Below are positions 1-54,093 of a DNA stretch of 54,093 bases, piece by piece. Positions within the stretch are counted from its first letter, which is position 1; each line of letters opens with the position of its first letter. A program made the position numbers and the translations under genes. Location: positions 1 through 54,093 of IMG/VR virus record IMGVR_UViG_3300037188_000011; one strand, given 5' to 3'. The stretch comes from a virus. Taxonomy: Duplodnaviria; Caudoviricetes. The notes under the pieces are model-generated. The model worked only from the letters and a program-made list of their open reading frames with translations. It made no database searches and was not told the DNA's origin.

Positions 1-1
1 A

Positions 2-559
2 GCGCTTGGCACATGGGCTCAGGTCGCCGCGATTTCGATCGGCTCAGCCAATTCGCCCGACGCCGCAGTGGTCGGTCACATCGTCGGCACACTTCTGACC
101 GTGACGGCGGTGACGTCCGGCACGATCCTGCTCAACGATTACCTTTCGGATCTGAACGGAATCATCCAGAACGGCACGTTCGTTACATCGTTCGGAACCG
201 GAGCCGGCGGCACCGGAACCTACAACATCAACAATACGCAGACCGTTTCCGGTGCCACCTTCACGGCCACCGGTTCGGGCACCAATCTGACGGCTTCGGC
301 GGTCACCGGGTTAATCGGGATCGGTGATATCGTGACCGGCTCCGGCGTTCCGGCAAATACGTCGATCGTGAGCCAGACCAGCGGCACCACGGGCGGCGCG
401 GGCGTGTATGTGACCAATAATGCGACAACCTCATCTGGCGCGGCGCTTACCGCCAATGCGCCGATCTTGACATCGTCGGCGGATCAAACCTTTGTTCAGG
501 TCAACGCGAACCAGGTGCCGCAGCTTACCGCGCCCAACATCATCGTGGTGACGACGTAA
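2..559 (+). CDS. Baseplate J-like protein, C-terminal part (5' end outside the window)
   Basis: Frame is open from base 2 (ALGTWAQVAAISIG...). It ends QVPQLTAPNIIVVTT and its stop overlaps the ATG of the DUF2612 gene, the usual position of baseplate J. Contains two G/T-rich beta-repeat inserts. Confidence 0.7.
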   Translation, partial: ALGTWAQVAAISIGSANSPDAAVVGHIVGTLLTVTAVTSGTILLNDYLSDLNGIIQNGTFVTSFGTGAGGTGTYNINNTQTVSGATFTATGSGTNLTASAVTGLIGIGDIVTGSGVPANTSIVSQTSGTTGGAGVYVTNNATTSSGAALTANAPILTSSADQTFVQVNANQVPQLTAPNIIVVTT

Positions 560-1236
560 TGTCCGACACATCAGGCCCTCCTTACCCGCGGTACGCACCA
601 GGCTTCACGCCCGGCAGCAATTCGATCGGTGGTTTCCAGATAGGCGTGAGCCCGATAGGCGTCCTTTCGTCCTACGACGAATGGCTCACTGTGATGGTCG
701 AGTACGCGAACTCACCGGTCATCACGGCGTTTATCGAGTCATTCAACGCGGCGATCGACCAGACACAAAATATGTCGAATCTGTTCGACATGATCTGGAA
801 TGTCCTGACAGCGCAGGGATACGGCCTTGACGTCTGGGGCCGTATTGTCGGGGTGAGCCGCACGCTTCAATTCCCTAGCGGTGTTTCCTATCTCGGTTTC
901 AACGAGGCAACGGGCTGGACCGGATTTGGACAGGGCGGGTTTTTCAGCGGCGGCAGCACGACGACGAACTATCAGCTATCCGACACGGATTTCCGTCGAT
1001 TGATCCTCGCAAAGGCTGCCGGCAACATATCGGACGGATCGATCATGTCGGTAAACAAAATCTTACTGGCGCTATTTCCGCTCCGCGGTGCCTGTTACGT
1101 CATCGACAATCAGAACATGAGCCTGACATACAAGTTTCAATTTCCGCTAACCGCCGTCGAGTCAGCGATCATCCAACAATCGGGCGTCTTGCCATCAGCG
1201 GCAGGCGTCGGTATTACCATCAGTCAGAATTTTTGA
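559..1236 (+). CDS. DUF2612-family baseplate wedge protein
   Basis: Motifs EYANSPVI, TAQGYGLDVWGRIVGVSR, LSDTDFRRLILAKAAGNI and GVLPSAAGV; lies between the baseplate J and tail fibre genes. Confidence 0.85.
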   Translation: MSDTSGPPYPRYAPGFTPGSNSIGGFQIGVSPIGVLSSYDEWLTVMVEYANSPVITAFIESFNAAIDQTQNMSNLFDMIWNVLTAQGYGLDVWGRIVGVSRTLQFPSGVSYLGFNEATGWTGFGQGGFFSGGSTTTNYQLSDTDFRRLILAKAAGNISDGSIMSVNKILLALFPLRGACYVIDNQNMSLTYKFQFPLTAVESAIIQQSGVLPSAAGVGITISQNF

Positions 1237-1254
1237 CGCTCAGGAGATCACCGA

Positions 1255-2391
1255 ATGAAGCGGTTTTGGCTCCTCGTACTGGCTCTTTTCCCGACCAGCG
1301 CGTTCGCGATAAATCAGGCTAACACACCGCCGAAATTCCCGCTGGTTTGGGGAGCCAATGCCGGCCGCCCCTATCTGCGATCAATCCCGTCAGGTTCCCA
1401 GATCGGTACGCAAAATTGCGCGGCGTCGCTGAATGATGGTTTCCCGCCGCTGACGTTTGTTCCGGCCGCGGCCGGCGGCTGTCCGCCCTTCGGCCAGGAC
1501 TTCAACGGAATCCTGAAGCAGATCACGCAATGGAGCCAATGGTACCAAGCCGGAGGTCCGATTTTCTACGACTCTGCGTTCGCGTCGTCTGCGGCGAACG
1601 GATATCCGAATGGCGCGATCATTCAATCTGCAATCGTCCCAGGCGATTTCTGGATGTCGACGGCCGACAACAACACTACGAATCCTGATGCAGGGGGAGC
1701 GAATTGGGTTCCTGCTCCCGGTCAATTTCAAACCGGGATGGTCATCGGGTTTCCATCGGCGACAATTCTAACCGGTTTTGTCTCAGCGAATGGACTCACC
1801 CTCGGCAATGCATCGTCGAATGCCACCGGAAGAGCCAACGCAGACACGCAGTTTCTCTTCGCGTTCATCTGGAATAACTGCTCGAACACGCAATGCCCGA
1901 TCTATATGAGCGGCGGTGGTGCTTCGTCACGCGGCGCAAATGCGGCAGCGGATTATGCGGCCAATAAAGCAATCGCGGTTTACAATATGAATGGCACCGG
2001 AATTACCGGATCTGATTCCCAAAATGGATCATCATCTACTCTATTGTCTGGCGTGCCGATTGTCAGCGGGAATTCAACGACTCCAGGATCGATAGTAGGC
2101 GAGAATCTTCATTCCTTAATCGCTGCTGAAAATGGCCCGCACACGCACGCTAGTTTCTTGACTGATCCAGGACATACACATGGCTTTAGCGCGAATAACG
2201 CGGCGGCTTATCTGGCGAACGAGCCAACGCAAAGCGGGGGTGGTTACACTGGCAGTTCAGCGGCGACGGCCTCGATAGGCATAGCTGCGGCAACTACTGG
2301 AATCACTTTGACAAACGCGTCATCCGGTTCAGGCACTGGGCACAATACGGTATCAAGAAGTGTGCTCGTCTGGTGGGAGTTGAAACTATGA
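1255..2391 (+). CDS. Baseplate-proximal tail fibre protein with an added Sec signal peptide
   Basis: RBS AGGAG. Fibre-attachment N-domain (ASLNDGFPPLTF..GGCPPFGQDFNGIL, GYPNGAII, W.ST.DNNTTNPD) and collar-like C-domain (GENLHSL...HTH). Begins MKRFWLLVLALFPTSAFA. Confidence 0.8.
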   Translation: MKRFWLLVLALFPTSAFAINQANTPPKFPLVWGANAGRPYLRSIPSGSQIGTQNCAASLNDGFPPLTFVPAAAGGCPPFGQDFNGILKQITQWSQWYQAGGPIFYDSAFASSAANGYPNGAIIQSAIVPGDFWMSTADNNTTNPDAGGANWVPAPGQFQTGMVIGFPSATILTGFVSANGLTLGNASSNATGRANADTQFLFAFIWNNCSNTQCPIYMSGGGASSRGANAAADYAANKAIAVYNMNGTGITGSDSQNGSSSTLLSGVPIVSGNSTTPGSIVGENLHSLIAAENGPHTHASFLTDPGHTHGFSANNAAAYLANEPTQSGGGYTGSSAATASIGIAAATTGITLTNASSGSGTGHNTVSRSVLVWWELKL

Positions 2392-3089
2392 TCCGCGCCG
2401 TTATCTTGATCTTCGTTATCCTTTCATCGTCGGCGGCATGGGCGCAACAACACGAGATCACGAAATCTCGCGCCATGTCCTACAACGGCCAGTTCGAAAA
2501 TCTTGTAGCCACTTACGGTCAAGAGTTGGCTGACTGGCAGGCGCACATGGCACGCGTCAAGCAAGACAAAAAGGATGGTGTTGCGAAGGACAATGCTTTC
2601 CAGCCGTACCCCGCTCCGACCGCAGATGCAGAGATCGCGGCAAGCGTGGATGCGAACGGGAAACCGAACTACAAAATAACCGACGATAGCGCCGATGTGC
2701 TCGCTGCAAAGAAAAGCACATTGCTGTCAAAGATCAACGATGCGGAACAGAATGCCGTCTCGGTGATCTTGCCTCCGGCCGGAAAACGCGAAGCCATTGC
2801 GCTTCGCGAGAATGATATCCGCATCGCCGATGCGGCCAGAGCTGCCGACATTTATTCTAAGCAGGGGGTTCTTGCCTCGATCGGCATCGGAAAAAAGACA
2901 GCCCAAGAGATTCAGGCCGAAGTTGATAGCGGTCGCCCGACCGCGGATACCGACTTCCTGCAGCAACGAGCAAACGAACGCCAAAGGATAGAAGCTGTTC
3001 GCCGCGCCGGGGCTCAGATGATGAGTAATGTCGAGGATCTGACAGCGGCTAATATCGATAGCTGGACGATGCCATCTTTCCCGAACTGA
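2388..3089 (+). CDS. Secreted helical protein, possible tail-fibre assembly factor
   Basis: ATGA overlap with the fibre gene; signal peptide MIRAVILIFVILSSSAAWA|QQ; chaperone role inferred from position. Confidence 0.6.
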   Translation: MIRAVILIFVILSSSAAWAQQHEITKSRAMSYNGQFENLVATYGQELADWQAHMARVKQDKKDGVAKDNAFQPYPAPTADAEIAASVDANGKPNYKITDDSADVLAAKKSTLLSKINDAEQNAVSVILPPAGKREAIALRENDIRIADAARAADIYSKQGVLASIGIGKKTAQEIQAEVDSGRPTADTDFLQQRANERQRIEAVRRAGAQMMSNVEDLTAANIDSWTMPSFPN

Positions 3090-3098
3090 GAACCCGAG

Positions 3099-4928
3099 AT
3101 GCAAAAAATCAAAGCTCTGATCGCGTCCATCGTTTTCGCCGCGATTTCGATCGGTTCGGCGCTGGCGCAGAGCGGGCCTGGGTTCCCGACGACCTTTGGC
3201 TATGTGGCGACACCAGCGCAGTGGTTGGCCGCATTTACGAACAAGCAGGACTATCTCGGTGCACCACCGGTTCTGACGACGGGCGGAACGATGACGGGGA
3301 GGCTTGTTACAGCCGCGTCGACGACCGGCCTGGCTGGATTGAGTATCCCGGCCGGCACGCCCCCGACATCACCGATCAACGGCGACGTCTGGGAGACATC
3401 GACGAGCCTATTCGTCCGCATCAATGGCGCGACCTATGATTTGTTGAACGGAGCGTGCTCGATCTGCGCCGTGACGAACGGCAATAATACATTCACCGGA
3501 TTGCAAACCACTCAGGGTTTAACGACGACACAACCGGGATGGTATGCGCAGATCACCGGAGACACGTTCGCGCGAACCAGGATAGGACCGAACTCGGCTG
3601 ACATCGGATCCGTAAGCTTCGGCCCCGGCAATGCGGCTCGCGACACCCACATGGAGCGGGCTGGGGTAGCTTCGTTGCGTTTCGGTTCGGCCGATGGCGC
3701 GGCTCCGATTGCACAAACTCTTCTGGTGCAAAACGTCATTGCCGGAACCAGCAATACGGCGGGCGTCTCGTGGACCTTGCAGGGTTCGCGCGGCACCGGA
3801 ACAGGGGCGGGCGGAAATATCGTGTTCCAAGTTGCTCCGGCCGGGCTGACCGGATCGTCGCAGAATCCTTTATCGACGGCCCTGACGATATTCGGGCTGG
3901 ACGGCGGCCTTTCCACGGGCGCCGCCATCGACGAAGGGGTGGGAACCCTCAATCTCGCCGGCTCGCTCTACAATAACGGGACGGCGCCGACCGGGACCGG
4001 CGGTTATGCGCGCGCCACGTCTCCAGCCTTCGTGACCCCGGCGCTTGGCGTCGCAACAGCAACGTCGCTTGCGATCGGTGGCGCTACCATCGGCAGCAAC
4101 GCGCTGGCCGTCACCGGAACCTTCGCATTCTCTGCTGGAGGGACCTTTGGCGGCGCCGTCAACGGCATCACCACGCTCGCCAGCGGCGCCGACACGATCA
4201 CATCATCGTCTACGAGCGCACTTGCGGTTGGCCTCAATGGTGCCACCAACCCAGCATTCGTCGTCGATGCCTCAACCGCTTCACAGGCGGCCGGACTAAG
4301 CATCAAGGGTGCTGCTACGGGCGGCACCGTGGCATTGGCGGCGATCGACAGCGGCTCGAACACCAACCTCTCGATCAACGCAAAGGGCACCGGCACCATC
4401 GCAATCGGGAGTGTCTCGACCGGTGCCGTCACCATCACACCGGCCACGACATTGTCCGCTGCTCTCACTTATGGAGGCACGACGTTCGCGAACTCTGCGA
4501 CCGGGTCCGGCTCGCTGGTGGGAGGAACGAGTCCGACTCTTACCTCTCCGGTTCTCAACACGTCGTTATCTGGGTCGGCCTTCGGGACTGGTGTGCCGGT
4601 GGCCATCGCCGCTAACCTCAGCGCAAATGGTGGTCTCACGACGACGATTGCCAGCGGAGCTACCGCTATGGGCGCGGGAGCTATCAGCTCCGGCACGTGT
4701 GCGAGCGCAGTAACAGCTACGGCCACAAATGCGGCGACTACGGATGTCATCACTGCATCGTTTAATGCTGACCCAACGGCAGTTACCGGCTACATCGCCT
4801 CGACCAACGGGATGCTAACGATTATTCCTTGGTTGACCTCAGGGCAGGCAAATTTCAAGGTCTGCAATAATACCGGGTCGAGCATCACGCCGGGCGCGGT
4901 GACCATCAATTGGAGGGTCGTGCGATGA
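3099..4928 (+). CDS. Gly/Thr/Ala-rich tail-fibre-like protein with signal peptide
   Basis: Fibre motifs (TGGTMTGRL, PTSPINGDVW, TSPAFVTPALGVATATSL); signal peptide MQKIKALIASIVFAAISIGSALA|QS. Confidence 0.7.
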   Translation: MQKIKALIASIVFAAISIGSALAQSGPGFPTTFGYVATPAQWLAAFTNKQDYLGAPPVLTTGGTMTGRLVTAASTTGLAGLSIPAGTPPTSPINGDVWETSTSLFVRINGATYDLLNGACSICAVTNGNNTFTGLQTTQGLTTTQPGWYAQITGDTFARTRIGPNSADIGSVSFGPGNAARDTHMERAGVASLRFGSADGAAPIAQTLLVQNVIAGTSNTAGVSWTLQGSRGTGTGAGGNIVFQVAPAGLTGSSQNPLSTALTIFGLDGGLSTGAAIDEGVGTLNLAGSLYNNGTAPTGTGGYARATSPAFVTPALGVATATSLAIGGATIGSNALAVTGTFAFSAGGTFGGAVNGITTLASGADTITSSSTSALAVGLNGATNPAFVVDASTASQAAGLSIKGAATGGTVALAAIDSGSNTNLSINAKGTGTIAIGSVSTGAVTITPATTLSAALTYGGTTFANSATGSGSLVGGTSPTLTSPVLNTSLSGSAFGTGVPVAIAANLSANGGLTTTIASGATAMGAGAISSGTCASAVTATATNAATTDVITASFNADPTAVTGYIASTNGMLTIIPWLTSGQANFKVCNNTGSSITPGAVTINWRVVR

Positions 4929-5683
4929 GATTTAGCGCACCACTCACACTGCTATTCGCTTTATGGGCTGCAAGTGCCCAAGCACAATCTGTCGCGTTCC
5001 CCGGTCCTGGGATGACCCACGCAGCGGCATCGTCGATCACTGTCACCAATATCGGAGTGAACAACAACACGTCGGGAGCCACGCTCGCGCTAACCGCTGT
5101 CACGGTTCCTGCGAGTTCGCTGATCATTGTTGGCGTATGCGAATACAATAGTGGAACAGGCGGCTCGGGCACAGTTTCCGATGGTGTCAACACCTATACG
5201 CTGATCAAGGCCGCCTCGCCCAACAGTCTGCATGGCACATGCGGCATTTACTCAGCGCCCTCGGCCAGTCTGACTAGCGGAACAATTACATACACTAAGT
5301 TCCTGACAGGATCGATTACGGCGATTTCGGCATTCTATGCGAGAAACATGGTATCCCAGGCGGCCGATAGCGCAGTATCGGCATCAGCGACCGGAAATAG
5401 CGTGTCCCCATCGGTCACGTCTGGGACTCCCGCTGTCGCCGGAGAATTGTTCGTTGCGTTATGTGGGCAGGCTGACGTTGTTGGTCCAGTGGCCGCATTT
5501 ACACAAGACACGACGCATGGATGGGCTACGCCGTTTGTGGATTCGGTCGCAGGAACTTCGCCGACTGCCAGTGTTGATGGCGGCACGCAGGTTAATGGAT
5601 CATCGAGCTCGTTGACGTTTTCGCCGACTCTCGGAGGTGGTGGCGGCAATTGGGCCGCCATTGTAGTAGGGTTCAAACCATGA
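4925..5683 (+). CDS. Secreted beta-rich fibre-associated protein (two internal repeats)
   Basis: ATGA coupling; signal peptide MRFSAPLTLLFALWAASAQA|QS; S/T-rich beta-sandwich-like halves. Confidence 0.6.
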   Translation: MRFSAPLTLLFALWAASAQAQSVAFPGPGMTHAAASSITVTNIGVNNNTSGATLALTAVTVPASSLIIVGVCEYNSGTGGSGTVSDGVNTYTLIKAASPNSLHGTCGIYSAPSASLTSGTITYTKFLTGSITAISAFYARNMVSQAADSAVSASATGNSVSPSVTSGTPAVAGELFVALCGQADVVGPVAAFTQDTTHGWATPFVDSVAGTSPTASVDGGTQVNGSSSSLTFSPTLGGGGGNWAAIVVGFKP

Positions 5684-6828
5684 GAACTATCTTGCTCATC
5701 ATCGCGCTTGTGCTCGGGCTCGCTTCCAGCGCCGACGCACAGACGCCGCCGACCGTGATGCAGAATTGCGGCAACGCCAGTTATCCCGTGCTGCAAGGCG
5801 ACCAGCTCGTGTGCAGCTATAGCGTCCAGTTCGACGGCACCTGTAACGGGGCGGATATGTGGAACCAGTGGACGCTTACGGCGTCCCCCGCACCGTCGCC
5901 CATCTACGGCCCTTGGGCCGTGACACCATGGGAAAACCACTGGGTCAAGATCGTCGGGCACAAGATCACGGACATGACGCCCGGCGACGGCCACCCGTAT
6001 TGGCAGATCGGATCGACGTACCCGTCGGATATCGAGGGTGGCATCGGGACCGAAAACAATGGCACCGTGATGTACCCGTCCGGGCTGGTGTGGATGTTCC
6101 CGCCAGTAGGGTATGTGTCTCCAAACGGGAGAGTCCTGAAAGACCTGCACGGCAGTTGTCCGACCATCGCTCCAGGCACCCTCGCACCCCCAAACCATGC
6201 GACCGTGATGGTGACTTTCTACTACGTCGATGCCAGCGCCTTGGCACCGCCGCCGCCGCCGCCCCCACTTTGTACCACGTTCGATAGCCTTAACCCCGCC
6301 GACAAGGGCGCCGGTATCACGCTGTCGAGCGGCAACCTGATGGCGACAAGCGACGGATCGAACGCGCACGAACTCGTCCGGGCCGTCACTGGCATCGCGC
6401 CAAGCACATTACGGGTGCACTTCGAGTGGACGGTGGCCGACTCAGCGAACGCGATCAGCTATGTCGGGTTGCAGGACTCCACAATCTCGACGAACAACTC
6501 AACGGGGAGCGGAGGAACGGGGTTCGCGGTCGGCTACAGCGCGGCGGCTGGATACACCCACGCGACCAACTTCACGCCCGGTCCCGGCGCGACGGCTGCG
6601 ATGCCAAATGGCACCTACGCAATGGACTACGACAGTTTCTCTGGTGTCGCAACTGTCACGGGTCCATCCGGCTACTCCGTGACGAGAACCATGAGTGGCA
6701 CGCCAGCCACGCTATTTCCGGCCACGTCGATGTACGGCAACCCCGGCAGTATGTTCACCTATAATTTCGGCGCGTCTCCCTTCATGTATCCCGTTCCAAG
6801 CGGCTATCAGGCCGGGCTCTGCCAATAG
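5680..6828 (+). CDS. Secreted protein with a C-terminal SPRY/lectin-like domain
   Basis: Signal peptide MRTILLIIALVLGLASSADA|QT; poly-Pro linker; LNPADKGAGITLSSGNL...LFPA...NFGASPFMYPVPSGY is typical of phage SPRY-like domains. Confidence 0.65.
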   Translation: MRTILLIIALVLGLASSADAQTPPTVMQNCGNASYPVLQGDQLVCSYSVQFDGTCNGADMWNQWTLTASPAPSPIYGPWAVTPWENHWVKIVGHKITDMTPGDGHPYWQIGSTYPSDIEGGIGTENNGTVMYPSGLVWMFPPVGYVSPNGRVLKDLHGSCPTIAPGTLAPPNHATVMVTFYYVDASALAPPPPPPPLCTTFDSLNPADKGAGITLSSGNLMATSDGSNAHELVRAVTGIAPSTLRVHFEWTVADSANAISYVGLQDSTISTNNSTGSGGTGFAVGYSAAAGYTHATNFTPGPGATAAMPNGTYAMDYDSFSGVATVTGPSGYSVTRTMSGTPATLFPATSMYGNPGSMFTYNFGASPFMYPVPSGYQAGLCQ

Positions 6829-6842
6829 GGAGAGGGGAGAAA

Positions 6843-7676
6843 ATGAAACATCCCTACGAGATCCTCCGAACAGAGTACTCGCAATTGCTTTCCGCAATGG
6901 TGATCCGGCCGGAGTGCCGGGAGGCCATCGATCACGTCGCGATAAAGCTGCTCGGATACAAAACACGATATGAGCCGGTGACTGCGGCAACCGGCGTCCC
7001 GATCGTTTTCATCGGGCCATCGTTTGAGCGTGAGGCTTCGTCGAATTTTACCCGCAATGCTGCGCAGGGTTGGCCCCTGACGAGCATTTCAAAGATAATT
7101 CCGCACAACGGACCTTTCCGGACATGGGCGGATTCGGCGGTCGCAGCTTATCATCTGAACGGACTGGATCGCGTCGGATCTGCAAATTGGACCTGGGAAC
7201 TGATCTGCTTCTACGGCGAGCTTTTCAACGGCATGGGCTACCGGGACGTCCACCACATGCATACGCCGTATCTCTGGGGCGGGACGAACATCCAGACCCG
7301 CGGGAAATACGTTCAGGACGGAAAGTTCGATCCGAACGTGATGGATCCGCAACTCGGGATGATCCCGATCGGTCGCCGGATGGCAGAGATCGACCCGACT
7401 GTGGCGCTCACGCTGGTGATCCCGCCGCCGGTTCATTCCGGTATCGCGGCGCCGGATTCCGGTGGTGACACCGTGTTCGTGCAGCACGCAATGAATCGCC
7501 TCGGGTGGCAGCCGCCCCTTGCCGAAGACGGCAGCTATGGCGACCAGACCAAAAAGGCGGTGGAGCATTTTCAACGAAATTTCGGGATGAAGGTTGACTT
7601 CGCCGGCCCGGAAACCGTTATCGCGCTCAAGGCCGCGATTGCGGCGATTGAGGAATCCGAGAAGGTGACACCGTGA
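6843..7676 (+). CDS. Endolysin: lysozyme-like domain plus C-terminal peptidoglycan-binding domain
   Basis: Strong RBS GGGAGAGGGGAG. Catalytic-type motifs EREAS..F, E.FNGMGYR, PYLWGGT..GKYVQDG.FD; PG-binding motif DGSYGDQTKKAVEHFQR. Confidence 0.85.
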   Translation: MKHPYEILRTEYSQLLSAMVIRPECREAIDHVAIKLLGYKTRYEPVTAATGVPIVFIGPSFEREASSNFTRNAAQGWPLTSISKIIPHNGPFRTWADSAVAAYHLNGLDRVGSANWTWELICFYGELFNGMGYRDVHHMHTPYLWGGTNIQTRGKYVQDGKFDPNVMDPQLGMIPIGRRMAEIDPTVALTLVIPPPVHSGIAAPDSGGDTVFVQHAMNRLGWQPPLAEDGSYGDQTKKAVEHFQRNFGMKVDFAGPETVIALKAAIAAIEESEKVTP

Positions 7677-7876
7677 GCCTGTCCCGGGTGGAGATGTTGC
7701 AGGCGGTCAAGGATGGCCTGATCGACGCTACCAAGGCGCGCGTGGTGACATCGGCGGCGAACGGGATATCCGAAGGCATCCCCGCGGCGGCGCGGCAATT
7801 CGAGACCGGCATCGTGGAACTCAAAGAGGCTTACGCCGCCTTCTGCGCCGTGATAGAGAGAAATTTCCCGGAATAG
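7673..7876 (+). CDS. Hypothetical protein
   Basis: GTGA overlap with the endolysin stop; 67 aa. Confidence 0.55.
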   Translation: MSLSRVEMLQAVKDGLIDATKARVVTSAANGISEGIPAAARQFETGIVELKEAYAAFCAVIERNFPE

Positions 7877-7887
7877 GAGATCCTCCG

Positions 7888-8628
7888 ATGTTTCGACTGA
7901 TGATGGTGCCAGCGGTGCTGCTCGCGTTGCTGGCCCCGGCCGCCGCTCAATTCCCGGGGACAGTGTCGGCGCCGCCGGCGACCGTAGGAGGCCCTGTAGC
8001 CATCGGCCAGGCACAGGCCCAGGTCGACCCCGCCGGCAAGGTCGCGATTGTGGTTGCCCCTCCGGCGTCGGCCGAACCGACCGCCTCATTCAGCGTCGGG
8101 ACATGGATTGCCGATCTGCTCGGTGCATTGGTCGCGCTGTTCGGAACCGTCATCGGGTCATTTGTCACGAAATGGGTCATGGCCGTTGCGAAGAAGGCCG
8201 GGCTCGATGCGACGCAGGCGATGTCCGACAAGCTCAACTCGATCATTACGAACGGGCTGCACGACGGTGCCGCGAAGCTCGGGCAGGATCTCACTGGAAA
8301 GCTGAACGTCCAGGTCAAGAATCAGGTCATTGCGCAGGCCGTCACCTATGCGCAGACGCACGGCGTCGACACCATCAAGGATCTCGGCGGGGTCGACCTG
8401 AACGATCCGAAGGTGGTCGAGGCGCTTCAGGCCCGCGCCGCGGCGGCGCTGAGCGCCATCGGGCCGGATGCTGTCTTGGCTCCCCATGTCGTCCCGGCCG
8501 CACCGGTGGCCGCCGTGGCTGCCCCTGCGGCGGCTGTATCGCCTCCAGCCACTCCGCTGCCGATGCCGGCGCTCCTGACCGATGCCCCGATCCGGAAAAC
8601 GGAACCTCCGACCTCAGCGCTGACGTGA
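7888..8628 (+). CDS. Membrane protein (signal peptide plus one TM), LL-H-holin-like
   Basis: RBS AGGAG; N-terminal signal; TM segment WIADLLGALVALFGTVIGSFV followed by a basic helical region; lies in the lysis cluster. Confidence 0.55.
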   Translation: MFRLMMVPAVLLALLAPAAAQFPGTVSAPPATVGGPVAIGQAQAQVDPAGKVAIVVAPPASAEPTASFSVGTWIADLLGALVALFGTVIGSFVTKWVMAVAKKAGLDATQAMSDKLNSIITNGLHDGAAKLGQDLTGKLNVQVKNQVIAQAVTYAQTHGVDTIKDLGGVDLNDPKVVEALQARAAAALSAIGPDAVLAPHVVPAAPVAAVAAPAAAVSPPATPLPMPALLTDAPIRKTEPPTSALT

Positions 8629-8924
8629 ACGGCCTAATTCGCCTCGGTCTCGGGATTGCCAACGTCCCGCCTGACATGATCGCGGATATCGACGCCGCTA
8701 TCCCCGGGGCGGCGCGGATCATCGCCGCGGCAAAGAAGCTGGAACCGGACCTCCAGAAGATCGAACCGATCGTTGAGAAGTTGATGCCGCTTTGGGTGCA
8801 GGCGGCCCCGCTGATCGCCGACATGCTTCCGACGCTGAAGGCGGCATATCCGGATCTGGTGGCCCTGCTACCGCTTGCTGAGAGGATACTCGCCTTCGCG
8901 GCCGGGCCGGCGCCGAAGGGCTGA
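8625..8924 (+). CDS. Hypothetical amphipathic protein
   Basis: GTG overlaps the upstream stop; 3' part of ORF 8103..8924. Confidence 0.55.
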   Translation: MNGLIRLGLGIANVPPDMIADIDAAIPGAARIIAAAKKLEPDLQKIEPIVEKLMPLWVQAAPLIADMLPTLKAAYPDLVALLPLAERILAFAAGPAPKG

Positions 8925-9041
8925 GGCAAAAATACCACAGGCAGGTAAATTCCCCGCGGGAACCTCGGAATAGGGTTTCCCGTCATGGTCGCCGGCGTAA
9001 ACGTGTCGGCTTCCGTCAACCCACCCAAAAGGGGATCACCT

Positions 9042-9773
9042 ATGAAGAAACTCCTGCTCGCGGCAATCGCCGCTCTATTCCCTCTCGCGGCTTCGGCCGC
9101 AGATGTCGCCACCAAGGCGCCCACAAACCTGCTGAGCGGGTATCCGTTCGGGACGTCCGGCCCCTATATCGGCATTCTCACCGAGGCCGGCGCCGGCCCG
9201 GTCACCGCCAGCGTGCCAGGCGTCAACCCGGCCAGCCTGACTACGACCACCGCCGGGATCGGCATGAACTTCGGCTATGCCTGGGGGAGCAAGAATAGCC
9301 TGTTTGCCTACGCGATCGAGGGCAAGGTCACCGCCAACAACTTCAACGGCGCCAATCAGGGATTTTCGGTTTCGGGGCCGGTTTCTGCCGAGGGCACCGC
9401 ATTGGTATGGACCCCGGTATCGACAATCCAGAATGCATTCTCGCTGCTCAGCCTGCCGAACCCGTTCGCGAACATCGCCCCGTTTCCGTTGCTACCAGCG
9501 GGCGTCACGGCCAGCAATGTGCATGCTGGATTCGGCGCCGGCTTCCGGGCGGATGACGTCACGGTGGCCTATCTCGGGGCCGGGTCCAACAAAGTCTGGA
9601 GCTTCTCGCCGAAGATCGAACTGGACCTGATGGAGCAACTGAGCAACGGGTCGGCAGTTCGCGAGTACGTTGAGACCGTGTTCGAAAATAAGGGGATCCT
9701 GTTCGGCGGACCGAAGGGCGTCGTCTCAACGGTGGGAACCAAGTATATTGCCGGTGTCGCGATCGAGTTCTGA
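9042..9773 (+). CDS. Outer-membrane beta-barrel protein (Omp25/RopB-like)
   Basis: RBS AGGGGA; MKKLLLAAIAALFPLAASA|ADVATKAP is the rhizobial OMP start; G.YIG and FGYAW strands; C-terminal Phe (AGVAIEF). Confidence 0.75.
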   Translation: MKKLLLAAIAALFPLAASAADVATKAPTNLLSGYPFGTSGPYIGILTEAGAGPVTASVPGVNPASLTTTTAGIGMNFGYAWGSKNSLFAYAIEGKVTANNFNGANQGFSVSGPVSAEGTALVWTPVSTIQNAFSLLSLPNPFANIAPFPLLPAGVTASNVHAGFGAGFRADDVTVAYLGAGSNKVWSFSPKIELDLMEQLSNGSAVREYVETVFENKGILFGGPKGVVSTVGTKYIAGVAIEF

Positions 9774-9867
9774 TTATAGCCATCTTCGCGTAATGCGTGC
9801 ATAGTCGGCTCTGCTTCGATATAGCTCATCGGAGCTGGGCCGATTCTTTTTTACCGGGGAGTGCGGG

Positions 9868-10365
9868 ATGCCTGAAATCACCATCCGATTTGTTCGGCAC
9901 AAAGGCATCGCCACCGATCTGATCAGTTGGCGTGAAGGCGTCTGCATGCCGTTCACACCGTCGCATGCGGAATGCGTGACGCCCGAGGGAACGTGCATCG
10001 GCGAGTTCGGTTTCGGTGGCATGACCGAACATCCCGCGGGCTACGACCACGACAGCCTCGACACATTGCCGGACGGTCGCCTTTGCGAATGCATGGTCCC
10101 TCTGTCGGTTTCTCAAGATCAGCATGACTTGTTTTACGCCAAGGTTCGGGAATCAATCGGCCAGGGATATGATTGGTGGGCGATACCTGGTTTCGTTCTG
10201 CCTGGGCATCACCATGAGATGGGAACGGCTTTTTGTTCGGCGAAGATGTTCCTGCTGCTGCGTGTCGTGGATTATTTCAAATGGCCGATCGTGGTGCCGG
10301 CGCACTTGGTCAACCCTCGCGATCTGATGTTGCTGCTATCCGTAATGGTTGAGATCCCGCATTGA
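9868..10365 (+). CDS. Permuted papain-like (NlpC/P60, YiiX-type) amidase/peptidase
   Basis: His motif PSHAE precedes G.GYDW and the Cys motif FCS, the order seen in permuted NlpC/P60 enzymes. Confidence 0.65.
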   Translation: MPEITIRFVRHKGIATDLISWREGVCMPFTPSHAECVTPEGTCIGEFGFGGMTEHPAGYDHDSLDTLPDGRLCECMVPLSVSQDQHDLFYAKVRESIGQGYDWWAIPGFVLPGHHHEMGTAFCSAKMFLLLRVVDYFKWPIVVPAHLVNPRDLMLLLSVMVEIPH

Positions 10366-10425
10366 TCCCGCTGAGTCGGCGTGGAGAACGCAAATGTTCG
10401 TTGCGCAGATGACCAGGTGATTGTG

Positions 10426-10722
10426 ATGCTGGAAACCTTCATGGCAGCGCTTAACTTCAACCTGCAAGATTTGATTGCTGGATTTGCCGGCGGTGTTGCG
10501 GCATCCTGCGCACTGGAAAAGCCCGACCCGTGGCATGTGATAGTCAGCGTCATCGGCGGCGGGATATTCGGGGCCTATTTTGCCGGGCCGGCGAGCGGAG
10601 TCATGGAACATATTCTGGGCAGTTCTGTTCCCCATACCGCAGCCGCTTGCGCTGTGGGCGTCGTCGCGATGCCCCTCGCCAAGGCTTGGATCACTGCGGT
10701 GATGAAAAGGTACGCAAAATGA
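10426..10722 (+). CDS. Putative holin (2-3 TM)
   Basis: DLIAGFAGGV, two further hydrophobic segments and a basic C-terminus. Confidence 0.6.
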   Translation: MLETFMAALNFNLQDLIAGFAGGVAASCALEKPDPWHVIVSVIGGGIFGAYFAGPASGVMEHILGSSVPHTAAACAVGVVAMPLAKAWITAVMKRYAK

Positions 10723-11078
10723 TCGTTCTCCAGATTTACAACATGATGGCCGTCCCGGGGATCTTCCTGATCTTGTATGTGGCGTTCAAATCAGAGTCCG
10801 ACCCATCCTGCAGCGAGGATGCCCGCGGGCTGCGGTGGGCGCGCCGAGCCGCGTTCATCGTGACCGATCTGGCGCTGTGCATCACGGTGATATTCAAGAT
10901 GGCCCCATGTTCAATGGCGCTACTCGTTGGCACCGCGCTTTTGATCCTCGCGGTCAATGCGGTCGTACTATCTCGACGCCAGCAATATCCGCCAGGATAC
11001 CGCGCCGCGCGAAACCCGATACCTCATGCCGGCGTGTTCAACATCGCTGAACGAGCTCGGGCCCGGAGGCCCTTCTGA
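10719..11078 (+). CDS. Small multi-TM membrane protein
   Basis: ATGA coupling to the holin candidate; three hydrophobic segments. Confidence 0.55.
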   Translation: MIVLQIYNMMAVPGIFLILYVAFKSESDPSCSEDARGLRWARRAAFIVTDLALCITVIFKMAPCSMALLVGTALLILAVNAVVLSRRQQYPPGYRAARNPIPHAGVFNIAERARARRPF

Positions 11079-11082
11079 GGCC

Positions 11083-11715
11083 ATGGCGGGGGCCGACAGA
11101 AGCGGGGACAACGACGATCTCCTGAGGGAGATTGATCGCCGGATTGATCGGATCGATGCTCTATCTAAGGAACGCCTTGACGCGGCGAAAGAACTGACGG
11201 AATCGAAGTTCAACGCCGCGCTCAATGCGGTTAACGTCGCAGCGCAAGCAACTGACAAGCGCTTTGATGGCGTCAACGAGTTCCGCCAAACGCTTACGGA
11301 TCAGAACTCAACATTCGTCCGGACGATCGAATACAACGCCCAATATAAGGCGCTTGGCGATAAGGTCGACCTTCTAAGCCGAACGAACCCCAGCGTGGCG
11401 ATCGGAACAGTTGCTATCCTGATCGGCGTCATCGGAGCTCTTATCACTGGCGCCATCAAGGTCGGAAGCCTGCAGACCCAGATCGAGATCAACACCGCCC
11501 AACTTGCCTTGATGAAGGTGAATGAGGACGCCCGGCTGCTCCAGCATGCGGAAGAGAACGTAGAGCGCGGCAACTTCCAAACCCGGCAGACGCTCAATGA
11601 AAAACAAATCGAGCAGTTGCAGAATGACGATCGCGAAAAGCTTCCGACCCTGCAGTCCCTCGTTGAGCGGATATCGAAGCTCGAAGTCGAAATGAAAAGC
11701 AGCGGGGGGAAATAG
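11083..11715 (+). CDS. Coiled-coil / TM / coiled-coil membrane protein
   Basis: TM segment VAIGTVAILIGVIGALITGAI flanked by heptad-rich regions. Confidence 0.6.
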   Translation: MAGADRSGDNDDLLREIDRRIDRIDALSKERLDAAKELTESKFNAALNAVNVAAQATDKRFDGVNEFRQTLTDQNSTFVRTIEYNAQYKALGDKVDLLSRTNPSVAIGTVAILIGVIGALITGAIKVGSLQTQIEINTAQLALMKVNEDARLLQHAEENVERGNFQTRQTLNEKQIEQLQNDDREKLPTLQSLVERISKLEVEMKSSGGK

Positions 11716-11716
11716 C

Positions 11717-11938
11717 ATGTCGCAATCCGTCATCGTCAGATGCACCGCGGCGGTTGATCTGGCGGATGGAAAGACGATCAGCCATCTTGCTGGTGATCCG
11801 ACAGAGAAGCTCAACGGGGAGCATATCATATCGAGCCTGCGGCGATCGACCGTCGATCTGATCGTTGGGAAATGCTATCTGGTCACATTCGAGGAAATCA
11901 CTTCCCCAGCCGATCCGGCTCAACCCGCGGAATCTTGA
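11717..11938 (+). CDS. Hypothetical protein
   Basis: RBS GGGGGA; follows the previous gene directly. Confidence 0.5.
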   Translation: MSQSVIVRCTAAVDLADGKTISHLAGDPTEKLNGEHIISSLRRSTVDLIVGKCYLVTFEEITSPADPAQPAES

Positions 11939-12053
11939 TCCCTCGGCGCCGATACCATGTCCGGCGGGATATGCCTTCTGTCTGCCAGGGGCGCGGGCCG
12001 GTGATCTTGGGGCGGCCTCGGCCGCGCTTCGAGGCTGGTTTGGCCTTCTTCAT
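11898..12053 (-). CDS. Small basic DNA-binding protein
   Basis: Own RBS GAGGA; RGRGRPK AT-hook-like motif and RPWQTEGISRRTWYRR HTH-like motif. Confidence 0.6.
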   Translation of the reverse strand: MKKAKPASKRGRGRPKITGPRPWQTEGISRRTWYRRRGIKIPRVEPDRLGK

Positions 12054-12344
12054 GACGGATTCCTCACCATTGAGAGCAGCAAATCCCGGAATGGAAGCGG
12101 TGTTGCCGCTCTGATTCGCGATTTGTCTTTGCCGCCGATCATGGCGGACATCCCGATACGACTCGTATTGATGCGGCTTGCGCGGCGAGCCGTGCCAATA
12201 GCGGCCCCACCGCTCGCATGGCGGGTGCGCTATAACGGGATGCGGTCCGCGGTAAAACCGGGCATCCCGCGCGAGGTCCCAGACATCGACGTCGGGGAGA
12301 CCCGCATAGCAGCCGGCGCCATCGACAAACAATGCGGCGATCAT
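12054..12344 (-). pseudogene. Truncated methyltransferase-like phage gene, in frame with the HTH gene
   Basis: MIAALFV...DVWD..RDAR.Y.GP.PVIAHPPC.RWG N-terminus; similarity seems to end after about 60 aa. Confidence 0.45.
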
Positions 12345-12565
12345 ATCGATGCGATCAGATATCCGGCCACGGGACCGGGGCGCAGATCGCGCTCATAAAC
12401 GAACTGGCGGCGCTTCCCGATCTGGAAAGAAAACCCGCGACCAAGCGGCGCGTCGTCAACGATGTGATGCAATACGGCTTTCTTGACCCGCTCCTCGCTC
12501 ATGATTTCAAGGCGGTAAGTTGCGCCTTCGCTCAGAACCGGCAGGGTTGCGATTTCCGTCGTCAT
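12341..12565 (-). CDS. Hypothetical protein
   Basis: MTTEIATL... start; stop overlaps the next ATG. Confidence 0.45.
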   Translation of the reverse strand: MTTEIATLPVLSEGATYRLEIMSEERVKKAVLHHIVDDAPLGRGFSFQIGKRRQFVYERDLRPGPVAGYLIASI

Positions 12566-12569
12566 GGGC

Positions 12570-12827
12570 TCAAATCCGGTTTTCGTAAATGAGCGTGCTG
12601 ATATCACCACCCGAGACGCTGGCCTTTTTCTCGGCAACCGACTGGCTCCAGATACGGCCATTGTATGAAATGCTGCCGATGACCTTGCCGTCCTGTTTGA
12701 CGTTGACAGGGCGGAATGTCGATCCGCCTTCGCCGCTCTCATCCCGAATGCGGCAGTAGGCCTTGCTGATGACGGACAATTCGTCGGAAACGATGATGTT
12801 GCCCCGGATTTTCGCTGTATAAGCCAT
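12570..12827 (-). CDS. Hypothetical protein
   Basis: RBS AGGGAG; contains a G.ISYNGRIW motif seen in phage accessory proteins. Confidence 0.6.
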   Translation of the reverse strand: MAYTAKIRGNIIVSDELSVISKAYCRIRDESGEGGSTFRPVNVKQDGKVIGSISYNGRIWSQSVAEKKASVSGGDISTLIYENRI

Positions 12828-12847
12828 GTCAATCTCCCTGTTCGACG

Positions 12848-12918
12848 GATTATTTGTGCCACGAATTTCGGTGCCATGCAACGATTATTTGTGCCAAAAC
12901 CAAATTATTTTTGTGCCA
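12848..12918. promoter_or_regulatory. Four GTGCCA direct repeats (operator array)
   Basis: GTGCCA at 12856, 12871, 12891 and 12913; GATTATTTGTGCCA occurs twice exactly. Confidence 0.6.
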
Positions 12919-12932
12919 CCCGGTTCCAGCAC

Positions 12933-12957
12933 GGAACCTTCCCGGCCTAGCCGGGTT
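12933..12957 (+). promoter_or_regulatory. EcfG/sigmaT general-stress-type promoter
   Basis: GGAAC-N16-GGTT, 27 bp upstream of ATG 12985. Confidence 0.55.
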
Positions 12958-12984
12958 GCCACAGTTCACCGGGAGGACCGCGCT

Positions 12985-13206
12985 ATGGTCGGACTTGCAA
13001 TCAGCATTTTATGGCTTGCCATCGGGATTATCGTGGTCTGCGGCTGCATCTGGCTTCTGCTCTATGCGATCAAGATGTTCATCCCGATCCCGGTCCGAAT
13101 CGAGCAGTTGGTATGGGTCATAGTTTTGATTCTCTGCCTGATTTACGCGCTGACGCTGCTCGCGGGAGGTGGCGGCGCCGTTACTCCCTTTCACCTACAG
13201 CGGTAA
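12985..13206 (+). CDS. Small two-TM membrane protein
   Basis: RBS GGGAGG; two long hydrophobic helices joined by IPIP. Confidence 0.7.
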   Translation: MVGLAISILWLAIGIIVVCGCIWLLLYAIKMFIPIPVRIEQLVWVIVLILCLIYALTLLAGGGGAVTPFHLQR

Positions 13207-13309
13207 TTCGCAGTTCGATGCGCTCCCGCCGGCGGAACCATTCCATCCCGGCGTCTGCCGGGGCTGCTGAGGCCCTTGCAAATCCCGGTTCCGTCATGTA
13301 GACAATTTT

Positions 13310-13359
13310 CTGTTAACCTCCCAAACTTCGGGCGCTCCTTGCGGGGCGCCCTTTTCTTT
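13310..13359 (+). ncRNA. Candidate anti-Shine-Dalgarno sRNA (suhB/alpha-r8-like)
   Basis: TTGCAA-N17-TAGACA upstream; ACCTCCCAAACTT seed followed by a 9-bp GC hairpin and TTTTCTTT. Confidence 0.5.
13330..13359 (+). terminator. Rho-independent terminator
   Basis: GGGCGCTCC-TTGC-GGGGCGCCC followed by TTTTCTTT. Confidence 0.75.
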
Positions 13360-13412
13360 GGGCATGGAACTGTCCCCGCGGCGCGGACGTACCGCCGCCG
13401 GGATGGGCAAAG

Positions 13413-13448
13413 AACAGGCCCCGCCGGGAACGCCCTGCGGGGCCTGTT
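13413..13448. terminator. Probably bidirectional terminator hairpin
   Basis: AACAGGCCCCGC...GCGGGGCCTGTT, a 12-bp stem downstream of the leftward early arm. Confidence 0.65.
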
Positions 13449-13531
13449 TCGTTTCGGAAGGGCCGGAGTAGCGGCCGGGGCGGAATAATCGCTCGGCGAC
13501 CCTCCGCCGGGCGCCGGACAGGACTTCCAGA

Positions 13532-13846
13532 CTAATCCTTCACCGGATCTTTGGGTTCCGGCCCCTTTGGGATCGTTTTCTCCTTCGATTTCTCCATCCT
13601 GGCGGCGGCATCCTGATCGTTCAGTTGCCTTTGCAGATCCGTCAGCACCGGGGCCGCAGCCTCGTAAGGGAGTTTCATGACGCCTTGACCGATTAACTGG
13701 AGGGTCGCGCGACTCACCGTAAGTTTGATGGGATCCGGAAACTTGATCTCCGCGGAAGGGGTCGAAGGTGCGGGCGTCGACGGCGTCTGCGCAATTGCGG
13801 GGCCAATTCCGGCGATGAATAAGATCGTGAAAAAAAAGCGTCGCAT
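13532..13846 (-). CDS. Small secreted protein
   Basis: RBS GGAG; signal peptide MRRFFFTILFIAGIGPAIA|QT. Confidence 0.65.
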   Translation of the reverse strand: MRRFFFTILFIAGIGPAIAQTPSTPAPSTPSAEIKFPDPIKLTVSRATLQLIGQGVMKLPYEAAAPVLTDLQRQLNDQDAAARMEKSKEKTIPKGPEPKDPVKD

Positions 13847-13863
13847 CTGTCGTTGTCTCCTGG

Positions 13864-14555
13864 TTATGCTGCTGCCCGCAGCGGGGATGGAAACTGGCGG
13901 ATCATCAAATCGAACGGGATCGGGATGTTTCGCGGGTTCGTGCCTGACATCTGTTTCATGAAGAAAGCGACGGCGAACCGCTCGCATTCATCCATGATCC
14001 GGTATGCCCATGACTGGTTCATTGTGCGGTGCCCCTGCCCGCTTTCGCCGCCGCAAATCAGCCAGTCCGGCTTTTCCTCAAATCCATCAGTATCGGCCAA
14101 CGGCGATCATAGGCGGCCTGATCCTCGCATGTCGTTCCGAGCCAAACATTATCGCGGCCATTCCTCCAATTCGTCGGCAACATTTTGGCAACATTTTCGG
14201 GACGCTTCGTAAGCAGGAGCCAGTCCAGTTCCTCTGTCGCATCGATCAAATCAAATAGATCAATCCGCCACGATTGATCCACCTGATTATCGAACACGTC
14301 CGCCAGCGACGAACAAAACACTTTCGGACGCCGCCCGCTGGCTCGCGCCGCCTTCGCCCATCGGAACGGCAGTTTCCAATTTGCCTCGCTGGTGCGCTTC
14401 CGCTCGCCGTGCGGTCCCCATTCGACCTTGTGATACCGTTTGTCCATCAATGTCTCGGCATAGCAATTGTCGCAGCCAGCCGAGACCTTTTGGCAGCCAA
14501 TCCATCCGTTAAAAGTGTGATCACACCAAGCGATCTCAGTTTTCTCGCCCATCAA
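13864..14555 (-). pseudogene. Phage Gp37/Gp68 (DUF5131, radical-SAM-like) gene broken by an internal deletion/frameshift
   Basis: The N part has GCQKVSAGCDNCYAE, FCSSLADVF and LLTKRP; DWLICGGESG and FFMKQ are in another frame; the intervening S.EPLL segment is missing. Confidence 0.75.
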
Positions 14556-14660
14556 ATAGACTCCTTGATTGCCATCACGATCCCGACGACCACCAGGATG
14601 ATCGGAGATAGGTGGAAGAAATTAGCCATCGCGTTTTCAACAGTCATGGCGATTTCCTCT

Positions 14661-14771
14661 TCATGATCGAGTTGCCGCTTGTATGCTGTTCATCGTGCCA
14701 CGGCAAATCAACTTGCAGAATTTTCCCTTCCGGCCTTGGCGGTTCCAGCGATAGACATAGGGGAAAGTCAT
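14661..14771 (-). pseudogene. Truncated small phage gene (MTFPYVYRWNRQGRKGKFCKLICRGTMNS...)
   Basis: Translated by hand, 36 aa; coupled to the upstream stop; appears C-terminally cut. Confidence 0.35.
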
Positions 14772-14977
14772 ATCGCCTCCAGCCTTGCGCGAACGAAGGG
14801 CTCCGTCTGCTGAAATACGACCGCGACACCGCCGGACCGCTGCCGCGGATAGAGCCTGACATATTGCTCGGTTCGGACGAAGGTTGCATCAGCATGCCGG
14901 ATCACGAAACAGGACTCCGGGACCTGGAGCTTTCCGATTCGGCGGTCGACCTCATCGACCAGGACGGCGGTCTTCAT
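14768..14977 (-). CDS. Hypothetical protein
   Basis: ATGA-coupled at both ends (MKTAVLVDEV...). Confidence 0.45.
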   Translation of the reverse strand: MKTAVLVDEVDRRIGKLQVPESCFVIRHADATFVRTEQYVRLYPRQRSGGVAVVFQQTEPFVRARLEAI

Positions 14978-15438
14978 GCCTTCTTCCTCTCGAATTTCCG
15001 CGATGCCCATTTGAACTTGCGTTTCGGCTTCGGGTTCTCAATGCGGCGCTGTTTCTTGATCAGGACTCGGTCCGGGTGCTGGCCGTGGTCGCCCCTCACG
15101 TTAGTTTTTATGAGATGGCTTCCGGCGTGCTCCGGGCCGTGCGGCCGATAGGCCAGATGCTGGGGACTGTTGGCCTCCGGGATGTAATGGGTCTTCCCAG
15201 TGGTTGACCATACCGATTTCGCGCGCGCGCCAAGGGCAGGATCGTGATCAAGGCGTAATTCATCGACACGGCATCCGATCTGCTTTGCCAGATGCGTAAG
15301 CAAGAGGCTAAGTCGCAACCAAAGCGGCTTCTCTGGAACATTCAAAAAGTTGAATGTCGGCGATCCGTGCGCGATCTGCCTGCGGGCAACCTCGCATTTG
15401 ACTGACAGAGGAATCGCAGGTCTATAAAGTCGCGGCAT
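14974..15438 (-). CDS. Degenerate HNH-like protein
   Basis: DHDPAL..R...PEAN.P..L...H..KT pattern with a basic tail. Confidence 0.5.
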   Translation of the reverse strand: MPRLYRPAIPLSVKCEVARRQIAHGSPTFNFLNVPEKPLWLRLSLLLTHLAKQIGCRVDELRLDHDPALGARAKSVWSTTGKTHYIPEANSPQHLAYRPHGPEHAGSHLIKTNVRGDHGQHPDRVLIKKQRRIENPKPKRKFKWASRKFERKKA

Positions 15439-15683
15439 CAGCGTTCACACCAATCGTAAGGCGGTTCCTGCCCGCAGTTGTCGCAATAGTGGCATCGCTC
15501 GTGCCGATCATGGACGTAATCGTGATCGGGGCAGTCCGGCGGGCACCATGTCTGCCTAATCAAGTAGGCCCAGATGCCGCGCGGGTCGTACATGAGGACA
15601 TTGGCGCTCGATCCGCAGACACGGCAGCGCGACATCATGCGCGCGGTGACGTCGTGGAGCCAATCGCGAAGGCGCCGGATCAT
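15438..15683 (-). CDS. Cys/His-rich putative Zn-binding protein
   Basis: CRVC, CPPDCPDH and HYCDNC motifs. Confidence 0.5.
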   Translation of the reverse strand: MIRRLRDWLHDVTARMMSRCRVCGSSANVLMYDPRGIWAYLIRQTWCPPDCPDHDYVHDRHERCHYCDNCGQEPPYDWCER

Positions 15684-15850
15684 CGGCCGCGCTTCCGCGG
15701 CTTGGTCACCGGCTTGATCTTCTCGATCGTTTTCCGGAGGTCAGCCTTCGACGGCTTCTTTACCCTTGATGCTTTGTCCTCCCGCATGGCGCGGAGGGCA
15801 GTTTCTTTCGGTCCTGGAATTGACGACACTTTTATCTCCTTCGTTTGAGG

Positions 15851-16063
15851 TTACGGGAAAATGAAACCCGATTCGGCGTTGCCGTCCTGCTGAAGGCGCA
15901 ATCCCCAGAAGACGCCGAGCGGGTCAACGCAGCAGACGCGCGCATGCTTAGCGAGCAACCGTTCGACACGGCCCATCGCATTGTAGCTCTTGCCGGAACC
16001 GGCCGTCCCGACAAACCCAAGACGGTCATCAAGCGCAGCATCTGGAATCGGTTGTTTCGTCAT
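15851..16063 (-). pseudogene. N-terminal fragment of a HerA/DUF87-like ATPase
   Basis: Walker A GTAGSGKS and VDPLGVFWGLR, then a stop after 70 aa. Confidence 0.65.
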
Positions 16064-16395
16064 TCGGCTGAGACCTCTCCAAAATTTTCCAACGCCTGGG
16101 TGATGATCGGCCATTTGCTGATCACCACGGTGGCAACCTGCGCCATCCGTTCAACGTCGTAATAGCCGAGTTCCGTCTTGGACTGGACCATGCGTTCCAT
16201 GGAGCGACTCAGATCGCCCAGCGCATTGTTGCGGGGGAGTTCAAGCCGCCCCTGCAGATCGGCCGCGATTGATTTCAGGATATCGTAATGGCGCTGTGCG
16301 GCGGACCCCGGCGGGCGTGCGACCGATCGCTGTGCGACGATCTCAGCGCGGACAGCGGCGAGTTTTTCCTCAATGGTGAATAGCTTGAGCGCCAT
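16060..16395 (-). CDS. Hypothetical protein
   Basis: Translationally coupled to both neighbours (MALKLFTIEEKLAAV...). Confidence 0.55.
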   Translation of the reverse strand: MALKLFTIEEKLAAVRAEIVAQRSVARPPGSAAQRHYDILKSIAADLQGRLELPRNNALGDLSRSMERMVQSKTELGYYDVERMAQVATVVISKWPIITQALENFGEVSAE

Positions 16396-16733
16396 CAGAT
16401 GGTCCCTGTCGGTTGCCGGCAAACCCATACGATGGCATCGACACCGCTTTCGTTCGGGCGGCGGCGCGTGGTCGGCATGATCTCTTTCAACGCCAGAAGC
16501 TCGGAACACCTCGGCCGAACGCTGAACGGAGATTTCCCGATCTTGGCCGCAACATCATCCGCGGTCAGCCCCGCCGGCCAAGCGACCTGAAATGCGAGCA
16601 AGACTTGATCGCGGATTGTCTTGGCGCGCGGCGCGATCTTGGCGGCGGCATCGCGGGATGTCGTCGGTTCGGTCCATCCCGGTGATTGCGGGTATCCGGG
16701 CGGCGGGGTCCAGTCGAAAAGGTCACTGATCAT
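16395..16733 (-). CDS. Winged-helix DNA-binding protein
   Basis: TS.DAA..I, GLTADDVA and SVRPRCSEL motifs. Confidence 0.7.
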   Translation of the reverse strand: MISDLFDWTPPPGYPQSPGWTEPTTSRDAAAKIAPRAKTIRDQVLLAFQVAWPAGLTADDVAAKIGKSPFSVRPRCSELLALKEIMPTTRRRPNESGVDAIVWVCRQPTGTI

Positions 16734-16967
16734 GGGTTGCACATGTATCCTGACTGAGCGATGCGTAATTATGTTTTGAGCAAGCGACTCCACTCATAGC
16801 TCGGCATCCAGCATGTAAGATTCCAGCAAGCGGGGTTCGGTAAGGGCCATCCCAAGCGCTGCCTCGACCCATAGGGAGACGCAGACGCCCATCTCGTTGG
16901 GCGGCCTTACGGACCTGGTGCTTGATCTCCGGCGGGATCTGCACCGACATTGTTGTGAGGGGTAGGG

Positions 16968-17324
16968 TCATAGGTACATGAACTCCCGCTTGAAGTGTTT
17001 GGCTGTGACCCACTCGATCGAGCATCCGCCTGAGTATTCCCAGCCCGGAAGAAAGGCGATCGTGGTGCAGCCGCCCTTGATGATGAAAGTGAGATCGTCC
17101 ATCAGCGCGTCTTCCAGAGAGAAGGCGTGATGTTCGATCGCCTGCTTGAGGCAACCTGTGAAATTGCCGACCGAGATGTCCTCGCCGTGGCGCTCGACGT
17201 CGCGCTCCGCCGGGTTGAAGACGAAGTGGCCCTGGCGTCGCAGCATGTAGGCCGCGGCATCGAACGCCGGAAAGTTGAAGAACGGGATGTTGCTCATCGG
17301 TCCCGCCAAATAGATGCGTTTCAT
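16968..17324 (-). CDS. DUF4406 / nucleoside 2-deoxyribosyltransferase-like protein
   Basis: IYLAGPMS..P.FNFPAF, NPAE and LPGWEYSGG..IE motifs. Confidence 0.85.
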   Translation of the reverse strand: MKRIYLAGPMSNIPFFNFPAFDAAAYMLRRQGHFVFNPAERDVERHGEDISVGNFTGCLKQAIEHHAFSLEDALMDDLTFIIKGGCTTIAFLPGWEYSGGCSIEWVTAKHFKREFMYL

Positions 17325-18262
17325 AGTTCCATCTCTCTCAGGGTTTGCGCTTCGACGTCGAGGATCGAGGCGATGACTTCCGCCGCGAGCTGCGGAACGA
17401 TTGAATTGCCCGCAAGGCGCCAGAGACCAATTCGTCCGGCCATCCCATCAACCAGCATGGAAATTCCGGGTTTGGCGCGCCGCGCTTTGCCGTCGTGGCA
17501 GGTGATCCACTCGGCGTCGGACCAGAAGGTGCCGTTGCGTCGGTCGCCGACATCTGTCGTGGCAACTGGTCGATCCGATTGCGGCCGTCCGGCCCGGCGG
17601 TCGACATCCCCGCGCTGTCTTTCCAGTCGCGTGCCGATGGCGTAACCCAGAGGGAGGTACGATCCATCGGCGTGCCCTGCGACAGCTCGACCATCTTGTT
17701 CATGCTGCTGCAGTTGCCGGGTTGGTGGCTGTCCTTGAAGGAGAGCGCACCACCACAACCGGTTCCGTTCGTGTGGCGCGTCGACCGCGCAAGCCGGGAT
17801 ATCGACTGTCCGAGCGGCGATACCTTCTCTCGCCAGATCAGCGCGAACTCCGTCGAACCAACCATAGCCAGCCGCTCCCGCAACCTGCTCTCCCACGAGA
17901 ACAGGAACGTGCTGTCCTGCTGCGCGGGCGGTACGGACGATTCGATATAGGTCCGGCCACAGATGCCTTGCATCATCGGCACCACCTTGCTTGCCTGCGG
18001 CGCTGAACGGCTGGCACGGGCACGAGGCGGTCCAGAGCGGCTTGTCGTCGCTCCAGCCTGCGAGCCGGGCGGCGATGCTCCAGAGGCCGGCACCTGCGAA
18101 GAAATGGCATTGGGTATAGCCTGCGATGTCATCTGAGTTTACGTCCTTGATTGATCTGGAATCGACATCGCCTGCTGCGATCACGTTTGAAGCAATGAGT
18201 TCACGCAGCACTTCGACCGCCTCGGGGTCGATCTCGTTGTAATAGGCGCGTGGTGCGTTCAT
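17321..18262 (-). CDS. C5-cytosine DNA methyltransferase, large polypeptide
   Basis: Motif I HFFAGAG, motif IV CPCQPFS, motif VI EQV, motif VIII PH.R.R and motif X GNSIVPQ; no motif IX in this frame. Confidence 0.85.
   Translation of the reverse strand: MNAPRAYYNEIDPEAVEVLRELIASNVIAAGDVDSRSIKDVNSDDIAGYTQCHFFAGAGLWSIAARLAGWSDDKPLWTASCPCQPFSAAGKQGGADDARHLWPDLYRIVRTARAAGQHVPVLVGEQVAGAAGYGWFDGVRADLAREGIAARTVDIPACAVDAPHERNRLWWCALLQGQPPTRQLQQHEQDGRAVAGHADGSYLPLGYAIGTRLERQRGDVDRRAGRPQSDRPVATTDVGDRRNGTFWSDAEWITCHDGKARRAKPGISMLVDGMAGRIGLWRLAGNSIVPQLAAEVIASILDVEAQTLREMEL
17338..18132 (-). CDS. Nested alternative-frame polypeptide of the C5-MTase (TRD plus motif IX); start uncertain
   Basis: A 264-codon ORF entirely inside the MTase gene, with WVTPSARDWKD and NPEFPCWLMGWP (motif IX-like). 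Confidence 0.65.
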   Translation of the reverse strand: MTSQAIPNAISSQVPASGASPPGSQAGATTSRSGPPRARASRSAPQASKVVPMMQGICGRTYIESSVPPAQQDSTFLFSWESRLRERLAMVGSTEFALIWREKVSPLGQSISRLARSTRHTNGTGCGGALSFKDSHQPGNCSSMNKMVELSQGTPMDRTSLWVTPSARDWKDSAGMSTAGPDGRNRIDQLPRQMSATDATAPSGPTPSGSPATTAKRGAPNPEFPCWLMGWPDELVSGALRAIQSFRSSRRKSSPRSSTSKRKP

Positions 18263-19641
18263 GCTACCGCCCTCGCGCCGAGGGCTTCCATCCGACTCCG
18301 GATATCCGCCTGGTACTCTTCCTCGCGCTCGATCATGATCGGGAAGAACCCTTCCAGGATAGCGGCCTCGCCCGTGGTGCCGCTGCCGGCGAATGGATCT
18401 AAGATCGTTCCGCCTGGCGGCGTGACCAATCGGCAGAGGTAGCGCATCAGCGCGATCGGCTTGACGGTCGGATGCTTGCTGCCTGCGCGTTCGGTCTTGT
18501 TGGCTTTGGCCTGGTAGAAATACCTCGCCACCGACCCGCCGGCATCGTCATGGCCCATGGCAACTTCATCCTGCTCGGCCATGCGATAGCCGGCGTCCGT
18601 CACGACGGTCGCTCGGCCGGTCCGCTTGCCGACGCGCGCCTTCGTGCCACCGCTGACCGGCAGCAGTGAGGTGACTTCGTCGCTTCCATCGGTGATGACG
18701 TTGGCGGGGAAGCGGCCTGTGGCGCTGTAGTTCGGTCGCGGCTTGTTGTCCTCGCCAAATACCACGTTGTTGCGCGCACCGTTATTGTGATCGCTGTGCT
18801 GGTTCTTTGTCTTGCTCTCGTGTTCGTCGGAGTCGCTCGCATAGACCACGCGACACCCATCAACATTGATCGCACCCGTACCCCATTTCAAAACGTTGGC
18901 GGCGACGGTGAGACCATGCTCCAACGGCTTGCGCGCCATGCAGATAGGTTCATTGGCCGGTTTCAAAGCCGTTCCGAATCCGGCCCACTGTTTTGCGGCG
19001 TCGGTGGCGGGCTCGGTGATATCGACCACACCGGCAGACCAGCCACCGCCGCCAGCCGCCTTATCAATCCCCTTGCTGACATCGTGCGACTTCGGAAAGC
19101 CGCTGCCGTACAGCCATTGCACCATGTCCCTTATCTCAAAGCCGGCATCCTCGATCGCGACCGCGAGCCGGTGATAGGTACGCGTCCCGCCGAACGCGAG
19201 CACGAACCCGCCGTGATGGCCCTTGTACGCAGGCCACGAACATGACTTGCAGATTTCCTGCCGATCGGCATCGCGGGCGGTGATGCGAGAAATAGGAATA
19301 TTGCAGAAGCCACGATTGTTGCCGGGTTTGAATTTCAAATCCTCATCGTGGCGCTCTTCGGCGCCTTCGTCGATGAAGACCGTAAACTTTGAGCCGTTAT
19401 CCTCGATCGCATAGGCGGGGAACTCGCCGCGATAGGGCATTCCCTCATCATCAAATTCGTCCGTCGCTGCTACGGTCTCAACCCAAACCGGATCACCGGT
19501 CTTGATGCGGGCCTCACGTACCTTGCAGTTCCATTTCACCGACGTAATGCCGAGCCCCTTCAGGCGACCAGCCAACTCTTGGCGGGTCTCGCATGGTTTC
19601 CCGGAAAGGATGCAGCCTCGGCAGGTTCGATAGGTGGTCAT
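18259..19641 (-). CDS. Fusion of a Cys-rich hypothetical N-terminus to an N-terminally truncated N4/N6 DNA methyltransferase
   Basis: GGFVLAFGGTRTYHRL, HPTVKP and LDPFAGSGTT are present; the catalytic DPPY block that normally precedes them is absent. Confidence 0.7.
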   Translation of the reverse strand: MTTYRTCRGCILSGKPCETRQELAGRLKGLGITSVKWNCKVREARIKTGDPVWVETVAATDEFDDEGMPYRGEFPAYAIEDNGSKFTVFIDEGAEERHDEDLKFKPGNNRGFCNIPISRITARDADRQEICKSCSWPAYKGHHGGFVLAFGGTRTYHRLAVAIEDAGFEIRDMVQWLYGSGFPKSHDVSKGIDKAAGGGGWSAGVVDITEPATDAAKQWAGFGTALKPANEPICMARKPLEHGLTVAANVLKWGTGAINVDGCRVVYASDSDEHESKTKNQHSDHNNGARNNVVFGEDNKPRPNYSATGRFPANVITDGSDEVTSLLPVSGGTKARVGKRTGRATVVTDAGYRMAEQDEVAMGHDDAGGSVARYFYQAKANKTERAGSKHPTVKPIALMRYLCRLVTPPGGTILDPFAGSGTTGEAAILEGFFPIMIEREEEYQADIRSRMEALGARAVA

Positions 19642-20171
19642 GCTGATTTCCCCGCGTTCTTCTTGAGTTCGGCCGGCGTAGTCCGCGCCATGGATGCGAC
19701 GATCGCCAAGACCGCTTTTTTTGATGCTTCAAACTTTTCTTTTTTCATCGCGGCGCACGATTGCGATTCCGCCTCGAAATGCTTGACCACGTTCCCGCTG
19801 ATCCGAATGATTGCCAGCGGGCTCATGCGGCGCAGCGCGATCCCGAGTTGCCGGGCTTCCTTCGGGCTATCCATGACGTAATTCGATTCGGTGCAGTAGC
19901 CGGCCTCGACCAGGGCAGCGGCCCGCATGTGCTCCGGGCTTGGGTATCCGTTCGCGTACTCCTCGGCAAGATTGTCAAACGCTTCCCGAATCTGCGCGAA
20001 GTACCCGCGGTGGCTGGACATCGAACGATCTTCGGAGGGGATCAGTGCGTACTCTTCGTTCACCTCGAACTGTTGATTGCACAGCCGCTTGAACCTGGGC
20101 AGCGGAATGAAGTGCTCCCCGGTCCAGACACAGGCAATGGGCCTGATGCGCTGTGGTTTTTTCACGGTCAT
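19638..20171 (-). CDS. DUF1367-like recombination-associated protein
   Basis: RS..SHRGYFA, EH.R..AL..AGY and S.S..AM motifs; next to the exonuclease gene. Confidence 0.6.
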   Translation of the reverse strand: MTVKKPQRIRPIACVWTGEHFIPLPRFKRLCNQQFEVNEEYALIPSEDRSMSSHRGYFAQIREAFDNLAEEYANGYPSPEHMRAAALVEAGYCTESNYVMDSPKEARQLGIALRRMSPLAIIRISGNVVKHFEAESQSCAAMKKEKFEASKKAVLAIVASMARTTPAELKKNAGKSA

Positions 20172-20498
20172 GGCACTTTCGCGTGACCGCGACCCGTAAG
20201 CCATCCCCATCCCGTTCCGACATTAATTCGGCAGACCATAGCCTTGGTGACGTTGAAGTCAGATGCGATTGACTTCTGCATTTCTGCCATACCCATTTGA
20301 ACTTCTGGCAAAAGGCCACAGAAGACAATCGTCATGTTCATAAAGAACATGATCATGGATCCATTGCAGAGGTTCCCCACGCCTCGCGCGAAAACGTTCA
20401 GCACTCGGATCACCGCGAAGTCTCCACATGTCATAATGCTCTGGACACCACGTCCGAGTTTTAGCCTTCTCAAGGCACCCTTCGATTGAACAATTCAT
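20168..20498 (-). pseudogene. HNH homing endonuclease remnant with the nuclease core deleted
   Basis: N-terminal CSIEGC..C..HY..W...GDP and CLLWPFA...GYG; the C-terminal HTH (QKSIASDFNVTKAMVCRI..G..W) is in another frame. Confidence 0.7.
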
Positions 20499-21172
20499 CC
20501 CGAAGCCCTCATCTCACGAAGATATCGTACTAGGGTTTTGAGATCGTAATTGAATCGCTGCACCTCATTCGATAATTCTTGGATGAACTTGTCGTCGCGC
20601 TCAATATTCCGGACGTCCAGAGCTGGCATCGACGGGTGACAATAGACAGTGAGATTCCATTGGTCGCGCTCGCAAATCCACATAGACCCCTGAATCTGAG
20701 CGCGATGCTCCGAAAGAACGGCCGGCGGTTTCTGCAATAGCGGGATCAGAACTTCGGCTTTGGCCGTCTTTATTTCCAAGCCGCTATCGAACCCGATGAG
20801 GGAATCGGGACTACATCCGCAGGCTTTTAGACCTTCGAAGTTTTGCACGAAACCGACGCGTCGCGGCTCAACGCCGTATCTCCGGCAATACGATTGCCTG
20901 GCTTCATCCTCCATCGCGTTGCCGCGATCCATCGCAGCATTCCGATATTCTTCGGCGACTTGTCCCGTGATCTGCTCTCCTGCCAATTTATACAGAAGTT
21001 TTGTCCGGGTGACCGATGCGCCGCCATCCCGGCCAGACGCCATGATCGTCGCGAAGTTGCTGGCGGTTGGCAGGCCAAGCCGCAGCATTTTCCACTCGTC
21101 GGTTCCTTGCTCGCAGTCATGGATGACGAGCAGCGACTTCGGCGGATTCTTGATGGTTGCGGCTTTAGCCAT
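20495..21172 (-). CDS. YqaJ/lambda-exonuclease-family recombination nuclease
   Basis: QGTDEW..LRLG.PTAS, RG.AME, CSPDSLI, LEIK and QIQGSMW motifs. Confidence 0.9.
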   Translation of the reverse strand: MAKAATIKNPPKSLLVIHDCEQGTDEWKMLRLGLPTASNFATIMASGRDGGASVTRTKLLYKLAGEQITGQVAEEYRNAAMDRGNAMEDEARQSYCRRYGVEPRRVGFVQNFEGLKACGCSPDSLIGFDSGLEIKTAKAEVLIPLLQKPPAVLSEHRAQIQGSMWICERDQWNLTVYCHPSMPALDVRNIERDDKFIQELSNEVQRFNYDLKTLVRYLREMRASG

Positions 21173-22046
21173 TCTTTTTCCGCTGCTGATTTTCGTGATA
21201 ATCTTTGCATGCCTTTTCTGCGGCGCCGTAAAGGTTCTTCGGCAGATCGGCGACCTTGGCGATCGTGTAATGCTCGCAGAATCGCTTGGTGCCGATCCCG
21301 CACCATTCGATGAGTTCGACCAGTTTGATGACTTGGCCTTGGTCTACGGTCTCGACCTCGGCCGGAACCTCGGCGAGGCCGCCGCCCTTGGCGCGCTTGA
21401 AATTGCCATCGCGCCCATCGGTGTCTTGATCCTCCGGCGCCTCGCTGACGATATTCAGCAGCGCGATCGTGCAATATCTTTTGCCGTAGGACATCGAAGA
21501 TCCCCAGCCTTGGACGTTGTTCTTCGATCCTGACACTTCGGCCGGCAGCGGGAAGGCTGTCGTCCGGGAATGGCCGTGGCCCTCGAGCAGTCCCTTGACC
21601 AGGAGACGCTCGCCGACCGGTTCGGTTGAGAACGAAAGCGCGAAGCCATGGCGGATCAGCAGCGGCTTGATCACCTTCATGATGTTGTTGAAGGTTGCGT
21701 AGGGCGTCGATTGCTGGGGCCTGCCAGTCGTCGGCCTGGCGCCCGAGGCATCCTTCGCGAAAATCTCGATCTTGCCGTCCTGGCGGATCGTCGGGAGTTC
21801 TTCCTGCAGCGCGATGAATGCGCGGTTGAAATCCTTCTGCGCCTCGCGGTCCTCGATCTGGCGCTGCATGTCCAAGAGCGCCTGCATTTTCCCGACATCA
21901 CAGGCCGGGTCCGCAGCTGCTCGGGCGATCACGGCGAGGAAGTTCGTCGATGGCACCACGGCTTCAGCCTCAACCGACCTCAGCGCTGGCACCGAGGCAT
22001 GAACCATCGGCGGACGTTTCTTGTATCGCTTCGGCTTTGGCATCAA
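21165..22046 (-). CDS. erf: ERF-family single-strand annealing protein
   Basis: YA...I..VIKPLL..HGF and the signature QGWGSSMSYGKRY. Confidence 0.85.
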   Translation of the reverse strand: MMPKPKRYKKRPPMVHASVPALRSVEAEAVVPSTNFLAVIARAAADPACDVGKMQALLDMQRQIEDREAQKDFNRAFIALQEELPTIRQDGKIEIFAKDASGARPTTGRPQQSTPYATFNNIMKVIKPLLIRHGFALSFSTEPVGERLLVKGLLEGHGHSRTTAFPLPAEVSGSKNNVQGWGSSMSYGKRYCTIALLNIVSEAPEDQDTDGRDGNFKRAKGGGLAEVPAEVETVDQGQVIKLVELIEWCGIGTKRFCEHYTIAKVADLPKNLYGAAEKACKDYHENQQRKKNG

Positions 22047-22180
22047 GTTTCCTTTTCAAGTTGATTCCGTTCGGGGAAAATTTACTCCGTTTCGATCCAC
22101 ATTTCCAGCGCTGGAAATGACTATTCGTCGATCTGGCACATCGGATAAGCACTATTCCTGGCCGACGATGGAAAATTGCT

Positions 22181-22510
22181 TCATCTCTTCCTCCTGAAGA
22201 TGCTGATCTTGTCCAAGAAGTCCTGCAAGATGGGCGCGGAATCGTAGTTTCGATCCATCTTGTCGCCGACGACGTCATCCGCGAACGCCGCAAGAATGTC
22301 GATTTGGTCCCGGGTCAGCGTGATCTCGACAAACTGCCAAGGGCCGCCGCCGACTGCATTCGGCGCGATTGATCCGCCGGCGGCCTTGAACCCGGAGTCG
22401 AATGCGTCTTGGATCGCGGCCTTGATCCGATCCAATGCATCAACATACTGAGCGTCGGTCAGTCCGCCCCGCACACCTCGAAGGCACAATCGGGCAGTTT
22501 CATCGGACAT
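22181..22510 (-). CDS. Hypothetical protein
   Basis: TGATG coupling with the upstream gene. Confidence 0.45.
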   Translation of the reverse strand: MSDETARLCLRGVRGGLTDAQYVDALDRIKAAIQDAFDSGFKAAGGSIAPNAVGGGPWQFVEITLTRDQIDILAAFADDVVGDKMDRNYDSAPILQDFLDKISIFRRKR

Positions 22511-23385
22511 CACCGGACTCCCGATTTTGGACGTGAGCCGATCTTGGCGCCCGCCATCGGCTCGGCGTAATTGTTCGCCTTTGCCCAAGCGTTCAGCGCC
22601 TTCTGCTTCTCGGCGATCGAAATGTAAGGCCAGAGCTTGTTCTTATCGAGCAAGTCCTGCTTTTCGATCTCGGAATACTTCTCGGTTCCCATCGTCGACA
22701 GGGAGCCGGAGGCCGTCCGGGTTCGCATGATGTCCGCCGGCCGCGCCAACGTTGCCACATAGGCATCCTCGGCGACGGCGGCGGCTACTGCGGTTTCCAC
22801 CCGGGCCGCACTGGCGACCGTCTCTGCCTGGATGGCGACCTCTTCCTTGGCTGCGGTGGTCTCCGGCTTCCGGGCCCGTTCCGCAGCCAGTCTGGCGGCT
22901 TCGGCCTCAGCTGCGAGCCGGTTTTCCTCGGCGACTTTGGCGGCCAGCACACGGGCGGCTTCCTCGGCTGCGAGGCAGCGGCGCTCATTCTCTTCGGCCA
23001 AGATGCGGACGTCGTAAGCGGTCAGCTTTTCGAGCAGCGTATCGCCGGCGCCGGGGTTGTTTTTCTTGTCCCGCTTCAGGAGCCGATCCCAGAGGCCAAA
23101 GAAAAACTGGTCGACGCCCTGGCCGCGGCGGAAGTGGGGCTGTTTCTCGATTACGTGAAGGCCTTCGATTCGGGCCTTTTCGTCCCTGATTCGCTTGATC
23201 AGGTCGACCACGGTTTCCTTTGTGGCGGCATCCGGGATGACATCCGGGATGTCTTCGGCCTCGATCAACAGCGCGTCGACCGCCACGACATTGTTGTGGT
23301 AGTCGACCTGCAGGCGCCCAACCTCTTCCTTCGCGTAGTCGATGGCCTGGGTGTTGTCGCCAATTCCTGGGGTATTCATTTGCAT
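22510..23385 (-). CDS. Coiled-coil protein of the recombination module (Gp157/Gam-like position)
   Basis: RBS GAGGA; GIGDN start, KQPHFRRGQ.VD.FF, Ala/Glu coiled coil, C-terminal ..GAKI. Confidence 0.65.
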   Translation of the reverse strand: MQMNTPGIGDNTQAIDYAKEEVGRLQVDYHNNVVAVDALLIEAEDIPDVIPDAATKETVVDLIKRIRDEKARIEGLHVIEKQPHFRRGQGVDQFFFGLWDRLLKRDKKNNPGAGDTLLEKLTAYDVRILAEENERRCLAAEEAARVLAAKVAEENRLAAEAEAARLAAERARKPETTAAKEEVAIQAETVASAARVETAVAAAVAEDAYVATLARPADIMRTRTASGSLSTMGTEKYSEIEKQDLLDKNKLWPYISIAEKQKALNAWAKANNYAEPMAGAKIGSRPKSGVR

Positions 23386-23678
23386 TCCTCGTTTCAGTTG
23401 TCGCCGATGACAGAAATGATCTTGCCGGCATAAAATCCATCGGCGGTGACCGTATCGCCGACACTGAGCGTTCCGGCGATCGGCTCGGCCGTGATCCCAT
23501 CGAGAAATTCAGTGGCGCTGCTTGGACTTCTGTTTCCGAACGTGGCGGGCGAAGCCACGCGAAGGGCGATAGATGGGTTCGACGCAAGATCACCGTAGTA
23601 TCAAATTTTCCACAATACAAGTGCAAAAAACGGGATTTTTAATTGTCGCCGGATTTTTTCGGTGGTAAGGCTTTGCTC

Positions 23679-24014
23679 ATGTCCGAACATATCATGCGCG
23701 AAAATCTACTGGTCGTTGCCCAAACCTACGCAGCCGCAAAGGGTTGGGCGCTCACCACGGTGAGCAAGCAAATCCACGGGAACCAGTCCTTCCTTGAAGG
23801 GTTCGTTTCCGGTCGCATATCGGTAAGGATCGACACCTATCATACGATGATGGACAAATTCCGGGCGGAATGGCCGCCTGGCGCGAAATGGCCGGTTACC
23901 AGGGACATCCCGGCGCCGAAGAAACTGCCGTATCGGGAACCGATTGACCTCCCGGAGCGGGGTACAGGCGGGAAGTTCTTGGGGAAAAAAGTTCACAAAC
24001 GACGCGGATCATAG
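23679..24014 (+). CDS. Cro-like transcription regulator
   Basis: First gene of the rightward arm; LTTVSKQIHGN..F...F..G HTH-like region and W P.GA.WP motif. Confidence 0.6.
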   Translation: MSEHIMRENLLVVAQTYAAAKGWALTTVSKQIHGNQSFLEGFVSGRISVRIDTYHTMMDKFRAEWPPGAKWPVTRDIPAPKKLPYREPIDLPERGTGGKFLGKKVHKRRGS

Positions 24015-24050
24015 CGCACGATTCGCGAATCCGGTTTAGGATTGCGAATC

Positions 24051-24260
24051 ATGGCTCACCTCATCGACGAAGCGGAAGAAATGACCTGGATCAGCATCCC
24101 GCTCGATCCCCAGACCGCAGCCCGGCTGCGGAACTTGTCCGACGCCTGCCATGCGGCGCCGACCAATATTGCCGCGTCCCTGCTCCACGACATCCTCAAG
24201 GATGACGAAGAGGCCAACCTGCCGGCCGCCATCGCGGTCGGTACCGTCACCATGAACTGA
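24051..24260 (+). CDS. Small ribbon-helix-helix-like protein
   Basis: ISIPLDPQTAARLRNLS...IAASLLHDIL pattern. Confidence 0.5.
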   Translation: MAHLIDEAEEMTWISIPLDPQTAARLRNLSDACHAAPTNIAASLLHDILKDDEEANLPAAIAVGTVTMN

Positions 24261-24272
24261 AAGGACCACCAC

Positions 24273-24729
24273 ATGGGCCCGACCACGCAAGCCGAAAGCC
24301 GATAAGGCCGAAAAACCCGAGACGACCGCCGTCGCCGACAACCCGAAGATGATCTCCCCGAACAAGCTGAAAAAGCTGCTGACCCATGCCCGGAAGGCGC
24401 ATCAGGACGGCCGGGCCATCGCCGGCGAGCTCGGCGCCGCCATCAAAAATGCGGCCGACAACGACAATCTCCACAAGAAAGCGTTTGCATCGGTCAAGGC
24501 CGCCGACCGCATGGAGCCGGAAGCGCTGGCGGATTACTTCGCGCATCGGGATTATTACGAGGAAACGCTGGGCTTGCGGAAGCGGGCCGGATCGGTGATG
24601 CGGATGGACTTCGGGACCGGCGACGGCGCCGAGGGCGACGAAGGCGATGCTTCGGACGATGGAAAAGTCACACAGATCGGCGCGGCGGCCCGCCGGGTCG
24701 CGGAAACCGCGGGCAGCAAACTGGCGTAA
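24273..24729 (+). CDS. GapR/DUF2312-like nucleoid protein; apparent +1 frameshift just after the RBS-supported ATG
   Basis: Helical pattern ...LHKKAF..VK....M......Y......Y.E.LG. AAGGA-ATG at 24273 is 1 nt out of frame with ORF 24349..24729. Confidence 0.5.
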
Positions 24730-24732
24730 CTG

Positions 24733-25218
24733 ATGGCCGAACAGGGCATCCTTCCGATATTAGACGGGCCGGCCCTTGTGGCTGGCCTCTTTGAGCTTTC
24801 TGGGGAACCGCGGCACAAAGCGCGCCATAGATCCCGGATCGGATACAAGGACGGCAAGCCCTTCGTGATGCAATATCCCGACCCGGACACGGCAAAATAC
24901 GAGGCGGTGCTCGGCCAAGCCGCGTCCCTGTTCATGCGGGGTAAGAAGCCCACGGACAAGCCTGTGGCGCTCCTGGTGCACGTCTTCAAGTCGGTTCCTA
25001 AAAGCTGGACTGAGAAGAAACGGCAAGCGGCATTGGCTGGCGCAATCCTTCCGGACGGAAAAGCCGACTGGGATAATTTCGGAAAAGTCGTATCTGACGG
25101 CATGAACAAGATCGTCTATTTGGACGATAGCCAGGTCGTCGATGGACGTGTGATAAAACGCTACGACGCCAAGCCCGGACTCCGGATCGAAGTCCGCGAG
25201 TTCGTCCTCTCCACATAA
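24733..25218 (+). CDS. rusA: RusA-family Holliday junction resolvase
   Basis: GEP..KAR.R and KADWDNFGKVVSDGMNKIVYLDDSQVV motifs. Confidence 0.9.
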   Translation: MAEQGILPILDGPALVAGLFELSGEPRHKARHRSRIGYKDGKPFVMQYPDPDTAKYEAVLGQAASLFMRGKKPTDKPVALLVHVFKSVPKSWTEKKRQAALAGAILPDGKADWDNFGKVVSDGMNKIVYLDDSQVVDGRVIKRYDAKPGLRIEVREFVLST

Positions 25219-25295
25219 TTGTAGAAAAATATCTATAGACTAAACGCCGCGACCATGCCAAATCTGCATTTGGATATTTTCTTGATCGGGAGCGG

Positions 25296-26672
25296 ATGTC
25301 TATGGGTAAGTACGAGGATTTTCTGGCCAGTAAGGCAATCCGGGCGCAGGAACGCGGTCTAAAAGACGTTCCGGCACTAGCCAGCCACCTTTTCCCCTTT
25401 CAGAAACTTTGCGTTGATTTTGCGTTGCGGGCGGGATCCGCTGGCAACTTCCTGTCCACCGGGCTCGGCAAGACGGCCTGCGAGCTCGAATGGGCCGCCC
25501 ATGGCGCGGACGCGACAAACGGCAGATCATTGATTTTGGCCCCGCTGTCGGTCGGATGGCAGATCCAGCAAGAGGCAAAACGATGGGGCTATGACTCGCG
25601 AGTTATCCGGGATCAATCCGAGGTCGGGTGGGGTATCAACATCTGCAATTACGATCGGCTGGATAAACTGGATCCGGCCGCGTTCGGCGCCGTGGCGTTA
25701 GACGAAAGTTCAATCCTGAAATCGTTCGCCGGCAAGACTTCCATAGCTCTGATCAATGCGTTTTCGCAGCATCGGTTCCGGCTTTCAGCCACTGCGACGC
25801 CGGCACCGAACGACCACATGGAGTTAGGGACGCAATCGGATTTCCTCGGGGTCATGCCGTCGTCCGAAATGCTAATGCGTTGGTTTATCAACGATACTTC
25901 TACTGCGAGTCAGGAGTGGCGGCTCAAAAAACACGCCATTAACGATTTTTGGGATTGGTGTGCGTCGTGGTCGAGGATGGCGGAAATGCCATCGGACCTC
26001 GGGGGCGACGATACGGGGTTCATCCTGCCGCCCATGAAGATTGTCCGGCACCGCGCCGAGGCATCTCCGATCAAGGGTTCTGATCTGTTCGGGATGGTCG
26101 ATATGTCAGCCACATCGATCCACGACGTGAAGCGCAAAACGGCCGGAAATCGGTCAAAGTCGGTTGCTGATCTGGTCAACGCGTCGTCGTCCGAGCCGTG
26201 GGTAGTTTGGTGCGATACCGATTACGAGGCGGATGCGATCAAGGAATTGCTGCCGACCGCGAAGGAAGTCCGCGGCTCGTACACTCCGGAGCAAAAAGAA
26301 TCCACGTTGCGCGGGTTCGCGGACGGATCAATCCGGGTCATTATCACCAAGCCGTCGATTTGCGGGTTTGGTCTAAACTGGCAGCACTGCGCTCGAACGG
26401 CGTTCGTCGGCCGGACGTTCTCGTATGAGGCATGGTATCAGGCCGTGCGGCGGTTCTGGCGGTTCGGGCAAACCCGGCAAGTCGAGGTCCACTTGGTCGT
26501 GGCAGAAGGTGAGGAAGCCATTGCCAGGGTGATCGACCGGAAGGCCGATGACCATGTTATCATGAAAACGGCGATGCGGGCGGCGATGGCCCGCGCGACC
26601 GAGAAATCAGTAACCCGCCGCGCTGCATATTCCGCAACTCACAAAGCAAAGGTTCCGTCATGGCTAAGCTAA
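25296..26672 (+). CDS. SNF2-like superfamily 2 helicase
   Basis: TGLGKT, LDESS, TATPAPND, GFGLNWQ and QAVRRFWRFGQ motifs. Confidence 0.9.
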   Translation: MSMGKYEDFLASKAIRAQERGLKDVPALASHLFPFQKLCVDFALRAGSAGNFLSTGLGKTACELEWAAHGADATNGRSLILAPLSVGWQIQQEAKRWGYDSRVIRDQSEVGWGINICNYDRLDKLDPAAFGAVALDESSILKSFAGKTSIALINAFSQHRFRLSATATPAPNDHMELGTQSDFLGVMPSSEMLMRWFINDTSTASQEWRLKKHAINDFWDWCASWSRMAEMPSDLGGDDTGFILPPMKIVRHRAEASPIKGSDLFGMVDMSATSIHDVKRKTAGNRSKSVADLVNASSSEPWVVWCDTDYEADAIKELLPTAKEVRGSYTPEQKESTLRGFADGSIRVIITKPSICGFGLNWQHCARTAFVGRTFSYEAWYQAVRRFWRFGQTRQVEVHLVVAEGEEAIARVIDRKADDHVIMKTAMRAAMARATEKSVTRRAAYSATHKAKVPSWLS

Positions 26673-27562
26673 TCAAGTGCATGGATGCGTCGCTTGGAGA
26701 TCGGTTCGCGGCCTATAACGGCGATAGCTGCCAGGTGCTCCCGCAATTGACAGATGAGACGATCGGGTTTTCGATCTATTCCCCGCCGTTCACGAATATT
26801 TTCGTCTATTCGGACAGCGAAGCTGACATGGGGAATTGCGCTACCGATGAAGAGTTCAACGAGCACTATCGGTTTTTGATCCGCGAGATATTCCGGTTGA
26901 CAAAGCCGGGCCGGCTCACGGCGGTGCATTGCTCCGATCTCCCGTCGTCGAAGTGGAAGGACGGCGTGATCGGGCTCAAGGACTTCCCCGGTGACATCGT
27001 GCGAACACATCAATCGGAGGGGTGGATATTCCATTCCCGCGTTTGCGTGTGGCGAGATCCCGTCGTCGAGATGACCCGCACCAAGGCCCTCGGGCTGCTC
27101 TACAAGCAACTCAAGAAAGACAGCACGCGGTCGCGGATGGGCATCGCGGATTATGTTCTCGTATTCCGCAAGCCGGGAGAGAATGCCGATCCGGTCGAAC
27201 AGATGCCAGAGAATTTCCCGGTTTCGCAGTGGCAGAAATGGGCATCGCCGGTCTGGATGGATATCAACCAGACCAACACGATCAACGTCCGCATGGCGAA
27301 GGACGGTGCCGACGAAAAGCACCTTTGCCCGCTGCAGCTCGATCTGATCGAACGGGCCGTGACGATGTGGAGCAACCCTGGCGACGTCGTGCTTTCGCCG
27401 TTCATGGGCATCGGAAGCGAGGGGGTTACCAGCCTCAAACTGAACCGGAAATTCATCGGGATCGAGCTCAAGCCGTCATATTTTAAGCATGCATGCCGGT
27501 ATCTTGAAGCTGCAGAACGGCAAGAGGATTTGTTTTTGGTCGAGATGCAGGCCGCCGAATAA
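26660..27562 (+). CDS. N4/N6 DNA methyltransferase (beta class)
   Basis: SPPF catalytic motif, KHLCPLQ, and SAM motif SPFMGIGS. Confidence 0.9.
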   Translation: MAKLIKCMDASLGDRFAAYNGDSCQVLPQLTDETIGFSIYSPPFTNIFVYSDSEADMGNCATDEEFNEHYRFLIREIFRLTKPGRLTAVHCSDLPSSKWKDGVIGLKDFPGDIVRTHQSEGWIFHSRVCVWRDPVVEMTRTKALGLLYKQLKKDSTRSRMGIADYVLVFRKPGENADPVEQMPENFPVSQWQKWASPVWMDINQTNTINVRMAKDGADEKHLCPLQLDLIERAVTMWSNPGDVVLSPFMGIGSEGVTSLKLNRKFIGIELKPSYFKHACRYLEAAERQEDLFLVEMQAAE

Positions 27563-27775
27563 ATGCCCCGTGATTACCGCGCATCCGAAAACCAGAAGCG
27601 CGCCAAGACCCGGCGTATGGGCGCGCTCGCGCGGAACGAACTGCGGGAGGCGTCGGCACCGCGGGAATCTCCGGTTGGCGCGACCTCATTTCCGGTCAAG
27701 AAAATCGATATGGCGACTTCGGCGGCGATCGATGCGTTCCTGGCGCGGCGTGGGGATACCGGGGACAGGAGTTGA
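27563..27775 (+). CDS. Hypothetical protein
   Basis: Starts immediately after the MTase stop; AIDAFLARRG motif. Confidence 0.5.
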   Translation: MPRDYRASENQKRAKTRRMGALARNELREASAPRESPVGATSFPVKKIDMATSAAIDAFLARRGDTGDRS

Positions 27776-27974
27776 CGGTTGGCCGATTCTGGCCCTACAA
27801 AGAAAACGGCCCGCGGGGAGAGGAACCCGCGAGCCGCAAACTGAACCCGATGAGCTTTTCGCGAAGGCATCGGATAGGCACAAGATGTAGGGCGTTCGCC
27901 GCCTCGCGTCAACCTCCTGTCCCATATTTCCGCAGATTGTCATCGGTTCCGAACAGGTAAAACCGGAGCGGTTG

Positions 27975-28838
27975 ATGGTTGCCTATTATCAACACGACAT
28001 TGCGGCGTGGATGGATGGCACCGAAAGCCTGTCGGATGGCGAATACCGCGTTTATCACGTTGTTTGCGAGTTGATCTATCTGAACAACGGACCGATCGTG
28101 ATGCACGAAAGCGGCATCGCCGGCCGTTGCAACCAGCACCCTCTGAAGTTCCGCCGGAACCTCGAAAAACTCGTCCTCCTCGAAAAACTGGTCCTCACTG
28201 ACGCCGGGAAATTAACCAACCTGCGCGTGCAGCATGAGCTCACCAAATACGGCATGAAGCGCCGGACAAAGGACGAAGACCCCAAGCCCACCCTCGCTCC
28301 ACCCCCCCCACTACTGGGGGGGGGTGTCCTTGGGGTAGCCCGGGGGTCGCCGAGGGGTAAGCCTTCCAAGTCATTGAAAACAAAGGAGCCGGATCTCCTC
28401 GCGGGGGCGGAAGAATCTAGACGAGAAGAAACGAGTCCAGAAGCTATCGCTTCTGGCGGCGGGGCCGCGCCGGTTTATTCGGATTCGAAACACGAACTTT
28501 GGGGCGAGGGAACATTGATCCTGGTCAGCCTCGGGGTTCCGGAAGCGCGATCTCGGCAGATGATCGGCCGTTGGCTAAAATCGAATAATGACGATGCGCA
28601 ATCGCTTCTTGGAGCTATCCAGCGGGCTCGGGACAACCGCGTCGTCGATCCTATCCCGTGGGTTACGAGATCAATCGCAACAAAAAATGGAGGCTTCAAT
28701 GAAACAAATCGGAACGATAGCTCAAGAGTTGGCTTCGCGGGCCTTGGTGCCCAGCTCCGAAGACGAGTCGAGGAAAAACGTTCAGCTGCGGCTGACTTCG
28801 CCGCGCCCTCCGGTTCGGGTCGCGAGGACGGATGTTGA
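27975..28838 (+). CDS. DUF1376/YdaU-like replication initiator
   Basis: YYQHDIAAW..GT..LS..EY..Y winged-helix N-terminus, low-complexity linker with iterons, C-terminal DP..W domain. Confidence 0.75.
   Translation: MVAYYQHDIAAWMDGTESLSDGEYRVYHVVCELIYLNNGPIVMHESGIAGRCNQHPLKFRRNLEKLVLLEKLVLTDAGKLTNLRVQHELTKYGMKRRTKDEDPKPTLAPPPPLLGGGVLGVARGSPRGKPSKSLKTKEPDLLAGAEESRREETSPEAIASGGGAAPVYSDSKHELWGEGTLILVSLGVPEARSRQMIGRWLKSNNDDAQSLLGAIQRARDNRVVDPIPWVTRSIATKNGGFNETNRNDSSRVGFAGLGAQLRRRVEEKRSAAADFAAPSGSGREDGC
28279..28385. repeat. Putative replication origin: iterons at 11-bp period in inverted arrangement
   Basis: ACCCY at 28279, 28290 and 28301; GGGGT at 28321, 28332, 28343 and 28354; A-rich tract follows. 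Confidence 0.6.
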
Positions 28839-29292
28839 AATCCCGCTATCCGTATGGAGCGCGTGGACGGAGAACGGAAAGCCTCGGGAATTGCGCCGGC
28901 CTTTGGCTGACGATGAGCGCCAGGCCCTGATCGCACGCAGGAATGAACTTGCTCCATGGGTCGAGGGATATCACGAAAGCGAGCTCGATGAGGTCGCGCT
29001 GGCGCTGACGGATATGTTTGCGTCATTCCGGTCAATGCGACAGACTGGAAATGAGACCGTCGCACAGGTCGACGCGACGCGCCGGATCCTCACGCAGTTT
29101 CCATGCTGGGCGATCGAGAAGGCCTGCCGCTCGATCCAGACGAATGGGGTATGGCGCAACGAAGCTTTCGACCGGCAGTGGCCTCCAAGCGATTCGGAGA
29201 TTGTCGCTGCGGTTCGGGACGAATCCCGGCTTTACGCGGATCAGCACCGTTCCGCGGTGGCGTTGCTCGCCGCAACCGTGCAGGCAGACTGA
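28699..29292 (+). CDS. Replication-associated protein (helicase-loader position)
   Basis: RBS GGAGG; L..FPCWAIEKAC and WPPS..E motifs; directly after the initiator gene. Confidence 0.6.
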   Translation: MKQIGTIAQELASRALVPSSEDESRKNVQLRLTSPRPPVRVARTDVEIPLSVWSAWTENGKPRELRRPLADDERQALIARRNELAPWVEGYHESELDEVALALTDMFASFRSMRQTGNETVAQVDATRRILTQFPCWAIEKACRSIQTNGVWRNEAFDRQWPPSDSEIVAAVRDESRLYADQHRSAVALLAATVQAD

Positions 29293-29675
29293 TGCCGGGA
29301 GATTTCAGCGAGCCATGGGAGCCGGAGGACATCTTCGACCGTGCGGAGGCCGCGGATCGCCGCGCCCGGATCGAGGCTGCGAAGGAACGGAATGCCGCTG
29401 CATCGGCTCAGGAGGCCGTCCAGGAGGCCGCGCGCCGGGAGGCTGGAAAGGCATTCTCGCTTGAAGCCAACGAACGGATACGGATGGCTGAGTACCGTAG
29501 GGCCGGTGTATCGCCGCCGGTGATCGGCGGTGTTCCGGTCAAGACCTCGCTCCCGCTTCTGCTTTCGTTCGGATGGACGATCGGGGAGGTATTCGGGGAG
29601 CGGGCGCTGATTCGGCCACCGCAGGAACCTCAATATAAACGAAAGACCAGGGCAGATTATGACCAGAACACCTAG
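29292..29675 (+). CDS. Hypothetical protein
   Basis: TGATG coupling with the upstream gene. Confidence 0.55.
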   Translation: MPGDFSEPWEPEDIFDRAEAADRRARIEAAKERNAAASAQEAVQEAARREAGKAFSLEANERIRMAEYRRAGVSPPVIGGVPVKTSLPLLLSFGWTIGEVFGERALIRPPQEPQYKRKTRADYDQNT

Positions 29676-30180
29676 AATCATCAAATGCATCACTCTTTGG
29701 CAACCTTGGGCCTCGCTGATCATGGTCGGCGCGAAGCCATGGGAGTTCCGCAGTTGGAGCTACGTTGCGCGCGGCGTCGGGGTCCGGCCAGGAGATATCA
29801 TCGGCATTCATGCCGGCGCGCGGCCGATCAAACCGGCTGAGATTCGCGATCTGCTTGCGCGGCTAGACGACCCGATCGGATCGACCGGGTTGATCCCGGA
29901 TATTGCTCGCCCATTGCTCGACCGTTTGATGTCGACACCGAAATGTCTCGGCATCATTGAGCGGTCGGCGCTTCTCGGGACGGCGCGGATCGGTGCTCCG
30001 GTTCTCAGCTGCGATGTGAAACCAGAATGGGCCGCGCTGATCAACGACAGCGACCGGCTGGAGCATTGCAATTGGGCGTGGCCGATGACGGAAATCCATC
30101 GGTTTGCAGAGCCCATGATGATTGCCGGGCATCAAGGATTTTGGAATTGCCCGATCCCGGAAGCGGAGTTGGCAGCGTGA
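29659..30180 (+). CDS. ASCH domain protein
   Basis: ITLWQPWASLI..GAK..E.RSW, IHAG and G.QGFW motifs. Confidence 0.9.
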   Translation: MTRTPRIIKCITLWQPWASLIMVGAKPWEFRSWSYVARGVGVRPGDIIGIHAGARPIKPAEIRDLLARLDDPIGSTGLIPDIARPLLDRLMSTPKCLGIIERSALLGTARIGAPVLSCDVKPEWAALINDSDRLEHCNWAWPMTEIHRFAEPMMIAGHQGFWNCPIPEAELAA

Positions 30181-30184
30181 AAAG

Positions 30185-30580
30185 TCAACCCCGCCGCAGA
30201 TCCCGGTCCCGCCGCATGACGGCTGAAAGGCTGGTTTGGCTATCCGGCTCCATCTTGCCCTCGGCTTTGAGCCGCTGAAAGACTTCAAGGGGATTCTCTT
30301 GTTCGAGCAGGCCGGCGCGAATCAAAGCATCGGCATAATACCCGAGCACAAGGGCAACCGTCATTCGGCCGCGCTCGGTGAGGACTGTCTGCCGGGGCCG
30401 CGGCTCGCCTGTCGGGGAGCCCCGGAGAAGCCCGGAGGCTATCAGCCCGTTCCGGCATTGAACGGTGTGGGAGTCGTGAACTGAAACATCAAGCGGCCCG
30501 TCGATATGGTCGATCAACAAATCTCGCTGGTTGGCGCTAAGCTTGCGGATTGCTCCGTCCGAAATTGTTGATTTTACCAT
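30185..30580 (-). CDS. Hypothetical winged-helix-like protein
   Basis: RBS GGAG; L...GLL...LTERGR pattern. Confidence 0.55.
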   Translation of the reverse strand: MVKSTISDGAIRKLSANQRDLLIDHIDGPLDVSVHDSHTVQCRNGLIASGLLRGSPTGEPRPRQTVLTERGRMTVALVLGYYADALIRAGLLEQENPLEVFQRLKAEGKMEPDSQTSLSAVMRRDRDLRRG

Positions 30581-30696
30581 CGGAATTGTTCTCCGTTCCC
30601 CCTGCTTTTATTCCGGGAGTGGCTTGATTGTCTAGTGGTTTTGATAGATATTTTTCCATAAACACGGACATTAAAGACTTCGCAAGGAAAACAGGA

Positions 30697-30939
30697 ATGA
30701 GCGATCTGTTCGAGATGCGTCGAATGATATTTGACTGCCATCCTGACAACCTCATCACCGCAATCCGCGCTGCCAAATGGTTGCTGGGGAGGCCGAATCA
30801 GAAAGACGCGATCCTGGCCTATGGCGAGGGCGACGGCGAGGTGGCATTCTACGTCAAGCGCAACAAAGAAAGCATCTCGATCCGAGAGAACACCATGCGG
30901 CATCCTCCTATAGCAGAATCTGCACCGCCGCATAAATGA
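30697..30939 (+). CDS. Hypothetical protein
   Basis: RBS AGGA; divergent from the 30580 gene. Confidence 0.55.
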   Translation: MSDLFEMRRMIFDCHPDNLITAIRAAKWLLGRPNQKDAILAYGEGDGEVAFYVKRNKESISIRENTMRHPPIAESAPPHK

Positions 30940-31057
30940 GAGCCCAGCTACTCGCTGCTGTTGCTGCGATCGTCAAGATTACGGGTTGATAATCCATCAT
31001 GGTGTGTTTCCCTTTCTGTCAGAGGACAGTACGGGACAACCGGTTAAGGAGAGGTAA

Positions 31058-31471
31058 ATGCCGTTCGAGGATATCGTCACCGAAAAGTTGAACAAGACGC
31101 CCATGGCTACTGTCTCATACATGCCCTCGGCAACTCGCGGCAATAAGCAATCTCGCAATGCCGATCGGCGACCGCGCCTCATCATCAGTGTGCCGACAAC
31201 GATCTGCGGGGCGTCCAAGTCGAAGGCTTTCACTTTGGCGATTGGCACCGGATCAGATGCCGGTAAATTGCTGATCCGAGGCAGCACGAAGCCGGACGTC
31301 GGAATCGAGCCAACCCAATTGAAGCATTATTTCCGCTGGCACTTCGGCTATGTTCCGAAGCTCGGGGATGAACACTTCGACGGCGAAAAAGTGCCGGTCC
31401 GGAAAGTGTCGGCCGAAGAGTTCGAATTGACGGTGCCGCGAAGCTGGTTTGAGGTTTCGGATGACGCATGA
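31058..31471 (+). CDS. Hypothetical protein
   Basis: Strong RBS AAGGAGAGG. Confidence 0.65.
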   Translation: MPFEDIVTEKLNKTPMATVSYMPSATRGNKQSRNADRRPRLIISVPTTICGASKSKAFTLAIGTGSDAGKLLIRGSTKPDVGIEPTQLKHYFRWHFGYVPKLGDEHFDGEKVPVRKVSAEEFELTVPRSWFEVSDDA

Positions 31472-31716
31472 AAGCCGATCGCCCTGTCCCCATCCAGAAG
31501 CACAGAGACCCGCCGCAGCACGCCGGCGACATGCCGAAGACATGCGGGAACTGCCAGCACTGGCATCCCCGGGGAAAGTTGACCCGCCAAGAGGGAAACT
31601 GCCACAACGGCATTTCGGGGCGCATGCTGACGCGTAAAATAGACGGATGCGCGTTCGGGTTCTATCCGTCGGTTGAGAAGTTCCCGCTGCAGGCGGGGCC
31701 AGGTGGGACGCGATGA
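31468..31716 (+). CDS. Small Cys-rich protein
   Basis: CGNCQHW...GNC...GC motif; ATGA coupling. Confidence 0.55.
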   Translation: MKADRPVPIQKHRDPPQHAGDMPKTCGNCQHWHPRGKLTRQEGNCHNGISGRMLTRKIDGCAFGFYPSVEKFPLQAGPGGTR

Positions 31717-31913
31717 TTATGAAGATTATGGTTGAATCGGGGTTCCTATTGCTGGCAGCATCAGGCGGCATCGGTTTCTATCAAACGGAAAAAGCATCCG
31801 ACTTCCTATTGCTGCTGGGAGGCGGTTTGCTGGCCGCGGTCCAATTACCGGCCTTGTTCCCGTAGAGCCAATTTGCGCTTGGATTTTTGGAAAAAATACT
31901 CCATCTTGCCCCC

Positions 31914-32378
31914 ATGGTGAAAGCAAAGGGAAAGCACGGCGGCCCGAGACCCGGAGGCGGTAGGCCCAAAGGGCTCAAGAACCGCGCCACGATCGAGCGC
32001 GAGACCTTAGCCATCCAGGCCGCGCTAGAAGCGGCAAGGGCAGCTGAGAAGCGCCCCGGTGGAACCAAGCTTGCCATCCAGGAGATGCAAAAGGCGCTGG
32101 CGCTGTCCGAGGGGCTGGCCGGCAAGCTGAGACCAAAGCTGGAGGAAGGCCCGGACGGCGCATTGATAATCAAGGACGTCCAGATGTTCCGGCTGTTCGG
32201 GGAATGGTTCGACCGCTGGTTCAATATCCAGCGCGAGCTCGCCAAATATCAGTCACCGCCGATGCGCGCGGTGGAGGCACCGACACCGCCGCCGGATCCT
32301 GCCGACGTTGAGCAGAAGAGCCGGAAGCGGTTCGGCCTCCGGGTCTTTGAAGGTGGCAAACCGCTGACCTCTGCATGA
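31914..32378 (+). CDS. terS: Terminase small subunit (putative)
   Basis: HGGPRPGGGRPKGLKN N-terminus and LAKYQSP motif; overlaps terL by ATGA. Confidence 0.7.
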   Translation: MVKAKGKHGGPRPGGGRPKGLKNRATIERETLAIQAALEAARAAEKRPGGTKLAIQEMQKALALSEGLAGKLRPKLEEGPDGALIIKDVQMFRLFGEWFDRWFNIQRELAKYQSPPMRAVEAPTPPPDPADVEQKSRKRFGLRVFEGGKPLTSA

Positions 32379-33646
32379 CCGCGGATTTCCTGCTGGAATA
32401 CGAGCGACCGCAACTCTACCCGCGGCAGTCTGCGGCGATATTCGATCCGCACCGATATTCGTTGATCGAGGCCAGCACAAAGGCCGGCAAGACATCCGGG
32501 TGTATCGCCTGGATCGTTGAGCAAGCACTGGCTGGCGAGGCGGGATGGAATTATTGGTGGGTTGCCCCGGTATCCGACCAGGCGCTGATCGCGTTCCGCC
32601 GGTCGATGCGGTCGCTACCCGGCGACGTCTTTACCGCCAACATTTCGCTCAAAACGATCACGATGATCAACGGCACCGTGATCTGGTTCAAGAGCGGCGA
32701 CAAGCCAAACTCGCTTTATGGCGAGGACGTATACGGCGTCGTGATCGATGAAGCGTCCCGTATGAAAGAGGACGCCTATATCGCGATCCGGTCGACGATC
32801 ACCTATACCCGGGCGCCGATCCGAATCATCGGGAACGTCCGCGGGCGCAAGAACTGGTTTTTCCAGATGGCGCGGCGGGCCGAGCGGGATCAGACGCTCG
32901 GGATTGAGCCCAGGGAAATGGGCTACCACAAGATCGTCGCATCTGATGCCGTATCGGCCGGCGTCCTTGATGCCAAGGAGATCGAGGATGCCCGTTCCCA
33001 GATGCCGGAGCAGGCTTGGCGCGAGCTCTACCAAGCGGAACCGTCCGACGATGGCGGGAACCCGTTCGGGATGCAGCATATCGCGGCCTGCATCCGGCCG
33101 CTGTCGACCAAGCCGGCAAAGTGGTGGGGCTGGGATTTCGCCAAAAAGGTCGATTATTTCGTCGGTATCGGGCTGGATGAGGATGGCACCGTTTGTCGGT
33201 TCGAGCGCTGGCAGGGCGTCCCTTGGGGCGAATCAACCAACCGGGTCGTTTCGATGTCCAAGGGATGCCCGGCGCTCGGGGATTCGACCGGCGTCGGCGA
33301 TCCCATCGTGGAAGCCATTCAGAAGCTCGCTGGTGAGAAGTTCCAGGGCTATCACTTCACGTCGGGGTCCAAGCAAAAGCTGATGGAGGGCCTCGCCATG
33401 GCGATCCAGTCCCGGTTGGTCTGGTATCCGCCTGGTGTGATCGTCCAGGAGCTTGAGCAGTTCGAATACGAGATCACCAGGACCGGGGTTCGGTACTCGG
33501 CTCCGACCGGGTATCACGACGATTGTGTCTGTGCGCTGGCGCTGGCCCAGATGTGCCGGACCACGACCGCGGCGGCAATGGTCGACATCACGGCGGACAT
33601 GCTTCGGCAGATCGCGATGGCCGGCGGGGCGCAGCGGAGGCGGTGA
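32375..33646 (+). CDS. terL: Terminase large subunit
   Basis: Walker A ASTKAGKT, Walker B VVIDEA, nuclease motifs GWDFAK..D and HDDCVCALALA. Confidence 0.92.
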   Translation: MTADFLLEYERPQLYPRQSAAIFDPHRYSLIEASTKAGKTSGCIAWIVEQALAGEAGWNYWWVAPVSDQALIAFRRSMRSLPGDVFTANISLKTITMINGTVIWFKSGDKPNSLYGEDVYGVVIDEASRMKEDAYIAIRSTITYTRAPIRIIGNVRGRKNWFFQMARRAERDQTLGIEPREMGYHKIVASDAVSAGVLDAKEIEDARSQMPEQAWRELYQAEPSDDGGNPFGMQHIAACIRPLSTKPAKWWGWDFAKKVDYFVGIGLDEDGTVCRFERWQGVPWGESTNRVVSMSKGCPALGDSTGVGDPIVEAIQKLAGEKFQGYHFTSGSKQKLMEGLAMAIQSRLVWYPPGVIVQELEQFEYEITRTGVRYSAPTGYHDDCVCALALAQMCRTTTAAAMVDITADMLRQIAMAGGAQRRR

Positions 33647-33794
33647 TTCGAATGTATGATGTTAATGTAACCCCAGATTCTTCATGTTACGCCGGCGCTG
33701 CTCGGCCTTCATATGATCGTTCTCACGCTCGGCGCACTCTAGCACCAACGCGCGTTTGGCGATAGATAGCTTCGCAATCGCTCTCCCGTAGTCG

Positions 33795-34184
33795 CTATCC
33801 GGTTCTCAAGATCGGAGGCGATGTAGCGTGACATGATTCCCTCGCTTTCGACGGATAAAGGAGTTCGCGGCGCTTCAGCCGGGCGCCCCATTTATCCACC
33901 CGCTTCTTGTCTCGGGCCAAGGCGTTGATAGCCCGCCGCTGCGCTTTGGTCAGAAGCCACCATCCCGGGTTCGCCGCCATATAGGCGTCCCATTCGGCCG
34001 GCAGCATGTCGCCCTTGAGGTTGTTGCATATCCGGCAACAGATGACCTTCGGGCTCCGGTGTCCGCCCTTGCACCGCGGGATGGTATGATCGCGGGTCGG
34101 CATCATGTGCACGTTGCCTTGATCCATCGATCGCCGGCAGTATCCGCAGGGCTTGCCGTGGTATCGGGCGGCCAGTCTGGACAT
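33795..34184 (-). CDS. HNH endonuclease
   Basis: CGYC...TRDHTIPRCKGG...CCRICNNLKG motif. Confidence 0.8.
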   Translation of the reverse strand: MSRLAARYHGKPCGYCRRSMDQGNVHMMPTRDHTIPRCKGGHRSPKVICCRICNNLKGDMLPAEWDAYMAANPGWWLLTKAQRRAINALARDKKRVDKWGARLKRRELLYPSKARESCHATSPPILRTG

Positions 34185-34299
34185 CGGGTCGGTCCCTCGG
34201 TTCATGGCTACCCTATCAAATATTTGCGGCGCGTCCACTAGACATTGTAGAAAATTTACCCCATAACGGGAATCAGGTGCGCCTCGGCCTTTCAGGGGC

Positions 34300-35031
<732 letters not shown>

Positions 35032-35043
35032 GAAGGGCATCCC

Positions 35044-35307
35044 ATGTGGACCGACAATCTTATCCGCTTCCCGCAGGAACGCCGCACCGCTGCGGTCGAA
35101 GACTACCGGGAGGAACCGGCGAAGGTGCTGGTGCTGTATATCGGTCAGCGCCAGAGCAGCGAGGTTCCCAGCACGATTTTCGGAGTCCCGATACGAGATT
35201 ATGATCCTCTTCTCGGCGTGGAACCGGCCGAGCGCTGCCGGGAATTGTTTGACGCTATTCGGCGCATGATGGATGCGCGGGCCAAATGTCTGAGGGAAAG
35301 ATCATGA
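35044..35307 (+). CDS. Hypothetical protein
   Basis: RBS GGAAGGG; coupled to the downstream gene. Confidence 0.5.
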   Translation: MWTDNLIRFPQERRTAAVEDYREEPAKVLVLYIGQRQSSEVPSTIFGVPIRDYDPLLGVEPAERCRELFDAIRRMMDARAKCLRERS

Positions 35308-36044
35308 CGGAACGGGAAGAACTGGCGGCCCGCATCGAAACAAATCCGCCCGGATGGCTTCCGGGGGTTGGCGATGTCGTCGCCGTCACTTTTACGACTG
35401 ACGAGGCGGCTATTGTGATCGCTGCCCTCCGCACCCCATCGGTTACCGATGAGATGGTGGAGGCGGCGGCCAAAGCCCTAGAGGCGCAAGAATCGTCCAT
35501 TTTCGTGGGTGGAAGGCCTCTCGTTATTCCGATTAAAGTCACGTCAGAGGCCGTTCGCACCATCCTCACCGCCGCCCTTGCCCTCGCCCTCCCGAGTTCA
35601 CCCGCGCCGATGGAGCAATTCGGGTGGCGATGGATGTATCTGAAAGATACGACTTGGACTGTCGGCGCGGGTGCAACCATCCGAGCGGCTGCGATCGAAG
35701 AATGTGCGCTTGCTGCCCGCGCTGCATTTGATTCGTCAATTCAGGACTATGCTTTGATTGGCCCTGGCGGATTAGCAGCCAGCATGATCGGTGCAATCCG
35801 CGCCCTCATAACCAGGTCTATGCCTGGCTCTATCATGAGCGAGGCAGTGATGCCGGATTCGGGCGCGGGTGATCCTGACATCTTCGACACCCGAACCAAC
35901 GCCGGCCTGGCCGATCTAATCGAGCGCTCGCATCTGATTTCCGTGCTACATAAGAGCAACGGCATCGATCGCGCTTTTGGTGACGAAATCAAGGCGCGGA
36001 TCGTGGTGGCGTTGCGGCGCGGCGAGTCCGTAATTGGGAATTAA
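35304..36044 (+). CDS. Mosaic hypothetical protein
   Basis: Chain of short phage motifs (VTDEMVEAA, AAIEECA, AIRAL, RSMPGSIMSEA). Confidence 0.55.
   Translation: MTEREELAARIETNPPGWLPGVGDVVAVTFTTDEAAIVIAALRTPSVTDEMVEAAAKALEAQESSIFVGGRPLVIPIKVTSEAVRTILTAALALALPSSPAPMEQFGWRWMYLKDTTWTVGAGATIRAAAIEECALAARAAFDSSIQDYALIGPGGLAASMIGAIRALITRSMPGSIMSEAVMPDSGAGDPDIFDTRTNAGLADLIERSHLISVLHKSNGIDRAFGDEIKARIVVALRRGESVIGN
35812..35847 (+). repeat. 36-bp direct repeat, copy 1
   Basis: CCAGGTCTATGCCTGGCTCTATCATGAGCGAGGCAG, identical to 37324..37359. Confidence 0.9.
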
Positions 36045-36061
36045 CGAAACAGGAGAGACCA

Positions 36062-36379
36062 ATGCTCTACGACAAACGATGGGACAAGTCCGAGGTGAAG
36101 ACCGATCCGCTCACGCTGGAAAGCCTGGTGGCGTGGCTGGAGACGATGCCGGCGAGAAAGTGCTACGACTTTATGGATTGCTCCGGAAAATGTCTCTATG
36201 GCCAGTACATGACTGCTCACGGCATTTCGTGGGAAGAGTCCGGAGCCTCATCATATGGCTTCGCTCCGAAAGAGCGGGATGAGTTCTGCTCGTTGGTTTA
36301 CGAAAAGGTAGCTGGACTATGGCCGTACACCTTCGGCGCCGCGCTTACCCGTGCCCGCGCAGCGTTGTTGGGGGATTAA
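36062..36379 (+). CDS. Hypothetical protein
   Basis: RBS AGGAG; LVAWLETMP..K.YD...C.YGQY and TFGAAL.RAR motifs. Confidence 0.7.
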   Translation: MLYDKRWDKSEVKTDPLTLESLVAWLETMPARKCYDFMDCSGKCLYGQYMTAHGISWEESGASSYGFAPKERDEFCSLVYEKVAGLWPYTFGAALTRARAALLGD

Positions 36380-36388
36380 GGTAAGTGG

Positions 36389-36850
36389 ATGGGGCCGGAT
36401 TGGTACATCACGAAGGACGGCGACAAGAGTTGCCTGCAACTATATGAGCGACATTACAGCGCCTATCAATATCGAGACGGACGAAAGCGGAGTCAGTTTG
36501 TTGGCCCCGGTGAGCACATTGTTTTGCGAACCGGAGACGCGGACGCCATGTTCGTCTGGCGCAAGTTCATCGACGACAGCGGACAGCAAGGCGTCAACTG
36601 CGCCGTGTTCCGCAATGAGGCCCCGCAGCGCTACCGATCAAGCGACCTTATCCGACAGGCTGACGCCGTTGCTGATTTCTGCTGGCCTGGTGAGAGGCAT
36701 TACACATTCGTCCGTGCGGAAGCAGTCAGGAGCCGCAATCCGGGCTTCTGCTTTGTGGCCGCTGGATGGAGGCGGTCAGGAATGACCAAGAGTGGGCTTC
36801 TAATCCTCGAACGACTTTACCTTAATGCCCCGGCAAGGAACCTGACATGA
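36389..36850 (+). CDS. Mom-like / GNAT-fold DNA-modification protein (putative)
   Basis: Early RHYS motif, FRNE...SS.LI and NPGFCFVAAGW, resembling the Mom-family HY and G..Y.A.GW motifs. Confidence 0.5.
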   Translation: MGPDWYITKDGDKSCLQLYERHYSAYQYRDGRKRSQFVGPGEHIVLRTGDADAMFVWRKFIDDSGQQGVNCAVFRNEAPQRYRSSDLIRQADAVADFCWPGERHYTFVRAEAVRSRNPGFCFVAAGWRRSGMTKSGLLILERLYLNAPARNLT

Positions 36851-37299
36851 CCCGCTGCAAGCACGATCTATCCGAGGATTGCCCGGCGTGCGCTAAAGAG
36901 ACGATTGCCGCCCTCCGCGCCGATCGCGATAAATGGCACCGCGTTGCAATGGATGCCGGCGCTGTTACATGCGAGGGCGGCGTCCATCTGTTCCCGCTGA
37001 AAGACGAGAACACCGCCCTCCGCGATCGGTTGGATTTTGCAGAGTTCGAATGGAACCGGGCAACCGATGGCATGAAGGAACGGGACGCGACGATCACCGC
37101 CCTACGCTCATCCGCCGACGATCTGGTGAAGGTGCTGGATGGCCTTCTGAGCTTTGAGACGAGCAAAGCCAAGAGCAATGGATTCGCCGACTGTACTTGC
37201 GCAGGCTTCACCCGCACGACCGATCTAGCTTATGAAGCCGGCCAATGCCCACATCAGATCGCCCGCGCCGCCCTCGCAGCCTACAGGAGCAGGAAATGA
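36847..37299 (+). CDS. Hypothetical protein
   Basis: ATGA-coupled on both sides. Confidence 0.55.
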   Translation: MTRCKHDLSEDCPACAKETIAALRADRDKWHRVAMDAGAVTCEGGVHLFPLKDENTALRDRLDFAEFEWNRATDGMKERDATITALRSSADDLVKVLDGLLSFETSKAKSNGFADCTCAGFTRTTDLAYEAGQCPHQIARAALAAYRSRK

Positions 37300-37607
37300 G
37301 CGATCTGGTCGATAAATTGCGCTCCAGGTCTATGCCTGGCTCTATCATGAGCGAGGCAGCCGACGAGATCGACCGCCTCCGCGCCGCCAAGACAGCCGCG
37401 CTGAAGCTCGCGGACGAACGGGCGAAGGAAGCGGTAGAGTTGCGGGCGAAGCTTGCGAGCGCGCGGAAGGCGCTGGAGGCAATCAAGCAAGCCACGATCG
37501 ACGTCCGGATCTGTGATGACGTTGCATGGTTCGACGCCATTACCACGCTGCATGACTTCTGCGACGATGCAATCCGCGCCATCGGCGCGTTTGCCAATGT
37601 TGGGTAA
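37296..37607 (+). CDS. Hypothetical coiled-coil protein
   Basis: RBS AGGAG; MSDLVDKLR...EAADEIDRLRA phage motif. Confidence 0.6.
   Translation: MSDLVDKLRSRSMPGSIMSEAADEIDRLRAAKTAALKLADERAKEAVELRAKLASARKALEAIKQATIDVRICDDVAWFDAITTLHDFCDDAIRAIGAFANVG
37324..37359 (+). repeat. 36-bp direct repeat, copy 2
   Basis: Identical to 35812..35847. Confidence 0.9.
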
Positions 37608-37977
37608 GCACACAATCGCGGTAACCGTTCTTTTGCTGGGAATGATAATCCAGGGCCAAGCCGCCTGCCTCACAAAGCACGAAGCTAGGCATAAATATCA
37701 AACCTCATTCCTATTTTGGCACACCGAGCACCATTGCTGGGACGACCGCCGGCACAACGTCCGCCATTGGCCGGCGGCGCACAACGAGGCCAGGAGCACC
37801 CCGCCGCGGCATCAGGCCCGCGCTGCCCCACAGGAGCCCGCAGGGAAGGCGGATGTCGGGACCTCGATCTGGCCGGACCCGACCGTTACCCCGACGTGGC
37901 GGGATCGGTGGTCCGCAGAGGGCTCCATTAATCCGGCGAGGTGGCTGCAGGAGGCCTATGCGTTCGGGCGGCATTGA
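37597..37977 (+). CDS. Small secreted protein
   Basis: Hydrophobic N-terminus ...LLLGMIIQGQA|ACL; Cys pair CLTKHEAR...HHCW. Confidence 0.55.
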   Translation: MLGKHTIAVTVLLLGMIIQGQAACLTKHEARHKYQTSFLFWHTEHHCWDDRRHNVRHWPAAHNEARSTPPRHQARAAPQEPAGKADVGTSIWPDPTVTPTWRDRWSAEGSINPARWLQEAYAFGRH

Positions 37978-38029
37978 TTTGCTTTTCAAATTGAATTTGA
38001 TTAACGGTACATTTGGAAAGAATCAAATT

Positions 38030-38045
38030 TGTTTCACGTGAAACA
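38030..38045. promoter_or_regulatory. parS: Canonical parS site
   Basis: Perfect palindrome TGTTTCACGTGAAACA in an AT-rich intergenic region, 14 bp before the portal ATG. Confidence 0.85.
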
Positions 38046-38059
38046 GGGGCGCCAGCATA

Positions 38060-40267
38060 ATGGCCTATGTTCGGAAGGGCGGCCACGGCGGCGCGCGGCC
38101 AGGTGCCGGAGCCAAGAAGAGATCACAGGATCAGCAGCCCCGGCCGGCCTTGCGCGCTGAAACGAAGGTAAAGGCAGCCGCGCCGACGGTCCCGGCCGAA
38201 CCGAAGACCGAACTGGCCGCGATCGATCCCGGGGCATGGGCGATGATGCTCCCGGAGATCGAGGAGATCAGCAAGCGGTACGCGCTGAACAAGTCCCGCC
38301 GCGACACGCCGGACCAGAACCCGTTCCGGCTCCCGGAGTTTCCGAAGGCCGCGATCCCGCCGAGCAGCCTCGGGACCATGGCGATGGACAACGCTTTGAC
38401 TTCGAACCTTGCTTTCGCGTCGAACGGATGGCTCGCTGGCGAATCGATCGGCGGACTGTCCGGGGAGGGGCTGCTGTTCCTCGGCTACACCTATCTGTCC
38501 GAGCTCGCCCAGCGGCCAGAATACCGGGTGATGTCCGAAACAATCGCCGATGATGCCACCCGGAGTTGGATCGGATTCGACGTCACCGGGGACGAAAAGA
38601 CGCAAAAGGATGATCGCGACAAGGATCCGGCCGGCTATGACGAGCGCATGGCTGACCCGGACGAACGAAAGAAGCGGGTCGCCGCGGCCAACAAAACCGA
38701 TCGAGTCAAGGAACTCGAAGACGACCAGCTGCGGCTTGAGGTCAAGATCCGCTATTACGAGGCCTGCCGGAACGGCGGGTTCTTCGGCCGGTCGCATCTG
38801 TTCCACGATATCCGGACGACCGATTCGGATGAGATCAATCCGGAGGAACTCAAGATTCCGATCGGCAACAGCCGGGACGCTACCAGCGTTACGAAGGTGC
38901 CAGTCGGATCGTTCAAGGATTTGAAGACGATAGAGCCTGTCTGGACCTATCCGCTGATGTACAACGCGATGAACCCGCTCCGGAAGGACTGGTACAACCC
39001 GCAAATCTGGTACGTCATGGGCCAGGAAATCCACGGCTCTAGGCTGCAGACATTCATCCCGCACCCGGTCCCCGACATGCTCAAGCCGGCCTATGCGTTC
39101 GGCGGGCTGTCAATGTCTCAAATGTCGAAACCGTATGTCGATCGCTGGCTCACCACCGTGACGTCGGTGAATCAGTTGATCCATAGTTTTTCCGTCATGG
39201 TGCTGTCGACCGATCTCGGAACGCTGATGCAGCCGGGGCAGATGGGGCAGCTGCTGGCGCGGGTCGCGATGTCCAATATGTTCCGCGACAACCAAGGCAC
39301 CCAAGTCATAAACAAGAACAGCGAGGAATATTCAAATGTCTCGGCATCGCTGGCCGGGCTTTCCGATCTTCAGGCACAGTCCCAAGAGCATATGTGCGCG
39401 ATAAATAGGATCCCGCTCGTCAAGTTCACCGGGATTACGCCGCATGGCCTCAATGCATCGAGCGAATCTGAGATCCAAATTTACGACGATACTATAATGG
39501 CTTACCAAGCAAGGGTGCTTGACCCGAACCTTCGCCGCACCATCAATTTTGAGATGCTTTCGCTCTGGGGTGAGGTCGACCCGGAAATCACACATCGTTG
39601 GGAGCCGCTGCGCCCGATGACGGAAAAGGAGAAGGGCGAGAAGGAGAAGCACGACGCGGAACGGGACGGCCTCTATGTCGACATGGGCGCCATTGCGCCA
39701 GAAGAGGTTCGGAAGCGGATCATCAACGACAAGGACCTGCCGTATACCGGGCTTGATCCGGAGGACGTCCCGGAACTGGCTGCTGAGGTCGAAGAGGGCG
39801 GCGATCCCAACGACCCGCCAGGCGGCCGGCCGAAGCGGCCCGAGGGCGAAAAGATCGAATCACCGGATAAGACAGACGCAAACGATGCGAATGTCGAGGA
39901 TATCATCAAGCAGGCCCTTGATGCCGCGGTGACGAGGATTCTGGGGCCTGTGTCGGGGATCGAATCAAAGATGTCCGAACCAAAGGGTCCGACTGCTGCT
40001 GATATCGCGATGGATGAGAGATCGAAATCTGTCAGCGACGCGGTCGGAACCTTGGCAAAGGATGTCAAGGCTATTGCCGAAAAGGTAGAGCGCATCATTG
40101 CGACCCCGCCGCCGGTCCCCATCGTACAAAATCCACAGCCCATCAATCTGTCGCTGTCCCTTGATCGGGAGGGGAAGCCAAAAACCGTGAGGACGGTAAC
40201 GACGAAGCGCGAGGCAGATGGGAGCCTGTCGGCGATTGTGACAGAGGTCGACGATGCCAAAACTTGA
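38060..40267 (+). CDS. Portal protein (DUF1073 type) with N- and C-terminal extensions
   Basis: FLGYTYLSELAQRPEYR, IEPVWTYP..YN..NPL..D.Y.P..W, LKPAYAFGGLS and IPLVKFTGITP.GLNASSE motifs. Confidence 0.9.
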   Translation: MAYVRKGGHGGARPGAGAKKRSQDQQPRPALRAETKVKAAAPTVPAEPKTELAAIDPGAWAMMLPEIEEISKRYALNKSRRDTPDQNPFRLPEFPKAAIPPSSLGTMAMDNALTSNLAFASNGWLAGESIGGLSGEGLLFLGYTYLSELAQRPEYRVMSETIADDATRSWIGFDVTGDEKTQKDDRDKDPAGYDERMADPDERKKRVAAANKTDRVKELEDDQLRLEVKIRYYEACRNGGFFGRSHLFHDIRTTDSDEINPEELKIPIGNSRDATSVTKVPVGSFKDLKTIEPVWTYPLMYNAMNPLRKDWYNPQIWYVMGQEIHGSRLQTFIPHPVPDMLKPAYAFGGLSMSQMSKPYVDRWLTTVTSVNQLIHSFSVMVLSTDLGTLMQPGQMGQLLARVAMSNMFRDNQGTQVINKNSEEYSNVSASLAGLSDLQAQSQEHMCAINRIPLVKFTGITPHGLNASSESEIQIYDDTIMAYQARVLDPNLRRTINFEMLSLWGEVDPEITHRWEPLRPMTEKEKGEKEKHDAERDGLYVDMGAIAPEEVRKRIINDKDLPYTGLDPEDVPELAAEVEEGGDPNDPPGGRPKRPEGEKIESPDKTDANDANVEDIIKQALDAAVTRILGPVSGIESKMSEPKGPTAADIAMDERSKSVSDAVGTLAKDVKAIAEKVERIIATPPPVPIVQNPQPINLSLSLDREGKPKTVRTVTTKREADGSLSAIVTEVDDAKT

Positions 40268-40631
40268 GCTATCGGACACCGCTCGGGATGCTTTGGCGAC
40301 GGCGTTGGCATTGATGATAAACGGCGGACGGCTTTCGGTATTTGAAAGGCGCGGAGATGTGACACCGATCGGCGTTCTGCGGTTCGGCCGTCAGGCATTC
40401 AGTCCGGCGCGCGGCGGGGTCATAAACGTCAACGAGATCGAAAATGATTACGCGAGCCGGCCGGGGGCACTGACATGGGCGGTCGTCACCGATTCCGACG
40501 ACAATATGATTTTTGAATGCGATGTCGGGGAATCGAATGCTATGCTGATCATGGATAGGTCGATAGTCCAGAAGGGATCCCCGATCAGTGTCAAATCGCT
40601 GACAATCAAAATGCCGAGGAGCCGGGAATGA
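40254..40631 (+). CDS. Small beta-sandwich virion protein (putative)
   Basis: Overlaps the portal stop; AF.PA.GG and TWA...DSD...IFECDVG pattern of phage structural proteins. Confidence 0.55.
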   Translation: MPKLELSDTARDALATALALMINGGRLSVFERRGDVTPIGVLRFGRQAFSPARGGVINVNEIENDYASRPGALTWAVVTDSDDNMIFECDVGESNAMLIMDRSIVQKGSPISVKSLTIKMPRSRE

Positions 40632-41209
40632 TCGACAAGATGGAAGCGGTGTCGGTTATCGGCTCCGGCCTCGTAGGGGCGAACGGGTTGATTGAGGGAA
40701 TCAAGGTTCGCGGGCGCTATGTCGTCGAGTGCCGCGACAAGGACGGCAACCTGCGTTGGACAGAGACCATCGACAACGTGGTCTGCACGCTCGGCAAGAA
40801 TCTGATGTTCAACACGGCGTTCACCGGGTCGGCCTACACGGTGACCGGGCCGTTCATGGGGCTGATATCGGGCACGAGCTACACCGCGGTGGCGGCGGCC
40901 GACACCATGACGAGCCACACGGGCTGGCTGGAGGCAGGCAACGCCAACGCCCCGCAGTATTCGGGCAGCCGGCCGACATGCGTGTGGTCGGCGGCGTCTG
41001 GCGGGGCGATTGTGCTTTCGGCCGCGCTCAACTTCACGTTCACGGCCGGCGGGACCGTGCAGGGCGCTTTCGTCAACTTTGGCAGCGGCGCGAGCGCCAC
41101 CATCGACAATACGGGCGGGACGCTCTGGAGCGCGGGGGTGTTCGGGACCGGCGCGCGCACGGTGCTCACGGGCGACGCCATCAATGTTAGCTACTCGGCG
41201 AGCATGTAA
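40628..41209 (+). CDS. Virion structural protein (fibre-associated, putative)
   Basis: G.Y..ECRDKDGNLRW.ET..NVV...GKN, DTM.SH.GW.E and GD.INVSY motifs. Confidence 0.65.
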   Translation: MIDKMEAVSVIGSGLVGANGLIEGIKVRGRYVVECRDKDGNLRWTETIDNVVCTLGKNLMFNTAFTGSAYTVTGPFMGLISGTSYTAVAAADTMTSHTGWLEAGNANAPQYSGSRPTCVWSAASGGAIVLSAALNFTFTAGGTVQGAFVNFGSGASATIDNTGGTLWSAGVFGTGARTVLTGDAINVSYSASM

Positions 41210-41212
41210 TCG

Positions 41213-42142
41213 ATGTGGGTTCTCAGCAACCCATCGTCGCTGCTACAGGTCATCACCGGATCGGCCGGCGCGGTTGCCGTTCACGCATCATGGGTCGATA
41301 GCGCGCAGGGCAACATCGTGCCGCAGGCGGGTGCGATCACGCCGACCGGCCAGAACGTGCCATCGATCACCGGGGCGACAACCACCACGGTTGTCCCGTC
41401 GCCAGGAGCCACGGTCACCTCATGGTCGATCTCCGGCACCACGCTGACGGTTACATCGGGGATCACCGGGACGGTGCCTGCTGGCGCGGCTCTCACGGCT
41501 ACGGGCATCGGCTTCGGCCTCAACATCCTCACGCAGCTCACCGGGACGCTTGGGGGCGCTGGCACCTATCAGCTATCGGCCAGTTCAACGAACGGCAGCG
41601 GGACACTTACGCTCACCGCCGCGCGCACCGTGCAAAAGTTGATTATCGTCAACACGTCGGTCACGATCGCCAACCAGATCACCGTGCAGCACAACGACGG
41701 GACCAACACAGTCACGGTCTACAGCGCCAGCCTCGCGCCGGGCGAGTTCTGCATGATGACGGATCAGAACGGCTGGCAGACCTACGACAAGACCGGTGCG
41801 CTCAAGACCCTGCAAACCACCGCGTTGCCGGCGGCGGCCTATGCACAGGTTCGGACCGTGGCGAGCGGGACGACGGACGCGGGGCCGACATCGATGACCT
41901 CCGGCAACTGCCTTGTGCTATGGAACAGCGCGACTGCCGGGGCCAAGACATCGACCATGCCGACCGCCGCCGGGACGAACAACCGCTTCACGATCATTGA
42001 CGTCGCGCAGACCGCGCAGACCAACGCGATCACGGCGACCCCGGCAACAGGAAGTATCACGGGCAACAATCAGGTATACACCAAGGCCGGCGTTCAATCG
42101 TGGGTCGACACCAGCTTGGGATGGGTAGCCGAGGCGGCATAA
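41213..42142 (+). CDS. Thr/Gly-rich fibre-like structural protein
   Basis: Contains the SISGTTLTVT...GT.GGAGTY module shared with the baseplate and decoration proteins. Confidence 0.65.
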   Translation: MWVLSNPSSLLQVITGSAGAVAVHASWVDSAQGNIVPQAGAITPTGQNVPSITGATTTTVVPSPGATVTSWSISGTTLTVTSGITGTVPAGAALTATGIGFGLNILTQLTGTLGGAGTYQLSASSTNGSGTLTLTAARTVQKLIIVNTSVTIANQITVQHNDGTNTVTVYSASLAPGEFCMMTDQNGWQTYDKTGALKTLQTTALPAAAYAQVRTVASGTTDAGPTSMTSGNCLVLWNSATAGAKTSTMPTAAGTNNRFTIIDVAQTAQTNAITATPATGSITGNNQVYTKAGVQSWVDTSLGWVAEAA

Positions 42143-45100
42143 TGATGAAGAACATCGGAAAAATTCTCGCGGTTCTGTTCTCGCTCGCGGCCGGGCCGGC
42201 GCTTGCCCAGGGCACGCCCGCGGGCAGCAGCGGCGATTTCCAGACCAATGCCGGCAGCCTGCGGTTCGGCAGCGTCACACCGGGAACCGGGGTTGTTGGC
42301 GCCTTCCAAAATCCAATCAACGCCGCGAGCGGGCTTCTGACGTTCTCAGGCGCCTTCGGCACGCCAACGTCGCTGATTTTGACGAATGCCACCGGGCTGC
42401 CGACAACGGGTCTGACCGGCGCCTTGCAGGCCGCGCAATTCCCCGCGCTCACCGGCGACATCACCACCACGGCTGGATCTTTGGCGACCACGCTGGCGAC
42501 CGTGAACAGCAACGTCGGATCGTTCGGATCGGCCACGTCATGCGGGGCATTTACCGTAAATGCCAAGGGCCTGATCACGGCGGCCTCGGCTTCCACATGC
42601 GCCCCGGCGATCGGAAGCGTCACAGGGCTCGGAACTGGCGTCGGGACGGCATTGGGCGTGGCAGTCGGTTCAGCTGGCGCCTTTGTCGTAAATGGCGGCG
42701 CGCTCGGCACGCCGTCGAGCGGAACACTGACTAACACCACCGGATTTCCAGCGGCGAATCTGTCCGGCACGGCGCTGCCTGCCGCAATCGTTTCATCGTC
42801 TCTGACCTCGGTTGGCACGCTCGCAACGGGCACTTGGCAGGCTACGGCGGTCGGCGCGCAATGGGGCGGAACCGGGCAGAATTTTTCGGCATCGACTGGC
42901 ATCCCATCGGTATCGAGCGGCACGTGGTTGGTCACCACGACTCCGACGCTCACGGCAACCAATGTCACCGGACTGCCGCCGCATCAGATCGCCCTATCTC
43001 TGGAATGCGCGAGTTCGACCGGATCGTCATCGAGCACGGCATATACCTGCACCACCACGCCGTCTTTCACGCCGGTCAACGGCGATCAAATCCAGTGGTT
43101 GCCAGGCACTAACGACCTGACGAATACGACCGCAGCGCCGACGCTCAACGTCAATGGAACGACCGCCTACCAAATCGTCGGCAACGGCAACAGTTCTATC
43201 ATTCAAGGCGATGTCGCCAGCGGCGCCGCGGCACATAGCTACTCGCTTCAGTTCTCCACGGCAGCCGCCGCGCCATGTTCGTCGCACTGTTGGATTCTTG
43301 ATGCGGGCCAGCGCAACAGTTGGCTCTCCACCTATGCGAACGCGACTAACAATGCGCTGAAGGCGTTTTACGCGTGCAACCCGCAGGTTACTGAATGCCG
43401 AGTTATCGATAATGCAGACTCGGAGCACACTTGCTGGCTGCCATCGACTTGTGCGTTTGGTCCGCAGCATGAAGTCAATCTTTGGGCTGCGTCGCTGTTG
43501 TCTATCTGGCAGCGCCGCGGCTTTCCGATCTATTCGACCGGATTAATCGGTCCGATCTCGATTGTCAGCACGGCGTCGCTGTTATCCAATGGCGTGTTGC
43601 CCGGCATCACATGCACGGGCACGGTCACGCAGGTATCGCTCTCGGGTGTCGGCCCGCAGCAGGCTACGGGCGCGCTGACCGGCGGCGGCACCCTCCAGAT
43701 GGCGAGCGGCGCGGTTTGCACGGTCGGGATCTCGACCTTTGTTGCTACCGCAGGCGGGACCGCTGGAGCATTCAACCGCTTCCGGGTCTATTGCGCGATC
43801 AACACAACCACCGGCAACATGACGGTGACGATCTCGGGGCAAAGCGCGAGTACGGCATGCACCGGAACCAACGCGAGTCCTTTGGCACAGGCATTCACTG
43901 TCACAAACAGCGCTGGAACGACTGCGCTTACCGTGGCGATCTCATGCACCACCGGCACATGCAATCTCGGTGGCTACGAGGAAATATACACCACCAACAA
44001 TTTCGGCTACGCGCTAGATGCGTTCGAAGCAACCGGCGGGGCGAACAGCTATTGGCTCGGCGCGGCTATCGGCAACGCGGCCTATCTAAAGCTGACGACC
44101 GGGACGGTCGCGCTGCTTGATGTCGCCATCGGGATCAACGATGCCGCTGGCTCCATTTCTTCGGCCACGGTCAACGCCAACATCGCGACCTTCATTTCAA
44201 ATTGGCCCGGCGCATCGGTGCTTGTCTGGTCCTCGTTCGCCTACACCGGGACCGGCTCGACCAACTACCCGGCGATCCAGGCTGGCGAACAGCAATACGC
44301 GCTGGCCAACGGTTACGACTTCCTGAACACCAGCGACAACTCGACCACCAACACCAGCGTCAATTATTGGAACGGCATTCAGAACTCGGACTTCACGCAT
44401 GCGACCGATATGGGCGCGGGCGCAAACTTCGCGCAGTGGTGGGCGCACATCAACGGGTCGGAAGCGCAGGCGTCGCTGACGTTCGGAGCAAACCAAGTCC
44501 CCTATCAGAATGGGTTCATCAGCTTTATCGACGGGACGGACACCTCGTCGATCAATGGGCTGGCCTCGATTTGCTATGCGACAGGCGTCACCTATTGCGG
44601 GATAGAGCGTCTTGTCTCCGCGCCGGCCGCCACGTTTCAGACCATGTGGGCGCGCGGGATTGCTGCGACAACCCAAACAGCCAGCAACGGCGCGGTGGCA
44701 CCGCTCGGGTCGCTCACGTTCGGCTATTCCAACACGGCAGGCACACAGGTGCCGGCGGCGGCGCAATTCTCATGGATCAACGATCCGGCCACCGGGCTTG
44801 TTTACGAGCCATTCAACCGGGTGCCGCTGACGACCGCCTACAGCAACGCGACCACGACACCATCAAGCATCACGGGGTGGTCGTGGGCGATCCTGTCCGG
44901 TCAAACCATGATCGTCGATTGCGATGGAATGTATCAGGCGGCCTCGACGGGCGGCTTGCGCTTTCAGGTGACCGGACCGACGATGACAGCGTTCCAGTTG
45001 GCGCATATGATGGGCCTCAACAGCACTGCCGCTTCGATGGCGTCGCCGCCGGCCGTCACGGCGGTATCGACGCTGACAAGCGCAGTCGCGGTGACCACGG

Positions 45101-45234
45101 CAACCACGAACTACGCTTTCCATCTTCACGTCTACGCCAACGCAAGCGCGGCCGGCACCTTGCAAATCCAGGGCGCGTCCGCCGCCGCCGCCAACATGAC
45201 GATAGGAGTTGGATCAACATGCGTCGTGCATTGA
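42142..45234 (+). CDS. Large secreted fibre/spike protein with an SGNH-hydrolase-like domain
   Basis: Signal peptide MMKNIGKILAVLFSLAAGPALA|QG; fibre repeats (LGTPSSGTLTN); ADS, ATGG, GIND and DFTH blocks; 20 Cys counted. Confidence 0.7.
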   Translation: MMKNIGKILAVLFSLAAGPALAQGTPAGSSGDFQTNAGSLRFGSVTPGTGVVGAFQNPINAASGLLTFSGAFGTPTSLILTNATGLPTTGLTGALQAAQFPALTGDITTTAGSLATTLATVNSNVGSFGSATSCGAFTVNAKGLITAASASTCAPAIGSVTGLGTGVGTALGVAVGSAGAFVVNGGALGTPSSGTLTNTTGFPAANLSGTALPAAIVSSSLTSVGTLATGTWQATAVGAQWGGTGQNFSASTGIPSVSSGTWLVTTTPTLTATNVTGLPPHQIALSLECASSTGSSSSTAYTCTTTPSFTPVNGDQIQWLPGTNDLTNTTAAPTLNVNGTTAYQIVGNGNSSIIQGDVASGAAAHSYSLQFSTAAAAPCSSHCWILDAGQRNSWLSTYANATNNALKAFYACNPQVTECRVIDNADSEHTCWLPSTCAFGPQHEVNLWAASLLSIWQRRGFPIYSTGLIGPISIVSTASLLSNGVLPGITCTGTVTQVSLSGVGPQQATGALTGGGTLQMASGAVCTVGISTFVATAGGTAGAFNRFRVYCAINTTTGNMTVTISGQSASTACTGTNASPLAQAFTVTNSAGTTALTVAISCTTGTCNLGGYEEIYTTNNFGYALDAFEATGGANSYWLGAAIGNAAYLKLTTGTVALLDVAIGINDAAGSISSATVNANIATFISNWPGASVLVWSSFAYTGTGSTNYPAIQAGEQQYALANGYDFLNTSDNSTTNTSVNYWNGIQNSDFTHATDMGAGANFAQWWAHINGSEAQASLTFGANQVPYQNGFISFIDGTDTSSINGLASICYATGVTYCGIERLVSAPAATFQTMWARGIAATTQTASNGAVAPLGSLTFGYSNTAGTQVPAAAQFSWINDPATGLVYEPFNRVPLTTAYSNATTTPSSITGWSWAILSGQTMIVDCDGMYQAASTGGLRFQVTGPTMTAFQLAHMMGLNSTAASMASPPAVTAVSTLTSAVAVTTATTNYAFHLHVYANASAAGTLQIQGASAAAANMTIGVGSTCVVH

Positions 45235-45581
45235 TCGCGCTGATCGCGCTACTGACCTCGCCAGCTCTTGCCGCGCAGCCGCCGCTCTATACCTACGTAT
45301 TTGCGGTGCAGCCGCCCTATGATGCGGGTTCGTGGTCGATCTGGCCTGGCGACAATCACCTGACGTCGATGTTCGGAAAGCATTTTCTGTTGGCGGCCCC
45401 GCAGTGCGACATCGGAAAGTGGACGCCGGTTGAGAGCATTCCGATCCCGCAAACCAAGCCAGGGCTTGCGGTCAACGCGCTGCCGGCCGATGCGCTCGCG
45501 TCCGGCGTAACGCTCAAGGTGGTGACACCTCAAGCGCATTGGGACTTGACGACGGCTCCGCTGTTCTTTTCCTGCCAGTGA
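45219..45581 (+). CDS. Small secreted protein
   Basis: RBS AGGAG; signal peptide MRRALIALIALLTSPALA|AQ; 2 Cys. Confidence 0.65.
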   Translation: MRRALIALIALLTSPALAAQPPLYTYVFAVQPPYDAGSWSIWPGDNHLTSMFGKHFLLAAPQCDIGKWTPVESIPIPQTKPGLAVNALPADALASGVTLKVVTPQAHWDLTTAPLFFSCQ

Positions 45582-45602
45582 GGCGCGCAACAGCGGGGAG
45601 CC

Positions 45603-46748
45603 ATGACCTTCAAGTTCGTCGGCGATCCGGCCCTTAGCTTCAAGAGTTGGTTCGACCCGACGAGCACGCCGGCCGGATGGATCGACCCGTCGCTGGTGTC
45701 GTCCACCACGGCGAGCCATGGCGGCAACGTCTACGCGGAGAGCATCGCCGAGGTCGCGAGCGCTGCCGACGTTGTCACCGATCATCAGATATTCAAAAGT
45801 GCGATTTCTGAAACCGGCGCTGCAGCCGACGTTGTCTCGGATCACGTCACCTTCAAGAGCGCCGTTGCCGAAGCCGCAACCGCTGCGGATGCGGTCAGCG
45901 AGCACGAAAAGGAAGTCGCCGCGGTATCCGAAGCGGCGAGTGCAGCCGATGCGGTCTCTGACCATGCGATCTTCAAGAGCACAGCGGCCGATGCCGCGAC
46001 TGCGGCCGACACCGTTTCAGATGCCGCCAGGTTCCCGCGCGCTGTGGCTGAGGCGGCTGCCGCGACCGATACGGCATCTGACACCGCCAAATTCCCCAGG
46101 GCTATCAGCGAGGCTGCCACGGCGTCGGACGCGGCATCTGACCGAGCCGTCTTGCCGGCGGCGGTATCCGAGGCTGCGTCCGCTTCTGACGTAGCAGGCG
46201 ATCATGCGATCGCAATCGATTCGGTGGCCGAGGCTGCCGCTGCCGCAGCATCGCCTTCAGCGCGCGCCATATTCCATGAGACGGTCACCGAAGCCGGATC
46301 CGCACAAGCCAGTCCGTCGCTCGGCAATATTTACGCAGAGGGCATCACCGAGGCCGCGGCGGCGAGGGATACCGTTTCCGGAACCTATGTCCCGGAGGCC
46401 GCGCCGGTCGGCGGCATGTTTTACAATTGGCTACGGCCGGAGGCCCGAGGCCAGCTTGAGATCGTTCTACCGGCGTTTGAGGGCGCCGGCCGGATTGAGA
46501 TCGGCCCGGCCCCCCAAGTTCTGACCCCGGAGCCGCCGCCACGACGTATCCCCGCCGTGAAGCGCCGGCCGCCGATCGTCTCCCCGCCGCTTATCCCGGC
46601 GCAGGATCAGGTTTCGACCCCGGGCCCGGCCCCGGTCGAGGTTTCAGTAATGGCCGGGATCGAATTTGGTTTCCCGATTGTTTCCGGAGAACTGCATTCA
46701 GCATTTATGGACGATGACGAGACGGAACTGCTTTTGCTTTTGGTGTGA
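45603..46748 (+). CDS. Protein with about eleven 20-aa repeats, a Pro-rich linker and a DDDExLLLL tail
   Basis: RBS GGGGAG; 60-bp periodic repeats at about 45735-46390. Confidence 0.75.
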   Translation: MTFKFVGDPALSFKSWFDPTSTPAGWIDPSLVSSTTASHGGNVYAESIAEVASAADVVTDHQIFKSAISETGAAADVVSDHVTFKSAVAEAATAADAVSEHEKEVAAVSEAASAADAVSDHAIFKSTAADAATAADTVSDAARFPRAVAEAAAATDTASDTAKFPRAISEAATASDAASDRAVLPAAVSEAASASDVAGDHAIAIDSVAEAAAAAASPSARAIFHETVTEAGSAQASPSLGNIYAEGITEAAAARDTVSGTYVPEAAPVGGMFYNWLRPEARGQLEIVLPAFEGAGRIEIGPAPQVLTPEPPPRRIPAVKRRPPIVSPPLIPAQDQVSTPGPAPVEVSVMAGIEFGFPIVSGELHSAFMDDDETELLLLLV

Positions 46749-46907
46749 GATTACGACGCCGGGCGCATCATTGGGGCATTCCAAGAGCGAGCCACGTCAC
46801 AAACAGAAGGGCAAAGGTGATAGCTCCGATCACCATCCCAACTAAGAAGGCTAGCAGCATTTCGGCATCACTGATTCCTTTTGCGTGGCGGCGCCTATGG
46901 AATGGAA

Positions 46908-47096
46908 TCAAAGCAGGTCCTCCTTTTTGATCTTTCCGTCGTCCATCAGATTCAGCACGAACGCGACAAGTTTCGGGATCGGCCCCTCGCTGGCGATTCG
47001 TTGCGCCTGCCGGCGGCTGACGCCGAAATACTCCCCGGCGCGCACGATCTTGATATCGTGACGCTTCAGGCAGGCTTTGTACTGTAGCGGGGTCAT
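46908..47096 (-). CDS. Small HTH regulator
   Basis: MTP.QY..L....I....AG.YFGVSRRQAQR motif; RBS GGAGGG. Confidence 0.7.
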   Translation of the reverse strand: MTPLQYKACLKRHDIKIVRAGEYFGVSRRQAQRIASEGPIPKLVAFVLNLMDDGKIKKEDLL

Positions 47097-47102
47097 TTCG
47101 AT

Positions 47103-47288
47103 CTAATCCCTCCTGTGTTCGATGAAATATTCCGGTGCCTCCGGTATCTGCCGGATGACTTGATCCAGCAGATCGCGCAAATCGGCGCCCTCGGAGTTAT
47201 GTGTCTGGCCGGCGTCGATCGTGCGGGCCATAGACTTCGCCATTCCCTCCAGAAATTCGCGGGAGGCGTCTTGGATGCAGATTCGCAT
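47103..47288 (-). CDS. Hypothetical protein
   Basis: TAATG coupling; RBS AAGGA. Confidence 0.5.
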   Translation of the reverse strand: MRICIQDASREFLEGMAKSMARTIDAGQTHNSEGADLRDLLDQVIRQIPEAPEYFIEHRRD

Positions 47289-47705
47289 TATGCCGTTTCC
47301 TTTACATTGCACCGCTGAACAATGGTCTGCTTTTCGCCGTTGTAAGCCGTGTGCTCCTTGACGGTCGCCCGGATCGTGAACGTCCGGCCCTTTTCTGACC
47401 AGAACGAAGCGGACTTGCTGACGATCGCGTTTCCGGCCTCATCCCGCATCGTCACGATCGCGAACATCTCCTCGATCCAGGGCGCTCCGTACTTCGCGCG
47501 GGGAAACTCAGCGACCCGTTCGACCGTCACGGCGAGCTCGATCCGCTTGCCAACCGCGCCGACATGATGGGACCCAGCCGCCATCCGCGCGCGCTCCTCG
47601 GTTCGGTCGATCGCGGTCATGACCGCTTGCATCGGTGTAGGGCTTCCGCTCGGCAAGGATGGCGCGAAGTTCTTGAACTGTCTTTGGTGAGGTGTTGAAT
47701 TTCAT
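47288..47705 (-). pseudogene. OB-fold-like accessory gene with an apparent internal deletion/frameshift
   Basis: RBS and MKFNTSPK start are in one frame; S.HVG.VGKR...ATVKEH..Y.GEKQT...R is in another, with the switch near 47630. Confidence 0.55.
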
Positions 47706-47718
47706 TTTTATTTATCCC

Positions 47719-47817
47719 TCAGATCAGGCCGACAGTAGCCAGCACCAGATACCCGGAGCCAACCACGGAAATGGCGCTCAGGATGGCGAAAAAGGCAATC
47801 TTGCGAATGATGGACAT
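47719..47817 (-). CDS. 32-aa hydrophobic peptide
   Basis: RBS GAGAGG; MSIIRKIAFFAILSAISVVGSGYLVLATVGLI (translated by hand). Confidence 0.5.
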   Translation of the reverse strand: MSIIRKIAFFAILSAISVVGSGYLVLATVGLI

Positions 47818-47846
47818 TTGGGAACCTCTCGTTTTCTTGGAACCAA

Positions 47847-47890
47847 CTACGCCAATATGGCGCGAGGTTTCGTCTACGTCAATACGGCGC
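47847..47890 (-). promoter_or_regulatory. Sigma70-type promoter overlapped by two operator repeats
   Basis: Minus strand TTGACG-N17-CATATT; repeats CTACGCCAATATGGCGC and CTACGTCAATACGGCGC. Confidence 0.7.
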
Positions 47891-47974
47891 AGCAAAGATT
47901 TATGGAAAAATGTCTATTATTCGATCACGAAATGTGTATGATTATCGGATTGCAACTGACAGAGGATGACGGAA

Positions 47975-48361
47975 ATGGCGAAAAAACCCAAGACGGGCCC
48001 GCGAACTGCAACGGCAGGCGATAAGGCCATCGGGGAGCGAATCAGGTTCTACCGGGTCGCCAAGAAGCTGAACCAAACCGATCTCGGCGATCATCTCGGC
48101 ATCAGCTTTCAGATGATCCAGAAGATGGAGAGGGGCATCAACCGCTGCGGCGCCGACCGCCTGACCCGAATCGCGGCCTACCTCGGCGTGACAACGAACG
48201 ATCTGCTCGGGGTCGATGGCGATTCGCCGGCGATGAACGGCGAGACCGCCGAGCTGCTGACATTCATGGGCAGGCCGATGAACGCCAGGATGATTCGGTC
48301 CTGCATGAAGCTGACGCCCGCCCAGCTGGGAAAATTGGCCGATCTCATCGAAACGATGTAA
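47975..48361 (+). CDS. XRE-family HTH regulator
   Basis: IGERIR..R....LNQTDLG..LGISFQMIQKMERGINR motif. Confidence 0.85.
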   Translation: MAKKPKTGPRTATAGDKAIGERIRFYRVAKKLNQTDLGDHLGISFQMIQKMERGINRCGADRLTRIAAYLGVTTNDLLGVDGDSPAMNGETAELLTFMGRPMNARMIRSCMKLTPAQLGKLADLIETM

Positions 48362-48373
48362 GGCTGCGGCGGC

Positions 48374-48565
48374 ATGAGCAAGACTGCCTATCTGATGATG
48401 GAGAACATTCGCAGCCGGCGGGAGTGGCTTAAACTCCATGCCCCGACGTGCGAATGTCCTCTGAACAAGTGGGCCAAGCGATCTGCGTTTCTGGTCGAGG
48501 CCGTGAAGCCGGCGCAATGGCAGTGCGAGGTCTGCCGGCGGACGTGGATCGAGGAGCCGAAGTAA
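48374..48565 (+). CDS. Small Zn-ribbon-like protein
   Basis: C.CP...WQCEVC motif. Confidence 0.5.
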   Translation: MSKTAYLMMENIRSRREWLKLHAPTCECPLNKWAKRSAFLVEAVKPAQWQCEVCRRTWIEEPK

Positions 48566-48741
48566 TGAGCAAGCCTCAATTGATCGACATCGCCGATGAG
48601 ATCAAAGTCGAGACCGACAAGGCTTGGCGCCTGTTCGACGGTTCAAAAACCGAATGGGTGCCGAAGTCGCAGGCGGAAGACAACGGCGACGGGACATTTA
48701 CGATGCCGGAATGGCTGGCGCGGGATAAGGGATTCATCTGA
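48565..48741 (+). CDS. Small conserved phage protein
   Basis: ETDKAW..DG...WVPKSQ...MPEWLA.DKG motif. Confidence 0.7.
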   Translation: MSKPQLIDIADEIKVETDKAWRLFDGSKTEWVPKSQAEDNGDGTFTMPEWLARDKGFI

Positions 48742-48743
48742 CC

Positions 48744-49541
48744 GTGAAGCGCAAGGGCGAAAAAATCCTCAAGCCTGTTCACCCGAACAGCGGAATCGCT
48801 GCAGCATACCGCGCCAAGCTTGAGGCTATCGTCGAGGCAATGCAGCGCTCCTACGTCTATTTCATCAAGGCGCAGTACCGGGAGACGCCACCCCGCATGG
48901 CCCAGGACGAAACCCCGGCCAAGGCGCTGGAACGGGAAATGTCGCAACTCGGCAAGCGGTGGCAATCGCGGATTGATGAGGCTGCGCCCAAACTGGCGCG
49001 GTGGTTCGCCAAATCGACTTCCGCCATGTCGTCGGCCTCGCTCAAGAAGATACTCAAAGATGCCGGGATGACGGTCGAGTTCAAGATGACGCCGGCGATG
49101 CGCGACGTGTTCGATGCGACGGTTGCCGAACAAGTCGGGCTCATCAAGTCGATTGCCTCGCAGTATCACTCCGAAGTCCAAGGCATGGTGCAGCGCTCGG
49201 TTGCCGCCGGCCGCGATCTCGGAACGCTCGCCAAGGATCTTGAGCAGCGGTACGGGATCACGAAACGGCGCGCGGCGTTCATCAGCTTGGACCAGAACAA
49301 CAAATCGACAGCGGTATTCACCCGGGTTCGGCAGCAAGAGGCCGGAATTGAAAAGGCAATCTGGCTCCACTCACACGCCGGGAAGGCCCCGAGGGTGACG
49401 CACCTCGCGAATAGCGGGAAGCCATACGACATCGCGACCGGCTGGTTTGATCCAGACCCGAAGGTCAATCGATTCATCTTCCCAGGCCAGCTCCCGCGAT
49501 GTCGTTGCACGAGCAAATCAATCGTCAAGGGCTTCTCATGA
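48744..49541 (+). CDS. Minor head / head morphogenesis protein (SPP1 gp7 / Mu F-like)
   Basis: LIKSI..QY, RA.FI..DQNNK, W.HS...PR.TH and PGQLPRCRC motifs. Confidence 0.9.
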   Translation: MKRKGEKILKPVHPNSGIAAAYRAKLEAIVEAMQRSYVYFIKAQYRETPPRMAQDETPAKALEREMSQLGKRWQSRIDEAAPKLARWFAKSTSAMSSASLKKILKDAGMTVEFKMTPAMRDVFDATVAEQVGLIKSIASQYHSEVQGMVQRSVAAGRDLGTLAKDLEQRYGITKRRAAFISLDQNNKSTAVFTRVRQQEAGIEKAIWLHSHAGKAPRVTHLANSGKPYDIATGWFDPDPKVNRFIFPGQLPRCRCTSKSIVKGFS

Positions 49542-49711
49542 AAAAGATGTGGCGTGTCCGAGAATCCTTGGTCGAGGAGGGGCGCGGCGTGCGGCGGGCT
49601 GGTTTTCCCATCAGTTATATTCGCGAGACGATTGATCCAGACATGGCGAATTGGATGCGCTGCGGTTGGCGTTACGAGGATGAAGATCGGAAGGCGCGGG
49701 CTCGAATATGA
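49538..49711 (+). CDS. Hypothetical protein
   Basis: ATGA-coupled on both sides. Confidence 0.4.
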   Translation: MKKMWRVRESLVEEGRGVRRAGFPISYIRETIDPDMANWMRCGWRYEDEDRKARARI

Positions 49712-49989
49712 CGATAACCGATGCCATTCCGACCATTCCCCGCGGCAGCCACTTCGGCCGTTTCCACAGAACAGCGCGCATCGACCACCCGTCGCCGATC
49801 ATTGATAAACTGATCAAGGCCCGTGTGGCATGGAAGCTGAGCTCCCGGATTGTTGCGGAGCGCGCGGGCGTCGGGTTCCGGACATTGCGGCGGTGCGAGA
49901 TGGACCAGAGCGATATTTCTTTCGCCAAGGTGGAGAAGTGGGCGGCTGTGCTCGGCTATGAGCTTGTGCTGCGGCCGAAGCGGGATTAG
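49708..49989 (+). CDS. XRE-like HTH protein
   Basis: L..AR....S...VAERAGV....L...E...WA.VLGYELVL motif. Confidence 0.75.
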   Translation: MTITDAIPTIPRGSHFGRFHRTARIDHPSPIIDKLIKARVAWKLSSRIVAERAGVGFRTLRRCEMDQSDISFAKVEKWAAVLGYELVLRPKRD

Positions 49990-50040
49990 GGGTCGGTCGA
50001 CCTTGCAACGGGTCTAGGCTCTATCCTCCATCTGCGACCA

Positions 50041-50082
50041 TCGCCCGCCTCACGGTCCCTACGGAGGGCGGGCGAACCTTTT
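50041..50082 (+). terminator. Putative terminator
   Basis: TCGCCCGCC...GGCGGGCGA stem followed by ACCTTTT. Confidence 0.5.
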
Positions 50083-50106
50083 GCGCTTTCGCCGCGCGCG
50101 TGGTAA

Positions 50107-50340
50107 ATGCGCAACATGAGCGCATCAGCAGAACTAAAATCCCGCCTCCCGATGCCGATCAAGCAAATGGAGCCATGGTATTTCTGGGCTGATCCCGAGG
50201 CAGTCGGGCTCGGGGATGATGACGCCGTCGCGCTCCGGGACGGCACCGCATCGCAGCAACAGATCAACCGCGCGATGATCGCCGGCCAGGCCGCGATGAA
50301 CGCCTTGATCCTTTCCCCGGCTCACGGAAGGCCGTCCTGA
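50107..50340 (+). CDS. Hypothetical protein
   Basis: Stop overlaps the next ATG (TGATG). Confidence 0.4.
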   Translation: MRNMSASAELKSRLPMPIKQMEPWYFWADPEAVGLGDDDAVALRDGTASQQQINRAMIAGQAAMNALILSPAHGRPS

Positions 50341-50960
50341 TGAGCTTGGACCCGACTGACTCGTCTCTCCTGATCGCGCTAGATCGAGCGTCGGTGCGTG
50401 ATATCGACAATGAAGGCCGCATGCATGTTGACGTCGCCAATATCTGCAAGGCCTGCGTATCGCCGTATCGCGGTGCGGAAATCCCAAATTGGCAAGCATT
50501 GGGCCTCGATCCGGAAGAGGTTTATCAACTTCTACGAGATCCGGATGAGTTGGAGAATGCAACGCCTACGGCGAACGGCATTCAGATTTTGCGCAAGCAC
50601 ATTCCGATCAGCGCCGAAGATCACCAGCCATGGGATGTTATCGGGGCAGTCGGCACCAAGGCCGTCTGGAACGACCCGTATGTCCAAAACGGCCTTACCT
50701 TTTGGCCTGCGGCCGATATCGCTGACGTTAAGTCCGGCAAAAAGAAGATGCTGAGCCCGGGTTACAAATATACCGCTGACATGACTCCCGGCACCTTCAA
50801 GGGGGAGGATTATCACGGAGTCATGCGCAAAATTTCGTTCAACCATTTAAGTATCGTCGAGGACGGTCGTCAGGGTGACGATATCGTCGTCACAGATTCC
50901 GACCCGTTCGCTTCGGAATGGTCGGCTGTCGAGGCCGCTATCTTGGCAATCCGTCCATAG
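50340..50960 (+). CDS. DUF2213-family prohead protease-like protein
   Basis: ALDRASVR.ID.EGR.HV, ICKA.V.PY.G.EIP, LS.GY.Y and NHLSIV..GR.G motifs. Confidence 0.85.
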   Translation: MSLDPTDSSLLIALDRASVRDIDNEGRMHVDVANICKACVSPYRGAEIPNWQALGLDPEEVYQLLRDPDELENATPTANGIQILRKHIPISAEDHQPWDVIGAVGTKAVWNDPYVQNGLTFWPAADIADVKSGKKKMLSPGYKYTADMTPGTFKGEDYHGVMRKISFNHLSIVEDGRQGDDIVVTDSDPFASEWSAVEAAILAIRP

Positions 50961-51103
50961 ATTGCGTTTGGTTCTAAATTTGTGGAAAATTATATACAAA
51001 TTCAAGGGCTTATCCAACCTAGAAATTCGGTAGTCCTTGCACATCACCAGAAAATGAGGCACATATTCGCTCGAAATTGGCGATCAAACAGGCTTTTAGA
51101 TAA

Positions 51104-52168
51104 ATGACCGCTCTTCGAGACGCCTTGCGGGGAAAGTTTTCGAGCCCAAAAGACGCGCTCAAGGCCCTCGGTCTTGATGAATCGCTTTTGAACCCGCAGG
51201 AGAACCGCATGGCGAAGGCAACCCGTTTCGGCGCGATGACGCTCTCGATCACCGCAGCCGCGATTGCGCCGCTTCTGGCGATGGACCAGAAGGTGACGCT
51301 GCCGAAGGATCTCTTCGCCCCGCTCACCACCAAGAATTTCAAGGGCAACCGGGACAAGCTACTGGCCGGGGTGCGCGCCGCGGTGGACGGCAAGCTGCGG
51401 AAGGGCCTCGCCCTGGACGGCAGCATGCAGAATTTCGCGAAGGCGATCGACGCATTCAACGAGAACATGGCCGCCGGCGTCGATGAGGAAGCTCCCAAGG
51501 AGAAATCCGAGGAGATGGAGAGTGCGGCCACAGTCGGCCCGCTTGATGTGACGGAGCCCCGCAAGGATCCCGGCGAGAAGGGTTTCGACGCGGAGCCGTT
51601 CAAGAATTTCCTCCGGGAAAAGGGCATGGGCGAGGACGACATCATGAAGGCGTGCGACATGATGCCGAAGCCGGCTTTGGATTCCGAGGAATCCGACGAA
51701 GACAAGGCCAAGCGTGAGGCCAAGGAAAAGGAAGAGAAGGCGGCCAAGGATGCCGCCCTCGCAGCGAAGGACGCCGAAATGAAGGACATGGTCAGCAAGC
51801 CGGCGATGGACGCCGCCCTGAAGGCTCAGGCCGACACGTTCCAGAAGGAACTGACAAAGGTCAGGGACAACGAGCGCGGGGTGCGCGCCGCGATTGCCGA
51901 GGTCCATCCCTGGACCGGCGACCTCCCGGCCTCCATGGCGTTCGATACCGCCGCCGACGTTTACCGCCATGCGCTGGTGATGAAGAACGTCGAGGGTGCC
52001 AAGACGCTGCACGCCGACGCGCTGCTCCCGATCCTGAAGACGCTGCCCAAGCCCGGCGCCAGGGTGTCCGACCACCACAGTGGCCCCGAGCTCGCCATGG
52101 ACTCGTCGGCCCGGGCGAAGGCGCTGAGCCTATCGCCCCACTTCGCCAACATCAGCACCACGCTGTAA
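51104..52168 (+). CDS. Head scaffolding protein
   Basis: Charged helical protein with repeated AMD/ALD motifs; A..EV.P..G and VYR.AL resemble the C-terminal part of DUF2213 proteins. Confidence 0.75.
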   Translation: MTALRDALRGKFSSPKDALKALGLDESLLNPQENRMAKATRFGAMTLSITAAAIAPLLAMDQKVTLPKDLFAPLTTKNFKGNRDKLLAGVRAAVDGKLRKGLALDGSMQNFAKAIDAFNENMAAGVDEEAPKEKSEEMESAATVGPLDVTEPRKDPGEKGFDAEPFKNFLREKGMGEDDIMKACDMMPKPALDSEESDEDKAKREAKEKEEKAAKDAALAAKDAEMKDMVSKPAMDAALKAQADTFQKELTKVRDNERGVRAAIAEVHPWTGDLPASMAFDTAADVYRHALVMKNVEGAKTLHADALLPILKTLPKPGARVSDHHSGPELAMDSSARAKALSLSPHFANISTTL

Positions 52169-52176
52169 GGTAAGCC

Positions 52177-52296
52177 ATGAAGGACGCGGAAGCTCGCGCG
52201 CGCCAGCCGAAAAACATTTCGCCAGCCACTCAATTCCAAAAAGGGAATCCACCCTGGAATAAAGGGCTTTCCTACTCACACGCGAAGGAAACCTAA
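52177..52296 (+). pseudogene. NUMOD-type remnant of an HNH homing endonuclease
   Basis: Translated by hand, 39 aa, containing TQFQKGNPPWNKG. Confidence 0.5.
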
Positions 52297-52298
52297 TT

Positions 52299-53270
52299 AT
52301 GCCGAATCAAGGATTCCAGACTCAGGTGGCCGTGCAACCTGCAGCCTTTCTGGCTGGCTCGCGCACGAGCCAAAACCCGATCTTCAGCTTCGATGCCGGC
52401 CCCGGCGGTCTGGTTTCGGGATCATCGCTGTTCGTCGGCCGTTTCGCATGGGTGACGGCGCCGCTTGATCCGAACGGTGGCCCGACGATCGCGAACAGCT
52501 TCGGCAACGGACCGCCGAACGGGTTCCTGATGCTCAACCAGCAGGCGCTGAATACGACGTTCCTGTCGAACGCCGGCATGCAGGTGGCGCCCGGCGCACA
52601 GACCGCGCTGCAGATCGCCGGCGACTTCGCTGCGCAGAACGACGGCACCACCGAGGCGGAATACGGCCAGAAGGCCTTTGCCTACGTCGCGACGGGAAAG
52701 GTCGCGTTCGCGGCGGCCGGGACGATTTTCGGCGGCGCATCGGCGACCGCCAGCAGCATCGCGGCGGCCACCTTCTCCGTCACCGGGTCGATTTCCGGCA
52801 ACATCATGACCGTCACGGCGGTCGGTTCCGGCAACGTGGTGGTCGGCGGATCGGTTTCCGGCACGAACATCCCGACCGCCCCGGCCCCGCAGATCGTGTC
52901 GCAGTTGAGCGGCACGCCGCTCGGCGTCGGTACATATCTGCTGAATACCGGCGAGATCACCACGGTTTCGGAGACCATTTCCGGGACCTATGGCATCCTG
53001 ACGATCGGTACCGCGACCGGGACATTCGCGATCGGTGACGTCCTGACCGGCGGTTCCGGCCCCGCCATTCTCACCACCACCATCATCACGGCCAACATCG
53101 CCGGCAGCGGCGGCACAGGCGGAACCATGGTGGTCAACAACAACGCGACGGTCGGCTCCGGCACGATCACTGCCAGCCTCGCGGTTGAGACCCAATTCTA
53201 TGCGCGATCGACCGGCCTGGTCGGCGAGCCCGTCAAGATCAGTTCGTTCAAGGACGCCGGCGGCAACTGA
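52299..53270 (+). CDS. Head decoration/cement protein with inserted beta-repeat modules
   Basis: GFQTQV..QPA...G...S.NP, AG.GGLV...VGRFAW and C-terminal GE.VKISS; directly before the capsid gene. Confidence 0.8.
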   Translation: MPNQGFQTQVAVQPAAFLAGSRTSQNPIFSFDAGPGGLVSGSSLFVGRFAWVTAPLDPNGGPTIANSFGNGPPNGFLMLNQQALNTTFLSNAGMQVAPGAQTALQIAGDFAAQNDGTTEAEYGQKAFAYVATGKVAFAAAGTIFGGASATASSIAAATFSVTGSISGNIMTVTAVGSGNVVVGGSVSGTNIPTAPAPQIVSQLSGTPLGVGTYLLNTGEITTVSETISGTYGILTIGTATGTFAIGDVLTGGSGPAILTTTIITANIAGSGGTGGTMVVNNNATVGSGTITASLAVETQFYARSTGLVGEPVKISSFKDAGGN

Positions 53271-53323
53271 TAGGGTTGCCTCCGAATAACCCGACACCTT
53301 TGAAAATCCAGGAGTGACTTCAG

Positions 53324-54093
53324 ATGGACCGGAACCAAGCAATCGCCGAATGGAATGCGGTGAAGGACATCTATCGGTATGACGGTGGCGTCATTTTCGA
53401 CGGCGCCCGAATGTTCATCCCGGACGAATGGCGGAACTCGACCGGGGAGAAGTCGCTGAACCAACTGGCTATGGACGCCGCGGGCACCTTGGGTACGGAC
53501 CCGAACTCGGCGCTGCCGGCGATGCTCACCACCGGAATCAGCCCGGACGTCATCAAGTTCGTGTTCGCGCCGCTCCAGATCGCCAAGATCCTCGGCGGGG
53601 AGCGGAAGGTCGGCGACTGGCTGATGGAGACCTACATCTTCCCGGTGATCGAGGAGAACGGCGAGGTTTCCAGCTACGACGATTATTCGAACAACGGCCG
53701 GACCGGGATCAACTTCAACTACCCGCAGCTTCAGTCGTATCTGTTCCAGACCTTCGTCAACTACGGCGAGCGGGAGACGGAGCGCGCCGGCCTGATGCGG
53801 ATCAATTACGTCGGCGAGCTCACGCAAGCGGCATCCGGCCTCCTGAACCGGTTCGGCAATCTGGGGTACGCCTTCGGGATTTCCGGGCTGCAGAATTATG
53901 GCCTCATCAACAACCCCTACCTGTCCGCGTTCCTGACACCGGCGCTCAAGGCATGGGGCGGTACGGCATGGTTCAATGCCGGATCGCCGGCTGCGACCGC
54001 GAATGAGGTCTACAACGATATCTTGGCGGTGGTTGAGCAGATCATCAACCAGACCAACGGCGCCGTTGAAATGGACACGCCGATGACGCTGGC
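53324..54093 (+). CDS. Major capsid protein (DUF2184 type), 3' end outside the window
   Basis: RBS AGGAG; translated by hand MDRNQ...QLAMDA...ERKVGDW...GEVSSYDDYSNNG...QSYLFQT...GLQNYGLINNP; open to the window end. Confidence 0.9.
   Translation, partial: MDRNQAIAEWNAVKDIYRYDGGVIFDGARMFIPDEWRNSTGEKSLNQLAMDAAGTLGTDPNSALPAMLTTGISPDVIKFVFAPLQIAKILGGERKVGDWLMETYIFPVIEENGEVSSYDDYSNNGRTGINFNYPQLQSYLFQTFVNYGERETERAGLMRINYVGELTQAASGLLNRFGNLGYAFGISGLQNYGLINNPYLSAFLTPALKAWGGTAWFNAGSPAATANEVYNDILAVVEQIINQTNGAVEMDTPMTL

Follow-up and report, generated by a model that had tools for sequence, protein, structure and literature searches.

Are the parts with which a tailed phage recognises its host always made in the same compartment as its head and tail? 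To our knowledge, textbook schemes without exception place the assembly of tailed phages in the reducing cytoplasm. The question was raised by a stretch of 54,093 nucleotides, hereafter the window, in which five consecutive, translationally coupled genes (named A to E, 1255-6828), lying 3′ of a DUF2612 baseplate gene, each start with a Sec-type signal peptide. This pattern suggests that host-recognition parts are made outside the cytoplasm, which would be unlike any tailed phage studied to date, and a literature search for exported, oxidatively folded fibres of tailed phages returned no description of them. The window is a linear virus record, 74% complete, and for this reason the tail genes between capsid and baseplate are absent from it. 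The phage is of soil type, with relatives in Bradyrhizobium and soil metagenomes, among them a prophage of Bradyrhizobium oropedii Pear76 (L010).

Five consecutive genes with signal peptides

Signal peptides were called with our own rule-based predictor, using as criteria a basic n-region, an uncharged hydrophobic h-region of at least about 9 residues, small residues at positions −3 and −1, and no Cys at +1. Such a predictor yields false positives, as did its first version for L018 and L025. The initial annotation had placed five signal peptide genes in the block, and all five open reading frames were found where it had put them; a signal peptide was called in 5/5, none with a lipobox Cys at +1. 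Its cleavage sites were recovered for A, B, C and E, but for D the predictor favoured a cut between ASA and QAQS over the one proposed between AQA and QS. The Cys counts it gave for A to E (4, 0, 4, 3 and 6) were correct, and so was the absence of signal peptides from baseplate and head proteins: none was called in the DUF2612 protein, the J-like C-terminus, the portal, the protease, or the minor and major head proteins. The DUF2612 baseplate or structural protein (559-1236, + strand; PF11041, E=2.9e-52; phrog_587, E=2.6e-61) is preceded by the 3′ part of a baseplate J-like gene (2-559, +), whose N-terminus lies beyond the window. The latter has a weak phrog_38233 match and is collinear with the C-terminus of a 617-aa protein found 5′ of DUF2612 in L001.

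Approximately 8 of some 75 open reading frames in the window carry a convincing signal peptide, five of them consecutive and the other three at 7888-8628, 9042-9773 and 42142-45234. All five ATGs of the block are located at the n-region of a basic-hydrophobic-AxA N-terminus, and ATGA overlaps join A to B, C to D and D to E. Judged from the sequence, the five-gene pattern is neither due to chance nor a start-codon artefact.

Two other possibilities were considered and rejected. A moron should have its own promoter and terminator, atypical composition and no coupling; the block has ATGA overlaps, a GC content of 0.57-0.61 that matches the rest of the window, and a first + strand terminator-like site only at 9824-9844, with none earlier. 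Promoter-like sites were not above chance (3 found, 4.1 expected). A Tat signal (S/T-R-R-x-F-L-K, long n-region, weakly hydrophobic h-region) was searched by eye in A to E, which have KR, R, K, R and R instead of RR, and lengths of 18-23 residues.

The signal peptide of gene A precedes a baseplate-docking domain

Gene A (1255-2391, +, 378 aa) encodes a tail fibre with a baseplate-docking N-domain (phrog_12796, E=8.9e-32) and matches annotated tail fibres by tblastn. Its signal peptide has 18 residues (1255-1308, +; MKRFWLLVLALFPTSAFA, cut before IN). Residues 20-154 align to positions 2-132 of the phrog_12796 profile, so that the domain, preceded by 18 residues in the precursor, is N-terminal in the predicted mature protein. 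To place this in a wider context, 6927 database relatives (E up to 0.001) were collected and the best 258 scored: 132 have a signal peptide and 126 have none. In 121/124 of the fibres without signal peptide, six residues precede the conserved Pro25 column. The gene A signal peptide therefore stands ahead of an otherwise N-terminal domain, as the initial annotation had stated. In the signal peptide forms with a called site, the predicted cut leaves the same six residues before Pro25 in 109/128, and AxA occupies −3/−1 in 100/128.

Could the true start lie downstream of the hydrophobic segment? An AGGAG is found 11 nt 5′ of the gene A start, B is coupled to A by ATGA, and none of the codons that separate the signal peptide of A from its conserved domain is a start codon, the one at +1 being ATA; all of this speaks for the annotated start. 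A related proposal is dual initiation, in which each gene would yield a long form for export and, from an internal start at the old Met, a short one that stays in the cytoplasm and alone enters virions. The residue after the predicted cut, which aligns with Met1 of the fibres without signal peptide, is indeed Met in 36/128 and Leu or Ile in 62/128. Nevertheless the ATA of the window has no Shine-Dalgarno-like sequence 5′ of it, 13 of 33 relatives from distinct loci have the non-start codons CTC, ATC, CTT or GAG at this place, and a cytoplasmic form would leave the Cys pairs described below unexplained, which makes dual initiation very improbable.

The signal peptides have a full n-h-c architecture with hardly any sequence conservation; their h-regions are short, and the whole signal peptides measure 18-25 residues. 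These features also bear on membrane-tethered assembly, in which an uncleaved N-terminus would anchor fibres in the inner membrane, baseplates being completed there or the anchor being removed late. Signal-anchor and signal-arrest-release segments are known in phage lysis proteins, according to the excerpts of PMC3765740 and PMC3556154. Against a tether are the short h-regions, and also the AxA in 100/128 and the fixed spacing to the domain, both of which argue for cleavage; moreover, an N-in signal anchor would still put the fibre in the periplasm, apart from cytoplasmic baseplates. We consider tethering quite unlikely. It was the alternative put forward by the initial annotation itself.

The docking domain itself is at least as conserved, at the sequence level, as that of the fibres without signal peptide: 113 of 138 consensus positions are identical between the two sets, and within the signal peptide set conservation reaches 80% or more at 68 positions. 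Four related genomes that are 92-100% complete (G002-G005) have one A-type domain each, always in the signal peptide form. Fibres of Bcep781-like, AB1-like (Acinetobacter), Xanthomonas and Ralstonia phages share the same phrog_12796-type domain (35-50% identity over approximately residues 20-215 of A) and are likewise placed after DUF2612. In the 40 listed of 155 matching cultured-phage records, their match starts behind the gene A signal peptide (query residue 19-22) and none matches the signal peptide; the few cultured-phage matches that begin at residue 1-2 extend over gene borders.

Gene B (2388-3089, +, 233 aa, no Cys), which overlaps A by ATGA, encodes a candidate fibre chaperone or adaptor with no family match in Pfam or PHROG and a signal peptide of 19 residues (2388-2444, +). 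Relatives were found in six loci: four have a signal peptide and stand beside an A that has one, two lack it beside an A that lacks it, and the shorter forms begin where the signal peptide ends in the longer ones. From these loci, B is seen to gain or lack its signal peptide jointly with A.

Cys pairs accompany the signal peptide

Gene A has Cys at positions 55, 76, 209 and 214. The initial annotation had asked whether Cys pairs co-occur with the signal peptide, and co-occurrence was confirmed in the best 258 of 6927 homologues: Cys55 and Cys76 are both present in 122/132 proteins with a signal peptide versus 1/126 without, and they are present or absent together in 255/258. The only exception without a signal peptide, P0092, starts at the Met following the cleavage site of its nearest relatives, and the 10 signal peptide proteins without the pair include that of the complete genome G004. 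Mature Cys counts are even in 118 and odd in 14 of the proteins with a signal peptide, and even in 37, odd in 75 and zero in 12 of those without (Fisher 1e-20). In a tree of 140 A-type proteins, rows lacking signal peptide and Cys are nested at several places inside the signal peptide clade; the starred branches require at least 5 changes, and the Cys pair never shifts in the opposite direction. Phylogenetic independence is limited, with only five supported contrasts (sign test p~0.125), and since signal peptide and Cys55/76 lie within 80 residues, block recombination could shift both without a functional link.

Even Cys numbers are preferred in exported proteins, as stated in the excerpt of PMC7678975. 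Among the downstream proteins of the compared loci (282 clusters), those with a signal peptide have, in the mature part, even Cys counts in 66 cases, odd in 11 and zero in 16 (p=1e-10), and those without have 65 even, 78 odd and 46 zero (Fisher 2e-9 versus the former). If a DsbA substrate is recognised by its export signal together with an even Cys count in the mature protein, A (4), C (4) and E (6) qualify, B has no Cys, and D falls out with 3. In the AF2 model of A, pLDDT is below 50 across residues 35-83, which include Cys55 and Cys76.

An explanation by which the hydrophobic N-termini are not for export, being instead a structural plug or trimerisation helix with Cys pairs oxidised after release, could accommodate the 10/132 proteins that have a signal peptide and lack the pair. 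It fits poorly with a full n-h-c architecture almost devoid of sequence conservation, with a domain that works without signal peptide in 126 of the 258 scored homologues and in 155 cultured-phage records (listed matches beginning behind it), and with an even-Cys bias limited to signal peptide proteins, though all virion proteins would meet the same outside. We find it scarcely probable.

These comparisons lend good support to export with disulfide formation, which in our estimate is very probable; we infer translocation, cleavage and disulfide bonding. To that extent the chain of reasoning of the initial annotation stands, as functional export signals and extracytoplasmic disulfide folding are backed by the co-occurrence of signal peptide and Cys, the even-Cys bias, the mature N-terminus and the A/B coupling.

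Genes C, D and E

Gene C (3099-4928, +, 609 aa) encodes a long fibre-like protein with a 23-residue signal peptide (3099-3167, +; mature N-terminus QSGPGF) and Cys at 120, 123, 534 and 589. A match to the Rhizobium phage Paso tail fibre covers its residues 61-111. No Pfam match at all was obtained for the window's C; Peptidase_S74 (PF13884), absent from it, is found at the C-terminus of 2/9 scanned relatives (L001, L054) and also in some database homologues. A signal peptide with a conserved mature end, cut between A-x-A and Q-S/T, was called in 36/36 C-related open reading frames of the compared loci. A signal peptide was also called in 102/120 database homologues, and the mature Cys counts of these 102 are 99 even versus 3 odd. 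Thirteen of the 36 stand beside a fibre A without signal peptide. Export is therefore older and wider than the five-gene block, and the initial annotation is corrected in this respect.

Gene D (4925-5683, +, 252 aa, three Cys), preceded by GGAGG and overlapping C by ATGA, has a signal peptide by the rule-based call (approximately 4925-4978 or 4925-4984, +) and no family match in Pfam or PHROG. Proposed earlier as an exported disulfide-bonded member, it kept its signal peptide call, but its Cys count is odd and only one relative, with a doubtful call, was found in the compared loci (L078); D is the least supported member. Gene E (5680-6828, +, 382 aa; signal peptide 5680-5739, +, rule-based call) overlaps D by ATGA and encodes a six-Cys protein that has a poly-Pro linker and is SPRY-like in its C-terminal half. 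This candidate receptor-binding protein gave a phrog_10080 match (E=1.9e-4) and an Atlas match to viral SPRY clusters (score 0.88), taken as a lead only. Three homologues with 46-92% identity each have a divergent signal peptide, and in the two more distant of them six Cys are kept in the mature part, as read from the sequences.

A signal peptide on C beside an A that lacks one is equally compatible with C being a non-virion exported protein. More generally, the whole set might consist of late periplasmic or surface proteins assembled from fibre modules, serving for receptor masking or destruction (superinfection exclusion, shielding of progeny from debris), loosening of capsule or LPS from inside, or as secreted free binders. 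The 13 loci indicate that export is independent of the docking fibre; no docking-type domain was found in D or E; and an outer-membrane-like protein and another signal peptide protein lie further along the same operon. A bacterial parallel is also at hand in WceF, the Pantoea stewartii glycanase, which the excerpt of PMC7949094 describes as a tailspike-like trimer whose export signal is cleavable; that signal is of the Tat type and the gene a chromosomal, non-viral exopolysaccharide gene, whereas the signals here are short, Sec-like and without twin-arginine consensus by eye. On the other side, the docking domain of A is conserved at least as well as in fibres without signal peptide, the mature N-terminus of A is restored to the residue, and the genes are coupled within a structural operon with promoter and terminator signals not above chance. 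Also, the signal peptide form of A is the sole copy in each of the four genomes of 92% completeness or more, whose virions would otherwise be without an A-type fibre. We hold a non-virion role to be unlikely, though a serious contender.

How exported fibres might join the virion

The best explanation we can offer, about evenly poised in our judgement, is a periplasmic receptor-binding set joined to virions at lysis. The set would comprise A (docking fibre), B (accessory), C (long fibre) and D and E (small binding proteins), all as Sec precursors. These would pass the inner membrane unfolded and be cut by signal peptidase I after AxA, giving A the mature N-terminus of fibres that have no signal peptide. 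Trimerisation and disulfide formation would follow in the periplasm, with ATP-independent help from B and, in some relatives of C, from the C-terminal S74 chaperone domain. Meanwhile the cytoplasm would build heads, tails and baseplates, and the two pools would meet only once holin and endolysin destroy the envelope, fibres then docking on fibreless particles. That exported fibres join the virion only upon breach of the inner membrane is a point on which we are equally divided; it is suggested by the docking-domain conservation, the single signal peptide copy of A and the late-operon position. Attachment after lysis would dilute the fibres and looks inefficient.

Known systems offer parallels for parts of this scheme. 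T4 tail fibres attach in vitro to fibreless particles, so that docking can take place spontaneously as the final step, away from any intact cell; unlike A to E, they are cytoplasmic and have no signal peptide. Filamentous phage pIII and pVIII have cleavable signal peptides, depend on Sec/YidC and mature outside the cytoplasm, pIII being disulfide-bonded. Filamentous phages, however, are extruded across the envelope of a cell that does not lyse, and every one of their coat proteins is inserted into the membrane, while here a tailed lytic particle would form in two compartments. SAR endolysins, spanins and lipoprotein or outer-membrane morons are, in the excerpts of PMC3765740 and PMC3556154, late genes with export signals that adjoin structural genes, as here; they are lysis or conversion proteins and none has a baseplate-docking domain, unlike gene A.

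Taken as a whole, the reading would be that a widespread uncultured tailed-phage lineage (~73 kb) divides the building of its virion between the cytoplasm, for capsid, tail and baseplate, and the periplasm, for the whole receptor-binding apparatus, which signal peptidase would cut and the host Dsb system cross-link there, the particle becoming infectious no earlier than lysis. The long fibre would have been the first to be exported, with docking fibre and accessory protein following later in one sub-lineage and the Cys pairs arising afterwards. We propose this tentatively, as falling just short of an even chance.

Should export and oxidative folding of the fibres prove true, the phage would depend on Sec, signal peptidase and Dsb of its host, fibre attachment would be a post-lysis step bearing on burst-size measurement and lysis timing, and disulfide-stabilised fibres would be an engineering resource. 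Annotation pipelines in which a signal peptide disqualifies a protein as structural would overlook the receptor-binding proteins of a large group of soil phages, the A family numbering 6927 (E up to 0.001) with a signal peptide in about half of the best 258. Even with a non-virion role, a conserved exported fibre-like set encoded by a late operon would represent a phage function not yet described.

Other genes of the window

Next to gene E lies an endolysin-like gene (6843-7676, +; PG_binding_1, PF01471, E=2.4e-10; endolysin PHROGs), which is kept behind the fibre genes in related loci; its product has neither a signal peptide nor a SAR segment. It is followed by a lysis-region protein (7888-8628, +) with a signal peptide (MFRLMMVPAVLLALLAPAAA, cut before QF) and one transmembrane segment, a candidate holin or spanin-type component with relatives 3′ of the endolysin in L062, L065, L073 and L082. 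The last gene before the 9824-9844 terminator-like site (9042-9773, +) encodes an outer-membrane-protein-like signal peptide protein with a C-terminal Phe, no Pfam match and a relative in L001. A sixth fibre-like signal peptide protein (42142-45234, +, 1030 aa, 20 Cys), without match in Pfam or PHROG, lies in the head-gene region. As in the window, signal peptide proteins are found approximately 15-20 kb 5′ of gene A in the complete genomes G003 and G005.

Five successive genes with signal peptides in a late operon

The window, 54,093 bases long, is a linear virus record from IMG/VR with an estimated completeness of 74%. It begins inside a baseplate J-like gene and ends inside the major head gene, and so lacks the tail genes that would lie between the two. 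A circular genome was considered, as the ORFs at its two ends (53324-54093 and 2-559) are in frame, but one encodes the major head protein (phrog_264) and the other the J-like end. The agreement was rejected as a coincidence and the record kept as linear.

After the J-like gene, the plus strand carries a DUF2612 gene (559-1236; PF11041, E=2.9e-52), then the docking tail fibre gene A (1255-2391, with AGGAG upstream), the accessory gene B (2388-3089), the long fibre gene C (3099-4928), the small gene D (4925-5683) and gene E (5680-6828), a candidate receptor-binding protein. ATGA overlaps join A to B, C to D and D to E. Downstream lie an endolysin-like gene (6843-7676), a plus-strand gene for a protein with a Sec-type signal peptide (SP) and one transmembrane segment (7888-8628), and a plus-strand gene for an outer-membrane-like SP protein ending in IEF (9042-9773; no Pfam hit), the final gene of the operon. 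On the plus strand, no terminator-like site was found before 9824, where a first hairpin (9824-9844) lies right after this last gene, and promoter-like sites were not above chance; with the ATGA overlaps, the block thus reads as one late operon. The 7888-8628 gene is kept directly 3′ of the endolysin in four related loci (L062, L065, L073, L082), and its product, in which a cleavable-looking SP precedes the transmembrane segment, may be the holin or a component of spanin type; a canonical holin was not found. The 9042-9773 gene has a relative in locus L001.

The initial annotation had proposed that A to E all begin with signal peptides. This is borne out: each N-terminus runs from a basic n-region through a hydrophobic core free of charges to an AxA motif, and 5/5 were called by our own rule-based script, a heuristic. 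No lipoprotein or Tat signal was seen on them by eye. Our recount of cysteines also agrees with the earlier one (4, 0, 4, 3 and 6), and no SP-type N-terminus was found in the portal, protease, head or DUF2612 proteins, as had been stated for all but the protease. The observation on A to E is real and extends far past the window.

The signal of gene A precedes a docking domain

Among known systems, the closest relatives are fibres without an SP, found in small myoviruses that have a DUF2612 baseplate gene. Annotated tail fibres from Burkholderia Bcep781-like, Acinetobacter AB1-like, Xanthomonas, Ralstonia and Klebsiella phages match A. The matching records number 155, and in all 40 rows listed from them the fibre match begins only after the SP, at query residue 19-22; a few matches from residue 1-2 cross the border with the preceding gene. 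Residue 20 of A aligns with profile position 2 of the tail-fibre family phrog_12796 (E=8.9e-32). No SP form was present among the matches listed from 50,697 phage records, and a megablast of window positions 1-9000 against phages gave no match.

One search of large protein collections gave 834 relatives of A, and another gave 6927 with E no higher than 0.001. The best 267 were examined, and after dropping 9 without the N-domain, 258 were scored. Of the 132 SP-bearing (SP+) proteins, 128 were given a cleavage site by the script, which missed the other 4. AxA stands at the predicted site in 100/128, and in 109/128 the conserved Pro25 column is preceded by exactly six residues once the predicted cut is made. 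Among proteins lacking the signal (SP−), Met1 lies exactly six residues before that column in 121/124; as the initial annotation had stated, the signal thus sits in front of a docking domain that is otherwise N-terminal. With the same spacing in both forms, processing would restore precisely the usual N-terminus. The hydrophobic segments might instead stay uncleaved as membrane anchors; set beside the AxA motif and this spacing, we hold that reading to be improbable.

The residue at +1 is Leu, Met or Ile in 98/128 SP+ fibres, aligned with Met1 of the SP− fibres; to judge from the alignment, it looks like a retained hydrophobic residue at the N-terminus or the relic of an old start codon. Such a relic could suggest dual initiation, with a second, cytoplasmic form. 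In the window, however, the +1 codon of A is ATA and no Shine-Dalgarno-like sequence precedes it, so that no cytoplasmic form can arise there from an internal start, and dual initiation was rejected for this gene; in 13/33 distinct A relatives the +1 codon is CTC, ATC, CTT or GAG. For A, the earlier concern that the true start might lie downstream of the signal was examined at this same codon, and no usable start was found. We give dual initiation in general very little credence.

From residue 19 to 156, SP+ and SP− proteins have an identical consensus at 113/138 positions. At least 80% conservation is seen at 68 positions in the SP+ set, and at 47 of these the SP− proteins have that residue too, again conserved to at least 80%. 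This matching conservation indicates that the docking domain is under the same constraint in both. Four related records, of ~73-89 kb and 92-100% completeness, each contain a single A-type domain, in its SP form; one of them, G004, has the SP and lacks the cysteine pair described below. These results are hard to reconcile, as far as A is concerned, with exported proteins that never join the virion and act in receptor masking, envelope loosening or as secreted binders. That reading is on the whole unlikely, and would be the best one for C to E if these were absent from virions.

A cysteine pair accompanies the signal

The initial annotation had suggested looking for cysteine pairs that co-occur with the signal, and such a pair was found in the docking region of A. 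Among the 258 proteins, 122 have the SP and both Cys55 and Cys76, 10 the SP and neither, 123 no SP and neither, two no SP and one cysteine, and one no SP and both; both cysteines are thus present in 122/132 SP+ against 1/126 SP− proteins, these homologue counts not being phylogenetically independent. The sole exception, P0092, begins at a Met located just after the cleavage site of its nearest relatives, so its start was probably mis-called. Mature cysteine counts are even in 118 and odd in 14 SP+ proteins, against 37 even, 75 odd and 12 zero among SP− proteins (Fisher 1e-20). The ten SP+ fibres lacking the pair (Gly, Val there) include that of L078/G004, a complete genome with direct terminal repeats; they may represent an intermediate stage, with the signal already acquired and the cysteines still to come.

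A FastTree phylogeny was built from 140 full-length A proteins after masking of the SP and of the four Cys columns. On this tree, 10 changes are required for the SP state and 8 for the Cys pair; starred branches force at least five changes. SP−, Cys-less proteins are nested in the SP+ clade at several places (e.g. P0050/P0059, P0038/P0054, P0073/P0105 and P0094). Where contrasts are supported, the Cys pair changes together with the SP (mean 3.8 of 5) and in no case in the opposite sense; as these contrasts are few, the sign test stays at ~0.125. The SP and Cys55/76 all fall in a stretch of 80 residues, so that recombination could carry them as one block; a tree from the N-domain alone was poorly resolved.

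The AF2 model of A had a pLDDT of 72.5 overall and below 50 for residues 35-83. Foldseek against the PDB found nothing better than weak matches to tailspikes or T4 fibres, the best with E=0.098, and a PDB sequence search with A found nothing. Modelled together, B and a trimer of A(150-378) scored 0.00, which counts neither for nor against.

Genes B to E and cysteine parity across related loci

Gene A was callable in 76 of 82 related loci fetched; 66 of these are non-duplicate, 30 with an SP+ and 36 with an SP− A. Neither Pfam nor PHROGs gave a family for B, C or D. Relatives of B occur in six loci, with an SP beside an SP+ A in L062, L063, L065 and L066 (the first three close kin) and without one beside an SP− A in L057 and L069, where the aligned SP− forms begin at the SP end. 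From its position and this co-switching only, B is a candidate chaperone or adaptor.

C-related ORFs have the SP in 36/36 cases, including 13 in loci with an SP− A, and the cleavage context A-x-A|Q-S/T-x-P is conserved. The SP is also found in 102/120 database homologues of C, the other 18 sharing only shaft repeats or being truncated; mature Cys counts of these 102 are even in 99 and odd in 3. Residues 61-111 match an annotated tail fibre of Rhizobium phage Paso; among cultured relatives, C has only two short matches. Two of nine scanned C relatives end in Peptidase_S74, an intramolecular chaperone typical of trimeric fibres. E has three homologues (46-92% identity), all with divergent SPs, and by reading, its six mature cysteines are kept in the two more distant ones; its C-terminal half gave SPRY-like leads only. 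D, with one relative and three cysteines, is the weakest member of the five.

Downstream ORFs of the loci were clustered at 60% identity into 282 clusters. Clusters of SP proteins comprise 66 with even, 11 with odd and 16 with no cysteines (binomial 1e-10), against 65, 78 and 46 for SP-less proteins (p=0.32), and the parity of the two sets differs (Fisher 2e-9). SP proteins of at least 300 aa are even in 37 cases, odd in 4 and never without cysteine. A preference for even numbers has been described as characteristic of exported proteins in bacteria making periplasmic disulfides (PMC7678975). Wrong SP calls would dilute this signal, not produce it. We regard hydrophobic N-termini that direct no export as a most improbable explanation. 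The initial claim that the signals lead to export and disulfide folding is well supported at the sequence level by this even bias and the co-occurrence of SP and Cys pair, and is very probably correct.

Two small SP proteins encoded 3′ of the fibres, in L069 (12923-13753) and L055 (13929-14846), match the C-terminal domains of large virion or baseplate-wedge proteins (phrog_13163, E=3.9e-24, and phrog_2295, E=7e-49), so that exported copies of receptor-binding-type modules recur.

A possible route to the virion

In the proposed pathway, Sec would export the unfolded precursors and signal peptidase I would cleave them. Trimerisation and Dsb-dependent disulfide formation would then take place in the periplasm, aided by ATP-independent helpers (candidate B; S74 in C relatives). 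Fibreless particles would meanwhile be assembled in the cytoplasm, and fibres would dock once lysis merges the compartments. Judged on sequence, the case for export, cleavage and periplasmic folding is strong, and these steps very probably occur; for the whole chain, up to docking at lysis, we infer about an even chance. As a virion-maturation pathway it is plausible, undescribed and unproven. C is always exported, and A and B only in a sub-lineage, which suggests that a post-lysis docking route came first and that the docking fibre was moved onto it later.

Filamentous phages export their coat proteins. Late proteins of phages with export signals are also known, namely SAR endolysins and spanins (PMC3556154, PMC3765740), and in bacteria an exported enzyme with a tailspike fold, WceF, is known (PMC7949094). 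The initial annotation knew of no system of this kind, and in keeping with this, the full-text literature outside subscription journals, among it PMC3556154, PMC12210884, PMC7949094, PMC3765740 and PMC7678975, gave no description of tail fibres with signal peptides in tailed phages.

Other genes of the window

Pfam scans of 20 further ORFs, out of ~72, revealed no phage-encoded Dsb-like gene. A sixth fibre-like SP protein (42142-45234, plus strand; 1030 aa, Gly/Ser/Thr-rich, 20 Cys, SP MMKNIGKILAVLFSLAAGPALA|QG) is encoded between the portal and head-morphogenesis genes and has no Pfam or PHROG family match; a GINDA motif, seen by eye, presumably recalls SGNH esterases. An SP protein occupies a similar position in two complete related genomes, G003 (32411-33952) and G005 (25931-27238). 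The early region contains genes for three DNA methyltransferases (one C5, two N6/N4) and for an ERF-type recombinase, at 17321-18262 (−), 18259-19641 (−), 26660-27562 (+) and 21165-22046 (−).
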